In this document: positions 1 to 64,000 of the stretch, one piece after another
Numbering within the stretch: position 1 is the stretch's first letter
Layout of the letters: each line of letters begins with the position of its first letter
DNA from: Gammaproteobacteria bacterium
GTDB taxonomy: Bacteria > Pseudomonadota > Gammaproteobacteria > Tethybacterales > Persebacteraceae
Length of the DNA stretch: 64,000 bases
Assembly (NCBI GenBank): GCA_965221835.1
Contig: OZ244916.1
Coordinates: 1,785,643-1,849,642 of the forward strand
Direction of reading: 5' to 3'
Program-made: the position numbers and the translations under genes
The notes under the pieces: model-generated
What the model was told of the DNA's origin: nothing
The model's database searches: none
What the model saw: only the letters and a program-made list of their open reading frames with translations

Positions 1-1369
1 TTGCCGCCACATTTTGATAAGTGCGGGCGTCGCCCATCACGCCGACAGTGCGCACCGGCAGCAACACCACAAACGCCTGCGCGGTTGCCGATTCCAAACC
101 GGCGGCGGCGAGTTCGGCGGTAAAAATCGCATCCGCCCGCCGCGCAATCGCAACCCGTGCGGGCGATACTTCGCCCAACACCCGCACCGCCAATCCCGGC
201 CCGGGAAACGGATGACGAAATATCAATTCGTGCGGCAATCCGAGTTCCAAACCGAGTTTGCGTACTTCGTCTTTAAACAATTCGCGCAAAGGTTCCAGCA
301 ATTTTAAATTCAATCGCGCCGGTAATCCGCCGACATTGTGATGCGATTTAATCATCGCTTTGCCGCCTTCCACGCCCGCCGATTCCACGACATCCGGATA
401 AATTGTACCTTGCGCCAAAAAGCGCACATCGTGCAACTTTTTCGCATGCGATTCAAACTCGGCGACAAATAAATTGCCGATGCGGCGGCGTTTTTCTTCC
501 GGGTCGCAAACGCCGCGCAATGCCGCAAAAAATCTATCCGCCGCGTCAATGACCGTCAATTCCGCACCAAATCTCCCGCACAATGCTTCGCGTACCGCCG
601 CGACTTCGCCTTCCCGCATCAGCCCGTTGTCTACTAGTACACAATGCAGACGGTCGCCGATAGCACGCTGCAAAAGTGCCGCCGCAACCGCCGAATCCAC
701 GCCGCCCGACAAGGCGAGAAGTACGCCGCCGCCGTCTGTCCGGCGGCGAATGTCATCCGCGGCGCGTTTAATAAAATTCGGCATCGTCCATTCGCCGCCG
801 CAACCGCAAATGTCGCGGACAAATCGCGCCAACAATTCGCGTCCGTGCGAAGTGTGCGCGACTTCGGGATGAAACTGCACGCCGTATCGCCCGCGTTTTT
901 CGTCCGCCATCGCGGCAACCGGCGACGAATCGGAAGAGGCGGCGGCGACAAATTCGGGCGGTGCGGATAAAACGCGGTCGCCATGACTCATCCACACCCG
1001 CAACTTTTCGGGCAATCCAAAAAAAAGTTTGCCGGGCGAATGCACAACAATATCGGCGGCGCCGTATTCGTGATTTTCGGCTTTTTCTACTTTGCCGCCG
1101 AACGCCGCCGCCATCGCCTGCATTCCGTAGCAAACGCCCAAAACAGGCGCACCGCATTCCCACACCGCTGCGGCAATTTGCGGCGCACCATCCGCCACGG
1201 CGGATTGCGGACCGCCCGACAAAATCACCCCCGCCGGATGCAAAGAATCCAACGCCGCCGCCGCATGCGAATGCGGATGAATTTCGCAATATGCGCCCAG
1301 TTCGCGCACCGCCCGCGCAATCAGTTGCGTAAATTGAGAACCATAATCCAATATCAGAATCGTTTGCAC
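1..1369 (-). CDS. guaA: GMP synthase (glutamine-hydrolysing), N-terminal ~455 codons; C-terminal end lies beyond window start
   Basis: Minus-strand frame translates from GTG at 1369 as VQTILILDYGSQFTQLIARAVRELGAYCEI (GATase N-terminus). PP-loop motif LSGGVDSAVAA is encoded around 680-718. No in-window stop, so it is absent from the ORF track. Confidence 0.88.
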   Translation of the reverse strand, partial: MQTILILDYGSQFTQLIARAVRELGAYCEIHPHSHAAAALDSLHPAGVILSGGPQSAVADGAPQIAAAVWECGAPVLGVCYGMQAMAAAFGGKVEKAENHEYGAADIVVHSPGKLFFGLPEKLRVWMSHGDRVLSAPPEFVAAASSDSSPVAAMADEKRGRYGVQFHPEVAHTSHGRELLARFVRDICGCGGEWTMPNFIKRAADDIRRRTDGGGVLLALSGGVDSAVAAALLQRAIGDRLHCVLVDNGLMREGEVAAVREALCGRFGAELTVIDAADRFFAALRGVCDPEEKRRRIGNLFVAEFESHAKKLHDVRFLAQGTIYPDVVESAGVEGGKAMIKSHHNVGGLPARLNLKLLEPLRELFKDEVRKLGLELGLPHELIFRHPFPGPGLAVRVLGEVSPARVAIARRADAIFTAELAAAGLESATAQAFVVLLPVRTVGVMGDARTYQNVAA

Positions 1370-1388
1370 GGAAGTTTGCGCGAAAAAA

Positions 1389-1811
1389 TTAATTCGTCCG
1401 CACTATCGGCGGCGGATATTGTCCGCTGTTTTTGTCCGCCTGAATTTGTGCGAGAAGGGCGGCGCATTTTTTTGTTTTTGCGGCGGCGGCAATGTCGTCC
1501 GGATTGCGGGAAAAATCAAATCCGCGCGGTTTGTCGCCGAATATGCCGGAAAATAGCGCAAACGGCGCCGTCAAAATCATTCCGAAAGTCATCATAACGC
1601 CCTCTTTTGTAACGGCGGGGCGGTCGTCATCCGGTGCGGCGTAATCCTTAATTAACCGATATTCGGTGTTCAGCCAATCGCAATCCACTTCCGGACTTTC
1701 GTAAGTCAGCGGCGATTCGGCGACGGCATTGCCCGACAAAACCGCGATCATAAACACAAGCGCGAAAAAACGCCCCGCAATGCGATTTAAATTGTTGCCG
1801 TTGCGATTCAT
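1389..1811 (-). CDS. hypothetical secreted protein (N-terminal signal peptide, 140 aa)
   Basis: ORF with hydrophobic N-terminus FALVFMIAVLSGNAVA-ES. No recognisable domain. Its 5' end and upstream region are part of a tandem duplication. Confidence 0.55.
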   Translation of the reverse strand: MNRNGNNLNRIAGRFFALVFMIAVLSGNAVAESPLTYESPEVDCDWLNTEYRLIKDYAAPDDDRPAVTKEGVMMTFGMILTAPFALFSGIFGDKPRGFDFSRNPDDIAAAAKTKKCAALLAQIQADKNSGQYPPPIVRTN

Positions 1812-2072
1812 AATTTAATTCCTTTTTTTGAAAGATTTTTTTTATTAACGATTTTCAAGAAATATCTTTTTCTGAACGATTTTTTTTATTAACGATTTTT
1901 AAGAAATATCCACCCGATAGTTCGGTACCTTTTAAATTGTTGCCGTTGCGATTCATAATTTAATTCCTTTTTTTGAAAGATTTTTTTTATTAACGATTTT
2001 CAAGAAATATCTTTTTTTGAACTATTTTTTTTATTAACGATTTTAAGAAATATCCACCCGATAGTTCGGTGC
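1786..2072. repeat. tandem segmental duplication (2 x ~143 bp) spanning the guaB 3' end and the 5' end/promoter of the 140-aa gene; each copy contains 2 copies of a ~30-bp AT-rich subrepeat
   Basis: Copy A ~1786-1929 and copy B ~1930-2072 are near-identical (aaattgttgccgttgcgattcataatttaattcc...ttaagaaatatccacccgatagttcggt). The last 30 nt of guaB (..NYRVDIS*) occur twice. Confidence 0.75.
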
Positions 2073-3494
2073 CTCGCGCGTGATTTGTACATCGTGAACA
2101 TGCGATTCGCGTACGGCGGCGGGTGACACGCGGATAAACTTTGCTTTTTTGAGTGCGACAATATCGGGCGCACCGACATAGCCCATCGCCGACCGCAAAC
2201 CGCCCAAAAGTTGATACAAAACTTCGGAAACTTTTCCCTTAAAAGGCACGCGCCCTTCAACGCCTTCGGGCACGAGTTTGCCGGGCAACTCGCCGTCTTG
2301 CGAATAGCGTTCGCCGCTGCCTCGCCGCATTGCCGCCAAAGAACCCATTCCGCGATACCGTTTGTAAGAACGCCCCTGATACAACTCAATCTCGCCCGGC
2401 GATTCTTCGGTACCGGCAAGCATTCCGCCCGCCATCACGGCGTCCGCACCGGCGGCAATTGCCTTTGCGACATCGCCCGAATAACGCAATCCGCCGTCCG
2501 CGATAATTGCCGGACCGTTTTTGCCGACCGCTTTTGCAACCGCGCGAATTGCCGAAAACTGCGGCACGCCCACGCCTGCTACCATTCGCGTTGTGCAAAT
2601 GGAACCGGGACCGATTCCGACTTTGACGACATCCGCACCGGCGGCGGCAATGTCTTTCGCACCGGCGGCGGTTGCAATGTTGCCGCCGACAATCAACACG
2701 CCCGCTGCGCGTATTTTTTTGAGTCGTTTAATAGCATCCAAAACGCCGCGACTATGCCCGTGTGCCGAATCCACAACCAACGCATCCGCCCCCGCTTCGG
2801 CGAGAAGGGCGGCGCGTTCGTCGTCATTAATGCCGATTGCCGCCGCCGCCCGCAGACGTTTTTTGTCGTCTTTGCTGGCATCCGGAAAAGTTTCGGCGCG
2901 AACAATATCTTTTACGGTGACAAGACCGCGCAATATCCCGCGCGCATCCGTAATCACAACCCGTTCAATACGGTGTTCGTGCATCAATGCTTTCACCCGC
3001 CGCATGCCAAATCCCGGGCGCACCGATACGAGTTTGTCTCGCGGCGTCATCAGTTCGTGCACGGGGCGGTCGGGGCGATTTTCAAAGCGAATATCGCGGT
3101 TAGTAATAATGCCTTGCACGACGCCGTCTTTGTCTACGACCGGCATTCCCGAAAATCCGCGTTTGTCTTTAATTTCGCGCACTTGTCCGATGGTCATATC
3201 GGGCGAAACGGTAGCGGGCGAAGAAACGATTCCGCTTTCAAATCGTTTCACTTTTTCCACTTCTTCCGCCTGATTTTGCGCGGACATATTTTTATGAATC
3301 ACACCCAGCCCGCCGAATTGGGCGATAGCAATCGCCATTTCGGCTTCGGTCACAGTATCCATTGCGGCGGAAATAAACGGCGCAGCAAGCGAAAAGTTTT
3401 CGTGCAACATAGTCCGCGTAGACGCATCTTTCGGCAAAACCCCCGAATACCCCGGCGTCAACAAAACATCATCAAAAGTCAGCTCCGCATCCAT
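2043..3494 (-). CDS. guaB: inosine-5'-monophosphate dehydrogenase
   Basis: [17 protein letters not shown]..., CBS pair, catalytic [11 protein letters not shown] loop. The ORF track start at 3710 is an upstream extension; ATG at 3494 gives 484 aa. Confidence 0.95.
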
Positions 3495-3562
3495 CCCCGA
3501 ATTATACGCCGATTTTCGGCGTTCCCCGAATCGTCCATTTTGCGGAAAAATGAATTGAACGG

Positions 3563-4309
3563 TTATACGGCGTGAATGACAATTTTCGGCATTTCGTCCC
3601 AAGTTCGTTTTTGGAAACTCCTGCCGTTGGCGTGTTTGCCGCGTTTTACGCCGTCCGCGCCCCACGCGCCCCATTGTTTGAAGAAAAATTTGGCATTCGC
3701 GGCGCGGCATTGCCGCTTAATATTCGCCACCCATTCTTTTTGCATCGGACGCGCCTTTCGTCCGGATTCGCCGCCGACAATAACCCAATGAATTCCTTCC
3801 AAACTACGCCGAATATCGCCGAGATCTTCCAGCAACGGTTCCACCGACAAAAAACGAACTTCGGCGGAGATGTCGCGCAATATGCCGATGCGCGGCACGC
3901 CGTGCCTTTTGTTTTCCACCGAAACGCCCAGCCACGCATTCGGCGGCGCGGCGCGAACGGAAAAATATTGTCGCATCACCTTCGGTCGTTTGGTAAGAAT
4001 TTGATAAGTATGCCGCGGCGTTTCGCGAATCGTGTCCATCACTTTGTCAATGAACGGGAACGGTACGCCGGGATGAAATAAATCGGACATGGAATTGACG
4101 AAATAAATTGTCGGCGTTTTGCGGCGGCGCGGTGCGTCCAATCGCCCCTCGTGAAGCGACAACGCGAATCCGTTTTCATATCCCGCCGCACCCATCGCCC
4201 GCAGACGGTGCGCCATCGTTTCGGCATAACAATTTTTGCACCCCGCCGACACCTTAGTACACCCAGTCACCGGATTCCAAGTTTGCTCCGTCCATTCAAT
4301 TGACGACAT
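3563..4309 (-). CDS. phage Gp37/Gp68 family protein (DUF5131), three-Cys motif
   Basis: MSSIEWTEQTWNPVTGCTKVSAGCKNCYAE N-terminus typical of the Gp37/Gp68 family. No adjacent TcmP-like partner gene. Confidence 0.7.
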   Translation of the reverse strand: MSSIEWTEQTWNPVTGCTKVSAGCKNCYAETMAHRLRAMGAAGYENGFALSLHEGRLDAPRRRKTPTIYFVNSMSDLFHPGVPFPFIDKVMDTIRETPRHTYQILTKRPKVMRQYFSVRAAPPNAWLGVSVENKRHGVPRIGILRDISAEVRFLSVEPLLEDLGDIRRSLEGIHWVIVGGESGRKARPMQKEWVANIKRQCRAANAKFFFKQWGAWGADGVKRGKHANGRSFQKRTWDEMPKIVIHAV

Positions 4310-4425
4310 TATGAGTTTCCTCCGTATTTGCTAAATAAATAATACGCTATTTTGTTTGCCGTGTGGTTTGCAAAACAAAATCGGCGAAAGTATAACAAAT
4401 TTTTAACGGCGCAAAAATGTTCCGC

Positions 4426-4479
4426 GGTGGACATTGCGGCAAAAATTGTGGACATTTTTTTGTTTCAATGTCCACATTT
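4426..4479. promoter_or_regulatory. operator-like site: inverted repeat TGTGGACATT-N10-AATGTCCACA plus an upstream direct half-site GTGGACATT
   Basis: Perfect 10-bp inverted repeat at 4447-4456 / 4467-4476. Extra half-site at 4428-4436. Lies in the upstream region of the Gp37/Gp68 gene. Confidence 0.4.
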
Positions 4480-4535
4480 AATCCGTTGCAAACCACATGT
4501 TCCGCCGTGCAACCATGCATTTGCGCGGAATTGCC

Positions 4536-4564
4536 GCCCCAAAATTTCCGCCTTTCGGGCGGGG
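4536..4564. repeat. 29-bp hairpin-forming repeat CCCCAAAATTTCCGCCTTTCGGGCGGGGG, copy 1 (copy 2 at 6146-6174)
   Basis: Identical 29-mer occurs twice as a direct repeat bracketing the RT gene and its upstream non-coding region. It contains the hairpin CCGCC-TTTC-GGGCGG. Confidence 0.75.
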
Positions 4565-4954
4565 GGGCGAAGTGCAAATCCGCACCAACGGATTCGCGGA
4601 GATGAAATTCCGCATGATTCTTCCGTTCGGCGGGCGGGGGAATCCTCGCCGTTGCCTTTTCCGAAAAAAATTATCCCCCGAAAGCGGAACATTGAAAAAT
4701 TTCATATTTTTGGGAGATCAGAGGTTGAAATTTTGTGGCGAAATCCATATAATGAAATTTATGAAATGGAAATAATTTCAATATCGGCGACAAGTGCTTT
4801 CAAGCCCTCTTTGTAGGGGAAATTTCGCTTATCGCCTTTCGATTTGCGCCAAATCAGCGCAATATCGCAAGGGCACAGTATCGCGACATCGTTTTTTTGC
4901 GTTTTTGCGCGATATTTGCAAAAAGTGAAACTATCAGCAGTAAAAAGCTGACGG

Positions 4955-5200
4955 TAAGGGTTTACTTGAAAACAAGGCAAATTTGGCATTTGTCGCTTAT
5001 TATGGCTGACGGAATAAGTATTCCGAATGTCATACGCAACCGGCATTGTGGTTAGCGGTCAGAACAGAAAGGAGGATAAAATGAACTGTTTAATATCATG
5101 CCGGGGTAAATTGCCTTGTTGGTTCTTTGCGATCGGTTGGAAAACGCCAAAATTTAGCGTTTCAATAATCATCGTGCGTTGGAATCAAGAGTAAACCCCA
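4955..5200 (+). ncRNA. candidate retron msr-msd non-coding RNA
   Basis: 9-bp inverted repeat GGGTTTACT (4958-4966) / AGTAAACCC (5190-5198) in a1/a2-like positions, with a2 ~30 nt upstream of the RT start. Internal 13-bp long-range inverted repeat (4971-4984 / 5108-5120). Small hairpins ggaataagtattcc and aaacgc-N9-gcgttt. Structural inference only. Confidence 0.35.
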
Positions 5201-5228
5201 ACAACCGCTTTTATATGAATGGTTTTTT

Positions 5229-6134
5229 ATGATTTGCACCCCAAACCCCATTATTCGCCCTGAATCGCTGTTGAGATTGTTGCGCATCAACAAAAAACAC
5301 CTGCACGACATTTTGTCCGACAAGGAACGCTTTTATACATCTAAAACGCTAACCAAGTGCGACAAAAAAAGGAATGTTTATATTATCAAGAAGCCGTTGA
5401 AACAAATTCTTGATACCATGAAAGACACTATTTTTCTGAATGTGCAATATCCCGCATATCTTCACGGTTCACTGCCGGGAAAAAGCCCGAAGACGAACGC
5501 TAGCGCGCATTGCGGTGCGGTTTCGGCAGTATTGATGGATATTCAATCCTTTTTCCCCTCTATCACTTGCGAGCATGTATATTATATGTTCCGGCATCGC
5601 TTCCAATTTTCCAAAAAAGTATCCAAAATGCTGGCGGACATTATCACATACGATGGGCGGCTTCCCCAAGGATCGCCCGTGAGTTCCTATATTGCAAATT
5701 TGGCGTTGCGAGGCGAAGGCGAATTATATCGGTCGCTTGTTGCCAAAAATTACTGCTATACGCGATATGTAGATGATATTGCCATTTCTTCGCGTTCTAG
5801 TTTGTCGGAGGTGGAATTGCTTAAAATTAAGAAAGAGGTTCAATGTTTGATTAAACATAACAATCTCCATATCAAACGAAAAAAGACCCAACTGTGCAGA
5901 GCGGGAGCGCGTATCGTAATCACCGGATTAGTTGCAGGATCTAACGGTCCCCGAATTCGCAAAGAATATGTTGCGGATGTGCTGGATGATATAAAAGAAA
6001 TATCAAGCCGCGGATTTCACAATGCCGAAATCCAAAGTATCCAAGGCAAGATTCAATATGTTCGCCAATTTTCCTCCTCCAAAAAAGAAGGAGATTATTT
6101 GGACAGACAATTAAGAATCGCCTTGGAAAATTAG
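5229..6134 (+). CDS. retron-type reverse transcriptase
   Basis: RT motifs DIQSFFPSI, LPQGSPVSSYIANLAL, YVDDIAISS. Retron-specific VTG-like motif (ARIVITGLVAG). 301 aa, typical retron RT size. Confidence 0.85.
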   Translation: MICTPNPIIRPESLLRLLRINKKHLHDILSDKERFYTSKTLTKCDKKRNVYIIKKPLKQILDTMKDTIFLNVQYPAYLHGSLPGKSPKTNASAHCGAVSAVLMDIQSFFPSITCEHVYYMFRHRFQFSKKVSKMLADIITYDGRLPQGSPVSSYIANLALRGEGELYRSLVAKNYCYTRYVDDIAISSRSSLSEVELLKIKKEVQCLIKHNNLHIKRKKTQLCRAGARIVITGLVAGSNGPRIRKEYVADVLDDIKEISSRGFHNAEIQSIQGKIQYVRQFSSSKKEGDYLDRQLRIALEN

Positions 6135-6145
6135 CGGGAAAATCA

Positions 6146-6174
6146 CAACTCCCTCCCCAAAATTTCCGCCTTTC
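6146..6174. repeat. 29-bp hairpin repeat, copy 2
   Basis: Identical to 4536-4564. Confidence 0.75.
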
Positions 6175-6509
6175 GGGCGGGGGCGGTTTTGATTTGTTTG
6201 CGGAAATCAGAAGCGATGTACGGAATCCAAACGGAGTTTTCCTTTGTTTGCGAAATCGCCGATTTGTCGCCAATTAAATCCGGCTGACTTTGCATGCTCG
6301 CAAACGTCTATACCCTCAAACGAAAGCGGCGATTTCGGCGTACTGCAACCCGTAATCAGTACGGCGGCGAAAAGAATAGCGGTTCCGATATACAAAGCCG
6401 ACAAAACGCAACGGGAAGAAATCGCCCTCGTTAAACAACGGCAATCCCGCCGCCGCAACGCCGAACGCGGCAAAGCGAAATCCGTCCTCAAATAGTTATA
6501 ATTCAAGGA

Positions 6510-7385
6510 ATGTTCCCAGCCGACATCCAAAAAGAGACCTTTTTTACTCTTGGCGATCAAACGCCGAGTCGCTATCAGTTGTTGGAAACGATTACCCGGT
6601 ATGATAAATGGGGGATGATAAAATTTAAGTTCTCCGACATAATTCAGCGTGCGTTTGCAAAGCAAACAGGACTGGATTTGTTCAATGATTGGCACGACTC
6701 CGAAGCGATGTGGCGCAAATTTGATTCTGATGAGGAATGCCAACTGGCGAAAAAATGGATAAACGAACAAGGGGGTAACACTGTGGTCATCCGCAGTTTG
6801 TTGTCGCTGTGTCTCGCCTTGGATTTTCAAATGCGGACCGGCGACGGGAAAATTGCAGGCAGAACGGAAACGGGAGAATTGGTATACCAAGCCAAACCCA
6901 AAAAAGGACAATCCGCATGGCTCGAAGAAAACCGGCGAGCCATCGGCGTGCTGGTCAACCTCCTCTCCGCAAAAATTCAAAATACCGCCGGCTATCAGAG
7001 TGCCGCATATATCGCCGCCGTTCCGTCCTCTCCCGACAAACCGCTGGATTTGCCGACGGAGTTGGCGAAGCGAATTGCGGAAAAAACGAATCTGCACGAC
7101 ATCGGTGCGGGATTTTCGTATGCCAGCGACAAATTAATGCTTAAAGAAGTTTCCGCGGATAAAAAATGGGTGGAGTTGGAAAAATCCGGAATGGCATTTG
7201 ACCGAAATAAAGGCGGCGCAACCAATCGGCAAAAAGGCGTGATTTTGTTGGACGATTTATATCAATCCGGTGCTACAATGCATTATGCCGCAATGCAGAT
7301 GCAGCGGGCGGGGATGTCGCGCATTTTGGGTTTGACGGCGGTGAAGACAATGCGAAACGATGACAATCAGCAACGAGACAATTGA
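6510..7385 (+). CDS. phosphoribosyltransferase (PRTase)-domain protein, ComF-like; putative retron effector component
   Basis: C-terminal type I PRTase PRPP-binding signature VILLDDLYQSGATM. N-terminal ~190 aa of unknown function. Confidence 0.7.
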   Translation: MFPADIQKETFFTLGDQTPSRYQLLETITRYDKWGMIKFKFSDIIQRAFAKQTGLDLFNDWHDSEAMWRKFDSDEECQLAKKWINEQGGNTVVIRSLLSLCLALDFQMRTGDGKIAGRTETGELVYQAKPKKGQSAWLEENRRAIGVLVNLLSAKIQNTAGYQSAAYIAAVPSSPDKPLDLPTELAKRIAEKTNLHDIGAGFSYASDKLMLKEVSADKKWVELEKSGMAFDRNKGGATNRQKGVILLDDLYQSGATMHYAAMQMQRAGMSRILGLTAVKTMRNDDNQQRDN

Positions 7386-8085
7386 AATTCCGCCGGAGCA
7401 TCGGCTGTATCCGGCGCGGGCGGAGGCGTTTTTGCGCGCGCGTCCGGTATTGTCGGCGATGGGCAACACTTCTTTGTTGACCGCCCCTTTTTCGCTGGGA
7501 ATATGCGGGTCGCGCACCGACGAACGCGGCATTGACGCCGCACGCGCGTTCGTGGAGCAACTCGCGCGCGAAATGCCGGAAATTGTCATTGTCTCCGGCA
7601 ATGCGGCGGGAACCGATTTGGCGGCGCATTACACCGCGCTGAAAAACGGTATTGGAACGATTTTTGTATTGCCGGAAGGCGTTTCGCATTTTCGCATCCG
7701 CAAACAACTGCGCGAAGTTTGGAGTTGGGAAAAAGTGTTGGTTGTCAGTCAATTTCCCGCGGACGCATGTTGGGCGGTGGGGCGGGCGATGGCGCGCAAT
7801 CATCTTATTTTGGCGTTGTCGCGCGCGATGCTGGTTTCCGCCGCCGGAAGTGTCGGCGGCACAAAAGCCGCCGCAGACGCCGCCGTCCGCCACAAAGTTC
7901 CGCTGTTCACTGTCGGCTACAAAGAAAGTTCCCCCGTTGGCAATGTGGATTTGCACCGCCGCCGCTATGCGTTGCCGGTCGGGAAAAAACCGGGCACCGA
8001 TCATGCGAATGTGGACAAAATCGTGCAGACGATAATCGCCTCCGGCGGCGCGGATTCGGCGCAAAACTCTTTCGCTTTGCAATAA
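7360..8085 (+). CDS. DprA/Smf-family (Rossmann/SLOG-like) protein, standalone
   Basis: IVIVSGNAAGTDLAAHYTAL and VLVVSQFPADACWAVGRAMARNHLILALSRAMLVSAAGSVGGT match the DprA Rossmann-fold core. Start overlaps the stop of the PRTase gene (translational coupling). Confidence 0.7.
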   Translation: MTISNETIEIPPEHRLYPARAEAFLRARPVLSAMGNTSLLTAPFSLGICGSRTDERGIDAARAFVEQLAREMPEIVIVSGNAAGTDLAAHYTALKNGIGTIFVLPEGVSHFRIRKQLREVWSWEKVLVVSQFPADACWAVGRAMARNHLILALSRAMLVSAAGSVGGTKAAADAAVRHKVPLFTVGYKESSPVGNVDLHRRRYALPVGKKPGTDHANVDKIVQTIIASGGADSAQNSFALQ

Positions 8086-8286
8086 TCGGCGAATAATCGC
8101 GTTGCGATATTCCCGCCCGTTGCAGTCAAAACGCGAGGCGTACAAACAAAGATATTCCGCGTTTTTGTCCTGCTGCAAATACGAAAACAACTGCCCGCCG
8201 TTGCCCTCCATTTTTTAGTTTCGTTGTCGCATTCCGCGCCCCAAGTTTTGCATTCAATATGCGCGAAAACATTTATAATTGCGGCG

Positions 8287-11200
8287 ATGGGAGAGCGACC
8301 GGTTATTTTGGATAATCAACGCGCGGCGGTGGCGGAATATCTGCGCGCGTGTTTGGAGGGCGCGGATTTGTTTCGCATCGTTTCGGCGTATTTTTCGGTT
8401 TTCGGATATGAAACGTTGGCGGAAAAACTGGAATCCGCGTCCGCGCCGAAAGTGCGTTTTTTGTTCGGCGCGCCCGATTCGGCGGACGATGCCGAATCGG
8501 GCGACAAAACGCAGCGCGTTTTTGCGTTGACCGAATCGGGTTTGTCGGCGAACGAAATGTTGCATCAGCGCGAACTCGCCGAACGATGCGCGGCGTGGAT
8601 TCAAAAAAGTACGGAAGTACGAAAAATTTCGCGACAAAATTTTTTGCACGGCAAAATGTATCATCTGGAATCGAACGCGGACGGCGCGGCGGTGGTCGGC
8701 AGTTCCAACTTTACGCGGCGCGGGATGGGAATGTCGCGAAATCCGAACATAGAAATTAATCTTGCAACGACGAACGCAGAAGATCTCGCCGCGCTGGCGG
8801 AATGGTTTGACGAAGTTTGGGAAGACGAAAAATTAACGGAAGATGCCAAACCGGATCTTCTCGCTGCATTGAAAAGATGGACGGCGGAATACGCACCCGA
8901 ATTTTTATATTACAAAGTTTTGTACGAATTGTTCCGCAACGAAATTCGTGCGCGCGAACAGGAGGGCGACGAATCCGCCGAACGGCTGGACGGTACCGAA
9001 ATATGGAAGACGCTGTACGAATTCCAAAAAGACGGCGCGAGAACCGTCGTCGGGCGGTTGTTGCGGCACGGCGGTTGCATTCTCGCCGACAGCGTGGGAC
9101 TCGGCAAAACTTACACCGCGTTGGCGGCGATAAAATATTTTGAAATGCGCAACAAAAACGTGCTGGTACTTTGTCCGAAAAAACTGGAACAAAACTGGCG
9201 TCTTTATCAGGCGAGTGCCGCCGTTCCGCGCAATCCGTTTGTCGCCGACAAATTCGGTTATCATCTTTTGTCGCACACCGATCTGGGACGCGAAAAAGGG
9301 AAAGTCGGCAACATTGATTTGTCTAAGTTTGATTGGGGCGTTTACGATCTTGTCGTCATTGACGAATCGCACAACTTTCGTAACGATTCTAAAAGTCGCA
9401 GCAACGAAAGCGGCGAAATCGTCCGCCGCAGCCGCTACGAAACATTGCTGGAAGATGTCATAAAAACGGGCGAAAAAACCAAAGTTCTGATGTTGTCGGC
9501 GACGCCGGTTAACAATTCGTTAACCGATTTGCGAAACCAAATTTATTTAATGACCGGCGGGCGCGAAGATGTTTTTGCCGATTCGCTGGGCGTGCGTCAT
9601 ATCAAAACGGTCGTTCGTGCGGCGCAAAGACAATTTCACGAATGGGAAAAACATTCGCACGAAAAGCGGGACAAAGGCGAACTGCTGGCGTCTTTGGGGG
9701 ATGATTTTTTGAATCTACTCGCAGGTGTTACTATCGCCCGTTCGCGGCGGCAGATTAAAAATTTTTACGCCGATTTTATCGCCCGGCATGGCGATTTTCC
9801 GAAGCGCGAAAAACCGCAAAACGAACATCCGCACGCCGATTCGCGCGGCGAGTTTTCGTACGATGAATTGCACGACGATCTTCTGGCATTGAATTTTCAC
9901 ATTTATCGTCCGTCCGATTATGTTGTCGGGGCGGGTGCGCGGGCGCGTTTGGACGAAGAGAAAAAGACGCGCAACTTTAATCAAAAAGATCGCGAAAAGT
10001 TTTTGGTCGCGATGATGCGCGTTAATTTTCTTAAACGATTGGAAAGTTCCGCGCATGCTTGCAAACTCACGCTGGAGCGAACGCTTGCAAAAACGGATGC
10101 GCAAATCGAAAAAATAAATAATTTTTTGCAGCGGCGGGAGGAGGAATCGCAAACAGAACTCCCCGGCGATTCTCCGCGCGAAGCGGAAGGCGAATCGGAG
10201 AACGAATATGCGGAAGACGAAGATTTTGTCGTCAACCGCCGGGCGATGACGCCGTATCGATTATCCGAATTGGATGTGGAAAAATGGCGCGCGGATATGG
10301 CAGAAGACCGGCGCGCTTTGCGGGCGGCGTTGGACAAAGTACAGAAAATTACGCCGGAACGGGACGGCAAAATCGCGCTGCTAAAAAAACAAATCGCCGA
10401 AAAAGCAAAACGCAAAAACCGCAAACTTCTCGTCTTTACCGCCTTTAAAGATACCGCAGAATATCTGTACAATCAACTGCGTAAATGCGCCGAAGAATCG
10501 GGAATAAAAATTGCGTTCGTCGCCGGAGATGAAACCTCTGCCGGCGGCGGGCGAAATGCCTTTCCGGATATTCTCAATCGCTTTTCGCCCCGCGCACGAG
10601 GCGGCGAACCGGGCGCTGATGAAATTGATTTATTAATCGCAACCGATTGCATTTCCGAAGGGCAAAATTTGCAAGATTGCGACACGGTACTAAACTACGA
10701 CATTCATTGGAATCCGGTGCGTTTGATTCAACGTTTCGGGCGCGTAGATCGCATCGGCAGTACGAACAAATCGGTGCGGATGATTAATTATTGGCCGACC
10801 GAAGATATGGATTTTTATCTTAAATTGGAAAACCGCGTACGCGCGCGGATGGCGTTGGCGGATATTGCCGGCACCGGCGACGATGATGCGCTGAACGAAA
10901 AAGAAATGGAAAAATCCGCGCAACAGGAACTGCATTTTCGCAACGAACAACTAAAACAAATGCGCGAGAAAATTAGCGATATGGAGGAAATGGACGATTC
11001 CGTTACGATGTCCGATTTGACATTGGATTATTTCATCACGCAACTTCTCCGTTATCTGCAAAAAAACAAAGACGATCTGGAAGCCGCACCGCCGGGAATT
11101 TATGCGGTCGCGAACGCCGCAGACGGAGAGGCGAAAACCGCACCGCACGACAACGGCGCGATATTTCTTTTTCGCCGCACGAACGCCGCCGAAGACGACC

Positions 11201-11595
11201 GGACGGGTTTTTATCTCGTGCATTGCGAAAACGGAAAAGTGCGCGCGGGGCATCTGAAAGTTCGCGAAACTTTGCGCATTTTTGAATCGCTGGCGAAAGA
11301 CAAAAACAAACCGCTGAAAAAGTTGTGCGACATTTTTTCGCGCGAATTGAAAAGCGAAAACGGCGCGCGCTTTTACGACAAAATGGCAAACGCCGCCGTG
11401 TGCGACATCGGCGACACCGCCGACCGCCGTGCGGGCGAATCGTTGCGGCGCGATGCCGGACGCGGCGGAATGTTGCCGAAAGTTTGCGAACGCCCCGCCG
11501 TCAACAATTTGGAACTCGTTGCGTGGCTGGTCGTCAAAAAAGATGAAATCGGCGCGACAGAGTTGCGCGCGCAACGAACCGCCGCCGATGGTTGA
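8287..11595 (+). CDS. PLD-like nuclease domain fused to SNF2-family helicase
   Basis: N-terminal HKD-like motif HGKMYHLESNADGAAVVGSSNFT. SNF2 motifs DSVGLGKT, DESHNFRN, LMLSATPVNNS, and C-terminal helicase LLIATDCISEGQNLQ...RFGRVDRIGS. ORF track start 8224 is TTG; the first ATG is 8287. Confidence 0.85.
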   Translation: MGERPVILDNQRAAVAEYLRACLEGADLFRIVSAYFSVFGYETLAEKLESASAPKVRFLFGAPDSADDAESGDKTQRVFALTESGLSANEMLHQRELAERCAAWIQKSTEVRKISRQNFLHGKMYHLESNADGAAVVGSSNFTRRGMGMSRNPNIEINLATTNAEDLAALAEWFDEVWEDEKLTEDAKPDLLAALKRWTAEYAPEFLYYKVLYELFRNEIRAREQEGDESAERLDGTEIWKTLYEFQKDGARTVVGRLLRHGGCILADSVGLGKTYTALAAIKYFEMRNKNVLVLCPKKLEQNWRLYQASAAVPRNPFVADKFGYHLLSHTDLGREKGKVGNIDLSKFDWGVYDLVVIDESHNFRNDSKSRSNESGEIVRRSRYETLLEDVIKTGEKTKVLMLSATPVNNSLTDLRNQIYLMTGGREDVFADSLGVRHIKTVVRAAQRQFHEWEKHSHEKRDKGELLASLGDDFLNLLAGVTIARSRRQIKNFYADFIARHGDFPKREKPQNEHPHADSRGEFSYDELHDDLLALNFHIYRPSDYVVGAGARARLDEEKKTRNFNQKDREKFLVAMMRVNFLKRLESSAHACKLTLERTLAKTDAQIEKINNFLQRREEESQTELPGDSPREAEGESENEYAEDEDFVVNRRAMTPYRLSELDVEKWRADMAEDRRALRAALDKVQKITPERDGKIALLKKQIAEKAKRKNRKLLVFTAFKDTAEYLYNQLRKCAEESGIKIAFVAGDETSAGGGRNAFPDILNRFSPRARGGEPGADEIDLLIATDCISEGQNLQDCDTVLNYDIHWNPVRLIQRFGRVDRIGSTNKSVRMINYWPTEDMDFYLKLENRVRARMALADIAGTGDDDALNEKEMEKSAQQELHFRNEQLKQMREKISDMEEMDDSVTMSDLTLDYFITQLLRYLQKNKDDLEAAPPGIYAVANAADGEAKTAPHDNGAIFLFRRTNAAEDDRTGFYLVHCENGKVRAGHLKVRETLRIFESLAKDKNKPLKKLCDIFSRELKSENGARFYDKMANAAVCDIGDTADRRAGESLRRDAGRGGMLPKVCERPAVNNLELVAWLVVKKDEIGATELRAQRTAADG

Positions 11596-11605
11596 AGTTT
11601 GAACA

Positions 11606-14600
11606 ATGGAAAAAACGATGAACGACAATTTGCTGCATAAAACTAAAAACGCCCTCGCCGAATGCATTCGTCCCGCCGAAAACTTCGCCGCCGCGGCGGA
11701 AAACTTACTAAACGCACTCGGCTACGAAAGCGACCGCAAACATGTCGGCGGCAATGATTCGGTACGCGATTTCGTTCGCGATTTTCCCGCGCCGCAAGCG
11801 GAAACAAAAACCGAATCGGAATTCGTCCGCGCCGCAAAATCCGCGCGCATCATCTTTCAATATACCGGAGAAGAAATTAGCAAATCGCAAAACATGTTCG
11901 GCGCGACATTTAACGAGGGCGACATTGAAAGTTTTTTGTTTGTCGCCGTAGAGTTAAAATCCGGCGATTATGCGCGCGGCAAATACGCCGAATTCGCGCG
12001 CGAAATCAACAAGCGATTTGGAATGCCGACGGTCGTTTTGTTTCGCACGGCGGACGGCGCAGATAAATTGTCGCTCGCGTTTGTCGGACGGCGCGCACAC
12101 AAAACCGATTCCGCCCGCGATGTTTTGGAAAAAGTTTCGCTGCTGCGCAATATCAATTGCAACAAACCGCACCGCGGACATTTGGATATTCTTTTGCAAC
12201 TGTCTTTGCAAAATCGGCTGGAATGGATGTCGCGCAACAGCAAGGAAAAAAACTTCGCCGGACTTCTCGCCGCATGGCTGGACGAACTCAACACGGACGC
12301 GTTAAATAAACGTTTTTATGGCGAACTGCTTTCGTGGTTTGAACGCGCAAATCAAAAAATCTGTTTTCCGGCGAACTTGCAAAACAAGCGCGAAGATTGG
12401 ACGATTCGCCTGATTACGCGCCTGCTTTTTGTCTGGTTCGTCAAAGAAAAAAATCTTGTCGCCGAAGATTTGTTTTACAAATCGCAAATTTGCCCGCTGT
12501 TAAAAAATGGTGCGAATCCAACCAACGATTCGTACTATCGCGTTGTTTTGCAAAATCTCTTTTTTGCGACTCTCAATACGCCGATAAAAGATCGCAAATT
12601 CAGCGAAGGCGGACGCGATGCGCATCGCGATTTTTCGCGGTGGCGATATGCCGCCGAAATCGCAAACGACAAATGCAAAGAAAAACTAAAACAACTCTTC
12701 GCGCAAACGCCGTTCATCAACGGCGGACTCTTTGATTGTTTGGACGGCTACGACAGCCCGGCGAGTGCGAAAAACGCCGGACGCGAAGGCGGCGAAGAAC
12801 GGACAGATTATTTTTCGGAATCGTATTACAAAGATTCGCGCATAAAAGACAAGTTGTCGGTTCCCGATTCTTTGTTTTTTGCCGAAAACGGATTGCTTTC
12901 TATTTTCCAAAAATATAAATTTACGGTGGAAGAAAATACGCCGATAGAACAAGAAGTGGCGTTGGATCCGGAACTGCTGGGGCGCGTCTTTGAAAACCTT
13001 CTCGCTTTTTACAATCCGGAAACGCGCGAAAATGCGCGCAAACAAACCGGTTCTTTTTATACCCCGCGCGAAGTTGTAGATTATATGACGCGCGAATCGG
13101 TGGCGGAATGTTTGGCGGCGAAAACCGGTGCGGACGGCGATAAAACGCGCGCGCTTTTGGATTATGCTGCACCTGCTGATCATTCGTTTTCGGCGGCGGA
13201 AGTTAAATCTTTAGTACGTGCAATTTCCGAAATTAAAATTTTTGATCCCGCCGCCGGATCGGGGGCGTTTCCGATGGGCGTTTTGCATCTTCTTACGCTC
13301 GCGCTTTCGCGTTTGGATTCGCAAAATGCGGAATGGCACGAACTGCAAAAAAATCGCGCGCAAAAAGATGCGGCGGAAACCTTTCATCGCGCCGACAAAT
13401 CCGAACGCGGCGAACGGCTGGATGAAATTAACGAAGTTTTTTCGCGCTATTCCGATTCCGATTTCGGGCGCAAATTGTTTCTCATACAAAACAGCATTTT
13501 CGGTGCGGACATTCAGCCGGTCGCATGTCAAATTTCCAAACTGCGATTTTTTATTTCGCTGGCGATAGAACAAAAGCGGGATGCGAACGCGGAAAACTTC
13601 GGCATAAAACCGCTGCCGAATTTGGAAACGCGATTCATCGCCGCCGATTCGCTGATTAAAATCGGCGGCAGGGGACAAGGCGCACTAAAATCGGAAGCGG
13701 CGGCGAAGTTGGAACGCGACCTCGCGGCGAATCGCGAACGGCATTTTAATGCGACCGCCCGCAAAACAAAATTGCACTGCAAAAACAAAGATGAAGAATT
13801 GCGCAAAAAACTTGCGGCAGAGTTGAAAAAAACCAGCGGATTTGATAACGAAGACGCCGGACGCATCGCTGTTTGGAATCCGTACGACCAAAACGCCGCC
13901 GCGAAATGGTTTGATGCGGAATATATGTTCGGCGTCGCCGACGGCTTCGACATCGTCATCGGCAATCCGCCGTATGTGCAATTGCAAAGAGACGGCGGAC
14001 GATTGGCAAATTTATACGCGCCGCAAAACTACGAAAGTTTCGCGCGCACGGGCGATTTGTATATGTTGTTTTACGAACGCGGATTGCAACTTTGCGCGTC
14101 CGGCGGCGGGCTGATGTTTATCACTTCCAACAGTTGGTTGCGCGCAAACTATGGCGCAAATTTGCGCGGCGTTCTCGCCCGCCATAATCCGCGTTTGCTG
14201 ATTAATATGGGCGCGAATGTTTTTGAAAATGTATCTGTTAGCGTGAACATTTTGGGCGTTCAAAATGCACCGAACCGTAATGAATTGTTGGCGAATGATT
14301 TTGTTCGCACGGGCGATTTTCCGCCGTCCGAATGGCATTCCATTGCGCCGAAAAATAAAGACGGATGGGCGATTGTATCCGCGTCTGAAAACACTTTGCG
14401 CGCGAAAATTGAACAGGCGGGAACACCAATTAAGAATTGGAATGTTCGCATGTTTTTCGGTATTAAAACCGGTTATGACAAAGCGTTTTTGATTGATGCG
14501 GCGACCAAACACCGTTTGTGCGCGGAAGATCCGGGCAGTGCGGAAATTATCAAACCGACGATTCGCGGGCGGAATATTGGTAGATACTTTTACGAATCTG

Positions 14601-15193
14601 CTGACGAGTATGTTATCGCTACATTTCCTTCCAAAAATTTGTCTATTGAAAATTTTCCGGCGGTGAAAAAATATTTGCAATCTTTCGGCGACCGTTTAGA
14701 GCAAAGCGGGCGTCCGGGTTGCCGCAAGAAAAGCGCGCATGCGTGGTTTGAAACACAGGACGCAGTCGCGTATTATCCGGAATTTGAAAAAGAAAAATTG
14801 ATTTGGACAGACATCGCCCAAGCCGGACGGTTTTTCTATGACACCGAAAAACTGTACCCGATGGCAAGCGGGTTTGTAATGACCGGAGAAGATATTCAAT
14901 ATCTTCTCGCCGTTCTTAACTCGCGCTTGATCACTTGGTATATGCCAAATGTCGCCGTGAATCTTGGCGATAGCGGGCTTCGATGGAAAAAGATATATGT
15001 GGAAAAACTCCCAATCCCGCAAATTCCCAAAGCGGAACAACGCCCGTTCATAGAGTTGGCACAAAAAATCACCGCCGCCAAAGCAGCAAACCCCGCCGCC
15101 GACACCCACGAATGGGAATCCGAAATAGACCACCGCGTCTACAAACTCTACAACCTAACCAAAAAAGAAATCGCCATAATAGAGGCGGAATGA
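11606..15193 (+). CDS. MmeI/Eco57I-family type IIG-like N6-adenine DNA methyltransferase with N-terminal PD-ExK nuclease-like domain and C-terminal TRD (1195 aa)
   Basis: N-terminal D-x10-ELK (GDIESFLFVAVELK). Motif X FYTPREVVDYM. Motif I DPAAGSGAF. Motif IV IGNPPYVQ. Long C-terminal region. Confidence 0.85.
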   Translation: MEKTMNDNLLHKTKNALAECIRPAENFAAAAENLLNALGYESDRKHVGGNDSVRDFVRDFPAPQAETKTESEFVRAAKSARIIFQYTGEEISKSQNMFGATFNEGDIESFLFVAVELKSGDYARGKYAEFAREINKRFGMPTVVLFRTADGADKLSLAFVGRRAHKTDSARDVLEKVSLLRNINCNKPHRGHLDILLQLSLQNRLEWMSRNSKEKNFAGLLAAWLDELNTDALNKRFYGELLSWFERANQKICFPANLQNKREDWTIRLITRLLFVWFVKEKNLVAEDLFYKSQICPLLKNGANPTNDSYYRVVLQNLFFATLNTPIKDRKFSEGGRDAHRDFSRWRYAAEIANDKCKEKLKQLFAQTPFINGGLFDCLDGYDSPASAKNAGREGGEERTDYFSESYYKDSRIKDKLSVPDSLFFAENGLLSIFQKYKFTVEENTPIEQEVALDPELLGRVFENLLAFYNPETRENARKQTGSFYTPREVVDYMTRESVAECLAAKTGADGDKTRALLDYAAPADHSFSAAEVKSLVRAISEIKIFDPAAGSGAFPMGVLHLLTLALSRLDSQNAEWHELQKNRAQKDAAETFHRADKSERGERLDEINEVFSRYSDSDFGRKLFLIQNSIFGADIQPVACQISKLRFFISLAIEQKRDANAENFGIKPLPNLETRFIAADSLIKIGGRGQGALKSEAAAKLERDLAANRERHFNATARKTKLHCKNKDEELRKKLAAELKKTSGFDNEDAGRIAVWNPYDQNAAAKWFDAEYMFGVADGFDIVIGNPPYVQLQRDGGRLANLYAPQNYESFARTGDLYMLFYERGLQLCASGGGLMFITSNSWLRANYGANLRGVLARHNPRLLINMGANVFENVSVSVNILGVQNAPNRNELLANDFVRTGDFPPSEWHSIAPKNKDGWAIVSASENTLRAKIEQAGTPIKNWNVRMFFGIKTGYDKAFLIDAATKHRLCAEDPGSAEIIKPTIRGRNIGRYFYESADEYVIATFPSKNLSIENFPAVKKYLQSFGDRLEQSGRPGCRKKSAHAWFETQDAVAYYPEFEKEKLIWTDIAQAGRFFYDTEKLYPMASGFVMTGEDIQYLLAVLNSRLITWYMPNVAVNLGDSGLRWKKIYVEKLPIPQIPKAEQRPFIELAQKITAAKAANPAADTHEWESEIDHRVYKLYNLTKKEIAIIEAE

Positions 15194-15196
15194 CCG
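15155..15196. repeat. direct repeat A (3' end of the MTase gene); second copy at 16248-16287
   Basis: ctaaccaaaaaagaaatcgccataatagaggcggaatgacc vs ctaaccaaagagggaatcgccataatagaggcggaatgacc (38/41 identical). Confidence 0.75.
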
Positions 15197-15388
15197 CATC
15201 CAAACCGAACGCGGCGCGGTGATAAAACTGAAAAAACGGGAAGAAATTCGTTCCGCATTTTCGCTGTTATTTGAGCAATCATGCGGGACTTATCAAAATC
15301 GCTATGCAGGAAAGTGTAGATGCGTGGGACTCTGGTGGAATGGCAAATTGATGTATAATTGCGCCGCAACCATTGCAGGAGGTAAAAA

Positions 15389-15715
15389 ATGAAAATATCC
15401 ATCGCCAAAGATTTTTCGGATGTGCCTATCGGGCGTGCCCGGTCGGACGGCGACTATACCGGCGAGGCGTTTCGGGAGGATTGGCTCGTTCCGAAACTGC
15501 GGAAGGCATCGGCGAACGATCCCTTAATCATCAATTTGGACGGCGCCGAGGGGTATCCTTCGTCGTTCCTGGAAGAGGCATTCGGAGGGCTGGTGCGAAA
15601 CGGATACACCGCCGCCGATCTGCACAAACTCTTGAAAATAGAGGCGGGTAGCGGCTATAAAACCTACCGGGATATCATCTGGGATTACATCAAAGCGGCG
15701 GATTCTCTCGATTAA
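15389..15715 (+). CDS. DUF4325 (STAS-like) small protein
   Basis: Strong RBS AGGAGG. Sequence pattern DFSDVPIGRARSDGDYTGEAFRE...LDGAEGYPSSFLEEAFGGLVR matches the DUF4325 family. Confidence 0.6.
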   Translation: MKISIAKDFSDVPIGRARSDGDYTGEAFREDWLVPKLRKASANDPLIINLDGAEGYPSSFLEEAFGGLVRNGYTAADLHKLLKIEAGSGYKTYRDIIWDYIKAADSLD

Positions 15716-16155
15716 TGATGTCGCCTCACATTGTCCAGGCGGTTGTGCTGGTTCTGTGCGTTATCATTACTTTTGTTTTTAACGCGATATTGCAGCATCG
15801 GCTTTTGCATCGGCAAGGCAGGGAAAAAATTATTGATGCTTTGCTGCAATTGGTGGAAGAACAAAAGCAGTTTTACGCCGCCTATTGGGAAAAAGACGCC
15901 GCCGATGGCGCAGTGTCCGCATCCATAAACGAGACGATGCAGCAAACCCGATTTGATGCGCTGTTGGAGTTTGCCGGACGGAAATACAAATTCCGCAATA
16001 TAAACGACATTAATCGTCAGTACAGGAAATTCTGCAAAACGGCAACCGGCGACAACTTTGGCGAAAAAAACAGGGCGGCGAATACCGAAAAAGCGCGGCA
16101 TATTCATGCCATTGCGAACCAAATATACATCATTCTTTTGGAAAACAAAGTGTAG
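15715..16155 (+). CDS. hypothetical membrane protein (1 N-terminal TM helix), translationally coupled to the DUF4325 gene
   Basis: TAATG overlap with upstream gene. N-terminal hydrophobic segment AVVLVLCVIITFVFNAIL. Confidence 0.5.
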   Translation: MMSPHIVQAVVLVLCVIITFVFNAILQHRLLHRQGREKIIDALLQLVEEQKQFYAAYWEKDAADGAVSASINETMQQTRFDALLEFAGRKYKFRNINDINRQYRKFCKTATGDNFGEKNRAANTEKARHIHAIANQIYIILLENKV

Positions 16156-16169
16156 GGACGCAGTGCCGC

Positions 16170-16234
16170 AAAACTCCGTTTTATATCCCGTTTCCGCGCC
16201 GTTTAATTCGGGGCGGTTGCCGGTTTCGGGGTTG
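16170..16234. repeat. direct repeat P' : duplicated 5' end of pip (copy of 17422-17486)
   Basis: aaaactccgttttatatcccgtttccgcgccgtttaattcggggcggtt..cggtttcggggttg is identical apart from 2 nt to the pip start region. It encodes SVLYPVSAPFNSGRL in an out-of-context position. Confidence 0.8.
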
Positions 16235-16247
16235 TATTTTCTACAAT

Positions 16248-16287
16248 CTAACCAAAGAGGGAATCGCCATAATAGAGGCGGAATGAC
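16248..16287. repeat. direct repeat A' (second copy of the MTase 3' end)
   Basis: See 15155-15196. Confidence 0.75.
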
Positions 16288-16321
16288 CAACAACAAAATC
16301 ACCAGCGAAGCGTTTGCTGCG

Positions 16322-16861
16322 TTATTCCCCGCTACCGAGATGTTCCTTGTAGCGTCTTATGAAATCAAGAAATTCCGGCAGAAATTCCTTTTTTTGCTTC
16401 TCATAATCGGCGTCAGAATCGGACGCCGGTTTTGCCACTTTTTCTTTCGCGTCATTCCTGCCGGGACCCCGGAACACCTCGCGCAATAATATGCCGTACA
16501 GCACGATAAAACTAAGGAACGCGCCCGAAACCAGCAACGCTTGCGCCACAGGATGAATCATTTTGATAATATCGGCTGGTTGCATAAAAACGATAAAAAC
16601 GAATGGGAATATCACCCAAGGCGCGATTAGCGTAATGACGATGCTGAAAAACCGAAACCAATAATATTGACGGGCGACAATTTGATTGTGTTCGGTAGTT
16701 GCCTTGTCTCGCTCCTCGGAGTTCTGATTGCGCGCCTCTTCGCGCTCAAAAAACTTCAACATTTTGCCCAGCATCTTCATTTCTTCCTGCCGACGCTCGG
16801 CGTCGTTGAGCATTCCGGCGGACTCGCTGCCAAGTTCGTGATGATTTTTTTCGCCGATCAC
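16322..16861 (-). CDS. membrane protein (2-3 TM), candidate toxin partner of the Panacea-domain gene
   Basis: Hydrophobic core FRFFSIVITLIAPWVIFPFVFIVFMQP...LVSGAFLSFIVLYGILL. ATGA overlap with the upstream Panacea gene. Confidence 0.5.
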   Translation of the reverse strand: MIGEKNHHELGSESAGMLNDAERRQEEMKMLGKMLKFFEREEARNQNSEERDKATTEHNQIVARQYYWFRFFSIVITLIAPWVIFPFVFIVFMQPADIIKMIHPVAQALLVSGAFLSFIVLYGILLREVFRGPGRNDAKEKVAKPASDSDADYEKQKKEFLPEFLDFIRRYKEHLGSGE

Positions 16862-17346
16862 GACAGATCCTTAATCAATTTTTCGTAGTATTCCTTGATG
16901 ATTTCGTTAGGAATCGTGCCGAAATATTGATCTTTGCACTGATCCCACGGCGTGCCTTCGCGGTGTGTTAAATCCGAAAGCGAGAATGCGCCCAAACGCG
17001 AATACCGTTCGTAAACTTTGCTTACGATGTCCGCTTCATCTTCGTTGAGTTTGGTCGTATAGTCCGGAAACTCGCCGAATTCCGGGTCGTACGGACGCGC
17101 CTTGTTTTTGATGACAAACTGCGGCGCGAACGCGCGATATACTTCTGGAATGACCGGTCCGAATTTCCACGCTTGCACCTGATGGCGAATCAGCGGCTTG
17201 CCGGTGTAGCCGAGAGTCCAGCCGTGCGCCAGATATACATATTTTACCAGCGGCATAATCGTCAGCCGCTTTTTCGCGGCGCGCGCTTTGTCGACAAAAA
17301 TGTTCGCAATCGCACGCGAATCATGTCCCTTTTTTCCGAATAGCAT
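16858..17346 (-). CDS. Panacea-domain (DUF4065, SocA-like) antitoxin-family protein
   Basis: LTIMPLVKYVYLAHGWTLGYTGKPLIRHQVQAWKFGPVIPEVY resembles the DUF4065/Panacea N-terminal core. Confidence 0.55.
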   Translation of the reverse strand: MLFGKKGHDSRAIANIFVDKARAAKKRLTIMPLVKYVYLAHGWTLGYTGKPLIRHQVQAWKFGPVIPEVYRAFAPQFVIKNKARPYDPEFGEFPDYTTKLNEDEADIVSKVYERYSRLGAFSLSDLTHREGTPWDQCKDQYFGTIPNEIIKEYYEKLIKDLS

Positions 17347-17414
17347 TGTTATTTCACCTTTCTGTATAATTATTCAGATTTTATCATATTTTCGCCCGCC
17401 GTTATAATCGGCGA

Positions 17415-18374
17415 ATGTCTGAAAACTCCGTTTTATATCCCGTTTCCGCGCCGTTTAATTCGGGGCGGTTGGCGGTTTCGGGGTTGCATTCGGTGGCGTT
17501 TGCGGAGTATGGAAATTCGCGGGGGATTCCGGTTGTTTATTTGCATGGCGGACCGGGCGGCGGCTCTTCGCCTTCGCAGGCGGCGTTTTTTTGTCCGCAA
17601 AAGTTTCGCGTTTTGTTGTTTGATCAGCGGGGTTGCGGCAGGTCTTTGCCGCATGCGGAGTTGCGCGAAAACACGACTTGGGATTTGGTTGCAGATATGG
17701 AAAAGTTGCGTGCGCATCTCGGCATTAAAAAATGGTTGGTGTGCGGCGGGTCGTGGGGAAGTGCGTTGGCGTTGGCGTATTCGCAAAAACATCCCGCCCG
17801 TTGTTTGGGAATGATTTTGCGCGGCATTTTTACTTTGCGGCGGGCGGAGTTGTTGTGGTTTTATCAAGAGGGTGCGAGTTGGATTTTTCCGGAGTTGTGG
17901 GCGGATTTTATCGCACCGATTCCGCCTGCCGAACGCGGCGATTTGCTTTCGGCGTATCATCGCCGATTGACTGGAAAAAACCGGGCGGAAATGAATCGGT
18001 GTGCGATTGCGTGGAGCAAATGGGAGGCGGCGACATTGTCGTTTGCGCGAAATGAAAAACGCGTTCGCGAATTTTCCGCGCCGCTTTTTGCGAAGGCGTT
18101 TGCGCGAATTGAATCGCATTATTTTGTTCACGGCGGATTTTTTGCGCGGGATGGACAACTGATTGCGGATGCGCAAAAACTTGCGGGCGTGCCGGGCGTT
18201 ATCATACAAGGGCGATACGATATTATTACGCCGACAAAAACCGCGTTTGATTTGCATCGCAACTGGCCGGGGTCGCGTTTGGAAATCGTTCCCGATGCCG
18301 GACACGCCGCCGACGAACCGGGAATCGCCGCCGCAATTCGCAAAGCCGCAGACGCGTTTGCGGAGAAATTTTAA
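17415..18374 (+). CDS. pip: proline iminopeptidase (S33)
   Basis: GIPVVYLHGGPGGG, GGSWGSALALAY nucleophile elbow, 319 aa. Confidence 0.9.
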   Translation: MSENSVLYPVSAPFNSGRLAVSGLHSVAFAEYGNSRGIPVVYLHGGPGGGSSPSQAAFFCPQKFRVLLFDQRGCGRSLPHAELRENTTWDLVADMEKLRAHLGIKKWLVCGGSWGSALALAYSQKHPARCLGMILRGIFTLRRAELLWFYQEGASWIFPELWADFIAPIPPAERGDLLSAYHRRLTGKNRAEMNRCAIAWSKWEAATLSFARNEKRVREFSAPLFAKAFARIESHYFVHGGFFARDGQLIADAQKLAGVPGVIIQGRYDIITPTKTAFDLHRNWPGSRLEIVPDAGHAADEPGIAAAIRKAADAFAEKF

Positions 18375-18414
18375 TTTGTTTGCGAAGTGCGAAATTTTTG
18401 CGCTTTGCGTTAAA

Positions 18415-18603
18415 GTTCGTTTTACGGCGCGAGAAAAAAATGTCTTCCATTTCCGTGAACGTTCGTTTTTCAGTGTGAGAAAAAATGTCTTCCATTTCCG
18501 TGAACGTTCGTTTTTACGGTGCGAGAAAAAATGTCTTCCATTTCCGCGAATGTTCGTTTTTACGATGCAAGAAAAAAATGTCTTCCATTTCCGTGAACGC
18601 GAG
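18415..18603. repeat. tandem repeat, ~46-bp unit x ~3.7 (gagaaaaaatgtcttccatttccgtgaacgttcgtttttacggtgc), containing the GAACGTTC palindrome
   Basis: Direct visual alignment of units at 18431, 18477, 18523 and 18570. Confidence 0.8.
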
Positions 18604-18741
18604 AATGAAAAAGGCGGCGGAGAGTTTGGGCGGAATTATTTTTTTCATCCGTTGCGGTTGTAAAAAAACTTCGTTCGGCGGGGAACAATGTAAAATGCAC
18701 GGTGAAACTTTTATTATTAAAATATGAAGGAGGAAACGGCG

Positions 18742-19368
18742 ATGGCATTTCGTGAACGGATAATTGAGATTTTGGAAAACGGCGCGCGCACTGTGTTTGC
18801 GCCGCAGACGGCGGGGCGCGAAAGTCCGGCGGCGAATTCGGCGGATACCGAAATGTCGGATGATGCGCGTCGGCATGCGGCGGCGTTGATGCGCGTGAAT
18901 CATTGCGGCGAAGTTTGCGCGCAGGCGTTGTATCAGGGGCAGGCGTTGTTTGCGCGCGATGCGGCGGTGCGCGAAAGTTTGCAGGAAGCGGCGGATGAAG
19001 AAATTGATCATCTCGCATGGACGGCGGAGCGAATTGAAGAACTCGGCGGACGACAAAGTTTTTTGAATCCGTTGTGGTTCGGCGGTGCATTCGCTATCGG
19101 TGCGGCGGCGGCGTTGGTGTCCGATAAAATCTCGCTGGGATTTGTCGCCGAAACCGAACGGCAAGTGTCGGCGCATCTGCAAAGTCATCTGGAAAAACTT
19201 CCGCCCGATGATGCGAAAAGCCGCCGCATCGTGGAACAAATGGATATTGACGAACAACGGCACGCCGCAAACGCCGTTGAAATGGGCGGTGCAGAACTGC
19301 CGCCGCCGATTAAAATCGCGATGCGTTTTGCCGGAAAAGTGATGACGCGCGGCAGTTATTGGATTTAG
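18742..19368 (+). CDS. coq7: demethoxyubiquinone hydroxylase (Coq7 family)
   Basis: [17 protein letters not shown], di-iron carboxylate EExxH motifs. AGGAGG RBS before ATG 18742; ORF track start 18724 is an upstream alternative. Confidence 0.85.
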
Positions 19369-19377
19369 TTTTTCGCC

Positions 19378-20589
19378 GTGCGAAGCGACATCGCCCCCGG
19401 TTTTTTGCCTGACGCCGAATCGCAGCGGGCGCAAGAAATTGTTCGCTCGTGCGTGCATTGCGGAATGTGTACCGCGGTGTGTCCGACTTATATTTTGGAT
19501 CGCGATGAACGCGATAGTCCGCGCGGGCGAATTTATTTAATCAGCGAAATGATGCAAGACGGTGCGCCGTCCGCTGTTGCGTTGCGACATTTGGATCGGT
19601 GCCTGACTTGTCGCGCATGTGAAACTGCATGTCCGTCCGGCGTGCGTTATGCGGAGTTGGCGGATATCGGGCGGCATGCCGCCGAACCGGCGCGCAAAAC
19701 TTCCGCGCGTTTGTCGCGCAATGTTGTTGCCGCGATTTTTGGAAGTCCGAAAACAATGCGCGCGGCGGGTGCGTTGGCGGCGGCGGGACGTTTGGTTTTG
19801 CCGGGCGGATTGCGGCGGCATTTTGCGCGGCGGCGTAAGACAAAAATGCGCGCGCATTCGCGAAAAATGATTATGCTTTTCGGTTGCGTTGAAGGCGCGT
19901 TGTCGCCGCAAACGCATGCCGCATTGTCGGATGTTTTGCATTCGGCGAAAATCGGATTAATCAATTCGCCCGCCGCCGGATGTTGCGGCGCGTTGCGTTT
20001 TCATTTGAATCAACAGGAACGGGCGAAAGAAGAAATGCGCCGCAATGTCGCGGCATGGGCGCCGCTGTTGCGAACAGGCGAAGCGGAAACGATTGCGATG
20101 ACGGCGAGCGGCTGTCATCAGATGGTCGCGCGCTACGGCGAATTGTTGCAAACGGAAGACGCGCATTTAGTTTCGCAAAAAACGCAAAGCGCCGCGGCGA
20201 TTGTCGCGCGCGAATGGCAACGCGCCCCGCCGCGTTTTGCAAAGATTGCGAACGCGGCGGTGTCGTATCATTCGCCTTGCACAATGCAACACGGTGCGGA
20301 CGGCGACGGGCGGGCGGAAGAATTGTTGACGCAAGCCGGTTATGCAGTTTGCGCGCCCGCCGAAAAAGGCGTTTGTTGCGGTTCCGCCGGGACTTATTCA
20401 ATTTTGCAACCCGCGCGGGCGCGAAGATTGCGAACGCGAAAACTGCGAAATCTTTCCGCCGCCGGTGCAAGACAAATCGCGACCGCAAATATCGGCTGTC
20501 AACTTTTTTTGTCGGCGGGCGGAAAAAAACCGGCACTGCACTGGCTGGAACTCCTCGCCGAAGCAATCTCCGCCCCGTCGGAAAACTAA
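19378..20589 (+). CDS. glcF: glycolate oxidase iron-sulfur subunit-like (Fe-S oxidoreductase, GlcF family)
   Basis: Two 4Fe-4S ferredoxin motifs CVHCGMCTAVCP and CLTCRACETACP, followed by CCG-type Cys-rich domains. Confidence 0.75.
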   Translation: MRSDIAPGFLPDAESQRAQEIVRSCVHCGMCTAVCPTYILDRDERDSPRGRIYLISEMMQDGAPSAVALRHLDRCLTCRACETACPSGVRYAELADIGRHAAEPARKTSARLSRNVVAAIFGSPKTMRAAGALAAAGRLVLPGGLRRHFARRRKTKMRAHSRKMIMLFGCVEGALSPQTHAALSDVLHSAKIGLINSPAAGCCGALRFHLNQQERAKEEMRRNVAAWAPLLRTGEAETIAMTASGCHQMVARYGELLQTEDAHLVSQKTQSAAAIVAREWQRAPPRFAKIANAAVSYHSPCTMQHGADGDGRAEELLTQAGYAVCAPAEKGVCCGSAGTYSILQPARARRLRTRKLRNLSAAGARQIATANIGCQLFLSAGGKKPALHWLELLAEAISAPSEN

Positions 20590-20610
20590 ATTCAAAATAC
20601 AAAAATAAGC

Positions 20611-20621
20611 GGGGGGGGGGG
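20611..20621. repeat. homopolymeric G11 tract between convergent glcF and serC 3' ends
   Basis: aagc-ggggggggggg-taaaa seen directly. Confidence 0.85.
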
Positions 20622-20709
20622 TAAAAATTCGTTTTATAAAACGATGGCGGATGCGCCGATTTGTTTGCGCCGCGAACGGATTCTGAATTCCGGATTTCGC
20701 GAAAAAAAA

Positions 20710-21780
20710 TTAACCGCGCCGTTTGGCGAAATCGCGCATGTAATCCGTGAGTTGACGAACGCCCGCAACGGGCATCGCGTTATAAATGGACGCGCGACAG
20801 CCGCCGAGAACGGCGTGTCCTTTAAGTCCAATCATTCCGTTTTGTTGCGCGCCCGTCAAAAAATCGGCAGTCAAAGAATCGTCCGGCAGAAAAAACGGCA
20901 CATTCATTCGCGAACGACAATCGGGTGAAACATCGTTGCGATAAAATCCTTCGTTTATGCAGTCGTATAACAGGCGCGATTTTTCATCGCTGCGGCGCGC
21001 CATTTCGGCGAGTCCGCCTTCGTTTTTAATCCATTCCAAAACCAGCGCGGACATATAAATCGGAAAAGTCGGCGGCGTATTAAACATAGAATCGTTTTCC
21101 GCTTGCAAATTATAATCCCAAACGCGCGGCGTTTGCGGGCGGGGGCGAACGAGCGATTTGCGAACGATAACGATTGTGACACCGGTCGGTCCGATATTTT
21201 TTTGCGCCCCGGCATAAATCAATCCATAATCGTTAATGTTTAGCGGACGCGAAAGAATGTTGGAAGACATATCCGCCACCAGCGGCACATCGGCAACGGG
21301 CGGATGCAAAAACTCCACGCCATGCACCGTTTCGTTGTCCGCATAGTGCAAATATGCCGCATTCGCCGCAACGGGTTCCGTTTTTTGCGGCAGCGAAGTG
21401 TGTTCGTCGCCGGTGTCGGCGACAATTTGCACGCGGCAATATTTTTTCGCTTCTTCGGCGGCGCGGCGCGACCAGTGTCCGGTAATCATATAGGCGGCGG
21501 TCGTGTTTTCATCGGCGGCGAGATTCATCGCCAACGCCGCCGCTTGTCCGGTCGCACCGCCGGTGAGAAATAAAACCGCGTAATCGTCGCCGACATTGAG
21601 CAACTCGCGCAACAACGAATGCGCCTTTTCGTAAATGTCCATAAACGCCGCCCCGCGATGTAAAATTTCCATCGCCGAAGCGCCCTCGCCGCGGTAAGTT
21701 AAAAATTCATCGTGCGCCCGCGCCATCACTTCGTCGGGCAATCCGCACGGACCGGGATTAAAATTGTAAGCGCGTTCCAT
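20710..21780 (-). CDS. serC: phosphoserine aminotransferase
   Basis: MERAYNFNPGPCGLPDEVM N-terminus, class V aminotransferase fold, 356 aa. Confidence 0.9.
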   Translation of the reverse strand: MERAYNFNPGPCGLPDEVMARAHDEFLTYRGEGASAMEILHRGAAFMDIYEKAHSLLRELLNVGDDYAVLFLTGGATGQAAALAMNLAADENTTAAYMITGHWSRRAAEEAKKYCRVQIVADTGDEHTSLPQKTEPVAANAAYLHYADNETVHGVEFLHPPVADVPLVADMSSNILSRPLNINDYGLIYAGAQKNIGPTGVTIVIVRKSLVRPRPQTPRVWDYNLQAENDSMFNTPPTFPIYMSALVLEWIKNEGGLAEMARRSDEKSRLLYDCINEGFYRNDVSPDCRSRMNVPFFLPDDSLTADFLTGAQQNGMIGLKGHAVLGGCRASIYNAMPVAGVRQLTDYMRDFAKRRG

Positions 21781-21836
21781 CCCGCCATTTTACCGCATTT
21801 CCCGCCGAATGCAAATTCAATTTGTCCGGCGATTTG

Positions 21837-22139
21837 TTAAAAATTAATTCGCCCGATTTCAAACGCGTCCGATTCTGCAATGTCCAACTGATATTTCGGA
21901 TTGCGCGGCGAACCATCGGCATTTCGTCCCTGCGAAAACATGCCGAGCGTTTTGCTGTTTGCGGCGGTAATTGTTAAAAATAAAATTTGCCGCAGAGTCG
22001 CGCGTGTTTTGCGATAGCGCGAAGTCGCGTTGCGCTCAATTCTATTGCGTTCGTATTTGGACAGTCCGCCTTTTAATTCGGAATGCCACTTTTGGAAAGT
22101 CCGATTTTCGTCGTTGTAGTCCACATCCAAAAGCGCCAT
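21837..22139 (-). CDS. hypothetical protein (100 aa); 3' end duplicated at 22296-22358
   Basis: ORF only. The 62-bp copy of its 3' end (gttaaaaattaattcgcccgatttcaaacgcgtccgattctgcaatgtccaactgatattt) recurs 460 bp away. Confidence 0.3.
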   Translation of the reverse strand: MALLDVDYNDENRTFQKWHSELKGGLSKYERNRIERNATSRYRKTRATLRQILFLTITAANSKTLGMFSQGRNADGSPRNPKYQLDIAESDAFEIGRINF

Positions 22140-22178
22140 AATAATTCCGATTTTACCGCGAAACTATGCCAAAAAACT

Positions 22179-22284
22179 CTCGCCCCTGACATTTGTCGGG
22201 GGCGAAACCAGCCGCAGCAGTTTACTGTTGCAAAACCCGGCATTTTCCGCGAACGATAGAAGGGCGGAGTAAACTCCGCCGAAT
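22179..22284. mobile_element. truncated copy of a MITE-like element (full copy at 58159-58291)
   Basis: ~100 bp >95% identical to 58159-58265, including the left TIR ctcgcccctgacatttgtcgggggcgaaa. Right TIR missing. Confidence 0.6.
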
Positions 22285-22473
22285 GTTTTTGTCCGGCGTT
22301 TCGTTAAAAATTAATTCGCCCGATTTCAAACGCGTCCGATTCTGCAATGTCCAACTGATATTTTCGCCCCGTTATTCCCGCGAATGCGAGAATTTAAATT
22401 GTTGGCGTAAATCGGAATTTTGGGATTTTTCGCTTGTGCGGGGAATGACAAATTTGCCGCCTGTTTTGCGAAT

Positions 22474-23304
22474 TTATTTTTGCAAACGCCGCAGGATGCG
22501 GTCAAGTGCGTCAAGGGAGGCGTAGTGCATAATGAGTTTGCCGCCTTTGCCGCGGGGGAGAATTTGTACGCGCGTTGACAACTTTGCCGATAGTTCCGAT
22601 TCTAGTCGCCGCGTGTCGCCGTCTTTGGCGGGGGCGGATTTTTTGGGTGAATCGTTTTGTTGCACTAAACGTTCTACGGCGCGCACCGGTAGTTTTTCGG
22701 CGGCTATTTTGCGCGCCAATGTGAGTTGACGCGCGGGCGATAGCGACAACAACGGGCGCGCATGTCCGCCGTCCATTTCGCCGTCTTCCAGCATTTTTAA
22801 TACCGGCGGCGACAGCGACAAAAGGCGCAAAAGATTGCTTACCGCCGCGCGCGACATTCCCAAATGTTCCGCCGCTTGCGCGTGTGTCATTTGCGTTTCT
22901 TCTAACAATCGGGCAATGCCGCGCGCTTGTTCGGCGGCGTTTAAATCGGCGCGCTGAATATTTTCCACCAGCGCGAAAAGCATCGCTTCGCGGTCGGACA
23001 ATTCGCGAACGATTGCCGGAATTTCGGCGAGTGCCGCCATTTGCGCCGCCCGCCAACGTCTTTCGCCGGCGACAATTTCCAATCCGTTTTTTGTTGGACG
23101 GGCGACAATCGGCTGAATGACGCCGCGTTGACGAATGGAATCGGCGAGTGCCGTCAATTCTGCTTGCGCAAAACGGCGGCGCGGTTGTCCCGCACCGGGA
23201 TGCAAATCGGCGAGAGGGATGCGGCGGATTCCTTCGCCGGACGAAGAGGCGGCGGCGGTCGCGCCCAACAATTCGTCCAGTCCGCGCCCAAGTCCGTGTT
23301 TCAT
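22474..23304 (-). CDS. parB: chromosome partitioning protein ParB
   Basis: MKHGLGRGLDELL, ParB box IVAGERRWRAA, HTH. True ATG at 23304; the ORF track's 405-aa ORF is an upstream extension. Confidence 0.9.
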   Translation of the reverse strand: MKHGLGRGLDELLGATAAASSSGEGIRRIPLADLHPGAGQPRRRFAQAELTALADSIRQRGVIQPIVARPTKNGLEIVAGERRWRAAQMAALAEIPAIVRELSDREAMLFALVENIQRADLNAAEQARGIARLLEETQMTHAQAAEHLGMSRAAVSNLLRLLSLSPPVLKMLEDGEMDGGHARPLLSLSPARQLTLARKIAAEKLPVRAVERLVQQNDSPKKSAPAKDGDTRRLESELSAKLSTRVQILPRGKGGKLIMHYASLDALDRILRRLQK

Positions 23305-24059
23305 GCGAAGCGCGCCAAAAACTCGTCGCCCAAACGGCGATAGCCGTCCGCACCGGGCGAACGCGGCGCATATCGCAACACCGGCAAACAATGACTCGGC
23401 GCTTCTGCTACTCGCACATTGCGCAAAATGGCGGTGGAAAAAACTTTTTCGCCGAAGTGCCGTTCTAGTTCGTCGGAAATGTTGCGCGCCAAAATATTGC
23501 GCCGGTCCAACATTGAACGGACGATTCCCGCGATATGCAAAGACGGATTCCAGCCCGCCCGCAAACGGCGAATCGTCGCCGCCAAATCCGAAAGTCCTTC
23601 CATCGCAAAATATTCGCACTGCATCGGAATCAAAACGCGTTCCGCCGCCACCAATGCGTTGACGGTCAACGCGCCCAAAGACGGCGGGCAATCTATCAGC
23701 GCAAAATCAAACTCGCTTTTTAGCGGACGCAATCCTTTTTGCAGTCGCTGTTGCCAGTCGGTTGCGCCGGCGAGTTCCATTTCCGCGCCCGCCAAATTCA
23801 TGTTCGCCGCCAGCATCCAATATTTTCCCGCGCACGAATAAATGAGTTTGTCGGCGGCGGGTGCGCCGTCCAATACTTCGTAAATGCCGCCGGCGATTCG
23901 CCATTTGTCTATGCCGCTGCCAGAAGTTGCGTTGCCTTGCGGGTCGGAATCGATGAGGAGTACTTTTTTGCCGCATTCGGCGAGACGCGCTGCCAGATTT
24001 AAACTGACTGTCGTTTTGCCGGTGCCGCCTTTTTGGTTGATGATGGCGAAAATTTTCAT
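23301..24059 (-). CDS. parA: chromosome partitioning ATPase ParA/Soj
   Basis: MKIFAIINQKGGTGKTT deviant Walker A. ATGA overlap with parB. Confidence 0.9.
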   Translation of the reverse strand: MKIFAIINQKGGTGKTTVSLNLAARLAECGKKVLLIDSDPQGNATSGSGIDKWRIAGGIYEVLDGAPAADKLIYSCAGKYWMLAANMNLAGAEMELAGATDWQQRLQKGLRPLKSEFDFALIDCPPSLGALTVNALVAAERVLIPMQCEYFAMEGLSDLAATIRRLRAGWNPSLHIAGIVRSMLDRRNILARNISDELERHFGEKVFSTAILRNVRVAEAPSHCLPVLRYAPRSPGADGYRRLGDEFLARFA

Positions 24060-25879
24060 TTTCGTTTTGTACGCGCGCGCAAAAAAACCGCCAGCAACGA
24101 CAACGCCGCCGGAGTCATTCCGCCGATTCGCCGCGCCTGCCGCACATTCGCCGGACGATGGCGGACGAACAATTCGCGCACTTCGCACGACAAACCGGAA
24201 ACGGCGGCGAAATCAAAATCGTCTGGAATATGCATTTCGTCTTCGTCTTGCGCCCGCGAAAGTCGCACCGATTGATGCCGAATGTAGCCGGCGTACTTAA
24301 AACGCGATTCAATTTCTGCAATGTCGGCGGGGGCGGAAAGTCGTTTTTCCGGCAAATCGGCGTAAGAATTTTCGGGTTTGCAAATCCATGCGGCGGCGGT
24401 TTGCGGCGGCGAGTTTGGCGGGCGAATTATTTCTTTTTGCAACCGCTGTTCTTCGTTTTGCAAACGATCGCGGCGCGCACAAAACGATTCCCATCGCGCA
24501 TCGCAGATGAGATTCAATTCCCGCCCGACCGGCGTCAAACGCAAATCGGCGTTGTCTTCGCGCAACGACAAACGGCATTCGGCACGGCTGGTAAACATCC
24601 GGTACGGTTCCGATACGCCGCGCGCGGTAATGTCGTCAATCAGCACGCCGATATACGATTCTTCGCGGCGCGGAATCCATGGCGCAATGTCTTTTGCAAA
24701 ATGTGCGGCGTTTAATCCGGCGACGAGTCCTTGCGCCGCCGCTTCTTCGTAACCGGTCGTGCCGTTGATTTGTCCGGCGAAAAATAAACCGGCAACGGCG
24801 CGCGTTTGCAAAGACGGCGACAACGCGCGCGGATCAAAATAATCGTATTCCACCGCGTAGCCGAATTGCAAAATGCGCGCGTTTTCTAGACCGGCAACTT
24901 GCGCGACAAACGCCGATTGTGTTTGCTCAGGCAATGCGGTAGAAATGCCGTTCGGATAATAAACGCGCCCGTCCAAAGTTTCCGGTTCCAAAAAAATGCG
25001 GTGCGAATCGCGTTCGGGAAAACGCGCAACTTTGTCTTCCACGGACGGACAATAACGCGGTCCCGCGCCGCCGATTGCGCCGCTGAATGCGGGCGATTCG
25101 TGCGTTGCCGCGCGAATGATTTCGTGCGCTTTTTCGTTCGTGCGCGTGATATGACACGGCATTTCCGGCGGACGGCGGCGGGCGGTTTCCAAAAACGAAA
25201 ACTGCGGGCGGGGCGAATCGCCGTGTTGCGTTTCCAGATTTGCAAAATTAATACTCGCGCCGTCTAATCGCGGCGGCGTGCCGGTTTTGAGTCGTCCGAC
25301 CGGCAAATTCAATTCGCGCAACTTTTGGGCGAGACGCGAAGAATCGGAATCGCCCGCCCGTCCGCCGGGTGTTTGTTTTGCGCCGGTGTGCAAAACGCCG
25401 CCCAAAAAAGTTCCGGCGGTTAGTACCACCGCTGCGGCGGAAAATAAATCGCCGCCCGCCCGCACACCCGCCGCCCGTCCGTTGCGAATCAGAATATCAT
25501 CCGCCGCGCATTCGGCGATTTGCACCGGCGATTCGGCGATGGCAAATCGCATTGCGCGGCGATATAATTCGCGGTCGGTTTGCATTCGGGTTGCGCGTAC
25601 TGCCGCGCCGCGACTGCTGTTTAAGCGGCGGCATTGAATGCCGGAATCGTCTGCGGCTTGCGCCATTGCGCCGCCGAGTGCGTCAATTTCTTTTACTAAA
25701 TGCCCCTTGCCGATGCCGCCGATGGCGGGATTGCACGACATTCGCCCGATTGCCGATTCGGAATGCGTCAGCAAAAGTGCGGATGCGCCCGCACGACAGG
25801 CGGCGAGGGCGGCTTCCGCCCCGGCGTGTCCGCCGCCGACAACGACAACATCAAATTGTTTTTCCATAATGCGAATCAT
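24056..25879 (-). CDS. mnmG: tRNA uridine 5-carboxymethylaminomethyl modification enzyme MnmG (GidA)
   Basis: FDVVVVGGGHAGAEAA...MSCNPAIGGIGKGHLVKEIDALGG. Confidence 0.92.
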   Translation of the reverse strand: MIRIMEKQFDVVVVGGGHAGAEAALAACRAGASALLLTHSESAIGRMSCNPAIGGIGKGHLVKEIDALGGAMAQAADDSGIQCRRLNSSRGAAVRATRMQTDRELYRRAMRFAIAESPVQIAECAADDILIRNGRAAGVRAGGDLFSAAAVVLTAGTFLGGVLHTGAKQTPGGRAGDSDSSRLAQKLRELNLPVGRLKTGTPPRLDGASINFANLETQHGDSPRPQFSFLETARRRPPEMPCHITRTNEKAHEIIRAATHESPAFSGAIGGAGPRYCPSVEDKVARFPERDSHRIFLEPETLDGRVYYPNGISTALPEQTQSAFVAQVAGLENARILQFGYAVEYDYFDPRALSPSLQTRAVAGLFFAGQINGTTGYEEAAAQGLVAGLNAAHFAKDIAPWIPRREESYIGVLIDDITARGVSEPYRMFTSRAECRLSLREDNADLRLTPVGRELNLICDARWESFCARRDRLQNEEQRLQKEIIRPPNSPPQTAAAWICKPENSYADLPEKRLSAPADIAEIESRFKYAGYIRHQSVRLSRAQDEDEMHIPDDFDFAAVSGLSCEVRELFVRHRPANVRQARRIGGMTPAALSLLAVFLRARTKRK

Positions 25880-25926
25880 ACTCTACGCGCCGCATTTTGC
25901 GAAAATCGGCGTTTATGAATTCCGGC

Positions 25927-26066
25927 GTTCACGGGAATGGAAGATTTTTTCATGATTTTTCCATGTCGCTTTTGTTCACGGGAATGGAAGATTTTTTCAT
26001 GATTTTTTCATGTCGCTTTCGTTCACGGGAATGGAATGTTTTTTCCATGTCGCTTTTCATTTACGG
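25927..26066. repeat. tandem repeat ~47-bp unit x3 (gttcacgggaatggaagattttttcatgatttttccatgtcgctttt), inverted relative to the array at 18415-18603
   Basis: Units at 25927, 25974 and 26021. The core gttcacggRaatggaaga is the reverse complement of the tcttccatttccgtgaac core at 18.4 kb. Confidence 0.75.
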
Positions 26067-26112
26067 AAAAAAACGCTTTTTTCTCGCAAGCGCCGGGACA
26101 ATCAATTAAAAC

Positions 26113-26200
26113 TGGAAAATCGTAAACCGTAAAACTGGAAAATCGCAAAATCGCAAAATCGCAAAATCGCAAAATCGGAAAATCGTAAAACCGAAAAAGC
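26113..26200. repeat. octanucleotide tandem repeat (N-AAAATCG) x ~10, with 5 perfect consecutive CAAAATCG units
   Basis: Seen directly in the divergent mnmG/pheA intergenic region. Confidence 0.8.
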
Positions 26201-26250
26201 GGGGCGGATGTTGACGGCGAAACTTTGCAAATCGGTTAAAATATAACGCG

Positions 26251-27336
26251 ATGGAGAAAGGGCTGCCGGAAGTGCGTGCGCAAATAGATGCGCTGGACGA
26301 CGAATTGATTGCGTTGCTGCGGCGGCGTGCCGATTTGACTGCCGCCGCCGGCGAAGTTAAACGGGCGGCGGGCGCGGAAGTATTCGCCCGTTTGGACCGG
26401 GAAGCCGAAATTTTGCGCAGAGTCGCTCCTCGCGGCGGGGCGCTTTCTGAAACCGCAATGTATGCCATTTTTCGCGAAGTTATTTCGGCGTGTTTGGCGG
26501 TGGAATGTCCGCAAACCATTTGCTATCTCGGTCCGCCGCACACTTTTACGCACGAGGCGGCGCGCAAACATTTCGGCGAAAGCGCGAATTGTCTGCCCGC
26601 AGAATCGATTCGCGAAACGGTCGGACGGGCGGAAAAAGGATTGTGCAATTTTGCCGTCGTGCCGTTTGAAAATTCCGGCGAAGGAACTGTGGGCGATACT
26701 TTTGATGCGTTGCTGGATACTTCAATGGAAATCGGCGGCGAAATTATTTTTCGCATTCGCCACAATTTGTTGGCGGCACAAAAAATCGCGCCCGACAAAA
26801 TACAAACTATTTACGCACATCCGCAAGCGTTCGCGCAATGCCGCCGCTGGCTGGAACATTACGCGCCGGGGGCTGCGCATTCGCCGTGCGAAAGCAATGC
26901 CGCCGCCGCCCGATTCGTTTCGGCAAAAAATGAAAACGCCGCCGCCGCTATCGCTTCCGATTCCGCGGGACGTTATTACAAACTGGCGACAGTTGCCGCC
27001 GATATTGAAGATTCCGCCGCAAATAGTACGCGATTTTTAATTTTAGGAAATGCGCGTCCCGCCCCGACCGGTGCGGATAAAACATCGTTCGTGATGCAAA
27101 TGCCGGCGTCCGACAAGGCGGGAACTCTGTATCAACTTTTGGAACCGATGTCGCGGTTGGGCGTGAATATGACGAAGTTTGAATCGCGTCCGGCGGGCAA
27201 ATTCGGCGAGTATTATTTTTATGTGGACGCGGACGGGCATCGGGAAGACGAGGCGGTATCGCGGGCGTTGGACGAAATTCGGGCGCGTGCCGCATTTGTT
27301 AAAGTGTTGGGTTCATACCCGCGGGCGGCGGGATAA
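26251..27336 (+). CDS. pheA: bifunctional chorismate mutase / prephenate dehydratase (P-protein)
   Basis: N-terminal CM domain ([16 protein letters not shown]), PDT domain, C-terminal ACT domain. Confidence 0.9.
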
Positions 27337-28106
27337 TGTCTCTCGCAAGTCGCATCATTCCGTGTCTGGATATTGACGGCGGCAGAGTCGTAAAAGGCGT
27401 GCGTTTTCTCAATTTGCGCGATGCCGGCGACCCGGTGGAAGCCGCAACCCGCTATGATTGCGGCGGTGCGGACGAGATTGTTTTTTTGGACATTACCGCG
27501 ACAAGCGGCGAACGAATGATTTTGCTGGATATTGTTCGGCAGGTGGCGGAATCTATTACGATTCCGCTGACTGTCGGCGGCGGCGTGCGGTCGGCGGACG
27601 ATTTTCAAATGTTGTTGCGGGCGGGGGCGGACAAAGTAAGCATCAACTCCGCCGCTGTCGCCCGCCCCGAATTGTTGGGCGAATGCGCGCGATATTTCGG
27701 TTCGCAATGCGTTATGTTGGCGGCGGATGTGCGAAAAACCGGGCAAGGCGAATGGGAAGTGGTGACGCACGGCGGGCGGCGTCCGACCGGCATGGACGCG
27801 ATTGAATGGTTGCGGCGGGCGGAAGACGAAGGCGCGGGCGAGATTTTATTGACAAGTATGGATGCGGACGGTACGCGAGATGGTTACGATTTACCGTTGT
27901 TGCAGGCGGCGACTTCCGCGGTTGGTTTGCCGGTGATTGCAAGCGGCGGCGGCGGCGAACCGGCGCATTTTGCGGCGGCATTTTTGGAAGGCGGCGCGGA
28001 TGCGGTGTTGGCGGCGGGGATTTTTCATGACGGCGTTTTTACTATCGGCGAAGTCAAACAATTTCTGGCGGCGCGCGGATTGGAAATTCGCGGCGAGGCG
28101 AAATGA
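27336..28106 (+). CDS. hisF: imidazole glycerol phosphate synthase cyclase subunit
   Basis: [16 protein letters not shown]...[13 protein letters not shown]. Confidence 0.92.
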
Positions 28107-28432
28107 CGCGGCGCGTTTGCATACTCGGCGAATTGGCGGCAATGGCGGAACGGCGCAAAACCGCGTCTCCGGACGATTCGTATACCGCGCGTTTGTTGCA
28201 AGGCGATGAAGATTCGTTGCTTAAAAAACTCGCCGAAGAGGCGGGCGAAGCGGCGTTGGCGGCGAAAGGCGGCAACCGCGAAAAACTCGCCGCCGAAATT
28301 GCCGATTTGGCGTATCACGCCGTTGTCGTCTTGGCGCGTTATAATGTCTCACTGGAACAAGTCGCGGCGGCATTGCGCGCGCGCCGGGGCGGTTCGGGAC
28401 TTAGCGAAAAATCCGCGCGCGAAAGGAAATAA
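28103..28432 (+). CDS. hisE: phosphoribosyl-ATP pyrophosphatase
   Basis: SYTARLL...[11 protein letters not shown]...[14 protein letters not shown]. Confidence 0.85.
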
Positions 28433-28435
28433 AAA

Positions 28436-28651
28436 ATGGGAGCATTTAGCGTTTGGCATTGGTTAATTGTGTTGCTGGTCGTGGTGCTTTTGTTCGGCAC
28501 AAAAAAGTTGCGCGGGTTGGGCGGCGATTTGGGCGCCGCTATCAAGGGATTTAAGCAGGGAGTGAAAGAGGACGGCGCGAAAACGTTAGAATCGTCCGCC
28601 GAAGAATCTCCCGCCGCTGACAAAACCGATTCCCGCGACCGCACCGCCTGA
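28436..28651 (+). CDS. tatA: twin-arginine translocase subunit TatA
   Basis: [40 protein letters not shown]. Confidence 0.88.
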
Positions 28652-28658
28652 CACGCGG

Positions 28659-29129
28659 ATGTTTAACATCAGTTTCGGCGAAGTCGTTGTCGTTGCGGTG
28701 ATAGGTTTGATTGTCATCGGTCCGAAACGATTGCCGGAGGCGGCGCGATTTGTGGGACATTTGCTGTCGCGGGTGCAGCGGCAGGTAGCAGATGTCAAAT
28801 CCGATATTCGCCGCGAAATGGATCTTGAAGATTTAAAATCCATTCAGCGCGAATACGAAAGTGCGGCGCGCGATATAAAAGATGATTTTTCCGCACACAC
28901 GCGCGAAGTAAAAGACGCAGTTGCGGACGGCAAAGCGGCGATGACGGCGCAATGGCCGGGCGCATCCGAACAGAAGAACGCGGCGAATACCGAAAAACGC
29001 GCGGATAATTTCAACTCCAATTCTGATTCCGATTCGGCAACGGCAACGGCAACGGCAACGACTTCTGCCGCACACGGAACACCGGAATCGACTCCGGAAA
29101 AAACGCCGGAAAAGATCCCGCCCCGATGA
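28659..29129 (+). CDS. tatB: twin-arginine translocase subunit TatB
   Basis: MFNISFGEVVVVAVIGLIVIGPKRLPEAARFVG. Contains an in-frame (GCAACG)x4 hexanucleotide repeat at ~29037-29062. Confidence 0.82.
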   Translation: MFNISFGEVVVVAVIGLIVIGPKRLPEAARFVGHLLSRVQRQVADVKSDIRREMDLEDLKSIQREYESAARDIKDDFSAHTREVKDAVADGKAAMTAQWPGASEQKNAANTEKRADNFNSNSDSDSATATATATTSAAHGTPESTPEKTPEKIPPR

Positions 29130-29905
29130 GCAGCGACACGGCGACGGACGGGCTTCTCGGGCATCTGGCGGAGTTGCGCGGCGGATTGTTGCGATGTGTC
29201 ACAGTACTTCTGATATTAATTTTCGCGCAGTTGATTCCGTACAACGGCGTTTCGTTCGCCGGCATTTTGGTGGAAACGCTTGCGTTGCCGCTTTCGCGTA
29301 CGCTGGCGGAATCGTCATTGCCGGGGGGCACTTTAATTTCTACCGGCGTATTGGATCCGTTTTTGGTGCAGATTACGACCGCCGCGTTGGCATCTTTTTT
29401 GGTCGGGTTGCCGTATTTTTTGTTTGAGACATGGCGGTTTGTCGCCCCGGGATTGTACAAACACGAAAAAAAATTGGTGTTGCCGCTGATTGTCAGCAGT
29501 ACCGCATTGTTTTATTTGGGAATGTTGTTTGCCTATTTTTTGGTGTTTCGCACGGTGTTTCATTTTGTCGCAGCGGTCGCACCGGAAGGCATTGCATGGA
29601 CGCCGGACATCATGCGTTTTTTCAGTTTCGCGCTTACTATTTTTATCGCTTTCGGAGTCGCGTTTGAAACGCCGGTGGTGGTGTATTTGTTGGTGCGCGG
29701 CGGAGTTGTGGAGAAAGACAATTTACGGCGGGCGCGGCGATATGTCATTGTCGGTGCGTTTGTCGTTGCCGCAATTTTTACGCCGCCCGATATTATTTCG
29801 CAATTGTTGTTGGCGATTCCGTGCTGGCTGCTTTTTGAGTTGGGATTATTTTTGGCGCCTTCCAAAAAACGCGATGAGGCGAGCAAAAATGATGCGGAAA
29901 ATTAA
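29126..29905 (+). CDS. tatC: twin-arginine translocase subunit TatC
   Basis: 6-TM protein with conserved HLAELR and FTPPD motifs. Confidence 0.88.
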   Translation: MSSDTATDGLLGHLAELRGGLLRCVTVLLILIFAQLIPYNGVSFAGILVETLALPLSRTLAESSLPGGTLISTGVLDPFLVQITTAALASFLVGLPYFLFETWRFVAPGLYKHEKKLVLPLIVSSTALFYLGMLFAYFLVFRTVFHFVAAVAPEGIAWTPDIMRFFSFALTIFIAFGVAFETPVVVYLLVRGGVVEKDNLRRARRYVIVGAFVVAAIFTPPDIISQLLLAIPCWLLFELGLFLAPSKKRDEASKNDAEN

Positions 29906-29996
29906 AATGGCAAAGACCATAAAAAACGCCGCGTTTTGTGTCAAAATGTTCCGCGTTGACAGCGAAAAAATTAATAACAAAGTCGGAGAACAATAA

Positions 29997-31259
29997 ATGC
30001 CCGCATCCAACCGCCGCAAAATTCTTGTCGTCGACGACGAGATCGGCATACGCGAACTATTGACGGAAATTTTAACGGACGAAGGATACGCCGTTGTCGC
30101 CGCCGCAGATGCCGAAGAGGCGTGGAGCATTCGTACGCGCGAACAATTTTCGCTGATTCTTTTGGATATTTGGATGCCCGACAAAGACGGGTTGACTTTG
30201 CTGAAACAATGGCAGGATGCGGGATTGCTGGGAATTCCGATTGTGGTGATGTCCGGACACGCGACTATCAACACCGCCGTGGAAGCGATGAAACTCGGCG
30301 CGCTGGAAGTGTTAGAAAAACCGATTGCAACCAACCGATTGCTGGCGACGGTGGAAAAATCGGTGCGCAGTCCGAGAGAAAAACAAGGCAATATAGAAAT
30401 TCAACAAACCAATTTCGGGCGCGGTGAAGTGTTGCAACGTTTTAAGCACAACTTGTTTCAAGCGTCTGCCGGTTCGTATCCGGTGCTGATGGTCGGACCG
30501 CCGAACGCGGGCGCGACTTTTTATGCGCAAATGCTGGCACCGCCGCAAGGCGATGTCGTTTTTATCAGTTGTCATTCGCAACTGCAAGGCAACTTGGGAC
30601 AGATTTTGCGCCGTGCTGCAGGCGGTTTGGTTATCGTGCCGATGATTGACGGATTGAATTCTATGCAGCAAAACGGTCTTCTCGCATTGATGAATGAGGC
30701 GGCACGCATTCATTCTCGCGTTGTCGCTTCGGCGGCGGAATCGCCCGAAAAGTTGGCAGTCGGGCGCGATTTCAATCCCGCGCTGCTAAAAATACTGGAG
30801 CATATCGTCATACAGCCGCCGATGGCGCAATATATGGAAGACATTCCCTATATCGTGGATATTGTCACGCGCCGCTTAACCAAAAATACGGGAATGGCGA
30901 ATTGTCGTCTGACCGCTTCGGCGGTGGAGGTGCTGATGAATCACCGTTATGAAAACGATTTTTTGGAACTGCAATCGCTGGTGCGGTGCGCGATAATGCT
31001 GGCGGAATCGGAACAGGTTGATGCAGACCATGTACATCGGGCGATTGATCAATTTTCGCTTGGCGTGCCGTCGTTAAATCGCGTTGTCGGCGGCGATATT
31101 TTTTCCATGACTTTGCGCGATGCGCGCATTGCGTTTGAACGCGAATATTTTCGCCGTCTGTTGGAAATGACTCAAAACAATATTCAACAAGCGACTCAAA
31201 TTTCCGGGTTGGAACGCACTTACTTGTACCGCAAATTAAAACAACACAAATACAGTTAA
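29997..31259 (+). CDS. NtrC-family response regulator with receiver domain, degenerate AAA+ sigma-54 activator domain and C-terminal Fis-type HTH (NtrX-like)
   Basis: Receiver KILVVDDEIGIRELL...D-56-like residue. Central domain lacks a canonical GESGTGKE Walker A (GPPNAGAT instead). C-terminal HTH. Confidence 0.7.
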   Translation: MPASNRRKILVVDDEIGIRELLTEILTDEGYAVVAAADAEEAWSIRTREQFSLILLDIWMPDKDGLTLLKQWQDAGLLGIPIVVMSGHATINTAVEAMKLGALEVLEKPIATNRLLATVEKSVRSPREKQGNIEIQQTNFGRGEVLQRFKHNLFQASAGSYPVLMVGPPNAGATFYAQMLAPPQGDVVFISCHSQLQGNLGQILRRAAGGLVIVPMIDGLNSMQQNGLLALMNEAARIHSRVVASAAESPEKLAVGRDFNPALLKILEHIVIQPPMAQYMEDIPYIVDIVTRRLTKNTGMANCRLTASAVEVLMNHRYENDFLELQSLVRCAIMLAESEQVDADHVHRAIDQFSLGVPSLNRVVGGDIFSMTLRDARIAFEREYFRRLLEMTQNNIQQATQISGLERTYLYRKLKQHKYS

Positions 31260-31267
31260 TCGCGGAA

Positions 31268-34200
31268 ATGTTCGCGCCGGATATCGCCGCCGGATTGTCG
31301 CCGCCGCCTGCGCCGGGCAATGTCGTGTGCGCCGCCGCTCCCGCCGGTGCGGGCGAATCGCTGGCGGTGGCGGCATGGTATTCTCTGCATCGGCGACCGA
31401 TTTTGTGGCTGGTGCGGGATGCGCGTACGGCGGCTTATGCGGCGGCAGAACTCGCTTTTTTCGCGCCCGATGCGCCCGTTCATTTGTTGCCCGATTGGGA
31501 AACATTGCCGTTCGCCGCTGTGTCGCCGCCGCCCGATTTGCAAACCGCCCGCATGGCGGCGTTGGCGGCAATGTGCGGCGGCGGAATCACTGTTGCAACG
31601 GCAGCGGCGGCACTTTTGCCGTGTCCGCCTCCGGCATTTGTCGCCGCCCGTGCGATGCGTGCCGGGGATCACATTTCGCCCGCCGCACTGATTTCGGGAT
31701 TGGTAGAATTCGGTTATGCGCGCACCGACCGCGTTTTGGCGGCGGGCGAGTTTGCGGTTTATGGCGGGCAAATTGACATTTTTCCGCCGGATGCCGCCGC
31801 GCCGTACCGATTGGTTTTGGAAGATGACGAAATTGAACAAATTCGCGTTTTTGATGCACAAACGCAAATGTCGTCCGGGCGCGCCGAAGAGTTTCGCTTG
31901 TTTCCGGCGGGGGAATGCGATTTGTCGGCGGCGGGGATTGCGCGTTTTCGCCGGGCGTTTACCGCACGATTCGGCGATGCGGACGATGAAACGGTGCGGG
32001 CGATTGTTGCCGGAAAAGCGGCGCCGGGAATGGAGTTTTTGCTGCCGCTATTTTTTGACAAAATCGCGCGATTGCCCGATTATCTGGCGGCGGATACATT
32101 AGTTATTTTCGGGCGGGGCGGACGCGAAGCGGCGGAACGGTTTATGACATTGGCGAGGCGGCGGCGCGACAACGCGGAAATTTACGAACATCGCGCCGCA
32201 TTGCAAGCCGAGGAAGTTTTTTTGCCGCCCGAAGAATTGCAAAAAAAGTTTTCACAATTCGCCGCGGTGGAATGGGACGGCGAATCGGCAACGCCGCCGC
32301 CGATAGAAATTAACCGCCGCGATTCCGATTCGCATGCGGCATTGAAATCTTTTTTGCGTACTGCGGCGGGGCGCGTGATTCTCGCCGCCGATAGCGCGGG
32401 GCGGCGCGATTCTTTGCATTCCGCATTGTCCGGCGATTTGCAAGAGTTGCGAAAAGCGGATTCTTTTGCCGATTGTGCAGAAGGTATTTCGTTGACCGTC
32501 GCGCCGTTGCGGGGAGGTTTTTCCATGCCGGAATTGACGGTGTTGACAGAAGCGGAAATTTTTGCAACGCGTTCCGCACCGCGCCGCCGCACACATTCTG
32601 CACCGTCGCCGGCGGACGAATTGACAATCGGCGAGGCGGTCATTCATCGCGATTATGGAATCGGGCGTTATGCGGGAATTGTGGAACGCACCGGTGCCGC
32701 GCGCGGAGAGTTTTTGCAAATTGAATATGCGGACGGGCAGCGATTACTTTTACCGGCGGCGCACTTGCATTTGTTGCTGCCGTATCACGGCGAACCGGCG
32801 GCACTTTCCAAACTCGGCGGTGCGCGATGGAAACGCGTTCGCGCCCGCGCACAAAAAAATGCGCGCGATACAGCGGCGCGAATGTTGGCAATGCAAGCGC
32901 GGCGGGAAGCGGCGCGCGACAAGCGGCAAACGCCGGATGCCCGCGCGTTGGCGCGATTTGTAGACGAGTTTCCGTACACCGAAACGCCTGATCAAGCGGA
33001 GGCGTGTCGCGCTGTTTTGTGCGATATGCAATCGTCAAAACCGATGGACCGGGTTGTCGTCGCCGATGTCGGATTTGGCAAAACCGAAGTCGCGATGCGC
33101 GCCGCCGCCGCCGCCGTTCTGGCGGGAATGCAAACCGCAGTACTGGCGCCTACGACTCTTTTGGCAGAACAACACGCGCGTACATTTACTGATCGTTTTG
33201 CCGGTTTTCCGGCGCGAATTGTATCGTTAACCCGCCTGTCGTCCGCTGCCGAAAAACGCCGCGCGCTGGCGGAAATCGGCGACGGACGCGCCGACATCGT
33301 CATCGGCACGCACGCGTTACTCGGCAAATCCATGCAGTTTGCAAAACCGGGGCTGGCGGTAATAGACGAAGAACATCGTTTCGGCGTACGGCAAAAAGAA
33401 CATTTCAAAACGATGCGCGCGAACATGGATATTCTCGCGTTGTCGGCGACTCCAATTCCGCGTACGATGGCGATGGCGATGGAGGGAATTCGCGACATTT
33501 CCGTAATTGCAACGCCGCCGCCGGGACGGCTGGCAATACGCACCCGCATCGCGTCTTTTTCGCGTACAGAAATAACAGACGCATGCGAACGCGAATTGTT
33601 GCGCGGCGGACAAATTTATTTTGTGCATAACGACATTCGCGGACTTCCCGAAATGGAATCGCGTTTGCGCGAGTGGTTGCCCGAAATGACCATTGTCGCC
33701 GTCCACGGCGCTATGCATAGCGCGGACATTGCGCGCGCGATGCGGCAATTTGTGCGCGGCGATGTGGATATGTTGCTGGCGACTTCCATCGTGGAAAGCG
33801 GTTTGGATATTGCGCGTGCGAATACGATGATTATCAATCGCGCGGATCGGATGGGGATTTCGCGTTTGCATCAGTTGCGCGGACGGGTCGGGCGTTCGGA
33901 TGTGCGCGCGCATGTTTTGTTGCTGACTTCGCCGGAAGGGGCGGCAACTGCGCGCGGCGAAGCGCGACTGAACGCATTGTCGGAATGCACCGCACCGGGA
34001 GACGGATTTTTGATTGCGTTGCGCGATTTGGAAACGCGCGGTGCGGGAGAGATTTTCGGCGAACGACAAAGCGGCGAGTTGGCGGCGGTGGGTTATGCGA
34101 TGTATCAAAAAATGGTGCGGGCTGCAGTACGCGAATTGACGGACGGCGATGAAGAATCGGCGGCAGTGGTGGATTTTTCGGCACCGGCGCTTTTGCCCGC

Positions 34201-34609
34201 CGATTATGCACCATCGCCGGGCGAACGATTGCGCTATTATCGCCGTTTGTCGGCGGCAAAAACAGCAGCAGACATTACCGCCGTGCGATTGGAATGGGAA
34301 GATCGTTTCGGCACACCGCCGCCGCCGGCACAACTTTTGTTGGCATCGCACAAACTTCGTTTGCTGGCGGATGCAGCACAAATTACGCAACTGCGCGCAA
34401 ATGACGGTGCGGCAACGGCGGCGTTTGTCGCCGCACCAAAATGCCGCGACAAACTACTTCTAAAAATCGCCGAAAAAAAATGTCGCCCGCAAAAAGACGG
34501 CGCAATCCACATCGTCAACTTATCCCGCGATGCCTTGCAATGTGCCGCGCAACTGGAAGATTTTTTGCGCGATTTAATCGCAGATGCGCCCGCCGATTCC
34601 GCCGATTAA
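31268..34609 (+). CDS. mfd: transcription-repair coupling factor
   Basis: UvrB-homology N-terminus, RNAP-interaction domain, SF2 helicase motifs (VADVGFGKTEVA, DEEHRFGV), TRCF C-terminus. 1113 aa. Confidence 0.92.
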   Translation: MFAPDIAAGLSPPPAPGNVVCAAAPAGAGESLAVAAWYSLHRRPILWLVRDARTAAYAAAELAFFAPDAPVHLLPDWETLPFAAVSPPPDLQTARMAALAAMCGGGITVATAAAALLPCPPPAFVAARAMRAGDHISPAALISGLVEFGYARTDRVLAAGEFAVYGGQIDIFPPDAAAPYRLVLEDDEIEQIRVFDAQTQMSSGRAEEFRLFPAGECDLSAAGIARFRRAFTARFGDADDETVRAIVAGKAAPGMEFLLPLFFDKIARLPDYLAADTLVIFGRGGREAAERFMTLARRRRDNAEIYEHRAALQAEEVFLPPEELQKKFSQFAAVEWDGESATPPPIEINRRDSDSHAALKSFLRTAAGRVILAADSAGRRDSLHSALSGDLQELRKADSFADCAEGISLTVAPLRGGFSMPELTVLTEAEIFATRSAPRRRTHSAPSPADELTIGEAVIHRDYGIGRYAGIVERTGAARGEFLQIEYADGQRLLLPAAHLHLLLPYHGEPAALSKLGGARWKRVRARAQKNARDTAARMLAMQARREAARDKRQTPDARALARFVDEFPYTETPDQAEACRAVLCDMQSSKPMDRVVVADVGFGKTEVAMRAAAAAVLAGMQTAVLAPTTLLAEQHARTFTDRFAGFPARIVSLTRLSSAAEKRRALAEIGDGRADIVIGTHALLGKSMQFAKPGLAVIDEEHRFGVRQKEHFKTMRANMDILALSATPIPRTMAMAMEGIRDISVIATPPPGRLAIRTRIASFSRTEITDACERELLRGGQIYFVHNDIRGLPEMESRLREWLPEMTIVAVHGAMHSADIARAMRQFVRGDVDMLLATSIVESGLDIARANTMIINRADRMGISRLHQLRGRVGRSDVRAHVLLLTSPEGAATARGEARLNALSECTAPGDGFLIALRDLETRGAGEIFGERQSGELAAVGYAMYQKMVRAAVRELTDGDEESAAVVDFSAPALLPADYAPSPGERLRYYRRLSAAKTAADITAVRLEWEDRFGTPPPPAQLLLASHKLRLLADAAQITQLRANDGAATAAFVAAPKCRDKLLLKIAEKKCRPQKDGAIHIVNLSRDALQCAAQLEDFLRDLIADAPADSAD

Positions 34610-34654
34610 ATCCGCCGCCATTATTTTCAAAACACCGTTGCCGCAACGGCAAAT

Positions 34655-35299
34655 TTATTCCATCAACGCCGCAGGAATAAATGCACCCAACATTAAAATC
34701 GCTATCGCAATATTAAAAACGCGCACACGAATCGGATTGGCGTGCAGAAATTTTCCGATAGTCGCACCGCAAAATCCCCATATCCACATACACGGCACAT
34801 CCACAAGAAAAAAAGTCGCAGTCATCAAAACCGCCTCCAACACCGCACCGTGTTCTGCCGAAATAAACGCCGCTGTCGCACCGCCGCACATCACCCACGA
34901 TTTTGGATTAATCCACTGAAATGTTGCCATCTGAAAAAATGTCGGCGGTTTTGTCGCCCGCGATTTTTCGGCGTTGCCGGCAGACGCGATTTTCCATGCC
35001 AGCCAACACATAAACACGATACCCGTCCAGCGAAGCACATCGTGCAAAAACGGATAACGGGCGAAAATAAATCCGCCGCCCAACGCCACAATCAGCAGCA
35101 TCGCCGCAAATCCAAAATTCACGCCGAAAATTACCCGCGCCGTTTTAACGAGACCAAAATTAACCGCCGCCGTTGCGATAATCATGGTATTCGGACCGGG
35201 GATTATAGAAGTTGCAAACGCAAACAACGCAATCCCCCCAAAAAAATCCCATCCCGGCATTACCCCCCCTTTCCAATTTTTCACAATAAAAAATTCCAT
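34655..35299 (-). CDS. LysE/RhtB-family amino-acid exporter
   Basis: 6-TM, ~200 aa, IPGPNTM motif region. Confidence 0.75.
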   Translation of the reverse strand: MEFFIVKNWKGGVMPGWDFFGGIALFAFATSIIPGPNTMIIATAAVNFGLVKTARVIFGVNFGFAAMLLIVALGGGFIFARYPFLHDVLRWTGIVFMCWLAWKIASAGNAEKSRATKPPTFFQMATFQWINPKSWVMCGGATAAFISAEHGAVLEAVLMTATFFLVDVPCMWIWGFCGATIGKFLHANPIRVRVFNIAIAILMLGAFIPAALME

Positions 35300-35558
35300 T
35301 ATAAACGAATATAAACGAATCGCTGCCGCATGCTTTTACGGAAAGCAAAAGTAATTTGTTGTATAATGCCGTGCGAGTTTGTTTTTCCGTCTTCCTTTTT
35401 TCATTCCCCAGCGCAGCCGCAATAGAGATATATTTCGTAGATATTGCGCAATAAACCCATTGCGCCTTTTGTCGCAATCAAAACGGAAACATGGTATAAT
35501 TGTTCCGTTGCGGATTCATTTCCGCTTTTAATCCCTACAAATAATAAGGAGAAAAACG

Positions 35559-36041
35559 ATGAACGACAATGATAAGAAATTACTTGCAAATAAGAAATTG
35601 TTTGATGCAATTAAGAAAGGCAAGGAAATAGCCCGAGACGATACCAAAAACAAATTGGATGAATTGAATAAAGAAATCAAGGATCTGATTACTAAAGAAA
35701 ACGCGAGTCCGAATGCGAAAATGGATGACGGTTGGACGGTTTTGATGGAGGCGGCAAATGTCGGAAATCTCGAAATTGCCCAAACTCTGATAAATGCAGG
35801 GGCGAATCCGAATGCGGCGAAGGGCTATGGCTGGACGGCTTTGATGGAGGCGGCATATTACGGACATATGACAATTGTCTCTCTTCTGCTGGAAAAAGTG
35901 GTAAATCGGAATGCGGCATTAAATGCGAATTGGACTGCTTTGGATGCCGCAAATCTGGCGTGGCAAAATGCGAAAACTCCGGAAGAGGCGAAAAAGTTTC
36001 AGACAATTGTGGATATGTTTCAAGGGAAAAAGACGGGATAA
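35559..36041 (+). CDS. ankyrin-repeat protein (no signal peptide)
   Basis: Repeats GWTVLMEAANVGNLEIAQTLINAGANPNA / GYGWTALMEAAYYGH. AAGGAG RBS. Confidence 0.8.
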   Translation: MNDNDKKLLANKKLFDAIKKGKEIARDDTKNKLDELNKEIKDLITKENASPNAKMDDGWTVLMEAANVGNLEIAQTLINAGANPNAAKGYGWTALMEAAYYGHMTIVSLLLEKVVNRNAALNANWTALDAANLAWQNAKTPEEAKKFQTIVDMFQGKKTG

Positions 36042-36044
36042 CAA

Positions 36045-36078
36045 AACCGGCGGGGATTCAATGTCCCCGCTTTTTTTG
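36045..36078 (+). terminator. rho-independent terminator (family hairpin CCGGCGGGGATTCAATGTCCCCGC + T7)
   Basis: GC stem followed by T-run immediately after the ank stop codon. Confidence 0.7.
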
Positions 36079-36111
36079 TATTTCTTTACAAAACCAAAAG
36101 GAAAAATCATT

Positions 36112-36438
36112 ATGAAAATCAAATCTATTATTTTGCCGCTGTTTGCGGTTTTTGTTTTGGGTGTGTCCGGTTGTGCGGACAAATCTGGACCGAAATTACG
36201 CGAAATTGAACGAGTTTCGGAAATGTCGGACGAGGAAATTGCCGCCGCAAGAGAGGCGTGTCATCTTATTTCCACAACCGATTATAACTGTTCAGAATTG
36301 GTAAATCCGATTCACGGAATGACTCCGGACGAATGGAAAATTCTCACCGAATCTACGAAAGAATGTCGCAAAAATCAGTTGCTGTCATTTCATCATTGTC
36401 TGCGAGGAAAAGGCGTACGGTACGCCGAATATAATTAA
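36112..36438 (+). CDS. small lipoprotein (conserved MKIKSIILPLFAVF signal, lipobox LGVSGC)
   Basis: ATG at 36112 with RBS AAAGGAAAAATCATT-ATG. Cys-rich mature part. Confidence 0.65.
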   Translation: MKIKSIILPLFAVFVLGVSGCADKSGPKLREIERVSEMSDEEIAAAREACHLISTTDYNCSELVNPIHGMTPDEWKILTESTKECRKNQLLSFHHCLRGKGVRYAEYN

Positions 36439-36441
36439 GCC

Positions 36442-37551
36442 ATGTTTGCCCGTTATGTTTGGATAATCGCCCCGCTGTTTGCGGCGGGGTGCGGCGGGAT
36501 TAACATTTTGCCGGAACCGTTTACTCGCGAACGGGTGGACGGAAAAATTCCGGTAAAAGTAGAATTGATTCGCAAACAAGTACGGGCGGAGTTGGACGGC
36601 GTTCCAGAAGGCGAAGCGGAAGTTTTGCGATGGCAGGTGATTGAAAAAGATTATAACAAATGCCGTTTGTCATCCGCCCGTGCAACAAAATCGGAAGCGG
36701 AGGAAGTTTTCGCCGTGTGCATGTCCGAACAAGGATATGTTTATATGTTGCCGATTGACGCCGAACAATTTCATTGGGATATTGCGGAAAAAGAGGAGGG
36801 TATTTACGCAGAGGAAAAACGAGTAGCGGAAGAACGCCGAATTGCCGCTGAAAAAGAACTGGAAAAACTCCGAGTTGCCGCCGAAAAAAAAGCGGAAGAG
36901 GAACGAATCGCTGCCGAAAAGAAAGCGGAAGAGGAACGAATTGCTGCCGCTGTAAAAGCGGAACAGGAGCGTTTAGAAAACAATTTGAGAATTTATGCAA
37001 GAGACAATGAATTGTCGGAAGTGCGGCGTTTACTTTCTTTGGGCGTTAATCCTAATGCGGTGAATGATGGCGGTGTGACGGCTTTGATGGGGGCTGCATA
37101 TAATGGACATGCCGAAATTGCGAAAATGCTGTTATCGGCAGGGGCGAATCCGAATGTGGTAAATAAGGACGGCTTGACGGCTTTGATAGTGGCGGGAAAT
37201 AGCGAACATGCCGAAATTGCGAAAATGCTGTTAGACGGCGGTGCGAATCCGAATGCGGCGATTATTAACGGCTGGACGGCTTTGATTTTGGTAGCAAATA
37301 AGGGACATGCCGAAGTTGCGAAAATTTTATTGTCGGCGAGGGCGAATCCGAATGCGGTTGATAATAAAGGTATGACGGCTTTGATGGTAGCAGCATTGAA
37401 AGGACATGCCGAAATTATAAAGATATTGATAGCGGGCGGAGCGGAAGTTAATCAGCGTACGCCCGAAGGAAGTACAGCTTTGAGTTTGGCAAAATATAGG
37501 GGCTTTTCCGAGATTGAACGCATTTTGCGAGCGGCGGGGGCGAAAGAATAA
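36442..37551 (+). CDS. lipoprotein with coiled-coil (AEEERIAAEKKAEEERIAA) and C-terminal ankyrin repeats, ending ERILRAAGAKE
   Basis: Signal/lipobox LFAAGC. 4-5 ANK repeats (TALMGAAYNGHAEIAKMLLSAGANPN...). Confidence 0.8.
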   Translation: MFARYVWIIAPLFAAGCGGINILPEPFTRERVDGKIPVKVELIRKQVRAELDGVPEGEAEVLRWQVIEKDYNKCRLSSARATKSEAEEVFAVCMSEQGYVYMLPIDAEQFHWDIAEKEEGIYAEEKRVAEERRIAAEKELEKLRVAAEKKAEEERIAAEKKAEEERIAAAVKAEQERLENNLRIYARDNELSEVRRLLSLGVNPNAVNDGGVTALMGAAYNGHAEIAKMLLSAGANPNVVNKDGLTALIVAGNSEHAEIAKMLLDGGANPNAAIINGWTALILVANKGHAEVAKILLSARANPNAVDNKGMTALMVAALKGHAEIIKILIAGGAEVNQRTPEGSTALSLAKYRGFSEIERILRAAGAKE

Positions 37552-37588
37552 CGGCGAGGATTCCATTTCCCCGCCGTTTTTTTTTACA
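37552..37588 (+). terminator. rho-independent terminator (family hairpin)
   Basis: acggcgaggattccatttccccgccg + T9. Confidence 0.7.
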
Positions 37589-37609
37589 AAACTAAAATGA
37601 AAAATCATT

Positions 37610-38101
37610 ATGAAAAATGACATAAATAAACAATTGATTAAAGCGTGTATTGACGACAATTTAGAGGAAGTTAATCGTCTAATTGCGGCTGGTGCGAATC
37701 CGAATGTGGTAAATAAGGACGGCTTGACGGCTTTGATATTGGCGGCATTTTATGGATATACCGAAATTGCGAAAGTGTTGTTAGACGGCGGTGCGAATCC
37801 GAATGCGGCGATTATTAACGGCTGGACGGCTTTGATTTTGGCGGCAAATAAGGGACATGCCGAAATTGCGAAAATTCTGTTGTCGGCGGGGGCGAATCCG
37901 AATGGGACGGGTAATGACAACTTGACGGCTTTAATGCGTGCGACAGTGGAAGGATATGCCGAAATTGTAAAGATATTGATAGCTGGTGGAGCGGAAGTTA
38001 ATCAGCGTACGCACGACGGAGTCACGGCTTTGGATCTTGCGAAACATGGGGGCTTTTCCAAGATTGAACGCATTTTGCGGGCGGCGGGGGCGAAAGAATA
38101 G
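37610..38101 (+). CDS. ankyrin-repeat protein, ends ERILRAAGAKE
   Basis: 4 ANK repeats. A degenerate copy of the MKIKSII start lies upstream as a 7-codon ORF (atgaaaaatcattatgaaaaatga). Confidence 0.8.
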   Translation: MKNDINKQLIKACIDDNLEEVNRLIAAGANPNVVNKDGLTALILAAFYGYTEIAKVLLDGGANPNAAIINGWTALILAANKGHAEIAKILLSAGANPNGTGNDNLTALMRATVEGYAEIVKILIAGGAEVNQRTHDGVTALDLAKHGGFSKIERILRAAGAKE

Positions 38102-38136
38102 CGGCGGGGATTCCGTGTCCTCGCCGGTTTTTTTTG
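38102..38136 (+). terminator. rho-independent terminator (family hairpin)
   Basis: cggcggggattccgtgtcctcgccgg + T8. Confidence 0.75.
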
Positions 38137-38185
38137 CGTTTTTACGAATTCGGCGGGATAGGGTTGTTTTCAACCGAAAGAGGAG

Positions 38186-39265
38186 ATGATGGGCGAAAAG
38201 GACAAACAATTTATTAAAGCAATTATAGAATGCGATTTGAATTTGGTCAAGCAACTGATTGATGAAGGTGCGAATCTGAATGCGGTGGATGAATGGAACC
38301 AGCCGGCTTTGTATAATGTGGTAGTACGACGACTTGACGAATTTACGAAAATTCTGATTGCGGCGGGTGCAAATCCAAATGCGGCGAATAAAGACGGCAT
38401 GACGGCTTTGATGTTGGCGGGACAAGAAGGATATACCGAAGTTGCAAAAATGCTGTTGTCGGCGGGGGCGAATCCGAATGCGGCAAATAAATACGGCATG
38501 ACGGCTTTGATGCTTGTGGCATGGAACGGAAATGCCGAAGTTGCCGAGTTGCTGTTATCGGCGGGGGCGGATGTGAATGCGGTGACTGATAAAAGAGATA
38601 GGGCTTTTAATAAAGGCGATACGGCTTTGATGTTTGCGGCAAGGAAAGGACATGAAGTTGCGAAAATACTGTTGTCGGCGGGGGCGAATCCGAATGCGGC
38701 GAATTATGGCGGCTATACGGCTTTGATGCAGGCGGCATCATACAAAAACACCGAAGTTGTAAAAATGCTAATAGCGGCGGGGGCGGATGTGAATGCGGCG
38801 AAGTATGACGGCACAACGGCTTTGAATGGGGCGGCGAATGACGAAATTAGATGCATGTTGCAGGCGGCGGGAGCGAAATTCCGTGTCCCCGCTGTTTTAG
38901 AAAAACAAAAGAATTCCTTTTCTGTTTTTGATTTTATAATGGATATCACTGTTTTTGATATTATCATCACTATCGTCTTATTTGTTATACTTGTTTTACA
39001 AGGTTCAATCGCTTTAATAGTTTTGTCAATTGCGTTGATCTGCTTTCTTGCATTTGCTTTCGTATTTGGTCATGTTTTTTTTCTCGCCGTGGCTTTTGAT
39101 TTTGGAGTTGTCGGCATAATCGCTTATGTTGCCGCATGGATTTTTATGGCTCCCATAATGATAATTTTAGGAGCTGTCGCAGGGGTTATATCTTTTATAG
39201 GGGTTCTTCTAGGATTTCTACCTTTTTTCGAAAAATGGCGGAACTTTGGCGACAAAAATGCGTAA
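38186..39265 (+). CDS. ankyrin-repeat protein with C-terminal ~4-TM membrane domain
   Basis: 6 ANK repeats, then ...LQAAGAKFRVPAVLEKQ... reads through into a hydrophobic 130-aa tail (IITIVLFVILVLQGSIALIVLSIALICFLAFAFVFGHVFFLAVAF...). Confidence 0.75.
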   Translation: MMGEKDKQFIKAIIECDLNLVKQLIDEGANLNAVDEWNQPALYNVVVRRLDEFTKILIAAGANPNAANKDGMTALMLAGQEGYTEVAKMLLSAGANPNAANKYGMTALMLVAWNGNAEVAELLLSAGADVNAVTDKRDRAFNKGDTALMFAARKGHEVAKILLSAGANPNAANYGGYTALMQAASYKNTEVVKMLIAAGADVNAAKYDGTTALNGAANDEIRCMLQAAGAKFRVPAVLEKQKNSFSVFDFIMDITVFDIIITIVLFVILVLQGSIALIVLSIALICFLAFAFVFGHVFFLAVAFDFGVVGIIAYVAAWIFMAPIMIILGAVAGVISFIGVLLGFLPFFEKWRNFGDKNA

Positions 39266-39430
39266 ATTTTTTTTGATTTTCCGCGTGTTTGCGGCATTTT
39301 GATTATCTACCAAATGATTCCGTATATCTACAAAATGCACACCGAAGGGGATATTTAATGGCATAATTGCGAGGCGGGGAAAAGGATTTTCGCCGCATTT
39401 TTTAATCATTATCAAAAAACAAGGAGAAAA

Positions 39431-39940
39431 ATGATGAAGAGTGATTACAAGAAATTGTCCAAAGCCCTGAAAGATGGAAAAGTGGATGACTTTAAGAATT
39501 TGCTTAAAGAGGGCGCAAATCCGAATGCGCCTGATCACCGGCATGAATCGATTCTGCATTTGGCGGTGCGCAAAGGCAATGCCGAAAATTCCGAAATAAC
39601 CGTTGATTATCTGTTAAACAAAGCGGTTAATAAGGCGAATCCGAATACGGCAACGCCGGACGGATGGACGGCTTTGATGGAAGCGGCGCATGTCGGAAAA
39701 TGCAATGTTGCCAAAATTTTGTTAGAAGCGGGGGCGAATCCAAATGCGGCGAAGGGCTACGGTTGGACGGCTTTAATGTCGGCGGCATTTGAGGGACATG
39801 ACAAAGTTGTAGATATTCTGTTGAAACGGGGGGCGAATCCGAATGCCGCATTAAACGCAGATTGGACGGCTTTGTTTTCCGCATATGAAGCCGGACATTC
39901 CAAAGTCGTCAAAATTTTGGAAAAGAAGGCGAAAAAATAA
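39431..39940 (+). CDS. ankyrin-repeat protein (no signal peptide)
   Basis: GWTALMEAAHVGKCNVAKILLEAGANPNAAKGYGWTALMSAAFEGH. AAGGAG RBS. Confidence 0.8.
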   Translation: MMKSDYKKLSKALKDGKVDDFKNLLKEGANPNAPDHRHESILHLAVRKGNAENSEITVDYLLNKAVNKANPNTATPDGWTALMEAAHVGKCNVAKILLEAGANPNAAKGYGWTALMSAAFEGHDKVVDILLKRGANPNAALNADWTALFSAYEAGHSKVVKILEKKAKK

Positions 39941-39944
39941 CAAA

Positions 39945-39980
39945 AATCGGCGGGGATTCCATGTTCCGCCGTTTTATTTA
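39945..39980 (+). terminator. rho-independent terminator (family hairpin)
   Basis: tcggcggggattccatgttccgccg + T-rich. Confidence 0.65.
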
Positions 39981-40003
39981 CAAAACCGAAAGGAAAAATT
40001 ATT

Positions 40004-41008
40004 ATGAAAATCAAATCTATTATTTTGCCGCTGTTTGCGGTTTTTGCGTTGATAGTTTCGCCGTCTGCTTTTACCGATGAAGGCGATGAAGTCCATCAAG
40101 GGCTTTTTGCCAATCCGTTGACGCACGCCTCTGTGCACGGCAATTTGGCGGAAGTTAAGCGGTTGCTTGCGGCGGATGCAAATCCGAATGAGGCGAATGA
40201 TTACGGTACTACGGCTTTAATGTGGGCGACAAGCAAAGGACATGCCGAAGTTGCCGAGTTGCTATTGTCGGCAGGGGCTAATCCGAATGCGGCGAATATT
40301 TACGGCTTTACGGCTTTGCATGATGCAAAATGGGGACATGCCGAAGTTGTCGAGGTTTTGTTGGCGGCGGGGGCGAATCCGAATGCGGAGAATAATGTCG
40401 GCGAGACGGCTTTGATAGTTGTTGTAAGAGAAGGATATACCGAAATGGTAAAAATGATGTTGGCGGCGGGGGCGAATCCGAATGCGGCAACTAATAACGG
40501 CAGGACGGCTTTGATGGGGGCGGCATGGAAAGGACATGCTGAAATTGCCGAGATGTTATTATCGGCAGGGGCGAATCCGAATGCGGCAACTAATAACGGC
40601 AGGACGGCTTTGATGGGGGCGGCAAGGAACGGACATGCCGAAGTTGCGAAAATGCTGTTGTCGGCGGGGGTAGATGTTAATGCGGCGATTGATGAAGGTA
40701 CAACGGCTTTGATGCTGACTGCATGGAAAGGACATGCTGAAATTGCCGAGATGTTATTATCGGCAGGGGCGAATCCGAAGGTGACGGATAAATCGGGCAA
40801 AACGGCTTTGATGTGGGCGGTAAGAAGAGGAAATGCCGAAGTTACCGAGATATTGTTGGAAGAGGATACGTATTTGTATGCAACAGATAAGGAAGGCAAA
40901 AACGTTTTGGATTATGCAAACGAAGAATGGTCGGAAGCGAAAACGCAAGAAGAAGCATTGGAGTATAAGCGGATTGTAGAAATGTTGCGGGCGGCGGGGG
41001 CGAAATAA
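40004..41008 (+). CDS. secreted ankyrin-repeat protein (signal peptide MKIKSIILPLFAVFALIVSPSAF), ends MLRAAGAK
   Basis: 8 ANK repeats including two near-identical units (NNGRTALMGAAWKGHAEIAEMLLSAGANPNAAT x2). Confidence 0.8.
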   Translation: MKIKSIILPLFAVFALIVSPSAFTDEGDEVHQGLFANPLTHASVHGNLAEVKRLLAADANPNEANDYGTTALMWATSKGHAEVAELLLSAGANPNAANIYGFTALHDAKWGHAEVVEVLLAAGANPNAENNVGETALIVVVREGYTEMVKMMLAAGANPNAATNNGRTALMGAAWKGHAEIAEMLLSAGANPNAATNNGRTALMGAARNGHAEVAKMLLSAGVDVNAAIDEGTTALMLTAWKGHAEIAEMLLSAGANPKVTDKSGKTALMWAVRRGNAEVTEILLEEDTYLYATDKEGKNVLDYANEEWSEAKTQEEALEYKRIVEMLRAAGAK

Positions 41009-41012
41009 CAAA

Positions 41013-41048
41013 AACCGGCGGGGATTTCGTGTCTCCGCCGTTTTTTTA
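41013..41048 (+). terminator. rho-independent terminator (family hairpin)
   Basis: ccggcggggatttcgtgtctccgccg + T7. Confidence 0.75.
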
Positions 41049-41067
41049 ATAATCAAAAAGGATAACA

Positions 41068-41289
41068 ATGAATAAAATTCTGAAATTCATCCTTTCGCCG
41101 GTTATTATTCCGACTGCTTTTGCGAAATCGGCGAAAAACAGCAAGGTGATGCGGGTGTTGCTATATCTATACTTGCTTGTTTTCGTTTTGACTACTCCGT
41201 ATGCATGGCTTTTCGGGCTTATTCCATTATTTATTCATTTGTTATTCTTTCTGCATAAAGTAATGATGAAGGTCATTAACGAAGAATGA
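41068..41289 (+). CDS. small hydrophobic membrane protein (73 aa, 2 TM)
   Basis: ORF followed by a family terminator hairpin at 41293-41327. Confidence 0.45.
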   Translation: MNKILKFILSPVIIPTAFAKSAKNSKVMRVLLYLYLLVFVLTTPYAWLFGLIPLFIHLLFFLHKVMMKVINEE

Positions 41290-41292
41290 CAA

Positions 41293-41327
41293 AACCGGCG
41301 GGGATTTCGAATCCTCGCCGTTTTTTA
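41293..41327 (+). terminator. rho-independent terminator (family hairpin)
   Basis: ccggcggggatttcgaatcctcgccg + T6. Confidence 0.7.
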
Positions 41328-41350
41328 CAAAACCAAAAGGAAAAATCATT

Positions 41351-41416
41351 ATGAAAATCAAATCTATTATTTTGTCGCTGTTTGCCGCCGTGTTTGCGGC
41401 GGGGTGTGGGCGGTGA
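41351..41416 (+). pseudogene. frameshifted lipoprotein signal-peptide segment (MKIKSIILSLFAAVFAAGCGR-stop) upstream of, and out of frame with, the next ankyrin gene
   Basis: Conserved family start plus lipobox AAGC terminates after 21 codons. The ANK ORF continues in another frame from 41404/41416. Confidence 0.55.
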
Positions 41417-42597
41417 TGGCGTCTTTTGTAGGTAAAATTTTACATTCTATGGTGGGGAATGGATTAACACCATTCGCTCAACTAATGCTTTGGCTGGGTA
41501 CGAATCCGAATGCGGCAGTGGATGACGGATTTACGGCTTTGATGTCGGCGGCATTTGACGGAAATGCCAAAATTGCCAAGTTGCTGTTGACAGCAGGGGC
41601 GAATCCGAATGCGGTGACTAATGACGGCAGGACGGCTTTAATGGCGGCGGCAATCAAAGGACATGCCGAAGTTGCGAAAGTGTTGTTAGACGGCAAGGCG
41701 AATCAGAATGCGGCGGCTAATAAAAGCGTGACGGCTTTGATGGTGGCGGCAGGGGAAGGACATACCGAGGTTGCGAAAGTGTTGTTAGACGGCGGGGCGA
41801 ATCTGAATGCAGCGAATGATGACGGCTATACGGCTTTGATGTTGGCGGCAGTGGAAGGACATGCCGAAGTTGCGAAAGTTCTGATTGCGGCGGGGGCGAA
41901 TCCGAATGCGGCGAATGATAGTGGCAATACGGCTTTGCATTTGGTGGCAGTTAAAGGGCATGCTGAAGTTGCGAAAATACTGTTAGCGGCGGGGGCGAAT
42001 CCGAATGCGGCGAGAGATGGCGGCTGGACGGCTTTAATGTTTGCGGCAATTGACGGACATGCCGAAGTTGCGAAAGTATTGTTAGACGGCGGGGCAAATC
42101 CGAATGCGGCGGGTAATAACGGCGAAACAGCTTTGGGAGGGGCGGCAAAAATAGGACATGCCGAAGTTGCTAAAATTCTATTATCGGCGGGGGCGAATCC
42201 GAATGCAGTGGACAACGACAGCTGGACGGCTTTGAGGTGGGCAGCATATAAGGGACATACCGAAGTTGCGAAAATTCTGTTATCGGCGAGGGCGAATCCG
42301 AATGCGGCGAATGATTACGGCGATACGGCTTTGATACTTGCATCAATATCAGGACATTCCGAAGTTGCGAAAATTCTGATTGCGGCGAAGGCGAATCCGA
42401 ATGCGACGGATAATAACGGCAGGACGGCTTTGATTCAGGCAGTAGATAAAGGACATGCCGAAATTGTAAAGATATTGATAGCGAGTGGAGCGGAAGTTAA
42501 TCAGCGTACGTCCAAAGAATTCACAGCTTTGGGTATAGCGAAAGCACTCGGCTTTTCCAAGATTGAACGCATTTTGCGGGCGGCGGGGGCGAAGTAG
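41416..42597 (+). CDS. ankyrin-repeat protein (11 repeats), ends ERILRAAGAK; signal peptide disrupted by frameshift
   Basis: ORF track start 41404 is GTG. First ATG is 41416. Repeats TALMxAAxxGHAEVAKVLLDGGANPNAA throughout. Confidence 0.75.
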   Translation: MASFVGKILHSMVGNGLTPFAQLMLWLGTNPNAAVDDGFTALMSAAFDGNAKIAKLLLTAGANPNAVTNDGRTALMAAAIKGHAEVAKVLLDGKANQNAAANKSVTALMVAAGEGHTEVAKVLLDGGANLNAANDDGYTALMLAAVEGHAEVAKVLIAAGANPNAANDSGNTALHLVAVKGHAEVAKILLAAGANPNAARDGGWTALMFAAIDGHAEVAKVLLDGGANPNAAGNNGETALGGAAKIGHAEVAKILLSAGANPNAVDNDSWTALRWAAYKGHTEVAKILLSARANPNAANDYGDTALILASISGHSEVAKILIAAKANPNATDNNGRTALIQAVDKGHAEIVKILIASGAEVNQRTSKEFTALGIAKALGFSKIERILRAAGAK

Positions 42598-42680
42598 CAT
42601 AATCTAACTTTGGCGGCGGTCGCTTTGTTTCATCGGCGGGCGATTGCTTTTTATTCATTCTATCCGAAAGGAGAATTACG

Positions 42681-43364
42681 ATGAACGAAAACGACACAAA
42701 TTTATTTAATGCGATTAAACTCAACAAAGATCCGGAAGAGGTCAAGCGTCTGATTAAGGCGGGGGCGAATCCGAATGCCGTGGATGATGACGAATTGACG
42801 GCTTTGATGTGGGTGGCGTGGGGCGGAGGAGGCAAAGAAGAGAAAGTAAGATTGCCCGACAATACTCGGAATTGCGTAGGGCGTATCGGTTGGACTATTT
42901 TGCCCGCAGATCCCAGAAAAGAAGATGCCGAAATAGCCGAAGTATTGTTATCGGAGAAAGCGGAGCCCAATGCGGCAAGAAGTGATGGCATCACAGCATT
43001 GATGATGGCAGCGTATAACGGACATGCCGAAGTTGTCAAGATGTTGTTGTCGGCGGGGGCGAATGTGGATGCGGCGAATGATGACGGCGTGACGGCTTTG
43101 ATGGCGGCGGCACAAGAAGGGTATACCGAAGTTGTCAAAATTTTGATTGCGGCGGGTGCAAATCTAAATGCGGCGGATAAAGACGGCTGGACGACTTTGA
43201 TGTTTGCGGCACAAAAAGGGCATACCGAAGTTGCTGAAATTCTGTTGTCGGTGGAGGCGAATCCGAATACGGAAAATAAATACGGCAGGACGGCTTTGGA
43301 TATTGCGGAAGAAGAGGGGCATGACGAATTCATCCGCATTTTGGAAGAGGCGGGGGCGGAATAA
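42681..43364 (+). CDS. ankyrin-repeat protein (no signal peptide)
   Basis: GITALMMAAYNGHAEVVKMLLSAGANVDAANDDGVTALMAAAQEGYTEVVKILIAAGANLNA. AAGGAG RBS. Confidence 0.8.
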   Translation: MNENDTNLFNAIKLNKDPEEVKRLIKAGANPNAVDDDELTALMWVAWGGGGKEEKVRLPDNTRNCVGRIGWTILPADPRKEDAEIAEVLLSEKAEPNAARSDGITALMMAAYNGHAEVVKMLLSAGANVDAANDDGVTALMAAAQEGYTEVVKILIAAGANLNAADKDGWTTLMFAAQKGHTEVAEILLSVEANPNTENKYGRTALDIAEEEGHDEFIRILEEAGAE

Positions 43365-43368
43365 CAAA

Positions 43369-43404
43369 AACCGGCGGGGATTTCGTGTCCTCGCCGGTTT
43401 TTTG
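43369..43404 (+). terminator. rho-independent terminator (family hairpin)
   Basis: ccggcggggatttcgtgtcctcgccgg + T6. Confidence 0.75.
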
Positions 43405-43709
43405 CGGGGATTTGGGGGTTTTGTTCTGAATTCGCAATTTGCTCTTGATATTTGTCGGGCGGGGCGGTTGGGGATTTGGGGGGATTTTCGCGTTCGCGAG
43501 AATGGAATTGGGGTTGCCGAAAAATGTTTATGCGTTGCGGGCGTTTTTGCGTCCGAATTGGCGGATTTTTCGCGCAAATAAAGCGTTTTTTTCCGATTCC
43601 GGCGGGGCAAATCGTGCGGGCGGCGATTATCCGGCGGCGGCATTTTTCTTAAAACGGAGTCGGCGGACGGACGGGCGTGCATTAAACAGGCGATTCGTAT
43701 TAAAATTGA

Positions 43710-43766
43710 AAAATGACAATGCTAAATAACATTCTTTCCATTTTGATTTGGTTTCCGATTGCGGGC
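43710..43766. repeat. 57-bp direct repeat: duplicated 5' end of nuoM (second copy 46076-46132 is the real gene start)
   Basis: aaaaatgacaatgctaaataacattctttccattttgatttggtttccgattgcggg is identical at both positions. Brackets the RM1 insertion. Confidence 0.85.
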
Positions 43767-43807
43767 GTCCGAAACGGCGGGGGCGTTAAATCAGTTGCGG
43801 GGACGAG

Positions 43808-45187
43808 ATGAAAATTGACATTGAAAAATTGAAACGCGAGTTGTATGAAATGGATGCCTTGCGCAAAAAAGATGATGTGCAGTGCGACACGGCGGGGCGT
43901 ATTGAGCCGCAATATTTTGACGGCGATTTGTCGGAGTTGGGATTGTCGCCGAAAGTCGCCGAGGCGATGCGCAAAGAGTTGGGCGACAAAAAATTGTATC
44001 AACATCAGGCGGATGCGATTCGGGCATCAATGCGGGGCGACAATGTCGTTTTGGAATCCCCGACCGCAAGCGGCAAAACGCTATCATTCACCGCCCCGAT
44101 GCTGGAAAGCGTTTGCGGCGGCGGCGGCTGGCGAATTATTTGCGGCGAATGTATTTCCGTCTTAAAACAATTGCCGGACAAATCCGCCAATTTAATTTTC
44201 GCCGACCCGCCGTACAATTTGCAATTAAAAAACGAGTTATACCGCCCGAACATGACTCGCGTGGACGGCGTTTCCGATTCGTGGGACAAGTTTGCATCTT
44301 TTGCGGAATATGATATTTTTTGCGATTCGTGGTTGCGCGAATGTCGCCGCGTTTTGGCGGATGACGGCGCGATTTGGGTAATCGGTACTTATCACAACAT
44401 CGGGCGTTTGTCGCGTCTTATGCAGGATTTGGGTTTTTGGATGCAAAACGATGTGATTTGGCACAAGACGAATCCGATGCCGAATTTTCGCGGCGTGCGG
44501 TTTACGAATGCAACTGAAACTTTATTGTGGGCGAAAAAATCGGAAAAATCACGCGCGGTTTTCAATCACAAAAAAATGAAAGCGGAAAACGGCGGCAAAC
44601 AAATGACGAATGTTTGGCGTTTTCCGATTTGCGGCGGGGCGGAGCGTTTGCGCGATGCGGCGGGAAAGAAATTGCATTCAACACAAAAACCGGAATCGCT
44701 TTTGCGGCGAATCATTCTCGCAACAAGCCGCCCGGGCGATGTCGTATTGGATCCTTTTTCCGGCAGCGGCACGACGGTCGCGGTCGCGCGTTCTTTGCAA
44801 AGAATCGGAATCGGCATAGAACGCGAAAAAAAATATATCACAATTTCGGCAAAACGAATCGCCGCAATTGTACCGGAGGAAATTCCCGCCGAAGATTCCG
44901 CCCCCGCCCCTCGCCGCGTACCGTTTTCGGAATTGATTGCGCGCGGATTAATTAAACCCGGCGAAACTTTGTATTCAAGCAACGGCAAATCACGCGCGCA
45001 AGTTTTGCAAAACGGCGACATTAAAATTAATGGCGCGATTAACGCCGAAGGTTCCATCCACAAAATCGGCGCGAAAGCCGCGGGGACTCCGTCTTGCAAC
45101 GGCTGGAATTTTTGGTACGCGAAAACTGACGGCGGCAAAGTGTTGCTGAACGATTTGCGCGAACGGGCGCGAAAAACGGAGGCGTAA
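43808..45187 (+). CDS. beta-class DNA methyltransferase (DPPY...FSGSGTT order) carrying an in-frame N-terminal ~98-aa fragment of a DEAD/DEAH-box helicase; probable MTase start at ATG 44101
   Basis: Residues 60-98 LYQHQADAIRASMRGDNVVLESPTASGKTLSF = helicase Q-motif plus Walker A. From MLESV onward it is a typical ~360-aa MTase: IICGECISVLKQLP, LIFADPPYNL, LDPFSGSGTT. Confidence 0.8.
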   Translation: MKIDIEKLKRELYEMDALRKKDDVQCDTAGRIEPQYFDGDLSELGLSPKVAEAMRKELGDKKLYQHQADAIRASMRGDNVVLESPTASGKTLSFTAPMLESVCGGGGWRIICGECISVLKQLPDKSANLIFADPPYNLQLKNELYRPNMTRVDGVSDSWDKFASFAEYDIFCDSWLRECRRVLADDGAIWVIGTYHNIGRLSRLMQDLGFWMQNDVIWHKTNPMPNFRGVRFTNATETLLWAKKSEKSRAVFNHKKMKAENGGKQMTNVWRFPICGGAERLRDAAGKKLHSTQKPESLLRRIILATSRPGDVVLDPFSGSGTTVAVARSLQRIGIGIEREKKYITISAKRIAAIVPEEIPAEDSAPAPRRVPFSELIARGLIKPGETLYSSNGKSRAQVLQNGDIKINGAINAEGSIHKIGAKAAGTPSCNGWNFWYAKTDGGKVLLNDLRERARKTEA

Positions 45188-45190
45188 TTT

Positions 45191-46084
45191 ATGAATTATG
45201 ATCAATTTTCCCGCCTTATTAACCGTACTGTTTTCTCCGATTCCAAGGTGAAACTGTTGCGGAGCATCGCTCGTCAACCGGAGAATTTTGTCGGACTTTT
45301 CCGACCGACGACGCCGGAGGTGAAAATTGCCCAAAATTTATCTCAATCTCATGAGATTAAGTTCGGCTACGCATTTGAGGAATTGGTGCGCCTGTATCTC
45401 AAAGAAAACGGATGTCAAATATTTGATTCTTCTATTGTCATTGATGGCAAAAGAAAAGATTTGGATATTTATTTTCGCAAGGATGGTAAGGATTATCTCG
45501 TGGAGCAAAAGACGCGGGATAACCACGACTCCACGAAAAAGCTCGGGCAAGCCGATGACTTTGAGAAAAAATTGGTAGCGGTGTCCGATGGCGGAAAAAA
45601 AGCGGTGTGCGGCGTTCTATTCTTTTTAGACCCCGGTATGTCCAAAAACAAAATATTCTATGAAGAGCGTCTGCCCGAGATTACACAGCGACACGGACTC
45701 GAGACGCGCCTCGTATATGGCGGGGAATTTTTTAATATGTTGTCGTTGGATGTTTGGGATGAGATTGAAAAGTATCTCATTCGGTGGCGCGCGGAATTGC
45801 CGGGATTCCCGGAATTTAACTATGACCGAAATCCGGAGGAAAGTTTTAACGAAATCAAAGACATGAGTCCCGCTGATTTTTGTAAAATTTTCACGCACGA
45901 AGAAATAGGCAAACACATTCTGCCGATTCTCTTTCCGGAGCAAAAAACGCTTAAAATGTTGGTTGACTATTGGGCGTGCAAACCCGAAGGCGTTCGGGCG
46001 CGCAAATCTGACGGCGTTCGCATTTCCCGGTTAATAAATGAACGAATTTCGGAGATGTTGCGGGCGGCGGGGACGAAAAAATGA
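45191..46084 (+). CDS. putative type II restriction endonuclease (PD-(D/E)xK)
   Basis: D-x13-EQK pattern (KDLDIYFRKDGKDYLVEQKTRD). Position immediately 3' of the MTase. C-terminal codons share ttgcgggcggcgggg-cgaaa with the ank gene 3' ends. Stop overlaps nuoM ATG (ATGA). Confidence 0.55.
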   Translation: MNYDQFSRLINRTVFSDSKVKLLRSIARQPENFVGLFRPTTPEVKIAQNLSQSHEIKFGYAFEELVRLYLKENGCQIFDSSIVIDGKRKDLDIYFRKDGKDYLVEQKTRDNHDSTKKLGQADDFEKKLVAVSDGGKKAVCGVLFFLDPGMSKNKIFYEERLPEITQRHGLETRLVYGGEFFNMLSLDVWDEIEKYLIRWRAELPGFPEFNYDRNPEESFNEIKDMSPADFCKIFTHEEIGKHILPILFPEQKTLKMLVDYWACKPEGVRARKSDGVRISRLINERISEMLRAAGTKK

Positions 46085-47565
46085 CAATGCTAAATAACAT
46101 TCTTTCCATTTTGATTTGGTTTCCGATTGCGGGGGGGGTGGTGGTGTTGGTTTGCGGGGCGGCGGGGGTTTGTCCGTACCGAATTAAGGCGGGCGGGATT
46201 GCGGTATCGGGTGCGGCGTTTTTGATTTCGTTGCCGCTGTTTTTTATGTTTGATAGCGGCACGGCGGCGATGCAATTTGTTGAAGATGCTGCGTGGATAG
46301 ACCGGTTTAATATCCGCTACGGGTTGGGCGTGGACGGCTTTTCAATGCTGATGATTTTGCTGAATACTTTTACGACCGTGCTTGTTTTGGCGGCGTGCTG
46401 GCAATCGGTGCAGACGCGGGTTGCAGGTTATGTGGCGGCATTTTTGATGATGTCGGGGCTGACAAACGGCGTTTTTGCGGCGACCGATGCGGCGTTGTTT
46501 TATGTTTTTTGGGAGGCGACTCTCATTCCGCTGTTTATTGTCATCGGCGTTTGGGGCGGCGAACGGCGCGTTTATGCGGCGATTAAATTCTTTTTGTATA
46601 CGCTTGTCGGTTCGTTGCTGATGCTGATTGCGCTTTTGTATTTATACAACGAAACCGGCGATTTTTCTATCGCATCTTTTCACGATGTGCCGATTTCCAT
46701 GACTGCACAAACATTTTTATTTTTCGCATTTTTGGCGGCGTTTGCGGTAAAAGTGCCGATGACGCCTGTGCATACTTGGTTGCCGGATGCGCATGTGGAG
46801 GCGCCGACAGGCGGTTCTATTGTGCTGGCGGCGGTGATGTTAAAACTCGGCGCGTACGGATTTTTGCGTTTTTCGTTGCCGGTCGCCCCCGATGCGAGTG
46901 TGGAATTCGCGTGGCTGATTATCGCGTTGTCTTTGGCGGCGATTGTTTATATCGGCTTGGTTGCGCTGGTGCAAGATGATATGAAAAAACTCATCGCCTA
47001 TTCGTCGGTTGCGCACATGGGATTTGTAACGCTTGGATTTTTTCTGTTTGACGAACTCGGAATGAAAGGCGGAATCGCGCAAATGGTGTCGCACGGTTTT
47101 GTATCGGGCGCGATGTTTTTCGGCGTGGGCGTGGTATATGACCGGATGCATACGCGCAAAATTGCGGACTACGGCGGCATTGCAAACACGATGCCGAAAT
47201 ATGCGGCGTTTATGATGTTGTTTGCGATGGCGAATGCGGGATTGCCCGGCACGAGCGGATTTGTCGGCGAGTTTATGGTGATTTTGGCGGCGGTGCGCAC
47301 CGATTTATGGATAGGATTGTTGTGCGCAACGACTTTAATTACCGGCGCGGCGTATACTTTGTGGATGTACAAACGCGTCTTTTTCGGCGAAATCGCAAAC
47401 GATGCGGTGCGCGAAATGCGCGATGCAACACCGCGCGAAATATTAATAATGTCGCTTTTCGCCGCGCTGATAATGCTGATGGGATTGTGGCCGTTTCCAT
47501 TTCTGGAAACGCTGGACGCAACAACCGCGAATCTACTCGCCCATGTGCGGGAGGGGAAGTTGTGA
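46081..47565 (+). CDS. nuoM: NADH-quinone oxidoreductase subunit M
   Basis: 14-TM antiporter-like subunit. MTMLNNILSILIWFPIAGG..., WLPDAHVEAPTGGS. Confidence 0.92.
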   Translation: MTMLNNILSILIWFPIAGGVVVLVCGAAGVCPYRIKAGGIAVSGAAFLISLPLFFMFDSGTAAMQFVEDAAWIDRFNIRYGLGVDGFSMLMILLNTFTTVLVLAACWQSVQTRVAGYVAAFLMMSGLTNGVFAATDAALFYVFWEATLIPLFIVIGVWGGERRVYAAIKFFLYTLVGSLLMLIALLYLYNETGDFSIASFHDVPISMTAQTFLFFAFLAAFAVKVPMTPVHTWLPDAHVEAPTGGSIVLAAVMLKLGAYGFLRFSLPVAPDASVEFAWLIIALSLAAIVYIGLVALVQDDMKKLIAYSSVAHMGFVTLGFFLFDELGMKGGIAQMVSHGFVSGAMFFGVGVVYDRMHTRKIADYGGIANTMPKYAAFMMLFAMANAGLPGTSGFVGEFMVILAAVRTDLWIGLLCATTLITGAAYTLWMYKRVFFGEIANDAVREMRDATPREILIMSLFAALIMLMGLWPFPFLETLDATTANLLAHVREGKL

Positions 47566-48551
47566 ACAACGCGACCGCCGTTTCCTTTTTTAATGATTCG
47601 CGGAATGCGGCGGCGTTCGCGCCGTCCGACAACAAGCGGGCGGACGGGCGATATTACACGCGCGGCGATCCGTTTTCGCATGCGGCGTTTTGCGAATGGG
47701 CGCGCGTTGCCGGACTGCCGCAAGCGAAAGTTTTGGAACCGTTTGCCGGCGCGAACAATTTAATTAAGACGTTGCGCGCTGCCGGTTTGTGCGAAACATT
47801 CGCGGCGTTTGATATTTTGCCCGGCGACAAATCTGTCAAACGGCGCGATACGCTGGCGGATTTTCCGCGCGGCTTTAATGTCTGCATTACAAATCCGCCG
47901 TGGCTGGCGCGCAACTCTGCGACCCGCCGCGGATTGCCGTATCCGCAAACTCGCTACGACGATTTGTACAAACATTGTCTCGCCGAGTGTCTCGCGCATT
48001 GCGGTTATGTTGCCGCGTTGGTGCCGGAATCGTTTATTCGCGGCGGTTTGTTTACGCCGCGCCTTTCGGCGTTTGTTTCGCTGAACAACGGCATGTTCGC
48101 CGATACCGAACATCCGGTCGGACTCGCGCTTTTTGTCCCGCGCGCGCTCAATACTATTTTATATTGCGGCGCGACAAAAATCGGCGAGTTGCGGCGGTTG
48201 CGCGAATATTGCCCGCCCGCATCCCGCGATGGCGGCGGCGTTTCGTTCAATTCGCCGGACGGCAATTTGGGATTGATTGCGTTGGATAATAATTTTTGCG
48301 CGAGCATTCGTTTTTGCGAAGCGGCGGAGTTGGACGGTTACGAAGTGCGACAAAGTTGCCGCGCGATTACCAAAATTCGCGTTCCCGGACGCCCGCAAAT
48401 CGGCGCGTATAATCGTTTTATCAATTCCTTTCGCAAAAACACGATGGATGTTTTTTTAACGGCATATCGCGGTTTGCGCAAAGACGGATTTTACCGCCGC
48501 CGTTTGGATTACGCGCTAGCGCGGGATATTATTTCTTATGTCGGATTCTAA
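47562..48551 (+). CDS. gamma-class N6-adenine DNA methyltransferase (FxGxG then NPPW)
   Basis: Motif I VLEPFAGANN, motif IV VCITNPPWLA. GTG start overlapping the nuoM stop (GTGA). ORF track start 47307 overlaps nuoM and is rejected. Confidence 0.75.
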   Translation: MNNATAVSFFNDSRNAAAFAPSDNKRADGRYYTRGDPFSHAAFCEWARVAGLPQAKVLEPFAGANNLIKTLRAAGLCETFAAFDILPGDKSVKRRDTLADFPRGFNVCITNPPWLARNSATRRGLPYPQTRYDDLYKHCLAECLAHCGYVAALVPESFIRGGLFTPRLSAFVSLNNGMFADTEHPVGLALFVPRALNTILYCGATKIGELRRLREYCPPASRDGGGVSFNSPDGNLGLIALDNNFCASIRFCEAAELDGYEVRQSCRAITKIRVPGRPQIGAYNRFINSFRKNTMDVFLTAYRGLRKDGFYRRRLDYALARDIISYVGF

Positions 48552-49242
48552 AATGCCGCCGCCGGATTGGGAGGGAGAAGCGATGCGCAAAATGTGGCGC
48601 AAAAACGCCGCTGCTGTGCCGTCCGAAGTTGAGACAGGCGACAGCGGGATGATGAAAAAAATCGCGACTTATTGCGATAACTTCGGTTATGCTGCGCGGG
48701 AAGTTATTGCCAAAATTTCCGGCGATAAAATGTTTGCCGCGCACTTTGCCAAAAATCCTGGTACTCAAGGAATTCACGAACAAATCGCTGCCGATTATTT
48801 ACAAAAAATTTCCCTGGTCGGAAATTTTGAGATTTTGCCGAGAAGCGGAAAGGATGCGCTGTTTATCAATGCGCGAGGCGAATTGTTAAAGCGCAAAGAC
48901 AAATCGCAAACGAGTGCGCAAGATTCTAAATCGCTGGATTTTTGTTGGAAAACCGGCGGATTTGTCTGCTACGCGAGTCACAAGTATACGAAAGAATCGG
49001 GCGGGGCGCAAGACCATCAATTTCGCGATCAAAAACGGTTTCTGGAAAATTTTCGCGAACATAATAATCCGCGGGCGGCGTGTTTTGCGATTTGCGATGG
49101 CGCATTTTACACCGAAGAAAAAATGCAGGAGTTGGAAAGTGTGACGCGCAAAAAACCGCCGATAAGTTTCGCCGTACATATTGAAGATGTCGCCGAAAAT
49201 TTGCAAAAACTTGCGGCATTAAAGGATAATTCGCTACAATGA
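48538..49242 (+). CDS. hypothetical protein, candidate restriction endonuclease partner of the preceding MTase
   Basis: Overlaps MTase 3' end by 14 nt. No clear catalytic motif (possible D-x12-SHK). Assignment by context only. Confidence 0.4.
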   Translation: MSDSKMPPPDWEGEAMRKMWRKNAAAVPSEVETGDSGMMKKIATYCDNFGYAAREVIAKISGDKMFAAHFAKNPGTQGIHEQIAADYLQKISLVGNFEILPRSGKDALFINARGELLKRKDKSQTSAQDSKSLDFCWKTGGFVCYASHKYTKESGGAQDHQFRDQKRFLENFREHNNPRAACFAICDGAFYTEEKMQELESVTRKKPPISFAVHIEDVAENLQKLAALKDNSLQ

Positions 49243-50696
49243 CCGCCGCTGAGTTGATGATTTCCGCTGCGAGTGTGGAGATATTTTTGTTTGTTGCCGG
49301 GTGCGCGGTGTTGTGCGCGGATTTGTTTTTGCCCGATTCGTATCGCGCGCGGTTGCATTGGGCGGTGATTGCCGCATTGTTGGTTGCAGCCGCCGCCGTT
49401 GCGGGATCGGTTGCGGATGCGCCGATTGCGGCGTTGCACGGATTTTTTGTTTCCGACCCGCTGGCGGCAATTCTCAAAACAACCGCATTGTTGGCGGTCG
49501 CCGGGTCGCTGGCATTTTCGCGCGGTTATTTGCAGTCGGCGGGAATGTTGCGCGGCGAATTTCATGCGCTGGCTTTGTTTGCTGCTTTGGGAATGGCGGT
49601 GATGATTTCGGCGGGGCATTTTCTTTCGCTGTATCTCGGATTGGAATTGATGTCGCTGTCGTTGTATGCGATGATTGCGATGCGGCGCGAAAGTGCGCAT
49701 GCGGTGGAAGCGGCGATTAAATATTTCGTGTTGGGCGCGTTGGCGTCGGGTTTATTTTTGTATGGCGTATCGGTAATTTACGGCGCGACCGGCGGAAAAT
49801 TGTACATTGCCGAAGTCGCAGAAGCCGCGGCGGCGGGCGGCGAATCGTCCATGGCGCTTTCGCTCGGATTGGTGTTTGCGTTGGCGGGTTTGGCATTCAA
49901 ACTCGGCGCCGCGCCGTTTCACATGTGGCTGCCGGATGTTTACGAAGGTGCGCCTGCGCCGATGACTTTGTTTGCGGCGGCGGCGCCGAAAGTTGCGGCG
50001 ATGGCGATGATGTTGCGCGTGTTGACGGATGCGTTGCCGGCGTTGCATGGCGAATGGCGCGATATGCTGATTGTGTTGGGGCTGGCGTCTTTGGCGGTGG
50101 GCAACATTACCGCTATCGCGCAAACCGATATTAAACGAATGCTGGCTTATTCGGCGATTGCGCACAGCGGATTTATGGTGTTGGGCGTGTTGGCGGGCGA
50201 TGCGGACGGCGTGGCGGCGGCGGTGTTTTATGTTGCCGCGTACGCGCTGATGACGGTCGGCGGATTCGGCGTGGTGGTTTTGCTGGCGCCGGACGGACGC
50301 GAAAATGGCGCGCTGGAATCGTTAAAAGGAATGTCGTCTCGCAACATTCTCGTCGCCGGCGTACTCGCTGCGCTGATGTTGTCTATGGCGGGCGTGCCGC
50401 CGGTTGTGGGATTTGTCGCCAAACTGACGATTTTGCAGGCGGTGGCGGATGCGGGATTGGTGTGGCTGGCGGTGGCGGCGGTCGTATTTTCGGCAATCGG
50501 CGCGTTTTATTATTTGCGCGTCATCAAATTGATGTTTTTTGATCCGCCGCCGGATGGTGCTGCCGCTGTGCGTTTGTCGCCGGCGGGGGGTGCGATGGTT
50601 GCGTTGGTCGGATTTTTGATTTTGATATTGGGAATATTTCCCGGTGCGCTTTTGTCGGCATGCGAAGCGGCGGCAAAAATCGCGCTAACAACATGA
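49239..50696 (+). CDS. nuoN: NADH-quinone oxidoreductase subunit N
   Basis: 14-TM. LYLGLELMSLSLYAMIAMRRES...KLGAAPFHMWLPDVYEGAPAP. Confidence 0.92.
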   Translation: MTAAELMISAASVEIFLFVAGCAVLCADLFLPDSYRARLHWAVIAALLVAAAAVAGSVADAPIAALHGFFVSDPLAAILKTTALLAVAGSLAFSRGYLQSAGMLRGEFHALALFAALGMAVMISAGHFLSLYLGLELMSLSLYAMIAMRRESAHAVEAAIKYFVLGALASGLFLYGVSVIYGATGGKLYIAEVAEAAAAGGESSMALSLGLVFALAGLAFKLGAAPFHMWLPDVYEGAPAPMTLFAAAAPKVAAMAMMLRVLTDALPALHGEWRDMLIVLGLASLAVGNITAIAQTDIKRMLAYSAIAHSGFMVLGVLAGDADGVAAAVFYVAAYALMTVGGFGVVVLLAPDGRENGALESLKGMSSRNILVAGVLAALMLSMAGVPPVVGFVAKLTILQAVADAGLVWLAVAAVVFSAIGAFYYLRVIKLMFFDPPPDGAAAVRLSPAGGAMVALVGFLILILGIFPGALLSACEAAAKIALTT

Positions 50697-51241
50697 ACGC
50701 GCGTCCCGATTTTCGCGAACGCCGCATATCGGGAAAAACCGCGTTTCGCGGGCGCATTATAGAAGTGCAAACGGACGAAGTATTGTTGCCGGACGGCAAA
50801 ACTGCTTCGCGCGAAGTGGCGCGTCATCCCGGTGCGGCGGTGATTGTGCCGCTTCTGGATTCGCAAACGGTGTTGTTGGCGTGGCAGTACCGATATCCGC
50901 TGGGGCGGCATTTGTTGGAGTTTCCGGCGGGCAAACTGGATGCGGGCGAGTTGCCGCAAAACGCAGCGGTGCGCGAATTGTTGGAAGAAACCGGCTATCG
51001 CGCGCGCAAATGGTCGCACATTCTTACGACAGAAACCAGCCCGGGATTTTGCGACGAGGCGGCGTTTTTGTATCTGGCGCAAGAGTTGGAATATGAAGGG
51101 CATCCGGGCGAGGCGGACGAGTTTGTCGCAACCGAAAAAACGCCGCTGTCGCGCGCGTTGCAAATGCTGGCGGACGGCGAAATCACAGACGCGAAAACGA
51201 TCATCGGTTTGCTCTGGTTGCAACAAAAATTTTGTGTCTGA
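50693..51241 (+). CDS. NUDIX hydrolase (ADP-ribose pyrophosphatase-like)
   Basis: Nudix box GKLDAGELPQNAAVRELLEETGY. ATG overlaps the nuoN stop. Confidence 0.85.
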   Translation: MNARPDFRERRISGKTAFRGRIIEVQTDEVLLPDGKTASREVARHPGAAVIVPLLDSQTVLLAWQYRYPLGRHLLEFPAGKLDAGELPQNAAVRELLEETGYRARKWSHILTTETSPGFCDEAAFLYLAQELEYEGHPGEADEFVATEKTPLSRALQMLADGEITDAKTIIGLLWLQQKFCV

Positions 51242-51332
51242 TTCGCCGCCGCCGCCTGATTTCGCCGCTTGATTTGCCGCCGGAAAAAATTCGCCCGATT
51301 TTCGCGTATCTTGTATAATATGGAACGGAAAA

Positions 51333-51878
51333 ATGATCAGTTTTAGCAACCATTTTTTAATCGCGACATCCAAACTGGATCGGTCGGTATTTTCCGATTC
51401 GGTGATTTATGTCTGCCGGCACGACGCCGATGGTGCGTTCGGTATCGTGCTGAACAAACCCAGCGATACTTCGGTGCGCGAACTTTTGGAATCGCTTAAA
51501 ATTCCGCCCGCCGCCGGACACGCGAATGTTTTGCAAGGCGGTCCGGTAAAACCGGAACAGGTTTTTATTTTGCACAGTCCGCCCGGCGAATACGATGTGA
51601 CGATTCGCGTGAATGACAATATCGGCGTGACGATGTCTAAGGATATTCTTTCCGCCATTGCCGAAAATCGCGCGCCCGAAAAAATGCAATTCGCTTTCGG
51701 TTATGCCGGATGGGATTCCGACCAACTGGAAAATGAAATCCGCGAAAACGCATGGATTGCCATTCCCGCCAGCCCCGATATTATTTTTGATATGCCGCCG
51801 CCGCAGCGAATGTCTGAAGCCGCCCGCCGACTCGGTTTTGACATTAAAAGTTTGTCGGCGGATATAGGTCGCGCTTGA
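51333..51878 (+). CDS. YqgE/AlgH family protein (UPF0301)
   Basis: HFLIATSKLDRSVFSDSVIYVCRHDADGAFGIVLNKP. Confidence 0.85.
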   Translation: MISFSNHFLIATSKLDRSVFSDSVIYVCRHDADGAFGIVLNKPSDTSVRELLESLKIPPAAGHANVLQGGPVKPEQVFILHSPPGEYDVTIRVNDNIGVTMSKDILSAIAENRAPEKMQFAFGYAGWDSDQLENEIRENAWIAIPASPDIIFDMPPPQRMSEAARRLGFDIKSLSADIGRA

Positions 51879-52276
51879 TGATTCTTCTCGCTTTTGATGT
51901 CGGACGCAAAAAAACCGGCGTCGCCGTCGGCAGTTTTTTGACCGGCGGTGCGCGCCCCGTTGCGGTTGTGTGCGGCGATGCGGGCGACCAAATTGTCGCC
52001 GCCGCAAAATATATCCGGGAATGGGCGCCGCAAATTCTGGTTGTCGGACTGCCGCGTTATTTGGACGGCGGCGAACACAAAATGACACGTTTTTGTCGCA
52101 CTTTCGCCGAAAAACTGCGGGACCAATTTCGCCTGCCGGTGGAGTTTGCGGACGAACGTCTCACGACTTATTGCGCCCGCACCGAAGCCGGCAAACGCGA
52201 CAAAATAGATGCGGTTGCCGCCGAAATTATTTTGCGCGACTGGATACAATCGCGGCAATCGCGCGCCGCCGAATAA
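51878..52276 (+). CDS. ruvX: putative pre-16S rRNA nuclease / Holliday-junction resolvase-like YqgF
   Basis: ILLAFDVGRKKTGVAVG...LVVGLP...LTT. Overlaps yqgE stop. Confidence 0.85.
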   Translation: MILLAFDVGRKKTGVAVGSFLTGGARPVAVVCGDAGDQIVAAAKYIREWAPQILVVGLPRYLDGGEHKMTRFCRTFAEKLRDQFRLPVEFADERLTTYCARTEAGKRDKIDAVAAEIILRDWIQSRQSRAAE

Positions 52277-52325
52277 TTTTTTTTGACAAACTGATTTTTT
52301 TTGACAAACAAAAAGGAGTAAAAAA

Positions 52326-53645
52326 ATGACAAACACAAACATGAACGCATTTTGGATGCCCTATTCGTCCAACAAAAATTTCAAAGCAAAACCGCGCCTT
52401 ATCGCGCGTGCGGAAGGCATGTATTGCTACGATCCCGCCGGACGAAAAATGCTCGATTCCACCGCCGGACTTTGGTATTGCAACGCCGGACACTGCCGCA
52501 AACCCATCGTGGAAGCGATACAAAAACAAGCGGCACTTTTAGATTGCGCACCGACTTTTCATTTGGGACATCCTTATGTTTTTGATTTCGCGCATCGCTT
52601 GACTGGTTATTCGCCCGATGGTTTGGACGCAGTATTTCTCACCAACTCCGGTTCCGAAGCCGCCGATAGCGCGCTTAAAATCGCGCTCGCTTATCACAAA
52701 ATTCGCGGCAACGGCGGACGGCAACTAATTATCGGACGCGAACGCGGCTATCATGGCGTCGGTTTCGGCGGAATGTCTGCGGGCGGTCTCGTCAAAAATC
52801 GCATGTGGTTCGGCAATCAATTGTTGCGCACCGATCATTTGCCGCACACTTGTCTGCCGCAAAATGTTTTTTCGCGCGGACAACCCGAAAACGGTGCAAA
52901 CGAATGCGCCGATGCGCTTTCGGCGTTGGTTGCGTTTCATGATCCGTCCACTATTGCGGCGGTGATTGTGGAACCGGTTGCCGGTTCGGCGGGCGTTTTG
53001 CCGCCGCCGAAAGGGTATTTGCAAAAACTGCGCGCGATTTGCGATGCGCATGATATTTTGCTGATTTTTGACGAAGTCATCACCGGTTTCGGGCGGCTGG
53101 GTGCAAAAACCGCGTCCGAATTTTTCGGCGTTACGCCCGATATGTTGACTTTCGCGAAAGGCGTGACAAGCGGCAGCGCACCGCTCGGCGGCGTGTTTGT
53201 GCGCAACGAAATCCGGCAGGCGTTTTTGGATGCGGCGGGCGATATTGACATAGATTTTTTCCACGGCTACACCTATTCCGGGCATCCGCTTTCGGTTGCG
53301 GCGGGCGAAGGAACTTTGGATGTATACGAATCCGAAAAACTGATGACGCGCATCGGCGACGAAAATCTCGCCGATTATTTTGCAGACGCGTTGCATTCCA
53401 TGCGCGATTTGCCGAATGTGCGCGACATTCGCAACATCGGATTTATGGGCGCGGTGGAGTTGGAAAGCGATGGAAATCCGGGGCGGCGCGCTTTCAATAT
53501 TTTTGAACGCTGTTTCCACGAAAAAGATTTGTTGTTGCGCGTGACTGGCGACACGGTAGCGTTTTCGCCGCCGCTTATCGCCGAAAAAACGCATCTGGAC
53601 GAAATTTTCGGCAAGTTTGCGGACGCGTTGCGGGAATATCAATAA
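52326..53645 (+). CDS. class III (omega) aminotransferase, omega-amino acid:pyruvate type
   Basis: NAGHCRKPIVEAIQKQ, PLP-lysine region IFDEVITGFGRLG, 439 aa. Confidence 0.8.
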   Translation: MTNTNMNAFWMPYSSNKNFKAKPRLIARAEGMYCYDPAGRKMLDSTAGLWYCNAGHCRKPIVEAIQKQAALLDCAPTFHLGHPYVFDFAHRLTGYSPDGLDAVFLTNSGSEAADSALKIALAYHKIRGNGGRQLIIGRERGYHGVGFGGMSAGGLVKNRMWFGNQLLRTDHLPHTCLPQNVFSRGQPENGANECADALSALVAFHDPSTIAAVIVEPVAGSAGVLPPPKGYLQKLRAICDAHDILLIFDEVITGFGRLGAKTASEFFGVTPDMLTFAKGVTSGSAPLGGVFVRNEIRQAFLDAAGDIDIDFFHGYTYSGHPLSVAAGEGTLDVYESEKLMTRIGDENLADYFADALHSMRDLPNVRDIRNIGFMGAVELESDGNPGRRAFNIFERCFHEKDLLLRVTGDTVAFSPPLIAEKTHLDEIFGKFADALREYQ

Positions 53646-53659
53646 AACCGGCGGGCGCA

Positions 53660-55846
53660 ATGTTCAGCAACCGCCGCACACTGTTTCACGAAACTTTTTT
53701 GGTGTTCGGCGGGTTGCTGACCGCCTTGCTGTTTCTGATGTTGCTAACTTATTCGCCGAATGATCCGGCGTGGACTTCGTTGCAAAGCGCGGATACTGAA
53801 ACAAAAATTCAAAACCGTCTCGGCATGGTCGGGGCGTATGTCGCCGATATTTTATTTGCAATGCTGGGCAATTCTTCGTATCTGCTTTGCATCATAATTT
53901 TTATCGCGTTGCGCGGTACTTTGTCTTCGGCGGGCAAAGGCGAACGCATCGGAGGATGGTGGTGCGCGCTCGGTTTGCTGCTTTTTATATTATCTTCGGC
54001 GGCGTTGGAACGCATTCGCTTTTCGGCATTCGCCGTGGAGTTGCCGAACGCGGCGGGGGGCGCAATCGGCGAATTGGTCGCCGGGGGAATGTTAGGATTG
54101 TTCGGCGAAACCGGTTCGGTTTTAATTCTGTTATGCATCTGGATTGTCAGTTGGAGTTTGTCGTCCAATTTGTCGTGGTTTTCGTTTTGCGAATTGATTG
54201 GCGAACGCGTGGAAAAAATATTTTTCGCCGCCGCCGCCGCATTAGAAAGACGGCGCAATTTAAGACGCGGAAAAATTGCCGGATTGCGCCGTGCCGCCGC
54301 CGCCGAAGAGTTGCGCCGCACAACTCCGCATACGCTGAGTATTTCATCTTCCGCCGCCAAAAAACCGGTGCGTTCTCGTCCGCATTCCGCATCTAAACCC
54401 GCCGCCGCACAACTGCCGCTCGCCGATTTGTCCGCCCGGACGCCGGTGTCGTCCGAAGGACTTTGGGACCGGCGTGACGATTCACGCGCGGAGTTGTCGC
54501 CGCAAAAGTTGGAAGAAATGTCCGCGCTCATAAAAGAAACCCTAAAAAGTTTCGGCATTGCCGTTGAAGTTTTGGCGGCACATCCCGGACCGGTCATTAC
54601 GCGTTACGATATTCGTCCGGAAGCGGGCGTAAAAGGTGCGCAAATCGTCAGTTTAGTGCGCGACATTGCGCGCGCGTTGTCGGTATCAGGCATTCGCGTG
54701 TTGGAAACGATTCCGGGAAAAGATTGTATGGGATTGGAAATTCCGAATCAAATTCGCGAAACGGTTTATTTTGAAGATTTAATTGAAGACGATTCTTATT
54801 TGCGGGACAAACATATTTTGCCGCTGGCGTTGGGAAAAAACGCGCTTGGTGCGCCGCTGGTGGCGGATCTCACAAAAATGCCGCATTTGCTGGTGGCAGG
54901 TGCGACCGGTTCCGGAAAATCGGTTTGCATTAATGCGATGTTGTTGAGTTTGTTGCTGTCGTCCCCGCCCGACAAAATGCGCCTGATTCTCATTGACCCG
55001 AAAATGCTGGAACTCGCCTCATACAACGATATTCCGCATCTTCTCGCACCGGTAATTACCGATGTAACGCAAGTGCCCGCCGTGCTGAATTGGGCGGTGG
55101 GCGAAATGGAATCGCGTTACCGGATGATGTCCGAAACCGGCGCACGCAACATTGATTCGTACAACCGGCAAATCGCCGATTCCGCAGATGGCGAAAACAA
55201 ACCGCTGCCCTATATCGTTATCGTCATTGACGAACTCGCCGATTTGATGATGACGACCGGCAAAAAAGTGGAAATGACAATCAGCCGCCTCGCCCAAAAA
55301 GCGCGCGCCGCCGGCATTCATCTTATTTTGGCAACGCAACGCCCTTCGGTGGATGTGATTACCGGATTGATTAAGGCGAATGTCCCTTGCCGCATTGCGT
55401 TTCAAGTCGCTTCCAAAGTAGATTCGCGGACGATTATCGATCAAATGGGCGCAGAAATGCTACTCGGAATGGGCGATATGCTATATTTGCCCGCCGGTAC
55501 CGGCACGCCGCAACGGGTGCATGGCGCGTTCGTGTCGGACGGCGAAGTATCCCGCACCGCCGAACGCCTGCGCGAATCGGGCGAACGCAACTACGAAATA
55601 GATTTCAGTGTGCCGCCGTCCGCCGCCGGTGCGGAAGACGAAACGGATGCGGAAAGCGATGAAATGTATGATCAAGCGGTGGAAACGGTATTGTCGACAA
55701 GCCGCCCGTCCATTTCTTTGGTGCAACGAAAGTTGCGAATCGGCTACAATCGTGCCGCCCGCCTGATTGAAGCGATGGAACGGGCGGGAATCATATCCCC
55801 GCCGGACGAAAACGGCGTCCGCAAAATCATCGCCCCGAATAAATAA
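53660..55846 (+). CDS. ftsK: DNA translocase FtsK
   Basis: N-terminal 4 TM, Walker A LVAGATGSGKSV, Walker B IVIVIDELADL, gamma domain wHTH (LVQRKLRIGYNRAARLIEAME). Confidence 0.92.
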   Translation: MFSNRRTLFHETFLVFGGLLTALLFLMLLTYSPNDPAWTSLQSADTETKIQNRLGMVGAYVADILFAMLGNSSYLLCIIIFIALRGTLSSAGKGERIGGWWCALGLLLFILSSAALERIRFSAFAVELPNAAGGAIGELVAGGMLGLFGETGSVLILLCIWIVSWSLSSNLSWFSFCELIGERVEKIFFAAAAALERRRNLRRGKIAGLRRAAAAEELRRTTPHTLSISSSAAKKPVRSRPHSASKPAAAQLPLADLSARTPVSSEGLWDRRDDSRAELSPQKLEEMSALIKETLKSFGIAVEVLAAHPGPVITRYDIRPEAGVKGAQIVSLVRDIARALSVSGIRVLETIPGKDCMGLEIPNQIRETVYFEDLIEDDSYLRDKHILPLALGKNALGAPLVADLTKMPHLLVAGATGSGKSVCINAMLLSLLLSSPPDKMRLILIDPKMLELASYNDIPHLLAPVITDVTQVPAVLNWAVGEMESRYRMMSETGARNIDSYNRQIADSADGENKPLPYIVIVIDELADLMMTTGKKVEMTISRLAQKARAAGIHLILATQRPSVDVITGLIKANVPCRIAFQVASKVDSRTIIDQMGAEMLLGMGDMLYLPAGTGTPQRVHGAFVSDGEVSRTAERLRESGERNYEIDFSVPPSAAGAEDETDAESDEMYDQAVETVLSTSRPSISLVQRKLRIGYNRAARLIEAMERAGIISPPDENGVRKIIAPNK

Positions 55847-55909
55847 CCGCCGCCCGATTCCATTCCCGCCCGCTTAATTTTCGCGTAAAATGTGCGGTTT
55901 TACCCCGTC

Positions 55910-55929
55910 ATTCCCGCGAACGCGGGAAT
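55910..55929. repeat. dRS3-type repeat ATTCCC-N8-GGGAAT
   Basis: attcccgcgaacgcgggaat followed by tttaccgacaaatcc, as in the 58.36 kb copy. Confidence 0.7.
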
Positions 55930-55972
55930 CTATTTTTACCGACAAATCCGCCGCCCCTCATTCCATTCCCGC

Positions 55973-56157
55973 AAATGTTTTAAGATGTCTCAAAAATGTT
56001 TTGCGAGGTCTACGAAATGTTTTAAGATGTCTCGCAAATGTTTTAACAGGTCTACGAAATGTTTTGAGATGTCTCGGAAATGTTTTGCGAGGTCTACGAA
56101 ATGTTTTAAGATGTCTCGGAAATGTTTTGCGAGGTCTACGAAATGTTTTAAGAACCC
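55973..56157. repeat. tandem repeat array, ~21-bp units alternating between two variants (aaatgttttaagatgtctcg / aaatgttttgcgaggtctacg), ~8.5 units
   Basis: Direct alignment. Lies upstream of the 56381 gene and is in-frame with it in the ORF track, giving KCFxRSTKCFKMSR repeats. Confidence 0.85.
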
Positions 56158-56216
56158 TATTTTTTCGCCGCCGGAGTCCGAAAAATGCCATTTTTCAGCG
56201 ATTTGCGCGTTTTCTT

Positions 56217-56335
56217 GCCGAACCCGCCCGTTTTTTTGCGAATTCGGGCGGGCAAAACATGCCCATCGGATTTTTGCGAACTTGATTTTTGCGAACATGC
56301 CGAACCCGCCCGTTTTTTTTGCAGATTCGGGCGGG
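56217..56335. promoter_or_regulatory. two copies of a 36-bp hairpin element (gccgaacccgcccg-T7-gc-r-aattcgggcggg) in the promoter region; the second copy is followed by a TATACT -10-like box
   Basis: Copies at 56217-56252 and 56299-56335. 8-bp GC stem with T-rich loop, no downstream T-run. Confidence 0.45.
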
Positions 56336-56380
56336 ATGTGTTATACTTTCGCCCATAGTTTACAAAAAAGGAGTTCTCAA

Positions 56381-58105
56381 ATGAAAAATGCAATCCAAAA
56401 AATCATTATTGTCGCCGCCGTTGTAGCGGGAGTTTCGCAAGTCGCAAATGCGGCGGGATATGTGGTACGAATTGTAGAAAATATTTATGCGGCAACGAAC
56501 TACCCCGAATATACCGCCGGCGTATCCGACGACGAAAGGGCTCGTTATGCCATAGCGGCGGCGGAGTTTCTATGCACGAATGCCGGAAACACTTATCTAG
56601 AATGCACTGAGACAATGGGACGGAATGCTCCGAATTTCCTTCGCACCAACTTTTCGGATTTTGTTGATGGGGGAACGCGGCATATCTATGCGTTTGCATC
56701 GTTTACCAGAAATACACGCTTTGATGTAAGGGCGGCGACCGTAGGGGATGCAGCTGTGCGGCTTATTGCAGCATGCGAAGAGAGGCATACTAGGAGCACA
56801 ACCTGCACAACCGAAGTGACTAGTAACGGTTGGATATGCGGAGACGGGGACGGATTTGACATCGTTAACACCGCTCTGATTCCTCCTCGAACTCAAAACT
56901 GCAACACAGAAACGACTTCGTTCAATTTTGACAACATTGACCGCCCAAGCGATTGCCCGGATGGACAAGTTTGGGACAATACGGGATGCCTCTGGGCAAC
57001 GGCGGAAGTTTGCAGTGCAATGCCGATTCCTCAAATTTTTGATAACGATTCGGAGGTCGGCAATGATGATCTCGGCGGATCTTGCATCCTGCCGAGGAAT
57101 AGTAACGACTGCAGAACTTTGCACGGAAATTTGCAGCCGGTGTTTGCGGCGGACGAAGATGACAGATGCGAACCGATGACGAATTGCGGCACGGGAACGA
57201 CGGGAACGGCAAATGCTCAAAATGAATGCGAATGTCTTGATGACACATATAGATTTGTTGCAGGTTCTACGACAATGTGCGCACCGATTCCGCCGGGTGC
57301 CGCAATCTGCGGGGCGAATGCGATAAATGCGGAAGATATTACGATGTGCGTTTGCGTTGACGACCATAGATTTGTTGCAGGTTCTACGACAATGTGCGAA
57401 CCGATTCCGCCGGATGCCGCAAACTGCGGGGCGAATGCGATAAATGATCCGAACGATAATACGAATTGCGTTTGCGTTGACAACCATAGATTTGTTGAAG
57501 GTTCTGCGACGAAATGCGAAGCGATTCCGCAAACAAGCGGCGGCGGAAATGGCAGCGGCGGCAAGTTTATTCTTAGCGGAATCGGTTTGTTTTGGGCGGT
57601 TTATTCATGGAAAAACGGTGCGGGCGAATTCAACTTTTCGCCCGATGTCGGCTACGCCTTCACCGAAAGCGGCTACTCCGCAAACGCCGCCGGACAACTC
57701 AATTTCCGTGACGAAAATCTGCATATTTATTGGCGTGCCGGTCAACAAAACGCAAACGGCAACTTCGGCGATTTGCGTTACGAAAGCGGCGGAAAATACA
57801 CGGCGGATTTTTGGACAGCAACATTTTCCGAATCGATTTCCGGCGAAACGGCGAATTATGATTTTTCGCTTTCGGCAAATTTACAAAACAGAATCTGGAA
57901 TATATCGCCCGTTTACCGTTTGCATTCCGAATGGAAAGAATCCGATTCCGGCATAAAAACCGATACTCGCAACGAATTAAATTTGCAAGGAAATTTCCGT
58001 TATAACGGCTGGACAATCCGCCCCGCCGCCGGTTTCCGCTGGCAAAATGCAAACGATTTTTCCGAAAATGCCCGATTCCAAATAAACGCGATTCATCGGT
58101 TTTAA
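56381..58105 (+). CDS. secreted protein with Cys-rich tandem motifs and a C-terminal region ending in Phe (possible outer-membrane beta-barrel / autotransporter-like)
   Basis: RBS AAAAGGAG. Signal peptide MKNAIQKIIIVAAVVAGVSQVANAAG. Three ~42-aa Cys-containing repeats (C-x-C-[LV]DD-x-RFV-x-GS-x3-C-x-[PA]IP...CGANAIN). C-terminal ...FQINAIHRF. Confidence 0.65.
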   Translation: MKNAIQKIIIVAAVVAGVSQVANAAGYVVRIVENIYAATNYPEYTAGVSDDERARYAIAAAEFLCTNAGNTYLECTETMGRNAPNFLRTNFSDFVDGGTRHIYAFASFTRNTRFDVRAATVGDAAVRLIAACEERHTRSTTCTTEVTSNGWICGDGDGFDIVNTALIPPRTQNCNTETTSFNFDNIDRPSDCPDGQVWDNTGCLWATAEVCSAMPIPQIFDNDSEVGNDDLGGSCILPRNSNDCRTLHGNLQPVFAADEDDRCEPMTNCGTGTTGTANAQNECECLDDTYRFVAGSTTMCAPIPPGAAICGANAINAEDITMCVCVDDHRFVAGSTTMCEPIPPDAANCGANAINDPNDNTNCVCVDNHRFVEGSATKCEAIPQTSGGGNGSGGKFILSGIGLFWAVYSWKNGAGEFNFSPDVGYAFTESGYSANAAGQLNFRDENLHIYWRAGQQNANGNFGDLRYESGGKYTADFWTATFSESISGETANYDFSLSANLQNRIWNISPVYRLHSEWKESDSGIKTDTRNELNLQGNFRYNGWTIRPAAGFRWQNANDFSENARFQINAIHRF

Positions 58106-58122
58106 TTTCGGAAAAAAAAGAA

Positions 58123-58152
58123 AAGGCGGCGGGGAAACTCGCCGCTTTTTTT
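58123..58152 (+). terminator. rho-independent terminator
   Basis: aaaaggcggcggggaaactcgccgc + T8. Confidence 0.7.
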
Positions 58153-58158
58153 GGTTTA

Positions 58159-58291
58159 CTCGCCCCTGACATTTGTCGGGGGCGAAATCAGCCGCAGCAG
58201 TTTACTGCTGCAAAACCCGGCATTTTCCGCGAACGATAGAATCGGGGGGCGGAGTAAACTCCGCCGTACTTGTTTCGCCCCCGACAAATGT
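58159..58291. mobile_element. MITE-like element (133 bp) with 29-bp terminal inverted repeats
   Basis: Left ctcgcccctgacatttgtcgggggcgaaa / right tttcgcccccgacaaatgtcgggggcgag. Second, truncated copy at 22179-22284. Confidence 0.7.
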
Positions 58292-58358
58292 CGGGGGCGA
58301 GTCATGAACGCGGAAAATGGTAAATTTTATTTTCGGCGGAATTTCGCCGCGTTCACCT

Positions 58359-58491
58359 CGTCATTCCCGCGAAATCGGGAATCCATTTTTACCGACAAAT
58401 CCCCGCATTTATCTCGTTTTTTGCAAAAAAAATTCGCGGAAATTCCAAAATTAATCGCCCCGAATGGATTCCCGCTTTCGCGGGAATGACG
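58359..58491. mobile_element. dRS3-bounded small inverted-repeat element (two inverted dRS3 copies, 58363-58382 and 58468-58487, flanking ~85 bp)
   Basis: gtcattcccgcgaaatcgggaatccatt ... aatggattcccgctttcgcgggaatgac form 28-bp terminal inverted repeats. Confidence 0.65.
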
Positions 58492-58524
58492 GCGTTTTTT
58501 CGCGGAATTCCATCTTTGCGGAAG

Positions 58525-60705
58525 TTAGGGGCGGGCGGGGCGGACGGTGATTTGTCCGGCGGCGTTTTCGTTTATGGTGTATTGTTTTCCGGTGACAACA
58601 TTGCCTTCCGATTCTGCCATCGCCAGCGGGTCTATAACTCGCGTTCGCAATAAACGTTCCACGGCACGGGCGCCTGTTTCGGGCGATAATCCGTCTCGCA
58701 CGAGAGAAGCGTGCAATCGTTTTCCCGCCCGCACGGTAATTTGTTTGTCGGTGCGCAAACGGTCGTTCAATTCGCGCAATCGCAAATCCACAATTCGCGC
58801 AACTGCTGCGCGCGATAGCGGTTGAAAACGAATGACCGCATCCAGCCGGTTGCGAAACTCCCGCGAAAAACGCCGCGAAATCTCTTCCGCCCCCGCTGCC
58901 GCCGCATCATCCCGCCCGAAACCGGCGGGCGCGCGTTCCCATTCCGCCGCCCCGGCGTTGGAAGTCATTATTAAAATCGCGTTGGAAAAATCGGCACGGC
59001 GTCCGGCGTTGTCGGTCAGCGCACCGTAATCCATCACTTGCAAAAAAATATGCAAAATATCGGGATGCGCCTTTTCAATTTCGTCCAATAATAAAACCGC
59101 GTCCGGATGACGGAAAATTTGCTCCGTTAAACCGCCGCTTTGTTCAAATCCGACATAGCCCGGCGGTGCGCCGATAAGACGCGAAACGGAATGCGATTCC
59201 ATATATTCGGACATGTCAAAACGCAAAAGTTTTGCGTCCAATGCCGCCGCGAGTTGTCGCGCCATTTCGGTTTTGCCGGTGCCGGTCGGACCCGCAAACA
59301 AAAACGCCCCCGCCGTGCGTCCGTTGTCGTGATAGCCCAGCCGCCGCCGCAATACTGCCGCCGACAAATGCGCCGCCGCCTGCGGTTGTGCCATTACTTT
59401 CGCCGACAAATGCGCCGCCAGATTCGCCGCGTTTTCGCTGTCTTTCGCGGGCAATCCCGCAGCCGTTCGCGCGACGATAATAATATCGTTTTCGGCAACC
59501 GGCGACGAGTCGCCGCGCAGTTTTTTTTGCGAACCGGCATCGTCCAGCAAATCTATCGCTTTGTCCGGCAAAAAGCGCGAAGGCAAAAATCGCCGCGAAT
59601 AGCGCACCGCAAAATCCGCCGCTTGCGGTGCATATTTAACGCGATGATGGGCGGACAATCCGGTTATTACGCCGGATAAAATTACTTGCAATTCGCGTCC
59701 GCCCGGTTCTGCAATGTCAATTTTGTGAAATCGCCGCGACAATGCCGCATCGCGTTCAAAAATGCGGCGATATTCGGCGTAAGTTGTCGCACCGATGCAT
59801 CGCACGCCGCCGGTCAGCAGCGGTTTCATTAAATTGGCGGCATCCAGCGCGCCGCCCGATACTGCGCCCGCGCCGATGATGGTGTGAATTTCGTCTATGA
59901 ATAAAACCGCGTTCGGGCGGGCGCGACATTTTTCGAGTAACTGCCGCATCCGTTGTTCAAAATCGCCGCGGTATTTTGTGCCGGCAACCAGATCGCCGAC
60001 GGAAATGGCGGTTAGCGAAAAATCCGCCAAAGACGGCGGCGCATCTTCGCGCAATGCGTAGTGCGCGAGTTTATGTACGACGGCGGTTTTGCCCACGCCC
60101 GGCTCGCCGACCAAAATCGGATTATTTTTGTATTTGCGTCCGATAACGCGTACGATTTCGGCAATTTCCGCGTCTCGTCCGAACGGTTTTTCCAGCCGTC
60201 CGGCGGCGGCGAGGGCGACCAAATCGTTTTCGGTATCGGCGGCGGATTGCGATTGCGGTTGCGATTCCAATTCGGCGGTTTTGAAGGCGGATTTTTGATT
60301 TGCATGCGCCAGTACTGCCAGCCGTTCAACGCCGTGTTTGCAAAGATAATAGGCGGCACGCGAATCGGGTTCGGCGAAAACCGCCGCCAAAACATGCGCG
60401 CCGGAAACGCCGCCGGATGAATAGGTGCGCGTTTGCAAAACCGCCCGCTTAATGACGCGGTCAAACTCGGCGGTCGGTGCGGGGCGTTTCGCGCCCGAAT
60501 GCGATTTTTGCGATTCAATGCAGTGCGCCAGATCTTGCCGCAAACTTTCCACATCCGCCTTGCAACGCGACAAACAATGGCGCACCGAAGAGTTGTCTAT
60601 CAGTACCAAAACCAGATGTTCCAGCGTAACCGCCTCCAGCCGCCGCCGCCTCGCGTCGGTATAGGTGAAGTTAATGTTATCCTCCAACTCCGGCGTAATC
60701 ATCAT
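58525..60705 (-). CDS. clpA: ATP-dependent Clp protease ATP-binding subunit ClpA
   Basis: Clp N-domain, two AAA+ modules (GEPGVGKT, GPTGTGKT). 726 aa. No clpS upstream. Confidence 0.9.
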   Translation of the reverse strand: MMITPELEDNINFTYTDARRRRLEAVTLEHLVLVLIDNSSVRHCLSRCKADVESLRQDLAHCIESQKSHSGAKRPAPTAEFDRVIKRAVLQTRTYSSGGVSGAHVLAAVFAEPDSRAAYYLCKHGVERLAVLAHANQKSAFKTAELESQPQSQSAADTENDLVALAAAGRLEKPFGRDAEIAEIVRVIGRKYKNNPILVGEPGVGKTAVVHKLAHYALREDAPPSLADFSLTAISVGDLVAGTKYRGDFEQRMRQLLEKCRARPNAVLFIDEIHTIIGAGAVSGGALDAANLMKPLLTGGVRCIGATTYAEYRRIFERDAALSRRFHKIDIAEPGGRELQVILSGVITGLSAHHRVKYAPQAADFAVRYSRRFLPSRFLPDKAIDLLDDAGSQKKLRGDSSPVAENDIIIVARTAAGLPAKDSENAANLAAHLSAKVMAQPQAAAHLSAAVLRRRLGYHDNGRTAGAFLFAGPTGTGKTEMARQLAAALDAKLLRFDMSEYMESHSVSRLIGAPPGYVGFEQSGGLTEQIFRHPDAVLLLDEIEKAHPDILHIFLQVMDYGALTDNAGRRADFSNAILIMTSNAGAAEWERAPAGFGRDDAAAAGAEEISRRFSREFRNRLDAVIRFQPLSRAAVARIVDLRLRELNDRLRTDKQITVRAGKRLHASLVRDGLSPETGARAVERLLRTRVIDPLAMAESEGNVVTGKQYTINENAAGQITVRPARP

Positions 60706-60788
60706 CTTAATAAGTATAATGCAAACTTCGCCGCAAAGCGGGAATTAATTTGCGGCGGATTTTTTTACGGACAAATCGCCCGCGATTT

Positions 60789-61601
60789 TCATAACGCCGC
60801 CGCCTCGCCGTCAAAAATGTTTTCGTGCAAATTCGGATTTTCGCGGGCGTAATCGCGCGCCGTTTTGCCGCCCGATTCCGCAAAATCCGGATTCGCGCCC
60901 GCTGCAAGAAGAAGTTTTATGATTTCGCCGTGTCCGCCCGCCGCCGCCTGATGTAAAGCCGTGTTGCCGTCTTCGTCCGCCAAATCGGGAGACGCTTTTG
61001 CCGCCAAAAGCATTCGGACAATTTCGGTGCGTTTGCGGTATGCCGCCAAATGCAAAGGTGTGCCGCCGGTATCGGTCGCCGCATCCGGATTCGCACCCGC
61101 TGCGAGTAGCATTTCGGCGATTCCGATATTTCCGAAATACGCCGCCCAATACAAAGCGGTTTCTTTGTTTGCGGTCGCCGCATTTGGATTCGCCCCCGCC
61201 GCCAAAAGTAGACGAACATTTTCGGCATTTTGCGCAAATGCCGCCTGAAATAAAGGCGTTCCGCCGTCCCGCGTTTCCGCATTCGGATTCGCCCCCGCCG
61301 CCAACAATGCCGCAACGATTTCGCCATCTTCGCCGCCCGCCGCAAAATGCAAAACCGTCCATTCGGAACCGGAGTGCGCGTTCGGATTTCCGCAAAACTT
61401 CAATAGCATTTTGGCAATCGCGGAAAAATTTCCGATAACTGCCAAAGTCAAAAACGAATCGCACAAGGTTGTCGAAGGCGGTGCAAAAATTTCGTCCGCT
61501 TCCGATTCGGCAGCGGCGGACGGCGAAAACGCCGCGATTATAGCGACCAAAACGGCGGATAAAACGGCGGATAAAACGGCGGATAAAACAGCGTTTTTCA
61601 T
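60789..61601 (-). CDS. secreted ankyrin-repeat protein (paralogue of the 35.5-43.4 kb array) with (AVLS)x3 repeat in the signal peptide
   Basis: LLAAGANPNA repeats x6. Signal peptide encoded partly by a 15-nt tandem repeat (ggataaaacggcgga x3 at ~61556-61600). Start ATG 61601 (or 61631). Confidence 0.75.
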   Translation of the reverse strand: MKNAVLSAVLSAVLSAVLVAIIAAFSPSAAAESEADEIFAPPSTTLCDSFLTLAVIGNFSAIAKMLLKFCGNPNAHSGSEWTVLHFAAGGEDGEIVAALLAAGANPNAETRDGGTPLFQAAFAQNAENVRLLLAAGANPNAATANKETALYWAAYFGNIGIAEMLLAAGANPDAATDTGGTPLHLAAYRKRTEIVRMLLAAKASPDLADEDGNTALHQAAAGGHGEIIKLLLAAGANPDFAESGGKTARDYARENPNLHENIFDGEAAAL

Positions 61602-61721
61602 TGCGGCGAATCTTGCGCAATTATAAAACATGGTTGCGGGCGGCGGAAATTTGGGATTCGCCGCCGCGGCGGGTTAAAATAAAAATCCGCCGCACGAATT
61701 TACGCGGCTTTGGAAAAAATA

Positions 61722-62600
61722 ATGACAGCAAAATCCGCCGGTGCAAAACTTCGCCTTGCAATGAAAGAGGAAAATCCTCTTCTCGTCGCCGGCACGGTCA
61801 ACGCTTTTTGCGCGATACTCGCCGAACACGCCGGTTTTCGCGCGATTTATCTTTCCGGCGGCGGAGTTGCCGCTTGTATGGGAATGCCCGATTTGGCGGC
61901 GACAACAATGCACGATGTCATCGCCGATGCCGGACGCATCACCGCCGCCTCGCCGCTGCCGTTGTTGGTGGACGCCGATACCGGATTTGGTTCGTGGATT
62001 AATATCGCGCGGACGACAAAAGAACTCGCGCGAGTCGGTGCGGCGGGAATGCATTTGGAAGATCAGATTCAGGCGAAACGATGCGGACATCGCCCCAACA
62101 AATCTCTCGTGCCGCCCGCCGAAATGGCGGACCGCATCCGTGCCGCCGTGGATGCGCGCGACAACGCCGAATTCGTTATTATGGCGCGCACCGATGCGTT
62201 GGCGAATGAAACGCGCGATTCTGCCGTTGCCCGCGCAAAATTGTACGCCGATGCCGGCGCCGATATGATTTTTGCCGAAGCCGCGAAAAGTTTGGATGAT
62301 TATCGCGCTTTCAAAACCGGATGCGGCGTGCCGGTGCTGGCAAACATTACCGAATTCGGGCAAACGCCGATGTTTACCGCCGCCGAATTGCAAAGCGCTG
62401 GCGTAGATTTAATGCTGTTTCCGCTGTCCGCATTCCGCGGGATGAACCGCGCCGCCGCCGACATATACGCCGCCATTCGCAAAGACGGCGGACAAAAATC
62501 GGTTGTTGCGATGATGCAAACGCGCGATGAATTGTACGAACGCCTTCGCTATCACGATTACGAAAAGAAAATGGATTCCCTTTTTGGAGGACAACAATGA
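61722..62600 (+). CDS. prpB: 2-methylisocitrate lyase
   Basis: PEP mutase/ICL family. [23 protein letters not shown] track TTG start at 61710; ATG at 61722. Confidence 0.85.
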
Positions 62601-63706
62601 GCACAAATCAAGGATTGCGCGGCGTATATGCCGGGCGCACCGCCATCTGCACATGCGGTCACGACGGGCGCGGGTTAGATTATCGCGGTTATCGCATAGA
62701 AGATCTCGCAACAAGTGCGGGATTTGAAGAAACCGCGTTTTTACTTTTGCACGGCGAGTTGCCGACTGCCGCCGCACTGACGGCATTCAAAACGCGCCTC
62801 GCCGGACTTCGCGAATTGCCGCCTGCGGTGCGGGATACGCTGGAACGAATCCCCGCGCACGCCCATCCGATGGATGTGATGCGCACTGCGTGTTCGGTTC
62901 TCGGTGCGGTGGAAGCGGAAGACGAAGACGACAAAAAAACCGCCGAACGCTTACTCGCTTTTTTCCCGTCCGCAATTGGTTACTGGCACCGCTTTGTGCA
63001 AACCGGCGAACGCGCGGAAGTCGACACGCCGGACGAAGATATTGCCGCGCAGTTGTTGCGGCTGATTACCGGCGCACCGCCCCAAAAATCGCATGTCGCG
63101 GCGATGAACATATCGCTGGTACTGTACGCCGAACATGAATTTAACGCCTCTACTTTTACCGCGCGAGTAGTGACGGCGACTTTGTCCGATTTTCATTCGG
63201 CGACAACCGCCGCTATCGGTGCGTTGCGCGGTCCCTTGCATGGCGGTGCGAACGAGGCGGCAATGGCGCTCATAGAACGCTTTTCGTCGCCCGCTGCGGC
63301 GGCGGCGGGAATTGAAAAAATGCTGGCGGCAAAAGAAAAAATTATGGGATTCGGGCATGCTGTTTATTCCGAATGCGACCCGCGCAGCGACATTATCAAA
63401 AGCGAATCGCGGCGGCTGGCGGCGGGGCATCCGGATGCGCATTTGTTTCCCGTTTCCGAGGCGGTAGAAAAAGTGATGTGGGACGAAAAAAAGTTGTTTC
63501 CGAATCTGGATTTTTACAGCGCTTCGGCGTATCATTTTATGGGCGTTCCGACGCCGCTTTTTACGCCGATTTTTGTCGTGTCGCGAATGGCGGGATGGGC
63601 GGCGCACATTATGGAGCAGCGCGCCGACAACCGTCTTATTCGCCCTAACGCCGAATATATCGGTCCGGCGACTCGCCCGTTTACGCCGCTGGCAGAACGG
63701 GGATGA
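62597..63706 (+). CDS. prpC: 2-methylcitrate synthase / citrate synthase family
   Basis: Citrate synthase signature [34 protein letters not shown]. Confidence 0.85.
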
Positions 63707-63784
63707 ACGCGTCCGCCGCCTGATGAGGTTGACATCGGCGGGGGATGGCGGTATAATTTTAATTTTTTCTTGGAGCAATCGGGA

Positions 63785-64000
63785 ATGTCCAGAGTTTGTC
63801 AGGTAACCGGAAAAGGCGCGATGAGCGGCAACAATGTATCGCACGCGAACAACAAAAACAAGCGCGTGTTTTTGCCGAATTTACACAAAAAACGCTTTTG
63901 GGTGCCGTCCGAAAAACGTTATATTACTTTGCGCGTGTCCTCGCACGGCATTCGCACGATTGACAAACGCGGCATTGAAACCGTCGTCGGCGATTTGCGC
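63785..64000 (+). CDS. rpmB: 50S ribosomal protein L28 (3' end beyond window)
   Basis: [63 protein letters not shown]. Confidence 0.9.

Follow-up and report, generated by a model that had tools for sequence, protein, structure and literature searches.

The interval between the stop codon of a DNA methyltransferase (MTase) gene and the start codon of the pip gene is, in our judgement, probably a recombinase-free cassette hotspot in which small cassettes that were formerly alternatives to each other have become stacked in series by illegitimate recombination. This reading is based on a window of 64,000 nucleotides of DNA from a gammaproteobacterium (contig OZ244916.1) together with 12 related loci from three ENA metagenome assemblies, giving 13 alleles for comparison. 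The relatives, all from metagenome assemblies, were read as assembled contigs, to which the window is 97-99% identical while being identical to none. The strains that carry the hotspot are closely related gammaproteobacteria of one population and are probably host-associated.

Anatomy of the interval in the window

The flanking genes, cassettes and repeats that are directly observed in the window are as follows.

8224..11595, forward strand: HKD/PLD-nuclease and SNF2 helicase gene, partner of the MTase (Pfam PLDc_2, SNF2-rel_dom, Helicase_C)
11606..15193, forward strand: Eco57I-family MTase with a TaqI_C specificity domain (Pfam Eco57I 2.6e-32, TaqI_C 7.6e-13)
15147..15195, forward strand: repeat A, the last 15 codons of the MTase gene, its stop codon and 2 nt
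15276..15358, forward strand: two remnants of gene W (blastn against W of locus L163: 837-885 at 94% and 1095-1134 at 97.5%)
15389..16155, forward strand: cassette X, a DUF4325 gene (15389-15715) and a 146-aa gene (15715-16155)
16170..16238, forward strand: P', copy of pip nt +8 to +76 (ATG = +1), contiguous on its left with cassette X
16239..16239, forward strand: T, the sole nucleotide between P' and A' (junction J1)
16240..16288, forward strand: A', copy of the MTase tail, contiguous on its right with cassette Y
16322..17346, reverse strand: cassette Y, a Panacea-domain gene (16858-17346) and a 179-aa gene (16322-16861)
17381..17408, forward strand: candidate pip promoter, TTATCA-16-TATAAT (consensus match only)
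17415-18374, forward strand: pip gene, the functional right flank
17422..17490, forward strand: repeat P, pip nt +8 to +76 (ATG = +1), inside functional pip

The left context of the hotspot is conserved. Specifically, the HKD/PLD and SNF2 gene, which matches the PADLOC model 'HKD+Snf2' at 7.8e-112, is ~98% identical in all related loci, and the same is true for the MTase gene (~98%) outside of a hypervariable specificity region at ~13975-15030 where the window has no more than 92% identity to any relative. MTase length differs among strains, ranging between 1164 and 1210 aa. Repeat A comes from the conserved 3' tail of the gene and is identical up to nt 42-49 in 13 of 13 alleles. Note that a second locus of the window, at 43709-46133, contains an MTase plus an ORF without an assigned function.

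The first-pass annotation had described two pairs of direct repeats in this interval, and both pairs are real and slightly longer than it had noted (49 nt for A/A' and 69 nt for P/P'). They are also not matches of low complexity, as the P pattern with up to three mismatches occurs twice in the window versus an expectation of 0.00 from 100 shuffles. P and P' are identical at 67 of 69 nt (97%), with P spanning pip from codon 3 (second base) to codon 26 (first base), so P' contains neither the pip start codon nor the pip promoter. An in-frame GTG at 16163, just upstream of P', would have been the pip start in an X-type allele. A and A' are identical at 45 of 49 nt (92%), and their four differences, when placed in the MTase frame by our own translation, look like changes within a coding sequence, one being synonymous along with K>E and E>G. 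A' therefore seems to derive from the end of another, diverged MTase allele. P', the single T and A' together form one fused scar of ~119 bp.

A Pfam scan upheld the gene calls made earlier, namely the MTase, DUF4325, the 146-aa protein, the hydrophobic 179-aa protein, Panacea and pip. In cassette X the DUF4325 (STAS-like) gene has a Pfam match at 8.4e-11 and the 146-aa protein has a hydrophobic segment at its N-terminus; the cassette has no PADLOC match and is 98-99% identical in L162, L163 and L166-L169. Gene W, which L163 has intact as an ORF of 377 aa, matches HATPase_c_2 weakly and under the curated cut-off, and the W remnants at 15276..15358 indicate that cassette X of the window is a decayed W-X cassette. 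Cassette Y is a predicted PanA/PanT pair in which a Panacea antitoxin gene (SocA_Panacea 2.4e-20) adjoins, with a 4-nt overlap, a downstream co-oriented gene for a hydrophobic 179-aa putative toxin. L001 encodes exactly the same Panacea protein as the window. In the Y2 alleles the Panacea gene is kept at 86-97% identity and the 179-aa partner is replaced by unrelated 172/173-aa genes, a swap that fits the promiscuous pairing of Panacea proteins with different partners as described in PMC8832971. Finally, the Z and Z2 cassettes of the relatives encode a HEC-01-like ATPase and DUF4276.

Alleles and junctions in related strains

The 13 alleles form a series that runs from a single cassette to stacks of three or four, the larger ones adding the HEC-01-like cassette Z and gene W. 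In the list below square brackets enclose the scars and repeats that separate cassettes.

A-Y-P: L001
A-X-[PA]-Y-P: window, L166
A-X-[PA]-Y-[PA or P144]-Z-P: L162, L168
A-X-[PA]-Y2-[P146]-Z2-P: L167, L169
A-W-X-[PA]-Y2-[P144]-Z-P: L163
A-Y2-[P144]-Z-P: L170
A-Y2-[P146]-Z2-P: L173
W(1-50) fused to the Panacea stop codon through a 2-nt microhomology: L164, L165, L172

X is thus absent from L170 and L173, and Z is absent from the window, L166 and L001. The W(1-50) fusion indicates that the last three alleles, in which the putative toxin partner is deleted, descend from a longer stack; L164 and L172, which are the most abundant strains, have retained the Panacea gene and lost its partner gene, which indirectly fits a toxic partner neutralised by the Panacea protein. 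Since some short alleles are deletions of longer stacks, present-day presence or absence of a cassette gives no direction of change. The order of cassettes (W, X, Y, Z) is constant throughout, a pattern that loss alone from one ancient array would also give, and stacking may therefore be very infrequent. The expectation that relatives would display single-cassette or empty versions of the locus was borne out, as the single-cassette allele A-Y-P exists in L001; none of the 13 alleles is A-X-P, A-Z-P or an empty A-P. The standing of X and Z as alternative alleles is consequently read from the scars rather than observed.

There are at least two independent types of junction and they share one topology, in which the 5' end of pip is joined to the 3' end of the MTase gene. 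In J1, pip +76 is joined to a position 47 nt before the MTase stop codon, with no clear microhomology at the join. The window carries this scar, as do at least seven further contigs of strains that differ by 1-3%, and its layout of P (69 nt), T and A is constant in every J1 scar of every strain. J1 boundaries are identical even between different cassette pairs (X|Y, X|Y2 and Y|Z), which fits a single origin with later spread by homologous recombination. In J2, the crossover lies inside a 10-nt microhomology, GCGGGGGATT, that is common to pip +98 to +107 and to the 'IIEAGD*' variant of the MTase tail found in L170 and L173. The J2 repeat of 144 nt is composed of the 37 nt upstream of pip plus pip 1-107, so the J2 of other strains also duplicates the stretch in which the candidate pip promoter sits. 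Repeats of 144-146 bp bracket Z or Z2 in the relatives; in the window, L001 and L166 this sequence is single-copy and Z is absent.

The scar copies are mosaics of the A and A' variants, indicating homologous recombination. The A' variant is also present in L163, L166 and L168, and L169 carries it on a shorter form of the tail. The A' copy in the L162 scar equals A, which points to conversion or an unequal crossover.

Origin of the stacked cassettes

The anatomy, the allele series, both junction types and the deletion derivatives are direct observations, from which we infer an inter-allelic origin, the involvement of DNA uptake and an order of events. X is contiguous with P' and A' with Y, which shows that X was formerly the immediate neighbour of pip and Y that of an MTase tail. 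We propose that different strains would once have held different small toxin-antitoxin or defence cassettes (W-X, Y or Y2, Z or Z2) in one slot, and that rarely two copies of the locus would have recombined out of register, with an illegitimate join linking the pip 5' end of one copy and the MTase 3' tail of the other. The resulting tandem-duplication topology would place two cassettes in series, separated by a scar in which a fragment of the pip start precedes a fragment of the MTase tail. Such joining would have occurred at least twice, giving rise to J1 in the window and to J2, at the 10-nt microhomology, in the relatives. The parental copies were most likely different alleles that met when DNA of a co-resident strain entered the cell, and the diverged MTase tail (A') beside Y fits two different parental alleles. 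The route may have been a homology-anchored join with one illegitimate end (HFIR-like) or an unequal interchromatid exchange. Later homologous recombination between copies of A and P, along with illegitimate deletions, would have converted scars, removed cassettes and moved junctions to new cassette pairs to yield the present allele series, with the scars themselves being passive relics. A gene for DprA, which is a widespread protein, is present; no DUS or USS motif was found and no uptake-sequence motif was enriched. The earlier proposal that two alleles of one hotspot were joined in their short conserved flanks thus survives as to the stacked alternative occupants and the breakpoints in the flanks, but the join itself is illegitimate or microhomology-mediated and not a product of homologous recombination.

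A rather less probable history, though one that deserves weight, is that an intrachromosomal tandem duplication extending from 47 nt before the MTase stop to pip +76 took place in one strain, giving A-C-[PA]-C-P with two identical cassettes, and that homologous recombination in the flanking sequence then swapped one copy. Bacteria commonly form tandem duplications at microhomologies, and the topology of the junction matches such a duplication exactly. Transformation is also known to stimulate tandem duplications (PMC3784515), and frequent swapping of the upstream MTase gene with its variable specificity region could explain the differences between A and A'. This history nevertheless needs two rare steps rather than one, and no allele with two identical cassettes occurs among the 13. 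Furthermore, A and A' differ at sites spread over positions 8-43 of 49, so bringing in Y with A' as the left arm would need a crossover within the initial 7 nt, unless it was the resident A that had been replaced. We regard as improbable a Campbell-type integration, in which a linear A'-Y-P from another strain circularised through a P|A joint and entered through one homologous crossover, either in P or in A; the reverse reaction would excise it and each cassette would be a small non-autonomous circular element. An A'-Y-P circle integrating through P does yield exactly A-X-P'-A'-Y-P, direct repeats of 49-144 bp would permit excision and reintegration, and a cycle of invasion, amplification and release has been hypothesised for R-M units with long direct repeats (PMC2853133). 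For J1 to have the same boundaries at different cassette pairs, however, the linear ends would have to be the same each time or the origin single, and a single origin makes the circle step unnecessary. Direct unequal exchange explains the J2 microhomology equally well, and the circles themselves are without evidence.

The constancy of the J1 boundaries between different cassette pairs, together with an ordered cassette array that is superficially integron-like, could also be taken to mean that the P|A scar is an attachment or recombination site for an integron-, Xer- or integrase-like recombinase encoded elsewhere. The first-pass annotation had likewise raised a site-specific system that duplicates gene ends, and we consider this very unlikely. 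No integrase, transposase or recombinase is present among the called genes within +/-9 kb of the 12 loci or among the scanned ORFs of the window, and Pfam and PADLOC scans detected no mobility domain in any cassette gene. The scar is stitched together from the coding sequence of two separate genes and not from a single repeated att core, it has no attC-like or notable fold (z -0.7 to -1.9), the boundaries of J2 and J2' differ from those of J1, and J2 lies in a 10-nt microhomology of the kind typical of illegitimate recombination. An assembly artefact, in which a metagenome assembler joined coexisting A-X-P and A-Y-P alleles head to tail, is given almost no credence even though many close strains coexist in the source samples at coverages of 2x to 630x. 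A mis-join would fall in shared sequence and would not make a novel junction of pip +76 with the MTase tail at -47. In addition, the recurrence of J1 across contigs of strains 1-3% apart, the related junction types in three separate assemblies, and the scar copies that bear substitutions of their own all speak against it.

Relation to known insertion and cassette systems

Among named phenomena, the nearest match is the 'insertion with long target duplication' of restriction-modification genes, reportedly described by Nobusato et al. in 2000 (Gene 259:99). Furuta et al. (2010; PMC2853133) reported R-M units inserted with direct repeats of >30 bp that span start or stop codons, with no mobility genes, and with DNA breakage or illegitimate recombination as the suspected mechanism. 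Both cases share a small unit that lacks mobility genes and lies between direct repeats that are single-copy where the unit is absent. Specifically, the 49-bp A/A' repeats bracket X plus P' in the window, L001 has one A and no X or P', and the inserts are 1.1-2.0 kb (below 20 kb) with no transposase, integrase or phage genes. The repeats are also of variable length (49, 69 and 144-146 bp here) and cover a start or stop codon, so that the target gene stays intact. There are several differences. For example, the R-M-like genes of the hotspot form the fixed left flank, and what is inserted is not R-M genes but toxin-antitoxin and candidate defence cassettes. The insert also bears a fragment of the opposite flank, with P' lying inside the A to A' repeat, indicating that it came from the same locus of another allele and not from an external source. 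In addition, one junction is resolved to a 10-nt microhomology, and repeated, nested events have built stacks of as many as four cassettes.

By analogy, the hotspot is also like the minimal mobile elements of Neisseria. These elements, as Saunders and Snyder reportedly set out in 2002, are alternative unrelated clusters (often R-M) between conserved flanking genes; they lack mobility genes, and their movement is attributed to transformation and homologous recombination in the flanks. PMC1797815 cites Saunders and Snyder 2002 for minimal mobile elements. Here too the content between conserved flanks (~98% identical) alternates, with Y only, X+Y, X+Y+Z, W+X+Y2+Z and Y2+Z among the occupants, and the toxin partners of Y and Y2 are non-homologous. 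The Neisseria elements, however, replace each other so that a strain has one cassette or another, whereas here the alternatives are stacked with duplicated flank fragments between them. Stacking also resembles the tandem duplications (merodiploids) that transformation triggers in Streptococcus pneumoniae (Johnston et al., 2013; PMC3784515), where unequal crossing-over of two copies of a region likewise produces a duplication with a single novel junction. Those duplications are of 100-900 kb, occur between long IS-derived repeats and are unstable, in contrast to the 1-2 kb unit observed here with its illegitimate or microhomology joints, different cassettes and stable inheritance across strains. 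Finally, in common with integron arrays and the tandem accretion of integrase-borne islands, the locus has small promoter-proximal cassettes in series with a recurring short separator, and as in integron arrays single cassettes are present or absent among strains. Unlike integrons, there is no IntI beside the array, no attI or attC and no folded site, and the separators are fragments of two flanking housekeeping/R-M genes with boundaries that vary by junction type.

A broader reading, which we offer tentatively and consider somewhat doubtful, is that the composite scar reveals the general mechanism behind insertion with long target duplication and one of the ways in which defence islands enlarge without mobile elements. 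If so, out-of-register, microhomology-mediated recombination between alternative hotspot alleles would be a general mechanism, and every cassette would then have portable flank copies, with A on the left and P on the right. The stack would in effect be an 'integron without an integrase', in which homologous recombination alone could delete, excise or move single cassettes into naive strains. Defence islands could thus enlarge via sloppy recombination, without any mobile-element machinery.

Repeat pairs and a fused scar between the MTase gene and pip

The interval between the MTase gene and pip carries two cassettes, X and Y, separated by second copies of the pip 5' part (P') and of the MTase 3' tail (A'). 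These features are listed here together with neighboring genes.

Features of the MTase-pip locus and its upstream neighbors (coordinates, strand where assigned, description)
5229-6134, reverse-transcriptase gene (RVT_1), upstream of the helicase gene
7360-8085, DprA gene, upstream of the locus
8224-11595, +, HKD-nuclease/SNF2 helicase gene
11606-15193, +, Eco57I-family MTase gene with TaqI_C specificity domain
15147-15195, repeat A, 49 nt, 45/49 identical to A' (16240-16288)
15276-15358, two remnants of gene W in the A-X spacer
15389-15715, +, cassette X gene 1, DUF4325/STAS-like
15715-16155, +, cassette X gene 2, 146 aa, N-terminal hydrophobic segment
16170-16238, repeat P', 69 nt, 67/69 identical to P (17422-17490)
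16322-16861, -, cassette Y 179-aa hydrophobic putative toxin gene
16858-17346, -, cassette Y putative Panacea-domain antitoxin gene, overlapping the toxin gene
17381-17408, pip promoter-like site, inside the 144-bp repeat seen at some junctions in relatives
17415-18374, +, pip

The first-pass annotation had claimed both repeat pairs, A/A' and P/P', and each is confirmed at slightly greater length. Repeat A contains the final 15 MTase codons, the stop codon and 2 nt, where its homology with A' stops, and P extends from the second base of pip codon 3 to pip nt +76, so that the P'/P homology starts 7 nt into pip. Allowing up to three mismatches, the P pattern occurs in the window only at P and P' (shuffles expect 0.00). 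A single T separates P' from A', giving a fused scar of ~119 bp, and cassettes X and Y diverge at the ends of the A/A' and P'/P homology. Read in the MTase frame, the four A' differences give AAC>AAT (synonymous), K>E and E>G by our own translation, and thus A' looks like the tail of another MTase allele and not like a decayed copy.

A promoter and terminator scan of the locus returned only the pip promoter-like site, and terminator-like matches stayed within ~2 sd of the mean for shuffled sequence. PADLOC gave no match to the proteins of X and Y. Scans of the window gave no tRNA genes, and hence no tRNA-type integration target, and no Rfam families.

Alleles of the locus in related strains

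A pip-anchored search returned no close relative, the best identities being 68% among GTDB species-representative genomes and 64% among JGI metagenomes. The nearest named pip relatives come from uncultured Gammaproteobacteria, Ca. Zeuxoniibacter and Ca. Persebacteraceae, which suggest a host-associated gammaproteobacterial lineage. Relatives were instead obtained by exact-protein look-ups in ENA assemblies ERZ25072152, ERZ25070530 and ERZ25072479. These yielded 12 distinct loci with flanks 97-99% identical to the window (a further entry, L171, is the same contig as L167), at strain coverages from 2x to 630x. Sister-species pip proteins have 78-83% identity (P0122, P0123). None of the 12 is identical to the window, which is therefore an independent sighting, and exact look-ups of the window DUF4325 protein, the window pip protein and P0249 gave no record.

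Alleles between the MTase stop and the pip start (locus, coverage where noted, structure; square brackets enclose scars between cassettes)
L001 (464x): A-Y-P
window, L166 (L166 133x): A-X-[P'A']-Y-P
L162: A-X-[PA]-Y-[PA]-Z-P
L168: A-X-[PA]-Y-[P144]-Z-P
L167 (257x, circular 2.0 Mb), L169: A-X-[PA]-Y2-[P146]-Z2-P
L163: A-W-X-[PA]-Y2-[P144]-Z-P
L170: A-Y2-[P144]-Z-P
L173: A-Y2-[P146]-Z2-P
L164 (630x), L172: A-W(1-50)/Panacea-[PA]-Z-P
L165: A-W(1-50)/Panacea-[P144]-Z'-P

The order W, X, Y, Z is invariant across the window and all 12 loci. This comparison supports the earlier proposal that alternative cassettes of one slot had become stacked, and it refines the mechanism. Gene W is intact only in L163, where it codes for 377 aa with a weak HATPase_c-like match. 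Cassette Z codes for an ABC-type ATPase (1e-105 to 1e-137) and a DUF4276 protein, a match to the PADLOC candidate system HEC-01. The Y2 Panacea gene is 86-97% identical to that of Y, and its partners are unrelated 172/173-aa genes.

The flanking R-M genes also vary among these strains. A type IIG-like R-M gene (N6_Mtase+Eco57I+Methylase_S, 1144-1265 aa) adjoins the helicase gene upstream in L166, L167 and L169 (1-1815) and is absent from the window and L168, which is another presence/absence polymorphism of the same island. The MTase specificity region (13975-15030) is hypervariable, at no more than 92% identity to any relative and often unalignable, against ~98% for the remaining gene; the strains encode MTases of 1164 to 1210 aa, and L170 and L172 have a split gene. 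This MTase variation suggests that target-recognition domains are swapped often, with the conserved MTase tail, including repeat A, as a candidate right-hand homology arm.

Junctions, reshuffling and the origin of the stacks

All junction types share one topology, in which the pip 5' end leads into an MTase tail or a cassette left end. An unequal exchange between two locus copies, that is, a tandem duplication, gives this topology. The window type, J1, has the constant layout P (69 nt), T and A, lacks clear microhomology at the join, and occurs at X|Y and X|Y2 as well as at Y|Z in L162, L164 and L172. When Y2 or Z lies to its right the A part ends at nt 42 and is followed by GGGATTGATTACGCCGCC, and this combination is exactly the MTase tail variant ('...IIEAGD*') of L170 and L173, where Y2 directly follows the MTase gene. 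The second type, J2, is found at Y|Z in L163, L165, L168 and L170 and has no A fragment; its 144-bp repeat consists of 37 nt upstream of pip and pip nt 1-107 and runs directly into Z. With pip (...TTCGCGGGGGATTCCGG...) and the MTase tail (...GAGGCGGGGGATTGATTAC...) as parents, the junction sequence ...TTCGCGGGGGATTGATTAC... is a crossover within the 10-mer GCGGGGGATT common to both. A variant, J2', in L167, L169 and L173 reaches 2-3 nt further into pip before continuing into different sequence (Z2). Independent joins thus number at least two and probably three. The J1 scars at Y|Z in L162 and L164 were considered as a third independent event and rejected, since they have the same boundaries as the X|Y scars, and a J1 scar can pass to Y|Z from X|Y when the 69-bp P copies cross over unequally.

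Later reshuffling is evident within the scars. The scar copies are mosaics: at X|Y, the window, L163, L166 and L168 have the diverged form of A', as does L169 on the shorter tail form; in L162 and L167 the copy is the same as the resident A, and the Y|Z scars of L162 and L164 have an intermediate. Six strains share a diagnostic GGAGT substitution in the inner pip fragment at Y|Z, five of them with J2 or J2' and the sixth, L162, with a J1 scar; this fits descent from one event. Loss is seen in L164, L165 and L172, where the first 50 nt of W are fused to the Panacea stop codon at a 2-nt microhomology (L164 6430-6540), so that the remainder of W is gone, along with X, the J1 scar and the putative toxin gene. 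This fusion indicates that these short alleles descend from a longer stack, so the most abundant strain (L164, 630x) is a deletion derivative with an orphan Panacea antitoxin, and present-day presence or absence of cassettes mixes rare stacking events with frequent loss.

The best-supported reading is a recombinase-free cassette hotspot whose alternative cassettes were stacked by out-of-register recombination. Two copies of the locus would recombine out of register, illegitimately or via microhomology, setting formerly alternative cassettes in series, and homologous recombination and deletion would then act on the stack. An inter-allelic event with DNA from a co-resident strain is favored because the A' differences cover nearly all 49 nt; duplication within one chromosome with allelic replacement afterwards is less likely, and integration of a circularised fragment less likely still. 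The idea that the DNA arrived by transformation gets no support from uptake sequences, as 0 of 11 DUS/USS variants (Neisseria/Pasteurellaceae type) occur in the window. A likely reason why stacks stay functional is that each duplication brings along the upstream region of the neighboring cassette, as with the pip promoter-like site in the 144-bp repeat; transcription antisense to Z might be one consequence.

A site-specific system that duplicates gene ends, the other possibility put forward by the first-pass annotation, is unlikely: no integrase, transposase or other recombinase gene was found among the window ORFs scanned, the separators are coding fragments from two different genes, their boundaries vary between junction types, and the scar has no attC-like or other significant fold (z -0.7 to -1.9). 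An assembly artefact is likewise unlikely, since many contigs, strains and assemblies share the novel junction and every copy has its own substitutions. Inter-allelic stacking predicts A-Z-P with an MTase that ends in IIEAGD* and continues as GATTACGCCGCCTTCC, A-(W)X-P with the GTG corresponding to 16163 as pip start codon, and an MTase allele with the tail ...FYNLTKEGIAIIEAE* as donor of A'.

Similar duplications in the window and their relation to known systems

A check for the same flank-duplication signature at other loci, as had been proposed, found two further cases in the window. Two genes are bracketed by the copies of a perfect direct repeat of 57 nt (43709-43765 and 46077-46133), which corresponds to positions -4 to +53 of a nuoM-like gene (46081-47565).

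43808-45187, N6_N4_Mtase+RAMA gene
45191-46084, uncharacterised 297-aa gene

From its layout, the interval 43709-46133 looks like a long-target-duplication insertion of an R-M unit. Between serC and parB, a 76-nt repeat (97%; 21821-21896 and 22288-22363) corresponds to the 3' end of a 100-aa ORF or of a pentapeptide-repeat gene; related strains have one or two copies, and a 445-aa pentapeptide gene is present or absent. The serC-parB interval is therefore another slot of variable structure in which gene ends are duplicated. Given both repeats, the process seems not to be confined to the MTase-pip slot.

Several other features of the window were recorded. The first ~105 aa of the N6_N4_Mtase ORF are an in-frame DEAD-helicase N-terminal fragment that may be left over from an earlier occupant. 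An ORF bearing the NPPW methyltransferase motif and a weakly Tsp45I-like ORF (48538-49242) span 47307-49242, with nuoM on one side and a second Proton_antipo_M gene (49239-50696, probably nuoN) on the other. They form a putative R-M pair within the nuo operon, and no flanking direct repeat was found around this pair. Just downstream of pip are ~4 copies of a 46-nt tandem repeat (18392-18604), with a related 47-nt pair in opposite orientation at 25927-26020; ORFs of 53-126 aa are called in these zones in relatives, so copy number probably varies among strains. A 21-nt tandem repeat (~10 units, 55973-56182) and 117-120-nt repeats (57210-57530) lie in or near a 737-aa ORF (55892-58105). The region 35600-43400 is a cluster of genes with 99-nt (33-aa) ankyrin-type repeats, several with near-identical 5' ends coding for signal-peptide-like N-termini (36081, 39973, 41320); such clusters are typical of host-associated bacteria, e.g. 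sponge symbionts.

The closest named phenomenon is the insertion with long target duplication of R-M genes, in which mobility genes are lacking, direct repeats exceed 30 bp and often span start or stop codons, most hosts are competent species and the mechanism is unknown (PMC2853133). The locus agrees with it in repeats, size and lack of mobility genes but differs in R-M content. Its one new feature is that the insert includes a piece of the opposite flank; the 'insert' is thereby recognisable as the locus's other allele. The hotspot behaves like the Neisseria minimal mobile element, yet stacking takes the place of replacement (PMC1797815). Transformation-triggered tandem duplication via unequal crossing-over is documented in pneumococcus, although those duplications are far larger and arise between long repeats (PMC3784515). 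The locus thus shows hotspot dynamics of the long-target-duplication or minimal-mobile-element type, varied by stacking. Our search of literature on defence-island hotspot-allele stacking, which was incomplete in coverage, found no account of stacked hotspot alleles with composite flank scars between them, a weak sign of novelty.

Defence and toxin-antitoxin islands are usually held to accumulate through mobile elements landing in hotspots. The sequence of this locus records another route, in which alternatives at one slot became neighbors without a recombinase. The locus is also a concrete candidate for the origin of long target duplications around R-M genes, the mechanism of which has reportedly been open since 2000. 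The allele series inside single metagenomes shows that co-existing strains of one symbiont-like population rapidly change the structure of their defence content. The composite scar might explain both long target duplications and the recombinase-free growth of defence islands in general.

Follow-up and report, generated by a model that had tools for sequence, protein, structure and literature searches.

The stretch of DNA analysed here (64 kb, referred to below as the window) contains a tandem array of ankyrin-repeat (ANK) genes, which we interpret, with a probability of about 0.5, as a lineage-specific, strain-variable cassette repertoire of eukaryote-like ANK binding proteins that would serve in host interaction. 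The evidence comes from the anatomy of the array, from the sequence modules at its gene junctions, and from a comparison of five versions of the array, namely that of the window and those of four co-occurring conspecific strains (L077, L078, L079 and L080).

Genes of the array

A Pfam search identified eight ORFs with ANK repeats, arranged in tandem on the + strand within positions 35,559–43,404 (Table 1). This agrees with the sequence-only reading, which had proposed eight co-oriented ANK genes in this region; Ank/Ank_2 matches were obtained for 8/8. Two non-ANK genes, L2 and M8, are interspersed in the block. None of the cassettes is a partial gene: each has an RBS, a start and a stop codon, and most also have their own intrinsic terminator. 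The GC content of the array is 42–50%, compared to ~58% in the upstream flank, which makes a foreign origin possible, but may merely reflect the codon composition of ANK repeats.

A1 has an ortholog in strain L077 (B1, 80% aa identity), and A10 is identical to a database protein (P0005). L2 forms a helical hairpin with Cys-x9-Cys and Cys-x10-Cys. A3 includes three 33-nt EERIAAEKKA repeats, and its ortholog in strain L080 bears the MKIKSIIL leader in place of A3's own. Over its 3' 450 nt, A4 shares 86.5% identity with the 3' part of A3. A relic cassette tail and a degenerate hairpin are found at 38858–38898 within the A5 ORF. The combination of ANK repeats with a transmembrane region (ANK+TM), as in A5, occurs also in strains L077 and L080, and M8 is kept between strains (dN 0.009). 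By manual inspection we found a lipobox in A3 as well as in the leader that is out of frame with A9; A7 has a type I signal peptide, and A1, A4, A5, A6 and A10 show neither. The products of A3, A7 and L2, and formerly that of A9, are predicted to enter Sec/lipoprotein export, while A5 would reside in the inner membrane and A1, A4, A6 and A10 in the cytoplasm.

Table 1. Features of the ankyrin-repeat array and its surroundings (window coordinates).
Feature	Positions	Strand	Description
A1	35559..36041	+	160-aa ANK protein without signal peptide; AAGGAG RBS 35546-35551; Pfam Ank_2 1e-22
T1	36049..36071	+	hairpin followed by T-run; -21.7 kcal/mol, z -6.4; endpoint of collinearity with L077 and L078
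Leader module, copy 1	36085..36111	+	TTTACAAAACCAAAAGGAAAAATCATT, RBS included; present also in L079 and L080
L2	36112..36438	+	108-aa lipoprotein (MKIKSIILPLFAVFVLGVSGC), non-ANK; no Pfam match
A3	36442..37551	+	369-aa lipoprotein (lipobox LFAAGC); N-terminal domain and 5 ANK repeats; tail IERILRAAGAKE
T2	37552..37576	+	hairpin (motif and folding)
Leader module, copy 2	37583..37609	+	RBS of A4 mutated to AAAATGAAAA
A4	37610..38101	+	163-aa ANK protein without signal peptide
T3	38102..38126	+	hairpin; start of homology blocks shared with L077 and L080
A5	38186..39265	+	359 aa; 6 ANK repeats in N-terminal domain; hydrophobic C-terminal region (~107 aa)
A6	39431..39940	+	169-aa ANK protein without signal peptide; AAGGAG RBS; A1-related
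T4	39948..39971	+	hairpin; weakest copy, -13.2 kcal/mol
Leader module, copy 3	39977..40003	+	5' of A7
A7	40004..41008	+	334-aa ANK protein, predicted to be exported; signal peptide MKIKSIILPLFAVFALIVSPSA; 7-8 repeats; tail VEMLRAAGAK
T5	41016..41040	+	hairpin (motif and folding)
M8	41068..41289	+	73-aa hydrophobic membrane protein, non-ANK
T6	41296..41320	+	hairpin (motif and folding)
Leader module, copy 4, with orphan lipoprotein signal ORF	41324..41416	+	ATG 41351, 21 codons, MKIKSIILSLFAAVFAAGCGR and stop; out of A9 frame
A9	41404..42597	+	397-aa ORF; 11 ANK repeats; tail IERILRAAGAK; frameshift at junction cuts off leader
A10	42681..43364	+	227-aa ANK protein without signal peptide; AGGAG RBS; tail IRILEEAGAE
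T7	43372..43396	+	hairpin; -26.6 kcal/mol; right-hand collinearity with 4/4 sister strains restarts here
ANK cassette tail relic	46058..46084	+	…EMLRAAGTKK and stop; forms 3' end of unrelated restriction-endonuclease gene

Junction modules

Seven GC-rich hairpin terminators and four terminator-RBS-leader modules are confined to the array block, with about 0 expected by chance. The hairpins are 23–25 nt long, with GC stems of 9–11 bp, folding energies of -13 to -27 kcal/mol and T-runs directly 3'; their motif has 8 matches (7 array sites, one counted on both strands, and one chance match in mfd) against 0.01 expected, and the leader module 4 copies against 0. Both kinds of module are present in 5/5 arrays and absent elsewhere in the loci examined. 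A typical junction between cassettes thus consists of hairpin, T-run and RBS, and only some junctions include the signal-peptide codons for MKIKSIIL.

The sequence-only reading had described these elements in terms that hold in part. Of the seven near-identical 26-nt terminators that it listed after ANK genes, all seven are present as hairpins, but only six follow ANK genes and one follows M8, while other sequence lies behind A5 and A9 (behind A9 a different, weaker hairpin); "near-identical" is an overstatement, as pairwise comparison of the first 42 nt beyond the stop codons gives identities of 55–86%, with a mean of 70%. The MKIKSIIL leader, said to begin three ANK genes, does occur at three sites in the DNA (36112, 40004 and 41351), but it heads only one intact ANK gene (A7), besides the non-ANK gene L2 and the ORF out of frame with A9. 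Non-ANK cargo under this leader is found also in L080, where it is a weakly HdeA-like protein. Five AAGGAG sites were attributed to genes without a signal; four of AGGAG type were confirmed (A1, A5, A6 and A10), while that of A4 is mutated. The identical ER-I-LRAAGAKE tail claimed for at least five genes reduces to IERILRAAGAK in A3, A4 and A9, with variants in A7 and A10 and different ends in A1 and A6. Finally, the proposal of conserved ends and divergent cores, when checked by pairwise identity, applies to the 5' leader (84–88%) and only weakly to the 3' tails (mean 63%) when set against the ANK repeat DNA, which is on average 68% identical between genes (maximum 89%).

Variation between strains

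All five arrays lie in a common frame, Mfd-LysE...helicase-nuoM, and are 4.7–8.5 kb long, each with a different gene set. The comparison of array composition between strains, a check suggested by the sequence-only reading, revealed that the flanks are ~98% identical (97.9–98.6%), yet each of the four conspecific strains possesses a different array, in which the shared cassettes or segments are only 84–91% identical. The flanking genes show dS of 0.03–0.05 and dN of 0.002–0.005 (dN/dS 0.04–0.13), versus dS mostly of 0.20–0.50 and dN of 0.12–0.33 (dN/dS 0.33–0.81) in the ANK genes of the array.

Two genes of L077 are unambiguous mosaics. B6 is A6-like (96–100%) over its first ~360 nt and then B2-like (98–100%), and B3 matches B7 over the first ~720 nt (97–100%, mostly 100%) and then A7 of the window (98–100%). 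Correspondingly, the 3' 230 nt of A7 are 98–100% identical to B3, while the 5' part of A7 reaches only 44–93%. Homology blocks end at 36038/36070, 38102/38134, 41030, 41326 and 43351/43363, which are hairpin/leader modules, and breakpoints are found both at these junction modules and inside the 99-nt ANK repeats. Between co-occurring strains the cassettes have undergone gain, loss, duplication and recombination; L079 contains a lipoprotein ANK-trypsin gene overlapped by a small ANK gene, and in L077 an ANK-trypsin gene is degraded. Different arrays within ~98% identical flanks, together with the mosaic genes and the many block ends at modules, support the view, already put forward from the sequence of the window, that this is a recombination-prone cassette family. 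Neither the ORFs of the window nor the genes listed for the four strains include an integrase or recombinase, and there is no phage, transposase or integrase gene in the frame of the arrays in the five strains. The turnover is probably driven by ordinary homologous recombination and unequal crossing-over, without a site-specific recombinase.

Variation of the repeat surface

The ANK repeats combine strongly conserved framework residues with a variable surface. The highest entropy is found at repeat positions 1, 2, 4, 9, 12, 13 and 33, of which 1, 2, 4, 12 and 13 presumably match positions 2, 3, 5, 13 and 14 of the DARPin library, as these were reportedly given by Binz et al. in 2003. Replacements thus appear to cluster on the canonical concave binding surface, although the excess is not significant: dN/dS is 1.35 at surface codons chosen a priori versus 0.60 elsewhere, and 14% of random 6-codon sets reach 1.35.

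The organism and its relatives

The genome comprises ~1.98 Mb, the Mfd protein of the window being 100% identical to one encoded on a contig of 1,984,335 bp. Fifteen Mfd variants (98.5–100% identity) are encoded on contigs of 0.05–3.2 Mb, one of them circular (1,999,211 bp), and many strains occur at 57–630x coverage in one metagenome. The nearest named Mfd is that of Ca. Persebacteraceae bacterium Df01 (order Tethybacterales) with 57% identity, a link to Tethybacterales that is based on this one marker; the Mfd proteins of free-living Burkholderiales reach only 40–46%. Described Tethybacterales are symbionts of sponges and nudibranchs (PMC8546597, PMC13393909), and judging from the marker sequence the organism is likely a marine-invertebrate symbiont. 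The array is not present downstream of mfd in relatives with 71% and 63% Mfd identity.

Possible functions of the array

In sponge symbionts ANK proteins are strongly enriched and expressed, and recombinant ones modulate amoebal phagocytosis, according to two reports (PMC4850255, PMC4453008, citing Nguyen et al. 2014). By analogy to these sponge-symbiont proteins, the products of the array could bind host proteins, for instance to interfere with phagocytic processing, and selection for varied binding specificity might keep the repertoires different between strains. Some observations count against a host-binding role: the signal-less half of the ANK proteins has no visible exit route (no T3SS, T4SS or T6SS was found in the 64-kb window), the lipoproteins may simply remain in the periplasm, and the array adjoins a variable slot of defence genes. 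A more specific proposal, which we regard as rather improbable, is a recombinase-independent cassette-exchange locus, in which the terminator, RBS and MKIKSIIL leader would constitute a portable junction that allows co-resident strains to swap and re-fuse exported ANK and non-ANK modules. The ANK proteins that are displayed on the envelope or secreted would then differ from strain to strain, as an analogue of contingency or antigenic variation for recognition of the host (or of phage), maintained by frequency-dependent selection within one host.

The array could instead be the debris of a recombination hot spot, i.e. duplicated ANK genes that turn over neutrally, now do little or nothing, and persist only because tandem repeats keep recombining in a variable slot of the chromosome. 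The overall dN/dS below 1, with the A9 frameshift and the damaged RBS of A4, would fit relaxed constraint or decay too, and the elevated ratio of the array relative to its flanks, the relic tail and terminator inside A5, the degraded ANK-trypsin gene of L077, the ANK tail relic fused to a restriction-endonuclease gene and the lack of enrichment in promoter-like sites (16 found, 15 expected) point in the same direction. Yet 8/8 ANK ORFs have remained open over 160–397 codons despite their high divergence, the repeat framework is strongly conserved while the surface varies, and the ANK+TM architecture and M8 are kept across strains. Besides, 8 kb of junk is rarely retained in small symbiont genomes, and an array is present in every strain. 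We consider this explanation unlikely.

The sequence-only reading suggested a possible island of orphan immunity genes or decoys. In such an island ANK lipoproteins would neutralise periplasm-acting toxins of competitors (e.g. T6SS lipases of the Tle6 type), cytosolic ANK proteins would neutralise or activate cytoplasmic toxins, and the variation between strains would result from an inter-bacterial arms race. There is a precedent in the Tle6 lipases, each of which comes with an ankyrin-repeat lipoprotein as its immunity protein; one of these immunity proteins, Tli, neutralises Tle6 and is produced also in a cytosolic form (PMC11470151; bioRxiv 10.1101/2023.03.28.534661). The mixture of lipoproteins and signal-less ANK proteins in the array, the strain-to-strain turnover typical of such islands, and the overlapping ANK-trypsin and small ANK genes of L079, which resemble the layout of an effector-immunity pair, would all be in line with that precedent. 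However, no toxin or remnant of a toxin C-terminus, no Rhs/CdiA/MafB, VgrG/Hcp/PAAR or T6SS gene and no recombinase lies in the 64-kb window or in the five arrays, the arrays have no other secretion-system gene either, and no alpha/beta-hydrolase lipase or toxin domain was detected in the window or in the four sister-strain arrays. The members are all of a single consensus-like ANK type and do not show a diversity of immunity folds, none reaches the cut-off of a curated family (NCBIfam, PADLOC profiles), and the best 60 solved-structure matches listed are eukaryotic ankyrins and DARPins, without Tli among them. The genome has ~2 Mb and comes from a symbiont population that is dominant and consists of many strains, and in such a setting an expansion of ANK genes usually relates to the host. 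The immunity claim is therefore not borne out by these searches, which covered 64 kb of the ~1.98-Mb genome and the four sister-strain arrays; we consider such an island distinctly improbable, and the host-binding repertoire fits better.

A part in phage defence or counter-defence, in which phage proteins would be sensed or sequestered by the ANK proteins, a role that ANK domains have in some candidate defence systems, is very improbable: the array does adjoin a variable slot (type II R-M here, a BrxHI/SngC/DruE-like DEAD/MZB helicase in sister strains), other defence systems lie in the window at 4–17 kb and there are partial ANK matches to the PADLOC models PDC-M72A, 'Ankyrin' and MzaA, but the PADLOC and NCBIfam matches are limited to the generic ANK part of proteins that are much larger (model positions ~200–390/392, ~710–830/880 or ~15–90/683, none full-length with a non-ANK effector part) far under the cut-offs (MzaA 131 versus 800 bits), no ANK gene in the window carries an effector domain (nuclease, TIR, protease, sigma factor), IMG/VR yielded no relative, and a phage sensor inside the cell would hardly need signal peptides or lipoboxes.

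Comparison with known systems

The closest parallel to the host-binding repertoire is found in the ankyrin eukaryote-like proteins of sponge symbionts, which also comprise multiple small ANK-only proteins, some with Sec signal peptides, in an uncultured proteobacterial symbiont lineage, with ANK expansion as a genomic signature of lifestyle. The array likewise encodes an ANK-only set with a Sec-signal subset, expanded relative to the relatives that lack it downstream of mfd; the difference is that the host association of its bacterium is only inferred. In the literature found on sponge-symbiont ankyrin proteins we have not seen tandem cassettes with shared leader/terminator modules, or their complete reshuffling between co-occurring strains, described. 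For Ca. Synechococcus spongiarum a constant ANK complement of four per genome is reported (PMC4453008). Tli of Enterobacter cloacae is likewise ANK-only and carries a lipoprotein signal peptide, and its periplasmic and cytosolic forms have putative counterparts in the array, where A9 has lost its leader; unlike the array genes it is a single gene directly 3' of its lipase in a T6SS-associated locus (PMC11470151), while no lipase, toxin or T6SS gene lies near the array in the five strains.

Legionella and Coxiella have Dot/Icm-translocated Ank effectors (NCBIfam T4SS_AnkH, AnkY, AnkG and others), which are bacterial ANK proteins with presumed host targets as well, and their profiles match weakly over the repeats. 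They are nevertheless dispersed single genes with extra domains rather than tandem cassettes, and identity with them was rejected, as the scores are 20–152 bits against cut-offs of 450–1400 (the best 152 versus 600, for AnkH) and the window has no T4SS. Few loci vary as much between close endosymbiont strains as do ANK genes, for example the ank genes of Wolbachia and the amplified families of Orientia and Amoebophilus, with changes in repeat number and recombination; they are mostly dispersed or linked to prophages and mobile elements, whereas here a single chromosomal tandem array lies between housekeeping genes.

Co-oriented cassettes with short conserved, partly palindromic junctions and strain-variable content are known from integrons, the recombinase-associated orphan-immunity (rAID) arrays of Bacteroidales and the pilS, maf and tps loci of Neisseria, and the array resembles these systems in its co-orientation, short conserved junctions and strain-different content. 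It is not an integron, since no intI integrase was found in the window or among the genes of the four strains and the junction hairpins are ordinary intrinsic terminators with GC stems and T-runs, not attC. A silent-cassette (pilS) or orphan toxin/immunity (maf, tps, rhs) locus was likewise rejected, because the cassettes are complete and there is neither an expression locus nor a toxin module.

An ankyrin-repeat gene outside the array

The sequence-only reading had counted a ninth paralogue at 60789–61601. An ANK gene does exist there (60789–61631, - strand), but it lacks the array modules and is of a different, TPLH type with normal GC content.

Organization of the ankyrin cassette array

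Comparison with four conspecific sister strains firmly shows that the tandem array of ankyrin (ANK) cassettes recombines and is hypervariable at the level of strains, within a chromosome that is conserved otherwise. The array comprises ten co-oriented genes on the plus strand, running from a divergent LysE-family gene to the right flank. Eight of them are ANK genes according to Pfam (E-values 1e-22 to 1e-85), which agrees with the sequence-only reading of the locus, except that two non-ANK genes, L2 and M8, are interspersed among them. The DNA has a periodicity of 99 nt, with more than 30 repeat units and the protein consensus xDGxTALMxAAxxGHxEVAKxLLxAGANPNAxx. The proposed ninth paralogue is likewise an ANK gene, but it is of the TPLH type, with a signal peptide and normal GC content, and bears none of the array modules.

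Genes of the ankyrin array and of neighbouring loci in the window
Feature	Position	Strand	Description
Retron type VI reverse transcriptase	5229-6134		defence island
HKD+Snf2 helicase	8224-11595		defence island
Type IIG restriction-methylase	11606-15193		defence island
DUF4325 gene	15389-15715		defence island
SocA/Panacea antitoxin-like gene	16858-17346		defence island; partner ORF 16322-16861
LysE-family gene	34655-35299	-	left border of array
A1	35559-36041	+	160 aa, ANK
L2	36112-36438	+	108-aa lipoprotein, not ANK, no Pfam match
A3	36442-37551	+	369 aa, ANK; own lipoprotein signal peptide MFARYVWIIAPLFAAGC
A4	37610-38101	+	163 aa, ANK; RBS mutated
A5	38186-39265	+	359 aa; ANK domain fused to hydrophobic region of ~107 residues
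A6	39431-39940	+	169 aa, ANK
A7	40004-41008	+	334 aa, ANK; intact MKIKSIIL leader
M8	41068-41289	+	73 aa, hydrophobic, not ANK, no Pfam match
A9	41404-42597	+	397 aa, ANK; leader out of frame
A10	42681-43364	+	227 aa, ANK
R-M methyltransferase	43808-45187		retains first ~106 residues of helicase N-terminus
R-M endonuclease	45191-46084		profile covers residues 1-262 only
Ninth ANK gene	60789-61631	-	TPLH type

Seven GC-rich hairpins (folding energies -13 to -27 kcal/mol), each followed by a T-run, lie directly 3' of the stop codons of A1, A3, A4, A6, A7, M8 and A10; their number agrees with the sequence-only reading, but they are not near-identical, since the terminator regions share a mean identity of 70%. 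Where 0.01 matches to the hairpin motif would be expected in the window, there are eight. Seven lie in the array (one hairpin being counted on both strands and the weakest copy missed) and the eighth, a chance match, in mfd. Four hairpins are followed by a 27-nt RBS module, TTTACAAAACCAAAAGGAAAAATCATT, and an ATG (four matches against 0 expected), and three of these modules extend into codons for MKIKSIIL(P/S)LFA. This leader had been assigned to three ANK genes, whereas we find it at the head of one (A7), of the non-ANK L2, and of an ORF out of frame with the A9 body. The latter ORF, of 21 codons, starts with the ATG at 41351 and ends in ...FAAGCGR-stop, the A9 junction falling directly past the lipobox Cys codon. 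RBSs of the AGGAG type precede four ANK genes (A1, A5, A6 and A10) and not five, as had been supposed, that of A4 being mutated. The C-terminal tail IERILRAAGAK, a truncated last ANK repeat that forms a C-cap, is identical in three proteins (A3, A4, A9) rather than in at least five; A7 and A10 have similar tails, A1 and A6 do not. The picture of conserved ends around divergent cores holds within this genome for the 5' leader (84–88% identity, against 68% for ANK repeat DNA between genes) but not for the 3' side, where the tails (mean 63%) and the terminator regions (mean 70%) are not clearly above the repeat DNA.

Hairpin, leader, signal-peptide and tail motifs are present in all five arrays and absent elsewhere in the 23-kb sister-strain loci; outside the array, the window has only two chance hairpin-motif matches and a tail relic in a restriction-endonuclease gene. 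The loci of relatives with 71% and 63% Mfd identity carry none of these motifs and no ANK array after mfd, and a JGI scan of metagenomes with the leader module gave 0 matches. Among 21 hairpin copies, 90.5% of cells are paired; covariation never exceeds that of shuffles, so selection on the structure is not independently proven by it. The hairpins are not REP or MITE elements, as none occurs outside the arrays. The leader sequence TTTACA-17-CATTAT fits the sigma-70 pattern at 9–10 of 12 positions, but was rejected as a promoter because the ATG lies partly within its -10 element and because promoter-like sites are no more frequent than chance predicts (16 against 15 expected). Rfam and tRNA scans of the window returned no match. 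A 138-nt segment between A5 and A6 (39240-39377) is 95–96% identical to one in L077, L078 and L079, where it adjoins a different gene module on the minus strand, and is thus another portable junction.

The A5 ORF still contains the relic of a cassette tail together with a degenerate hairpin (38858-38898), which point to an old fusion. Accidental read-through is ruled out and A5 is an established gene, since two sister strains keep the same architecture of ANK repeats and a transmembrane (TM) region. No homology was found between M8 and the A5 tail. The L2 family consists of small lipoproteins restricted to this clade of metagenome-assembled genomes (MAGs; 46 clusters, 51–99% identity). Its conservation far exceeds that of the ANK genes, and single genomes hold several copies. 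Its mature part contains four invariant Cys residues (Cys-x9-Cys, Cys-x10-Cys) in a predicted CHCH-like helical hairpin without a fold match. The array L2 is probably a captured duplicate, because its 90% cluster occurs on several contigs per strain and a second copy exists in this genome.

Turnover of cassettes among sister strains

The sister strains L077, L078, L079 and L080 share the frame NtrC-Mfd-LysE(-)-[array]-DEAD/MZB helicase-nuoM, with flanks collinear with the window (left 97.9% identical over 13.7 kb, right 98.6%), around arrays of 4.7–8.5 kb whose content is different in every strain. L077 has an A1 ortholog, a new 166-aa ANK gene, M8, an ANK+TM gene resembling A5, an A6 chimera, two nearly duplicate genes (one for an exported ANK protein of 323 aa, the other of 324 aa) and a minus-strand module with another ANK gene; L078 carries a shortened version of this array. 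In L079 the first gene is a different one, and the array further encodes a lipoprotein of 516 aa (about 13 repeats), an exported ANK protein of 227 aa and, on the minus strand, an ANK-trypsin-like lipoprotein. L080 has a 78-aa remnant, a 122-aa non-ANK gene with the MKIKS leader, an HTH gene, an A3 ortholog headed by MKIKSIIL, M8, and two further ANK genes, one of them of the ANK+TM kind. Array segments alignable with the window are only 84–91% identical and their order is changed. Between the window and L077 (Nei-Gojobori method), the flanking Mfd, LysE and NtrC genes show dS of 0.03–0.05 and dN of 0.002–0.005 (dN/dS 0.04–0.13), the array ANK genes dS of 0.20–0.50 and dN of 0.12–0.33 (dN/dS 0.33–0.81), and M8 dS of 0.076 and dN of 0.009.

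Individual genes are mosaics. In the L077 gene B6, the first ~360 nt follow A6 (96–100% identity) and the sequence thereafter follows the neighbouring gene B2 (98–100%). The first ~720 nt of B3 correspond to B7 of the same strain (97–100%, mostly 100%), after which B3 corresponds to A7 of the window at its 3' end (98–100%). Many homology blocks begin or end at junction modules (window positions 36038/36070, 38102/38134, 41030, 41326 and 43351/43363). The strain comparison, with its different array per strain, conserved flanks and mosaic genes, bears out the earlier description of the locus as cassette-like and recombination-prone. Since no integrase, transposase or phage gene was found in any array version (the window and four sister strains), we infer that homologous recombination of the ordinary kind, with unequal crossing-over, best accounts for the turnover and would operate at the modules of ~40–120 nt and within the 99-nt repeats.

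The MKIKS leader of the 122-aa non-ANK protein of L080 (14626-14994) shows that the leader module is common to unrelated cargo; over its full length this protein weakly resembles HdeA/HdeB, periplasmic chaperones of acid stress (E 0.009, below cut-off). The minus-strand gene of L079 (17277-18994) encodes a 424-aa lipoprotein in which ANK repeats are fused to a trypsin-like protease. An ANK gene of 148 aa begins within the end of this gene, as in an effector/partner pair. The protease gene persists as a degraded 64-aa fragment in L077 and is absent from the window.

Binding surface and relatives of the array proteins

The array proteins are consensus-type ANK, and their best solved-structure matches, among those listed, are eukaryotic ankyrins and designed DARPins. 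The DARPin library positions represent the canonical target-binding surface. In 33 complete repeats, positions G3, T5, A6, L7, A10, G14, E17, L22, L23, A27 and N30 are near-invariant and the highest entropy is found at positions 1, 2, 4, 9, 12, 13 and 33. With the Gly set as position 3, we take positions 1, 2, 4, 12 and 13 to be equivalent to library positions 2, 3, 5, 13 and 14 (Binz et al. 2003). At six surface codons chosen a priori, dN/dS is 1.35 against 0.60 elsewhere (66 repeat pairs, 80–99% identical, from five strains); this excess is suggestive but not significant, as 14% of random 6-codon sets reach it and the pairs are not independent.

NCBIfam, PADLOC and PHROGs gave only generic partial matches over the ANK repeats, far below curated cut-offs. 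The closest homologues outside the species (P0001 and P0002, 55–57% identity) are single genes in housekeeping contexts, without arrays. A phage ("ankyphage") origin receives no support, since an IMG/VR scan with A4 found no relatives.

Lineage and possible function

A contig of 1,984,335 bp encodes both a protein with 100% identity to Mfd of the window and P0005, identical to A10. Fifteen Mfd variants (98.5–100% identity) form one 90% cluster; the strains retrieved all come from ENA assembly ERZ25072152, with coverage of 57x to 630x, and one is circular (1,999,211 bp). The next Mfd relatives are MAGs at 68–73% identity; among named organisms "Candidatus Persebacteraceae bacterium Df01" comes closest (57%), and free-living Burkholderiales, Rhodocyclaceae and Gallionella follow at 40–46%. 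Persebacteraceae belong to Ca. Tethybacterales, an order whose described members are dominant symbionts of sponges and a nudibranch (PMC8546597, PMC13393909). From the affinity of this one marker to Persebacteraceae/Tethybacterales, together with the population structure, we infer that the bacterium has a small genome and lives as a symbiont of a marine invertebrate.

Among the genomic signatures of symbionts of sponges and other invertebrates, ankyrin "eukaryote-like" proteins are cited most often; to our knowledge, little has been established about what they bind and what shapes them. We give about even odds (roughly 0.5) to the array proteins acting in host interaction. This role is favoured because the nearest named relatives are invertebrate symbionts, because several cassettes are predicted to be exported, because the variation sits on the binding surface, and because ANK expansion is the classic signature of such symbionts, with precedents for expression and for effects on phagocytosis: the symbiont ANK proteins are expressed, and recombinant ones from sponge symbionts alter amoebal phagocytosis (PMC4850255, PMC4453008). 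The array belongs with such expansions and stands out among them by an unusually clear strain-level turnover of cassettes, which makes it a good experimental handle. The locus is a compact natural experiment: a single chromosomal frame holds at least five alleles that co-occur and differ in cassettes, recombination breakpoints are mapped, and the variation concentrates on the binding surface. If the proteins are expressed in the host, strain comparison could reveal which cassettes matter for persistence and whether host recognition keeps symbiont populations diverse.

The weak points of a role in host interaction are that the signal-less half of the proteins has no visible export route and that the frameshift at A9 and the mutated RBS of A4 look like decay. 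That the array is neutral debris seems unlikely to us. The proposal that it is an island of toxin-immunity genes has a precedent in the T6SS lipases Tle6, which are always paired with an ankyrin-repeat lipoprotein, Tli, found also in a cytosolic form (PMC11470151; bioRxiv 10.1101/2023.03.28.534661). However, the defining context is missing, with no lipase, toxin, toxin remnant or T6SS gene in the window or the five array versions, and the array members are all of one consensus ANK type; we regard this unsupported proposal as improbable and would caution against calling ANK arrays immunity islands from sequence alone. That the array is a component of a defence island is very improbable.

Neighbouring loci

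To the right of the array, a type II restriction-modification (R-M) pair replaces most of the DEAD/MZB helicase (758–774 aa) that the four sister strains carry here, and on either side of the slot the 5' end of nuoM is repeated directly and perfectly over 57 bp (43709-43765 and 46077-46133). The endonuclease ends in ...EMLRAAGTKK, and the last ~27 nt of its gene (46058-46084) match the ANK cassette tail TTGCGGGCGGCGGGGGCGAAA with at most two mismatches. Because the endonuclease profile stops at residue 262 and no such tail was found in the sister-strain helicases, we regard this as a piece of ANK cassette that has become joined to an unrelated gene and as additional evidence for recombination of cassette ends.

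Between nuoM (46081-47565) and nuoN (49239-50696) lie ~1.7 kb that include a Tsp45I-like ORF (48538-49242); given this gap and the absence of nuoL upstream of nuoM, variable inserts appear to have interrupted or rearranged the nuo operon. The region 4300-17400 is a defence island of lower GC content. Its reverse transcriptase was considered as a source of DGR-type diversification and rejected, as it is of retron type VI and 30 kb away.

Short intergenic repeats of 75–143 nt, 93–95% identical, occur at various unrelated sites in the window (22288-22363, 25927-26049 and 58159-58301) and in L077 (244-744 and 4678-4798). Long spurious ORFs cross them, e.g. at the start of 55892-58105, and their translations contain "...PA.AGI..." and "...FPLSRE" strings typical of small dispersed repeat elements.

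Follow-up and report, generated by a model that had tools for sequence, protein, structure and literature searches.

The window analysed here, the whole stretch of 64 kb with a G+C content of 52% (the first-pass annotation had spoken of a GC-rich genome), contains at the 5' end of nuoM a pair of restriction-modification (RM) genes enclosed by two copies of the nuoM start (Table 1). The copies form an exact direct repeat of 57 nt with 100% identity, which was found both by a repeat search and by an independent exact-match scan of the window, and each comprises the 4 nt 5' of the nuoM ATG and the initial 53 nt of the nuoM coding sequence; a distance of 2,311 bp separates them. The first-pass annotation had recognized the 57-mer and its bracketing of a methyltransferase-endonuclease pair, but it had placed the copies one base off, at 43710 and 46076 instead of 43709 and 46077. 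In 64 kb, chance cannot account for a second occurrence of a 57-mer. Two further assemblies of the species, L081 (ERZ25072152, a 1.68-Mb contig at 464x coverage) and L082 (ERZ25070530), also contain both copies in identical form; they share about 98.3% identity with the window across 43363-47566, and the repeat is therefore not an artefact of assembly. A chimeric joining of strain alleles might be entertained because the window sequence is probably derived from a metagenome and because the tandem at pip described below occurs in the window alone, but it is extremely unlikely when the nuoM structure is the same in three assemblies, one of them at the depth given above, and when its junctions unite truncated, diverged pieces that graph errors would not join.

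Table 1. Features of the nuoM region and of the pip locus, in window coordinates
Feature	Position	Strand	Basis
Non-coding stretch 5' of repeat copy 1, after the terminator hairpin of the last ankyrin gene	43405-43708	+	
Repeat copy 1 (nuoM')	43709-43765	+	repeat search, exact-match scan, other assemblies
Putative 32-codon ORF from the duplicated nuoM start, product MTMLNNILSILIWFPIAGVRNGGGVKSVAGTR*	43713-43811	+	
Probable 3'-end remnant of a second methyltransferase copy (M1'), 42 nt	43766-43807	+	
Helicase 5' fragment, codons 1-103, DEAD/MZB defence-type, fused in frame to the methyltransferase	43808-44116	+	PF00270 at residues 65-102
M1 body, CcrM-like beta-class N6-adenine methyltransferase, without its native first ~17 codons	44117-45187	+	domain and homology data
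R1, HpyAIV/HinfI-family type II restriction endonuclease	45191-46084	+	NF045832, 201.9 bits
Ankyrin-gene 3' tail in place of the native R1 end (LRAAGTKK)	46055-46078	+	23/24 nt match to 40982-41005
Repeat copy 2, the start of intact nuoM (46081-47565)	46077-46133	+	repeat search, exact-match scan, domain annotation
Second RM-like pair in the nuoM-nuoN slot (M2 47562-48551, R2 48538-49242)	47562-49242	+	
pip parallel locus, overall	15144-17490	+	repeat and annotation data
Type IIG RM gene, 3' end	15144-15195		
Cassette A	about 15205-16160		
pip' 5' fragment	16170-16238		
Type IIG 3'-end copy	16237-16288		
Toxin and SocA-Panacea antitoxin pair	16322-17346	-	
Intact pip, from 17415; its repeat copy	17422-17490		

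The RM pair and the mosaic in which it lies

The ORF at 43808-45187 contains the domains PF01555 (N6_N4_Mtase) and PF18755 (RAMA) together with DPPY and FSGSGTT motifs. Its methyltransferase, M1, aligns with the CcrM structure 6pbd over residues 13-359 (E 2.8e-119), and against the CcrM equivalog cutoff of 830 it scores 482, which is too low to pass. R1 follows on the same strand after a spacer of 3 nt and covers positions 1-268 of the 269 in the NCBIfam profile of the HpyAIV-family type II endonucleases, whose cutoff is 160 bits; a Pfam scan of R1 gave no match at E 0.01, and PF09520 is recorded in precomputed annotation on all of its homologues. Its catalytic core appears to be intact, with D92, E105 and K107 invariant across 16 aligned homologues, the window protein included. 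The TGA of R1 (46082-46084) overlaps the nuoM ATG (46081-46083), as had been noted from the start. The first-pass view of the two genes as a type II RM pair with a beta-class DPPY methyltransferase agrees with PF01555, the DPPY motif and the above-cutoff match to NF045832, and the GANTC-type target that it had named as one motif to look for is the best prediction from the combination of a CcrM-like methyltransferase with an HpyAIV-family endonuclease. The window shows no avoidance of GANTC (334 sites observed against 231 expected), which lends no support to restriction pressure at this sequence.

The likeness to the HinfI and HpyAIV systems and to CcrM, all directed at GANTC, consists in the end-to-end alignment with CcrM, the endonuclease score above the curated family cutoff and the order of methyltransferase before endonuclease. 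The window pair differs from these systems in the 103-residue helicase-derived N-terminal extension of its methyltransferase, which also falls short of the equivalog cutoff and whose GANTC specificity is a prediction, and in a C-terminal extension of about 40 residues on its endonuclease, common to the subfamily of R1 and ankyrin-derived at its tip. Among 80 metagenomic homologues of the endonuclease, the same methyltransferase is adjacent in 75, it precedes the endonuclease on the same strand in 73, and nuoM is near none; the pair is widespread and mobile, and its arrival in nuo is confined to this clade.

The DNA between the repeats had been taken for a clean inserted cassette, and it is instead a mosaic of at least three pieces, apparently in the order of a methyltransferase remnant, a helicase 5' fragment fused to the methyltransferase, and an endonuclease with an ankyrin-derived tail. 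Methyltransferase homology begins at residue 104 of the long ORF; the 103 codons before it belong to a DEAD-helicase fragment with 55% identity to the N-terminus of a 762-aa helicase, matching the DruE, SngC and BrxH models, which sits between the methyltransferase and nuoM in the relative L089. The assignment of the preceding 42 nt as a remnant (M1') of a second methyltransferase copy is moderately supported: 19 of 22 nt are identical to the methyltransferase 3' end of the relative L001, a score matched by none of 1000 shuffles and the best non-self match in the window (with a score of 29, the background reaching 27 at most), translation in one frame gives LNQLRGR where L001 has LNHLRER, and in L089 the methyltransferase 3' end stands immediately 5' of the helicase ATG. 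The putative ORF that starts in repeat copy 1 runs through this remnant and ends in a TGA that overlaps the start codon (43808) of the helicase-methyltransferase fusion.

The end of R1 carries the 24-mer ATGTTGCGGGCGGCGGGGACGAAA, which matches the 3' ends of ankyrin genes with one mismatch at 40982, two at 38072 and three at three other sites, and which found no match in 100 shuffles. The homologues of R1 terminate in RIxEM and a few unrelated residues. The ankyrin-family tail reported at first, and its similarity above background, are upheld. The further proposal that these 22-24 nt serve as a recombination handle is not, because the sequences found again at the junctions are the ends of the genes on either side of the slots: at nuoM the methyltransferase 3' end and the start of nuoM, and at pip the 3' end of the type IIG gene and the start of pip.

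The slots in related genomes and the parallel at pip

At least five related genomes (L004, L083/L084, L085 and, with an 80-aa endonuclease remnant, L087) have the M-R pair between nuoL and nuoM, directly 5' of nuoM and with overlapping stop and start codons. The methyltransferase stands alone at this position in L086, L088 and L089, and it is present in every clade member with readable upstream sequence. Closer relatives have the RM system at nuoM without any repeat. In the outgroups L005-L007 nuoM comes straight after a nuoL-like gene and M1 or R1 homologues are lacking at these loci. The topology of the methyltransferase tree mirrors that of the nuoM tree, and the pair is therefore an old vertical resident, which entered the nuoL-nuoM junction in an ancestor of a sponge-associated gammaproteobacterial clade and has been inherited vertically since then. 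The earlier reading of the locus is thus partly supported: its repeat and its gene pair stand, and its newly inserted RM system is contradicted by the orthologous residents and the matching trees. An RM-less allele with a single nuoM start, for which it had called, exists in part in L001, which has one start and no endonuclease but retains the orthologous methyltransferase 2.4 kb 5' of nuoM, with other genes in the interval.

The interval that separates the methyltransferase from nuoM acts as a cassette-exchange slot and is occupied in different relatives by R1, an R1 remnant, a helicase, an uncharacterised ORF of 205 aa, a Schlafen gene with two methyltransferases and an endonuclease, or an ankyrin gene with two ORFs. 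The next gap downstream, between nuoM and nuoN (49239-50696), varies as well. In the window it contains the M2-R2 pair, whose stops and starts overlap and whose matches to Eco57I and Tsp45I domains are weak and under the Pfam thresholds; orthologues occur in L001 and L085. L083 has an Mrr gene here, in L002 and L003 such a gene comes after nuoM, and the sister strains L081 and L082 hold just a C-terminal remnant of R2, so that the states seen among relatives are the second RM pair, Mrr, a remnant or nothing. Integrase domains, which together with attC-type imperfect inverted repeats would mark cassettes of the integron type, were absent from the ORFs scanned.

A duplicated gene start had also been claimed for pip, and a repeat of 50 nt exact, or about 69 nt at 97%, indeed surrounds a toxin-antitoxin cassette there. 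The cassettes of the two pip units are unrelated to each other, and between the two copies of the type IIG end there are differences at 4 of about 50 positions. The sister strain L093 has the simple form, in which the type IIG gene is followed directly by the toxin-antitoxin pair and pip, and it is from this strain that the polarity at pip is read.

Origin of the repeats

An RM pair between direct repeats is a kind of structure already known. In the long target duplications associated with RM systems (2000; Furuta, Abe & Kobayashi 2010, PMC2853133), whose mechanism was left open (PMC2853133), both genes are by definition expected to lie in an insert of less than 20 kb between host-sequence repeats of more than 30 bp, with no other mobile-element genes, with the RM system as a newcomer and with an empty single-copy site in a relative. 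The window has both genes in a 2,311-bp insert with a 57-bp repeat, its flanking ORFs are ankyrin and nuo genes, the window contains no tRNA and no Rfam match, no transposase or integrase is seen nearby, and the related genome L001 has a single copy, although it keeps the methyltransferase. It differs from the published cases in that its RM system is an old resident, with the orthologous pair at the junction in L004, L083 and L085, and in that its inter-repeat DNA opens with pieces of the gene immediately upstream of the slot itself and of another cassette, which point to a head-to-tail joining of alleles.

The reading that is somewhat favoured is that the repeat results from alternative versions of the slot joined head to tail rather than from a fresh insertion. 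The order would be the A-version with nuoM', then the M1' remnant and the helicase fragment, then M1 (codon 18 to end) with R1 and nuoM. At the junction of nuoM' with M1', the downstream gene precedes its upstream neighbour, a permuted order which implies either a tandem duplication or the integration of a circularised fragment by a single crossover. A fragment spanning the slot may thus have circularised and recombined within nuoM, or the slot may have been duplicated in tandem, and both routes would produce a direct repeat of the nuoM 5' end. Two additional illegitimate joins would be needed: one at a GGC run, by which the methyltransferase acquired the helicase fragment, and another that gave the endonuclease its ankyrin 3' tail. 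Against this joining of alleles stands the weak similarity of the copy-1 flank to L001: the final ~37 nt before copy 1 resemble the sequence upstream of nuoM in L001 with a score that was reached in 1 of 2000 shuffles and is exceeded elsewhere in the window. The flank as a whole, which follows a hairpin at 43366-43402 (folding energy -26.6 kcal/mol, z -3.95), has no homology to any fetched locus, no Rfam family and no consensus promoter. The nuoL and full methyltransferase expected to the left of the A-version are absent from the window, where mfd, a LysE gene and the ankyrin array are found instead, and a search for the nuoJKL of this species did not locate them, so that one or more additional rearrangements have to be assumed. 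A single-version slot was not found in the same-species genomes, L081 and L082 both being filled.

The likely driver is the resistance of addiction modules to allelic replacement. The clean loss of an RM or toxin-antitoxin module, whether by replacement or by deletion, would result in post-segregational killing, so that recombinants which keep the module would survive, and deletion across the 57-bp repeats would be selected against in the same way. Resistance of chromosomal RM systems to replacement by allelic DNA is described in the account of Handa et al. (2001) given in PMC3874152. That work supplies the selective logic for the window, in which recombinants that lose the RM system would die and survivors would keep it. 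The survivors in that earlier case reportedly kept both the RM system and the incoming allele, and the rearrangements are said to have been large and mediated by IS3, whereas the products in the window are compact and have short illegitimate junctions.

The same permuted junction would be produced without any import by a tandem duplication from the methyltransferase 3' end to position +53 of nuoM, followed by deletions and replacements in one copy. The 57-nt copies are identical, so both come from the species' own nuoM, and elsewhere in the window the start of a gene has simply been duplicated in tandem, as a 145-nt unit found twice at 1786-2075. Such a purely intragenomic history is nevertheless rather unlikely: the M1' remnant is very different in sequence from the resident methyltransferase 3' end and more like that of L001, the window has no second copy of the helicase, and the pip units, with their unrelated cassettes and diverged type IIG ends, would require extra replacement steps. 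Homology-facilitated illegitimate recombination usually deletes recipient DNA and does not duplicate the anchor. It is improbable that linear DNA was taken up, anchored in nuoM and joined illegitimately inside the anchor at its other end, even though one homologous and one illegitimate end would suit junctions with little or no homology; over-represented 10- or 12-mers resembling uptake sequences are also missing from the window beyond ankyrin and GC-repeat words. Many of the reported long target duplications come from naturally competent species (PMC2853133). The de novo insertion originally proposed, in which short handles, the ankyrin tail among them, guided a foreign M-R cassette into an RM-free nuoM 5' end and 57 bp of target were duplicated, agrees with the size and content of the insert, the lack of mobility genes and the single nuoM start of L001, but it is largely refuted by synteny and must be considered very improbable. 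The pair is orthologous to the nuoL-nuoM resident of relatives and co-diverges with nuoM, L001 still has the methyltransferase, the insert opens with a methyltransferase remnant and a helicase fragment rather than a cassette boundary, and the ankyrin tail covers just 24 nt of the endonuclease gene and does not amount to a shared flank.

The locus turns the obvious reading round: an RM pair enclosed by repeats can have been resident for a long time, with repeats that, if the joining of alleles is accepted, record allele shuffling rather than the footprint of an arrival. It may tentatively be proposed that head-to-tail allele capture is a general origin of long target duplications at RM and toxin-antitoxin modules, of which the window would show two examples (RM at nuoM, toxin-antitoxin at pip), along with a CcrM-like methyltransferase domesticated in the complex I operon as the fixed flank of a landing pad for defence genes. 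Where clean replacement of such a module by an incoming allele is lethal, only products with old and new alleles side by side would survive; these could arise from a circularised fragment and one crossover, and they would leave a diagnostic junction of downstream gene to upstream gene beside one repeat copy. The permuted junctions at two addiction-module loci thus suggest a testable route to long target duplications, whose mechanism has so far not been established.

The exchange of defence genes inside an essential respiratory operon, beside a CcrM-like methyltransferase, is a trait of this clade of sponge symbionts that has implications for the upkeep and renewal of defence in streamlined symbiont genomes. 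Cassette-like variation between conserved flanks characterizes the minimal mobile elements of Neisseria. Restriction genes vary in a similar manner in the E. coli hsd-mrr region (Sibley & Raleigh 2004, as cited in PMC2853133). The slots resemble both in that related genomes have different defence genes at one and the same site, enclosed by identical conserved neighbours, and differ from them in that the flanks belong to an essential respiratory operon, the stops and starts of the cassettes overlap, and the methyltransferase, which forms one of the flanks, is part of an RM system and makes up half of it.

The repeat and the gene pair it encloses

An exact 57-nt direct repeat, each copy of which consists of a 4-nt leader followed by the first 53 nt of nuoM, brackets a methyltransferase gene (M1) and a restriction endonuclease gene (R1) immediately upstream of intact nuoM. 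The repeat and the enclosed restriction-modification (RM) pair had been reported by the first-pass annotation and are confirmed here; the structure is real, since both copies stand unchanged in two further assemblies of the same species (L081 and L082), which are 98.3% identical to the window across 43363-47566. These contigs were reached solely through a homologue of the REase (P0001, 99% identical), and searches for exact-sequence matches to nuoM, R1 and R2 (the REase of a second RM-like pair, between nuoM and nuoN) found none.

Several searches around copy 1, in a window with a G+C content of 52%, were negative. The copy-1 junction had no match in the JGI metagenome scan, and no other duplicate of the nuoM 5' end or of the methyltransferase 3' end was found among nine related loci. 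The copy-1 flank was considered as a homologue of the related locus L001 and rejected, its similarity being indistinguishable from background, and the remainder of the intergenic stretch upstream of copy 1 gave no match. The consensus scan upstream of copy 1 supported no promoter, and no RNA family or tRNA was found.

The RM pair belongs to a known family and is unremarkable within it. The methyltransferase can be aligned with CcrM from end to end (PDB 6pbd, E 2.8e-119), and its best NCBIfam model is likewise CcrM, with a score below the equivalog cutoff. The REase scores 201.9 bits against the HpyAIV-family model (curated cutoff 160), all of its homologues carry PF09520 in precomputed annotation, and D92, E105 and K107 are invariant in an alignment of 16 sequences that includes the window protein. 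GANTC is the site of both CcrM and HinfI. H. pylori methylome papers name HpyAIV alongside the same sequence. Because the methyltransferase is CcrM-like and the REase belongs to the HpyAIV family, and because CcrM, HinfI and HpyAIV are all linked to GANTC, this sequence is the best prediction for the target of the pair. Avoidance of GANTC as a sign of restriction was not seen in the window, where the site is not depleted.

Features of the window and of related loci (window coordinates unless a locus is named)
Feature	Coordinates	Remarks
Repeat copy 1 (nuoM')	43709-43765	
Probable methyltransferase 3' remnant (M1')	43766-43807	
Helicase fragment (helicase')	43808-44116	
Fusion methyltransferase ORF	43808-45187	N6_N4_Mtase and RAMA domains; unexpected DEAD-box match, residues 65-102
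REase ORF (R1)	45191-46084	TGA overlaps nuoM ATG
Repeat copy 2	46077-46133	
nuoM	46081-47565	PF00361 match
nuoM-nuoN RM-like pair	47562-49242	
Its replacement in L081	12372-12902	
pip	17415-18374	Toxin/antitoxin pair lies upstream
1123-aa ORF	8224-11595	
Type IIG RM gene	11606-15193	Eco57I and TaqI_C domains
Its variable internal block	13975-15029	~1 kb
Ankyrin-repeat array	35559-43364	At least eight genes; 99-nt periodicity
Exact ankyrin 5' copies	36085, 40001, 41324	46-51 nt
Tandem intergenic repeats (+)	18430-18600	4 copies
Tandem intergenic repeats (-)	25925-26040	3 copies
Exact 61-nt direct repeat	21836-21896, 22303-22363	Brackets ~400 nt
Plain tandem duplication	1786-2075	~145-nt unit, 86 nt exact
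Minus-strand ORF	1389-1811	Its start lies in the ~145-nt unit
Paired intergenic repeats	22179-22261, 58159-58241	Exact, 29 and 33 nt, equal spacing
nuoJ-nuoK ORF, L083	6130-6513	No Pfam match
nuoJ-nuoK ORF, L085	6243-6623	
nuoJ-nuoK ORF, L086	9318-9689	
nuoJ-nuoK ORF, L087	7922-8299	
nuoJ-nuoK ORF, L089	9309-9692	

Age of the pair and variable slots in the nuo operon

The closest relatives of the window nuoM come from uncultured gammaproteobacterial MAGs, some of them from sea caves, and Candidatus Tethybacter castellensis, of a sponge-symbiont lineage, is a more distant one. In three related loci (L083, L085 and L004, with nuoM 83%, 77% and 70% identical to the window) the order is nuoL-M-R-nuoM, with stops and starts that overlap or abut. 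The REase is an 80-aa remnant at the nuoL-nuoM junction of L087 (81%); L086 and L089 (82% and 79%) keep the methyltransferase, followed by a different gene; and L088, for which nuoM identity was not computed, has the methyltransferase after nuoL, where the contig stops. In the outgroups L005-L007 (63-64%) a nuoL-like gene is followed directly by nuoM, without a homologue of M1 or R1. M and R become less similar to the window's copies in parallel with nuoM, and the methyltransferase tree reproduces the nuoM tree. Among 80 metagenomic loci with more distant REase homologues, the same methyltransferase adjoins the REase in 75 (in M→R order in 73), and nuoM lies near the REase homologue in none. 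It follows from the synteny, the agreement of the trees and the metagenomic pairs without nuoM that the M-R pair, mobile and widespread, entered the nuoL-nuoM junction a single time and has since been inherited vertically. The interpretation offered by the first-pass annotation is therefore supported in part: the repeat and the pair are as described, but insertion of a cassette at nuoM is not borne out as the origin of the repeat, because the pair has long occupied the nuoL-nuoM junction.

The methyltransferase is kept in every clade member with readable upstream sequence, and what varies is the content between it and nuoM. This may be an REase, an REase remnant, a 762-aa DEAD/MZB helicase resembling the defence helicases DruE, SngC and BrxH (L089), a 205-aa ORF with no assigned identity (L086), a Schlafen-domain gene with two methyltransferases and an REase (L003), or a reversed ankyrin gene with two ORFs (L001). 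The gap is thus a cassette-exchange slot, and the nuoM-nuoN junction is a second one. The window, L001 and L085 have an RM-like pair there, L083 has Mrr (which in L002 and L003 comes after nuoM), L081 and L082 keep only a C-terminal remnant of an REase, and L004 and L005 have nothing. In both slots the pattern matches a known one, in which restriction genes vary as cassettes while the genes at either side are conserved.

In the window's nuoM-nuoN pair the methyltransferase is of gamma type with NPPW and the REase is weakly Tsp45I-like, both domain matches falling below Pfam's thresholds. The sister strains have in its place ~217 nt of unrelated sequence joined to the last 100 REase codons, which together read as a 176-aa ORF. 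Elsewhere among the complex I genes, five relatives share a conserved ORF of 123-127 aa between nuoJ and nuoK, and nuoJ in these relatives comes after accA and tilS (the latter not called in L089) instead of after nuoI, so that this clade has its complex I genes split and interleaved.

Permuted junctions and the origin of the repeat

The interval between the repeat copies is a mosaic. The stretch directly after copy 1 resembles the 3' end of the L001 methyltransferase at 19 of 22 nt; none of 1000 shuffles reached this score, and no other non-self match in the window scores higher, though the margin over background is only two points. The next 103 codons share 55% identity with the N-terminal part of the L089 helicase, which in L089 directly follows the methyltransferase, and from codon 104 the fusion ORF is the methyltransferase from its codon ~18, the join running across a GGC run. 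When the helicase fragment was used as a query, the only matches were helicase calls that were short, split or frameshifted and lay in unrelated defence contexts. At the other end, the REase is native as far as ...RISEM, where its homologues have RIxEM, and its last eight residues, LRAAGTKK, are the 3' end of an ankyrin gene (23 of 24 nt agree, and shuffled sequence gave no match), so the ankyrin-family tail noticed in the first pass holds. Read in sequence, the pieces give the order nuoM' → M1' → helicase' :: M1 → R1 → nuoM, in which a fragment of the downstream gene stands directly before one of the upstream gene. Such a permuted junction is produced by tandem duplication, or by a circularised fragment spanning the interval together with one crossover, and not by simple insertion.

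The pip locus has the same design and supplies the polarity. Here a ~69-nt stretch of the pip 5' end, the gene-start duplication that the first-pass annotation had recognised, lies on both sides of a toxin/SocA-Panacea antitoxin (TA) pair, and the upstream pip' is followed immediately by a ~52-nt copy of the 3' end of a type IIG RM gene (about 46 of 50 identical), the source gene lying 2 kb further upstream. The window reads type IIG - cassette A - pip' - type IIG' - TA - pip and the sister-strain locus (L093) reads type IIG - TA - pip, which shows that two alternative slot fillings stand in tandem in the window with the pip'→type IIG' junction between them. At both loci the retained module is a predicted addiction module.

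Head-to-tail joining of slot versions is, by a modest balance of probability, the best explanation of the repeat. A fragment comprising one slot version and short pieces of both flanking genes would have been joined end to end, and the joined fragment would then have undergone a single recombination with the resident version, an equivalent unequal exchange being the alternative. Tandem products would have an advantage, since a recombinant in which the RM or TA module had been cleanly replaced would die; chromosomal RM systems reportedly withstand allelic replacement (PMC3874152). Cell death of this kind would likewise select against loss of the RM pair by recombination between the two 57-bp copies. 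From the duplicated nuoM start runs an ORF of 32 codons, its stop overlapping the first codon of the fusion methyltransferase ORF, and one may speculate that this short ORF preserves translational coupling. As for the expected upstream partner, to the left of the ankyrin region the window has neither nuoL nor a complete methyltransferase, and nowhere does it contain nuoJ, nuoK or nuoL; nuoL had no match on the same-species 1.68-Mb contig, and the three candidate loci inspected were from other species. We conjecture that the block was moved when some of the many ankyrin repeats recombined with one another. The literature on long target duplications leaves their mechanism open (PMC2853133), and what the present loci add is the clue of the permuted junction and a slot embedded in an operon.

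Apart from its ~1-kb internal block, the type IIG RM gene does not differ between the window and L093, and there it looks as if the target-recognition domain had been exchanged. Because the sister-strain orthologue of the 1123-aa ORF directly upstream has PLD-nuclease and SNF2/helicase domains, this ORF and the type IIG gene may form one larger defence system.

Ankyrin array, other repeats and site depletion

The long ankyrin array upstream of the 57-bp repeat fits a host-associated lifestyle, and its content differs completely between strains. Some of its genes share a near-identical 5' region that includes the start MKIKSIILPLF, and several end in strong terminator hairpins of a conserved family.

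Two further regions, 18430-18600 and 25925-26040, were considered as gene-start duplications and rejected, being 46-47-nt tandem intergenic repeats; their common core, TCTTCCATTYCCGTGAAC, has 7 matches against 0 in shuffles. The ~400 nt between the 61-nt repeats contain an apparent small minus-strand ORF, sister-strain collinearity ends inside them, and the interval is possibly a third repeat-flanked insertion. The paired repeats, one with a GC-rich hairpin-like motif, are common to two distant intergenic regions and are probably a small dispersed repeat element.

Several short palindromes are far rarer across 1-64000 than a Markov expectation (GGCC 5 vs 362, TCGA 27 vs 297, ACGT 23 vs 140, GATC 74 vs 267), and AGNCT occurs 0 times against about 37-49 expected, depending on the model. 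The depleted palindromes suggest heavy, long-term restriction pressure at sites other than GANTC.
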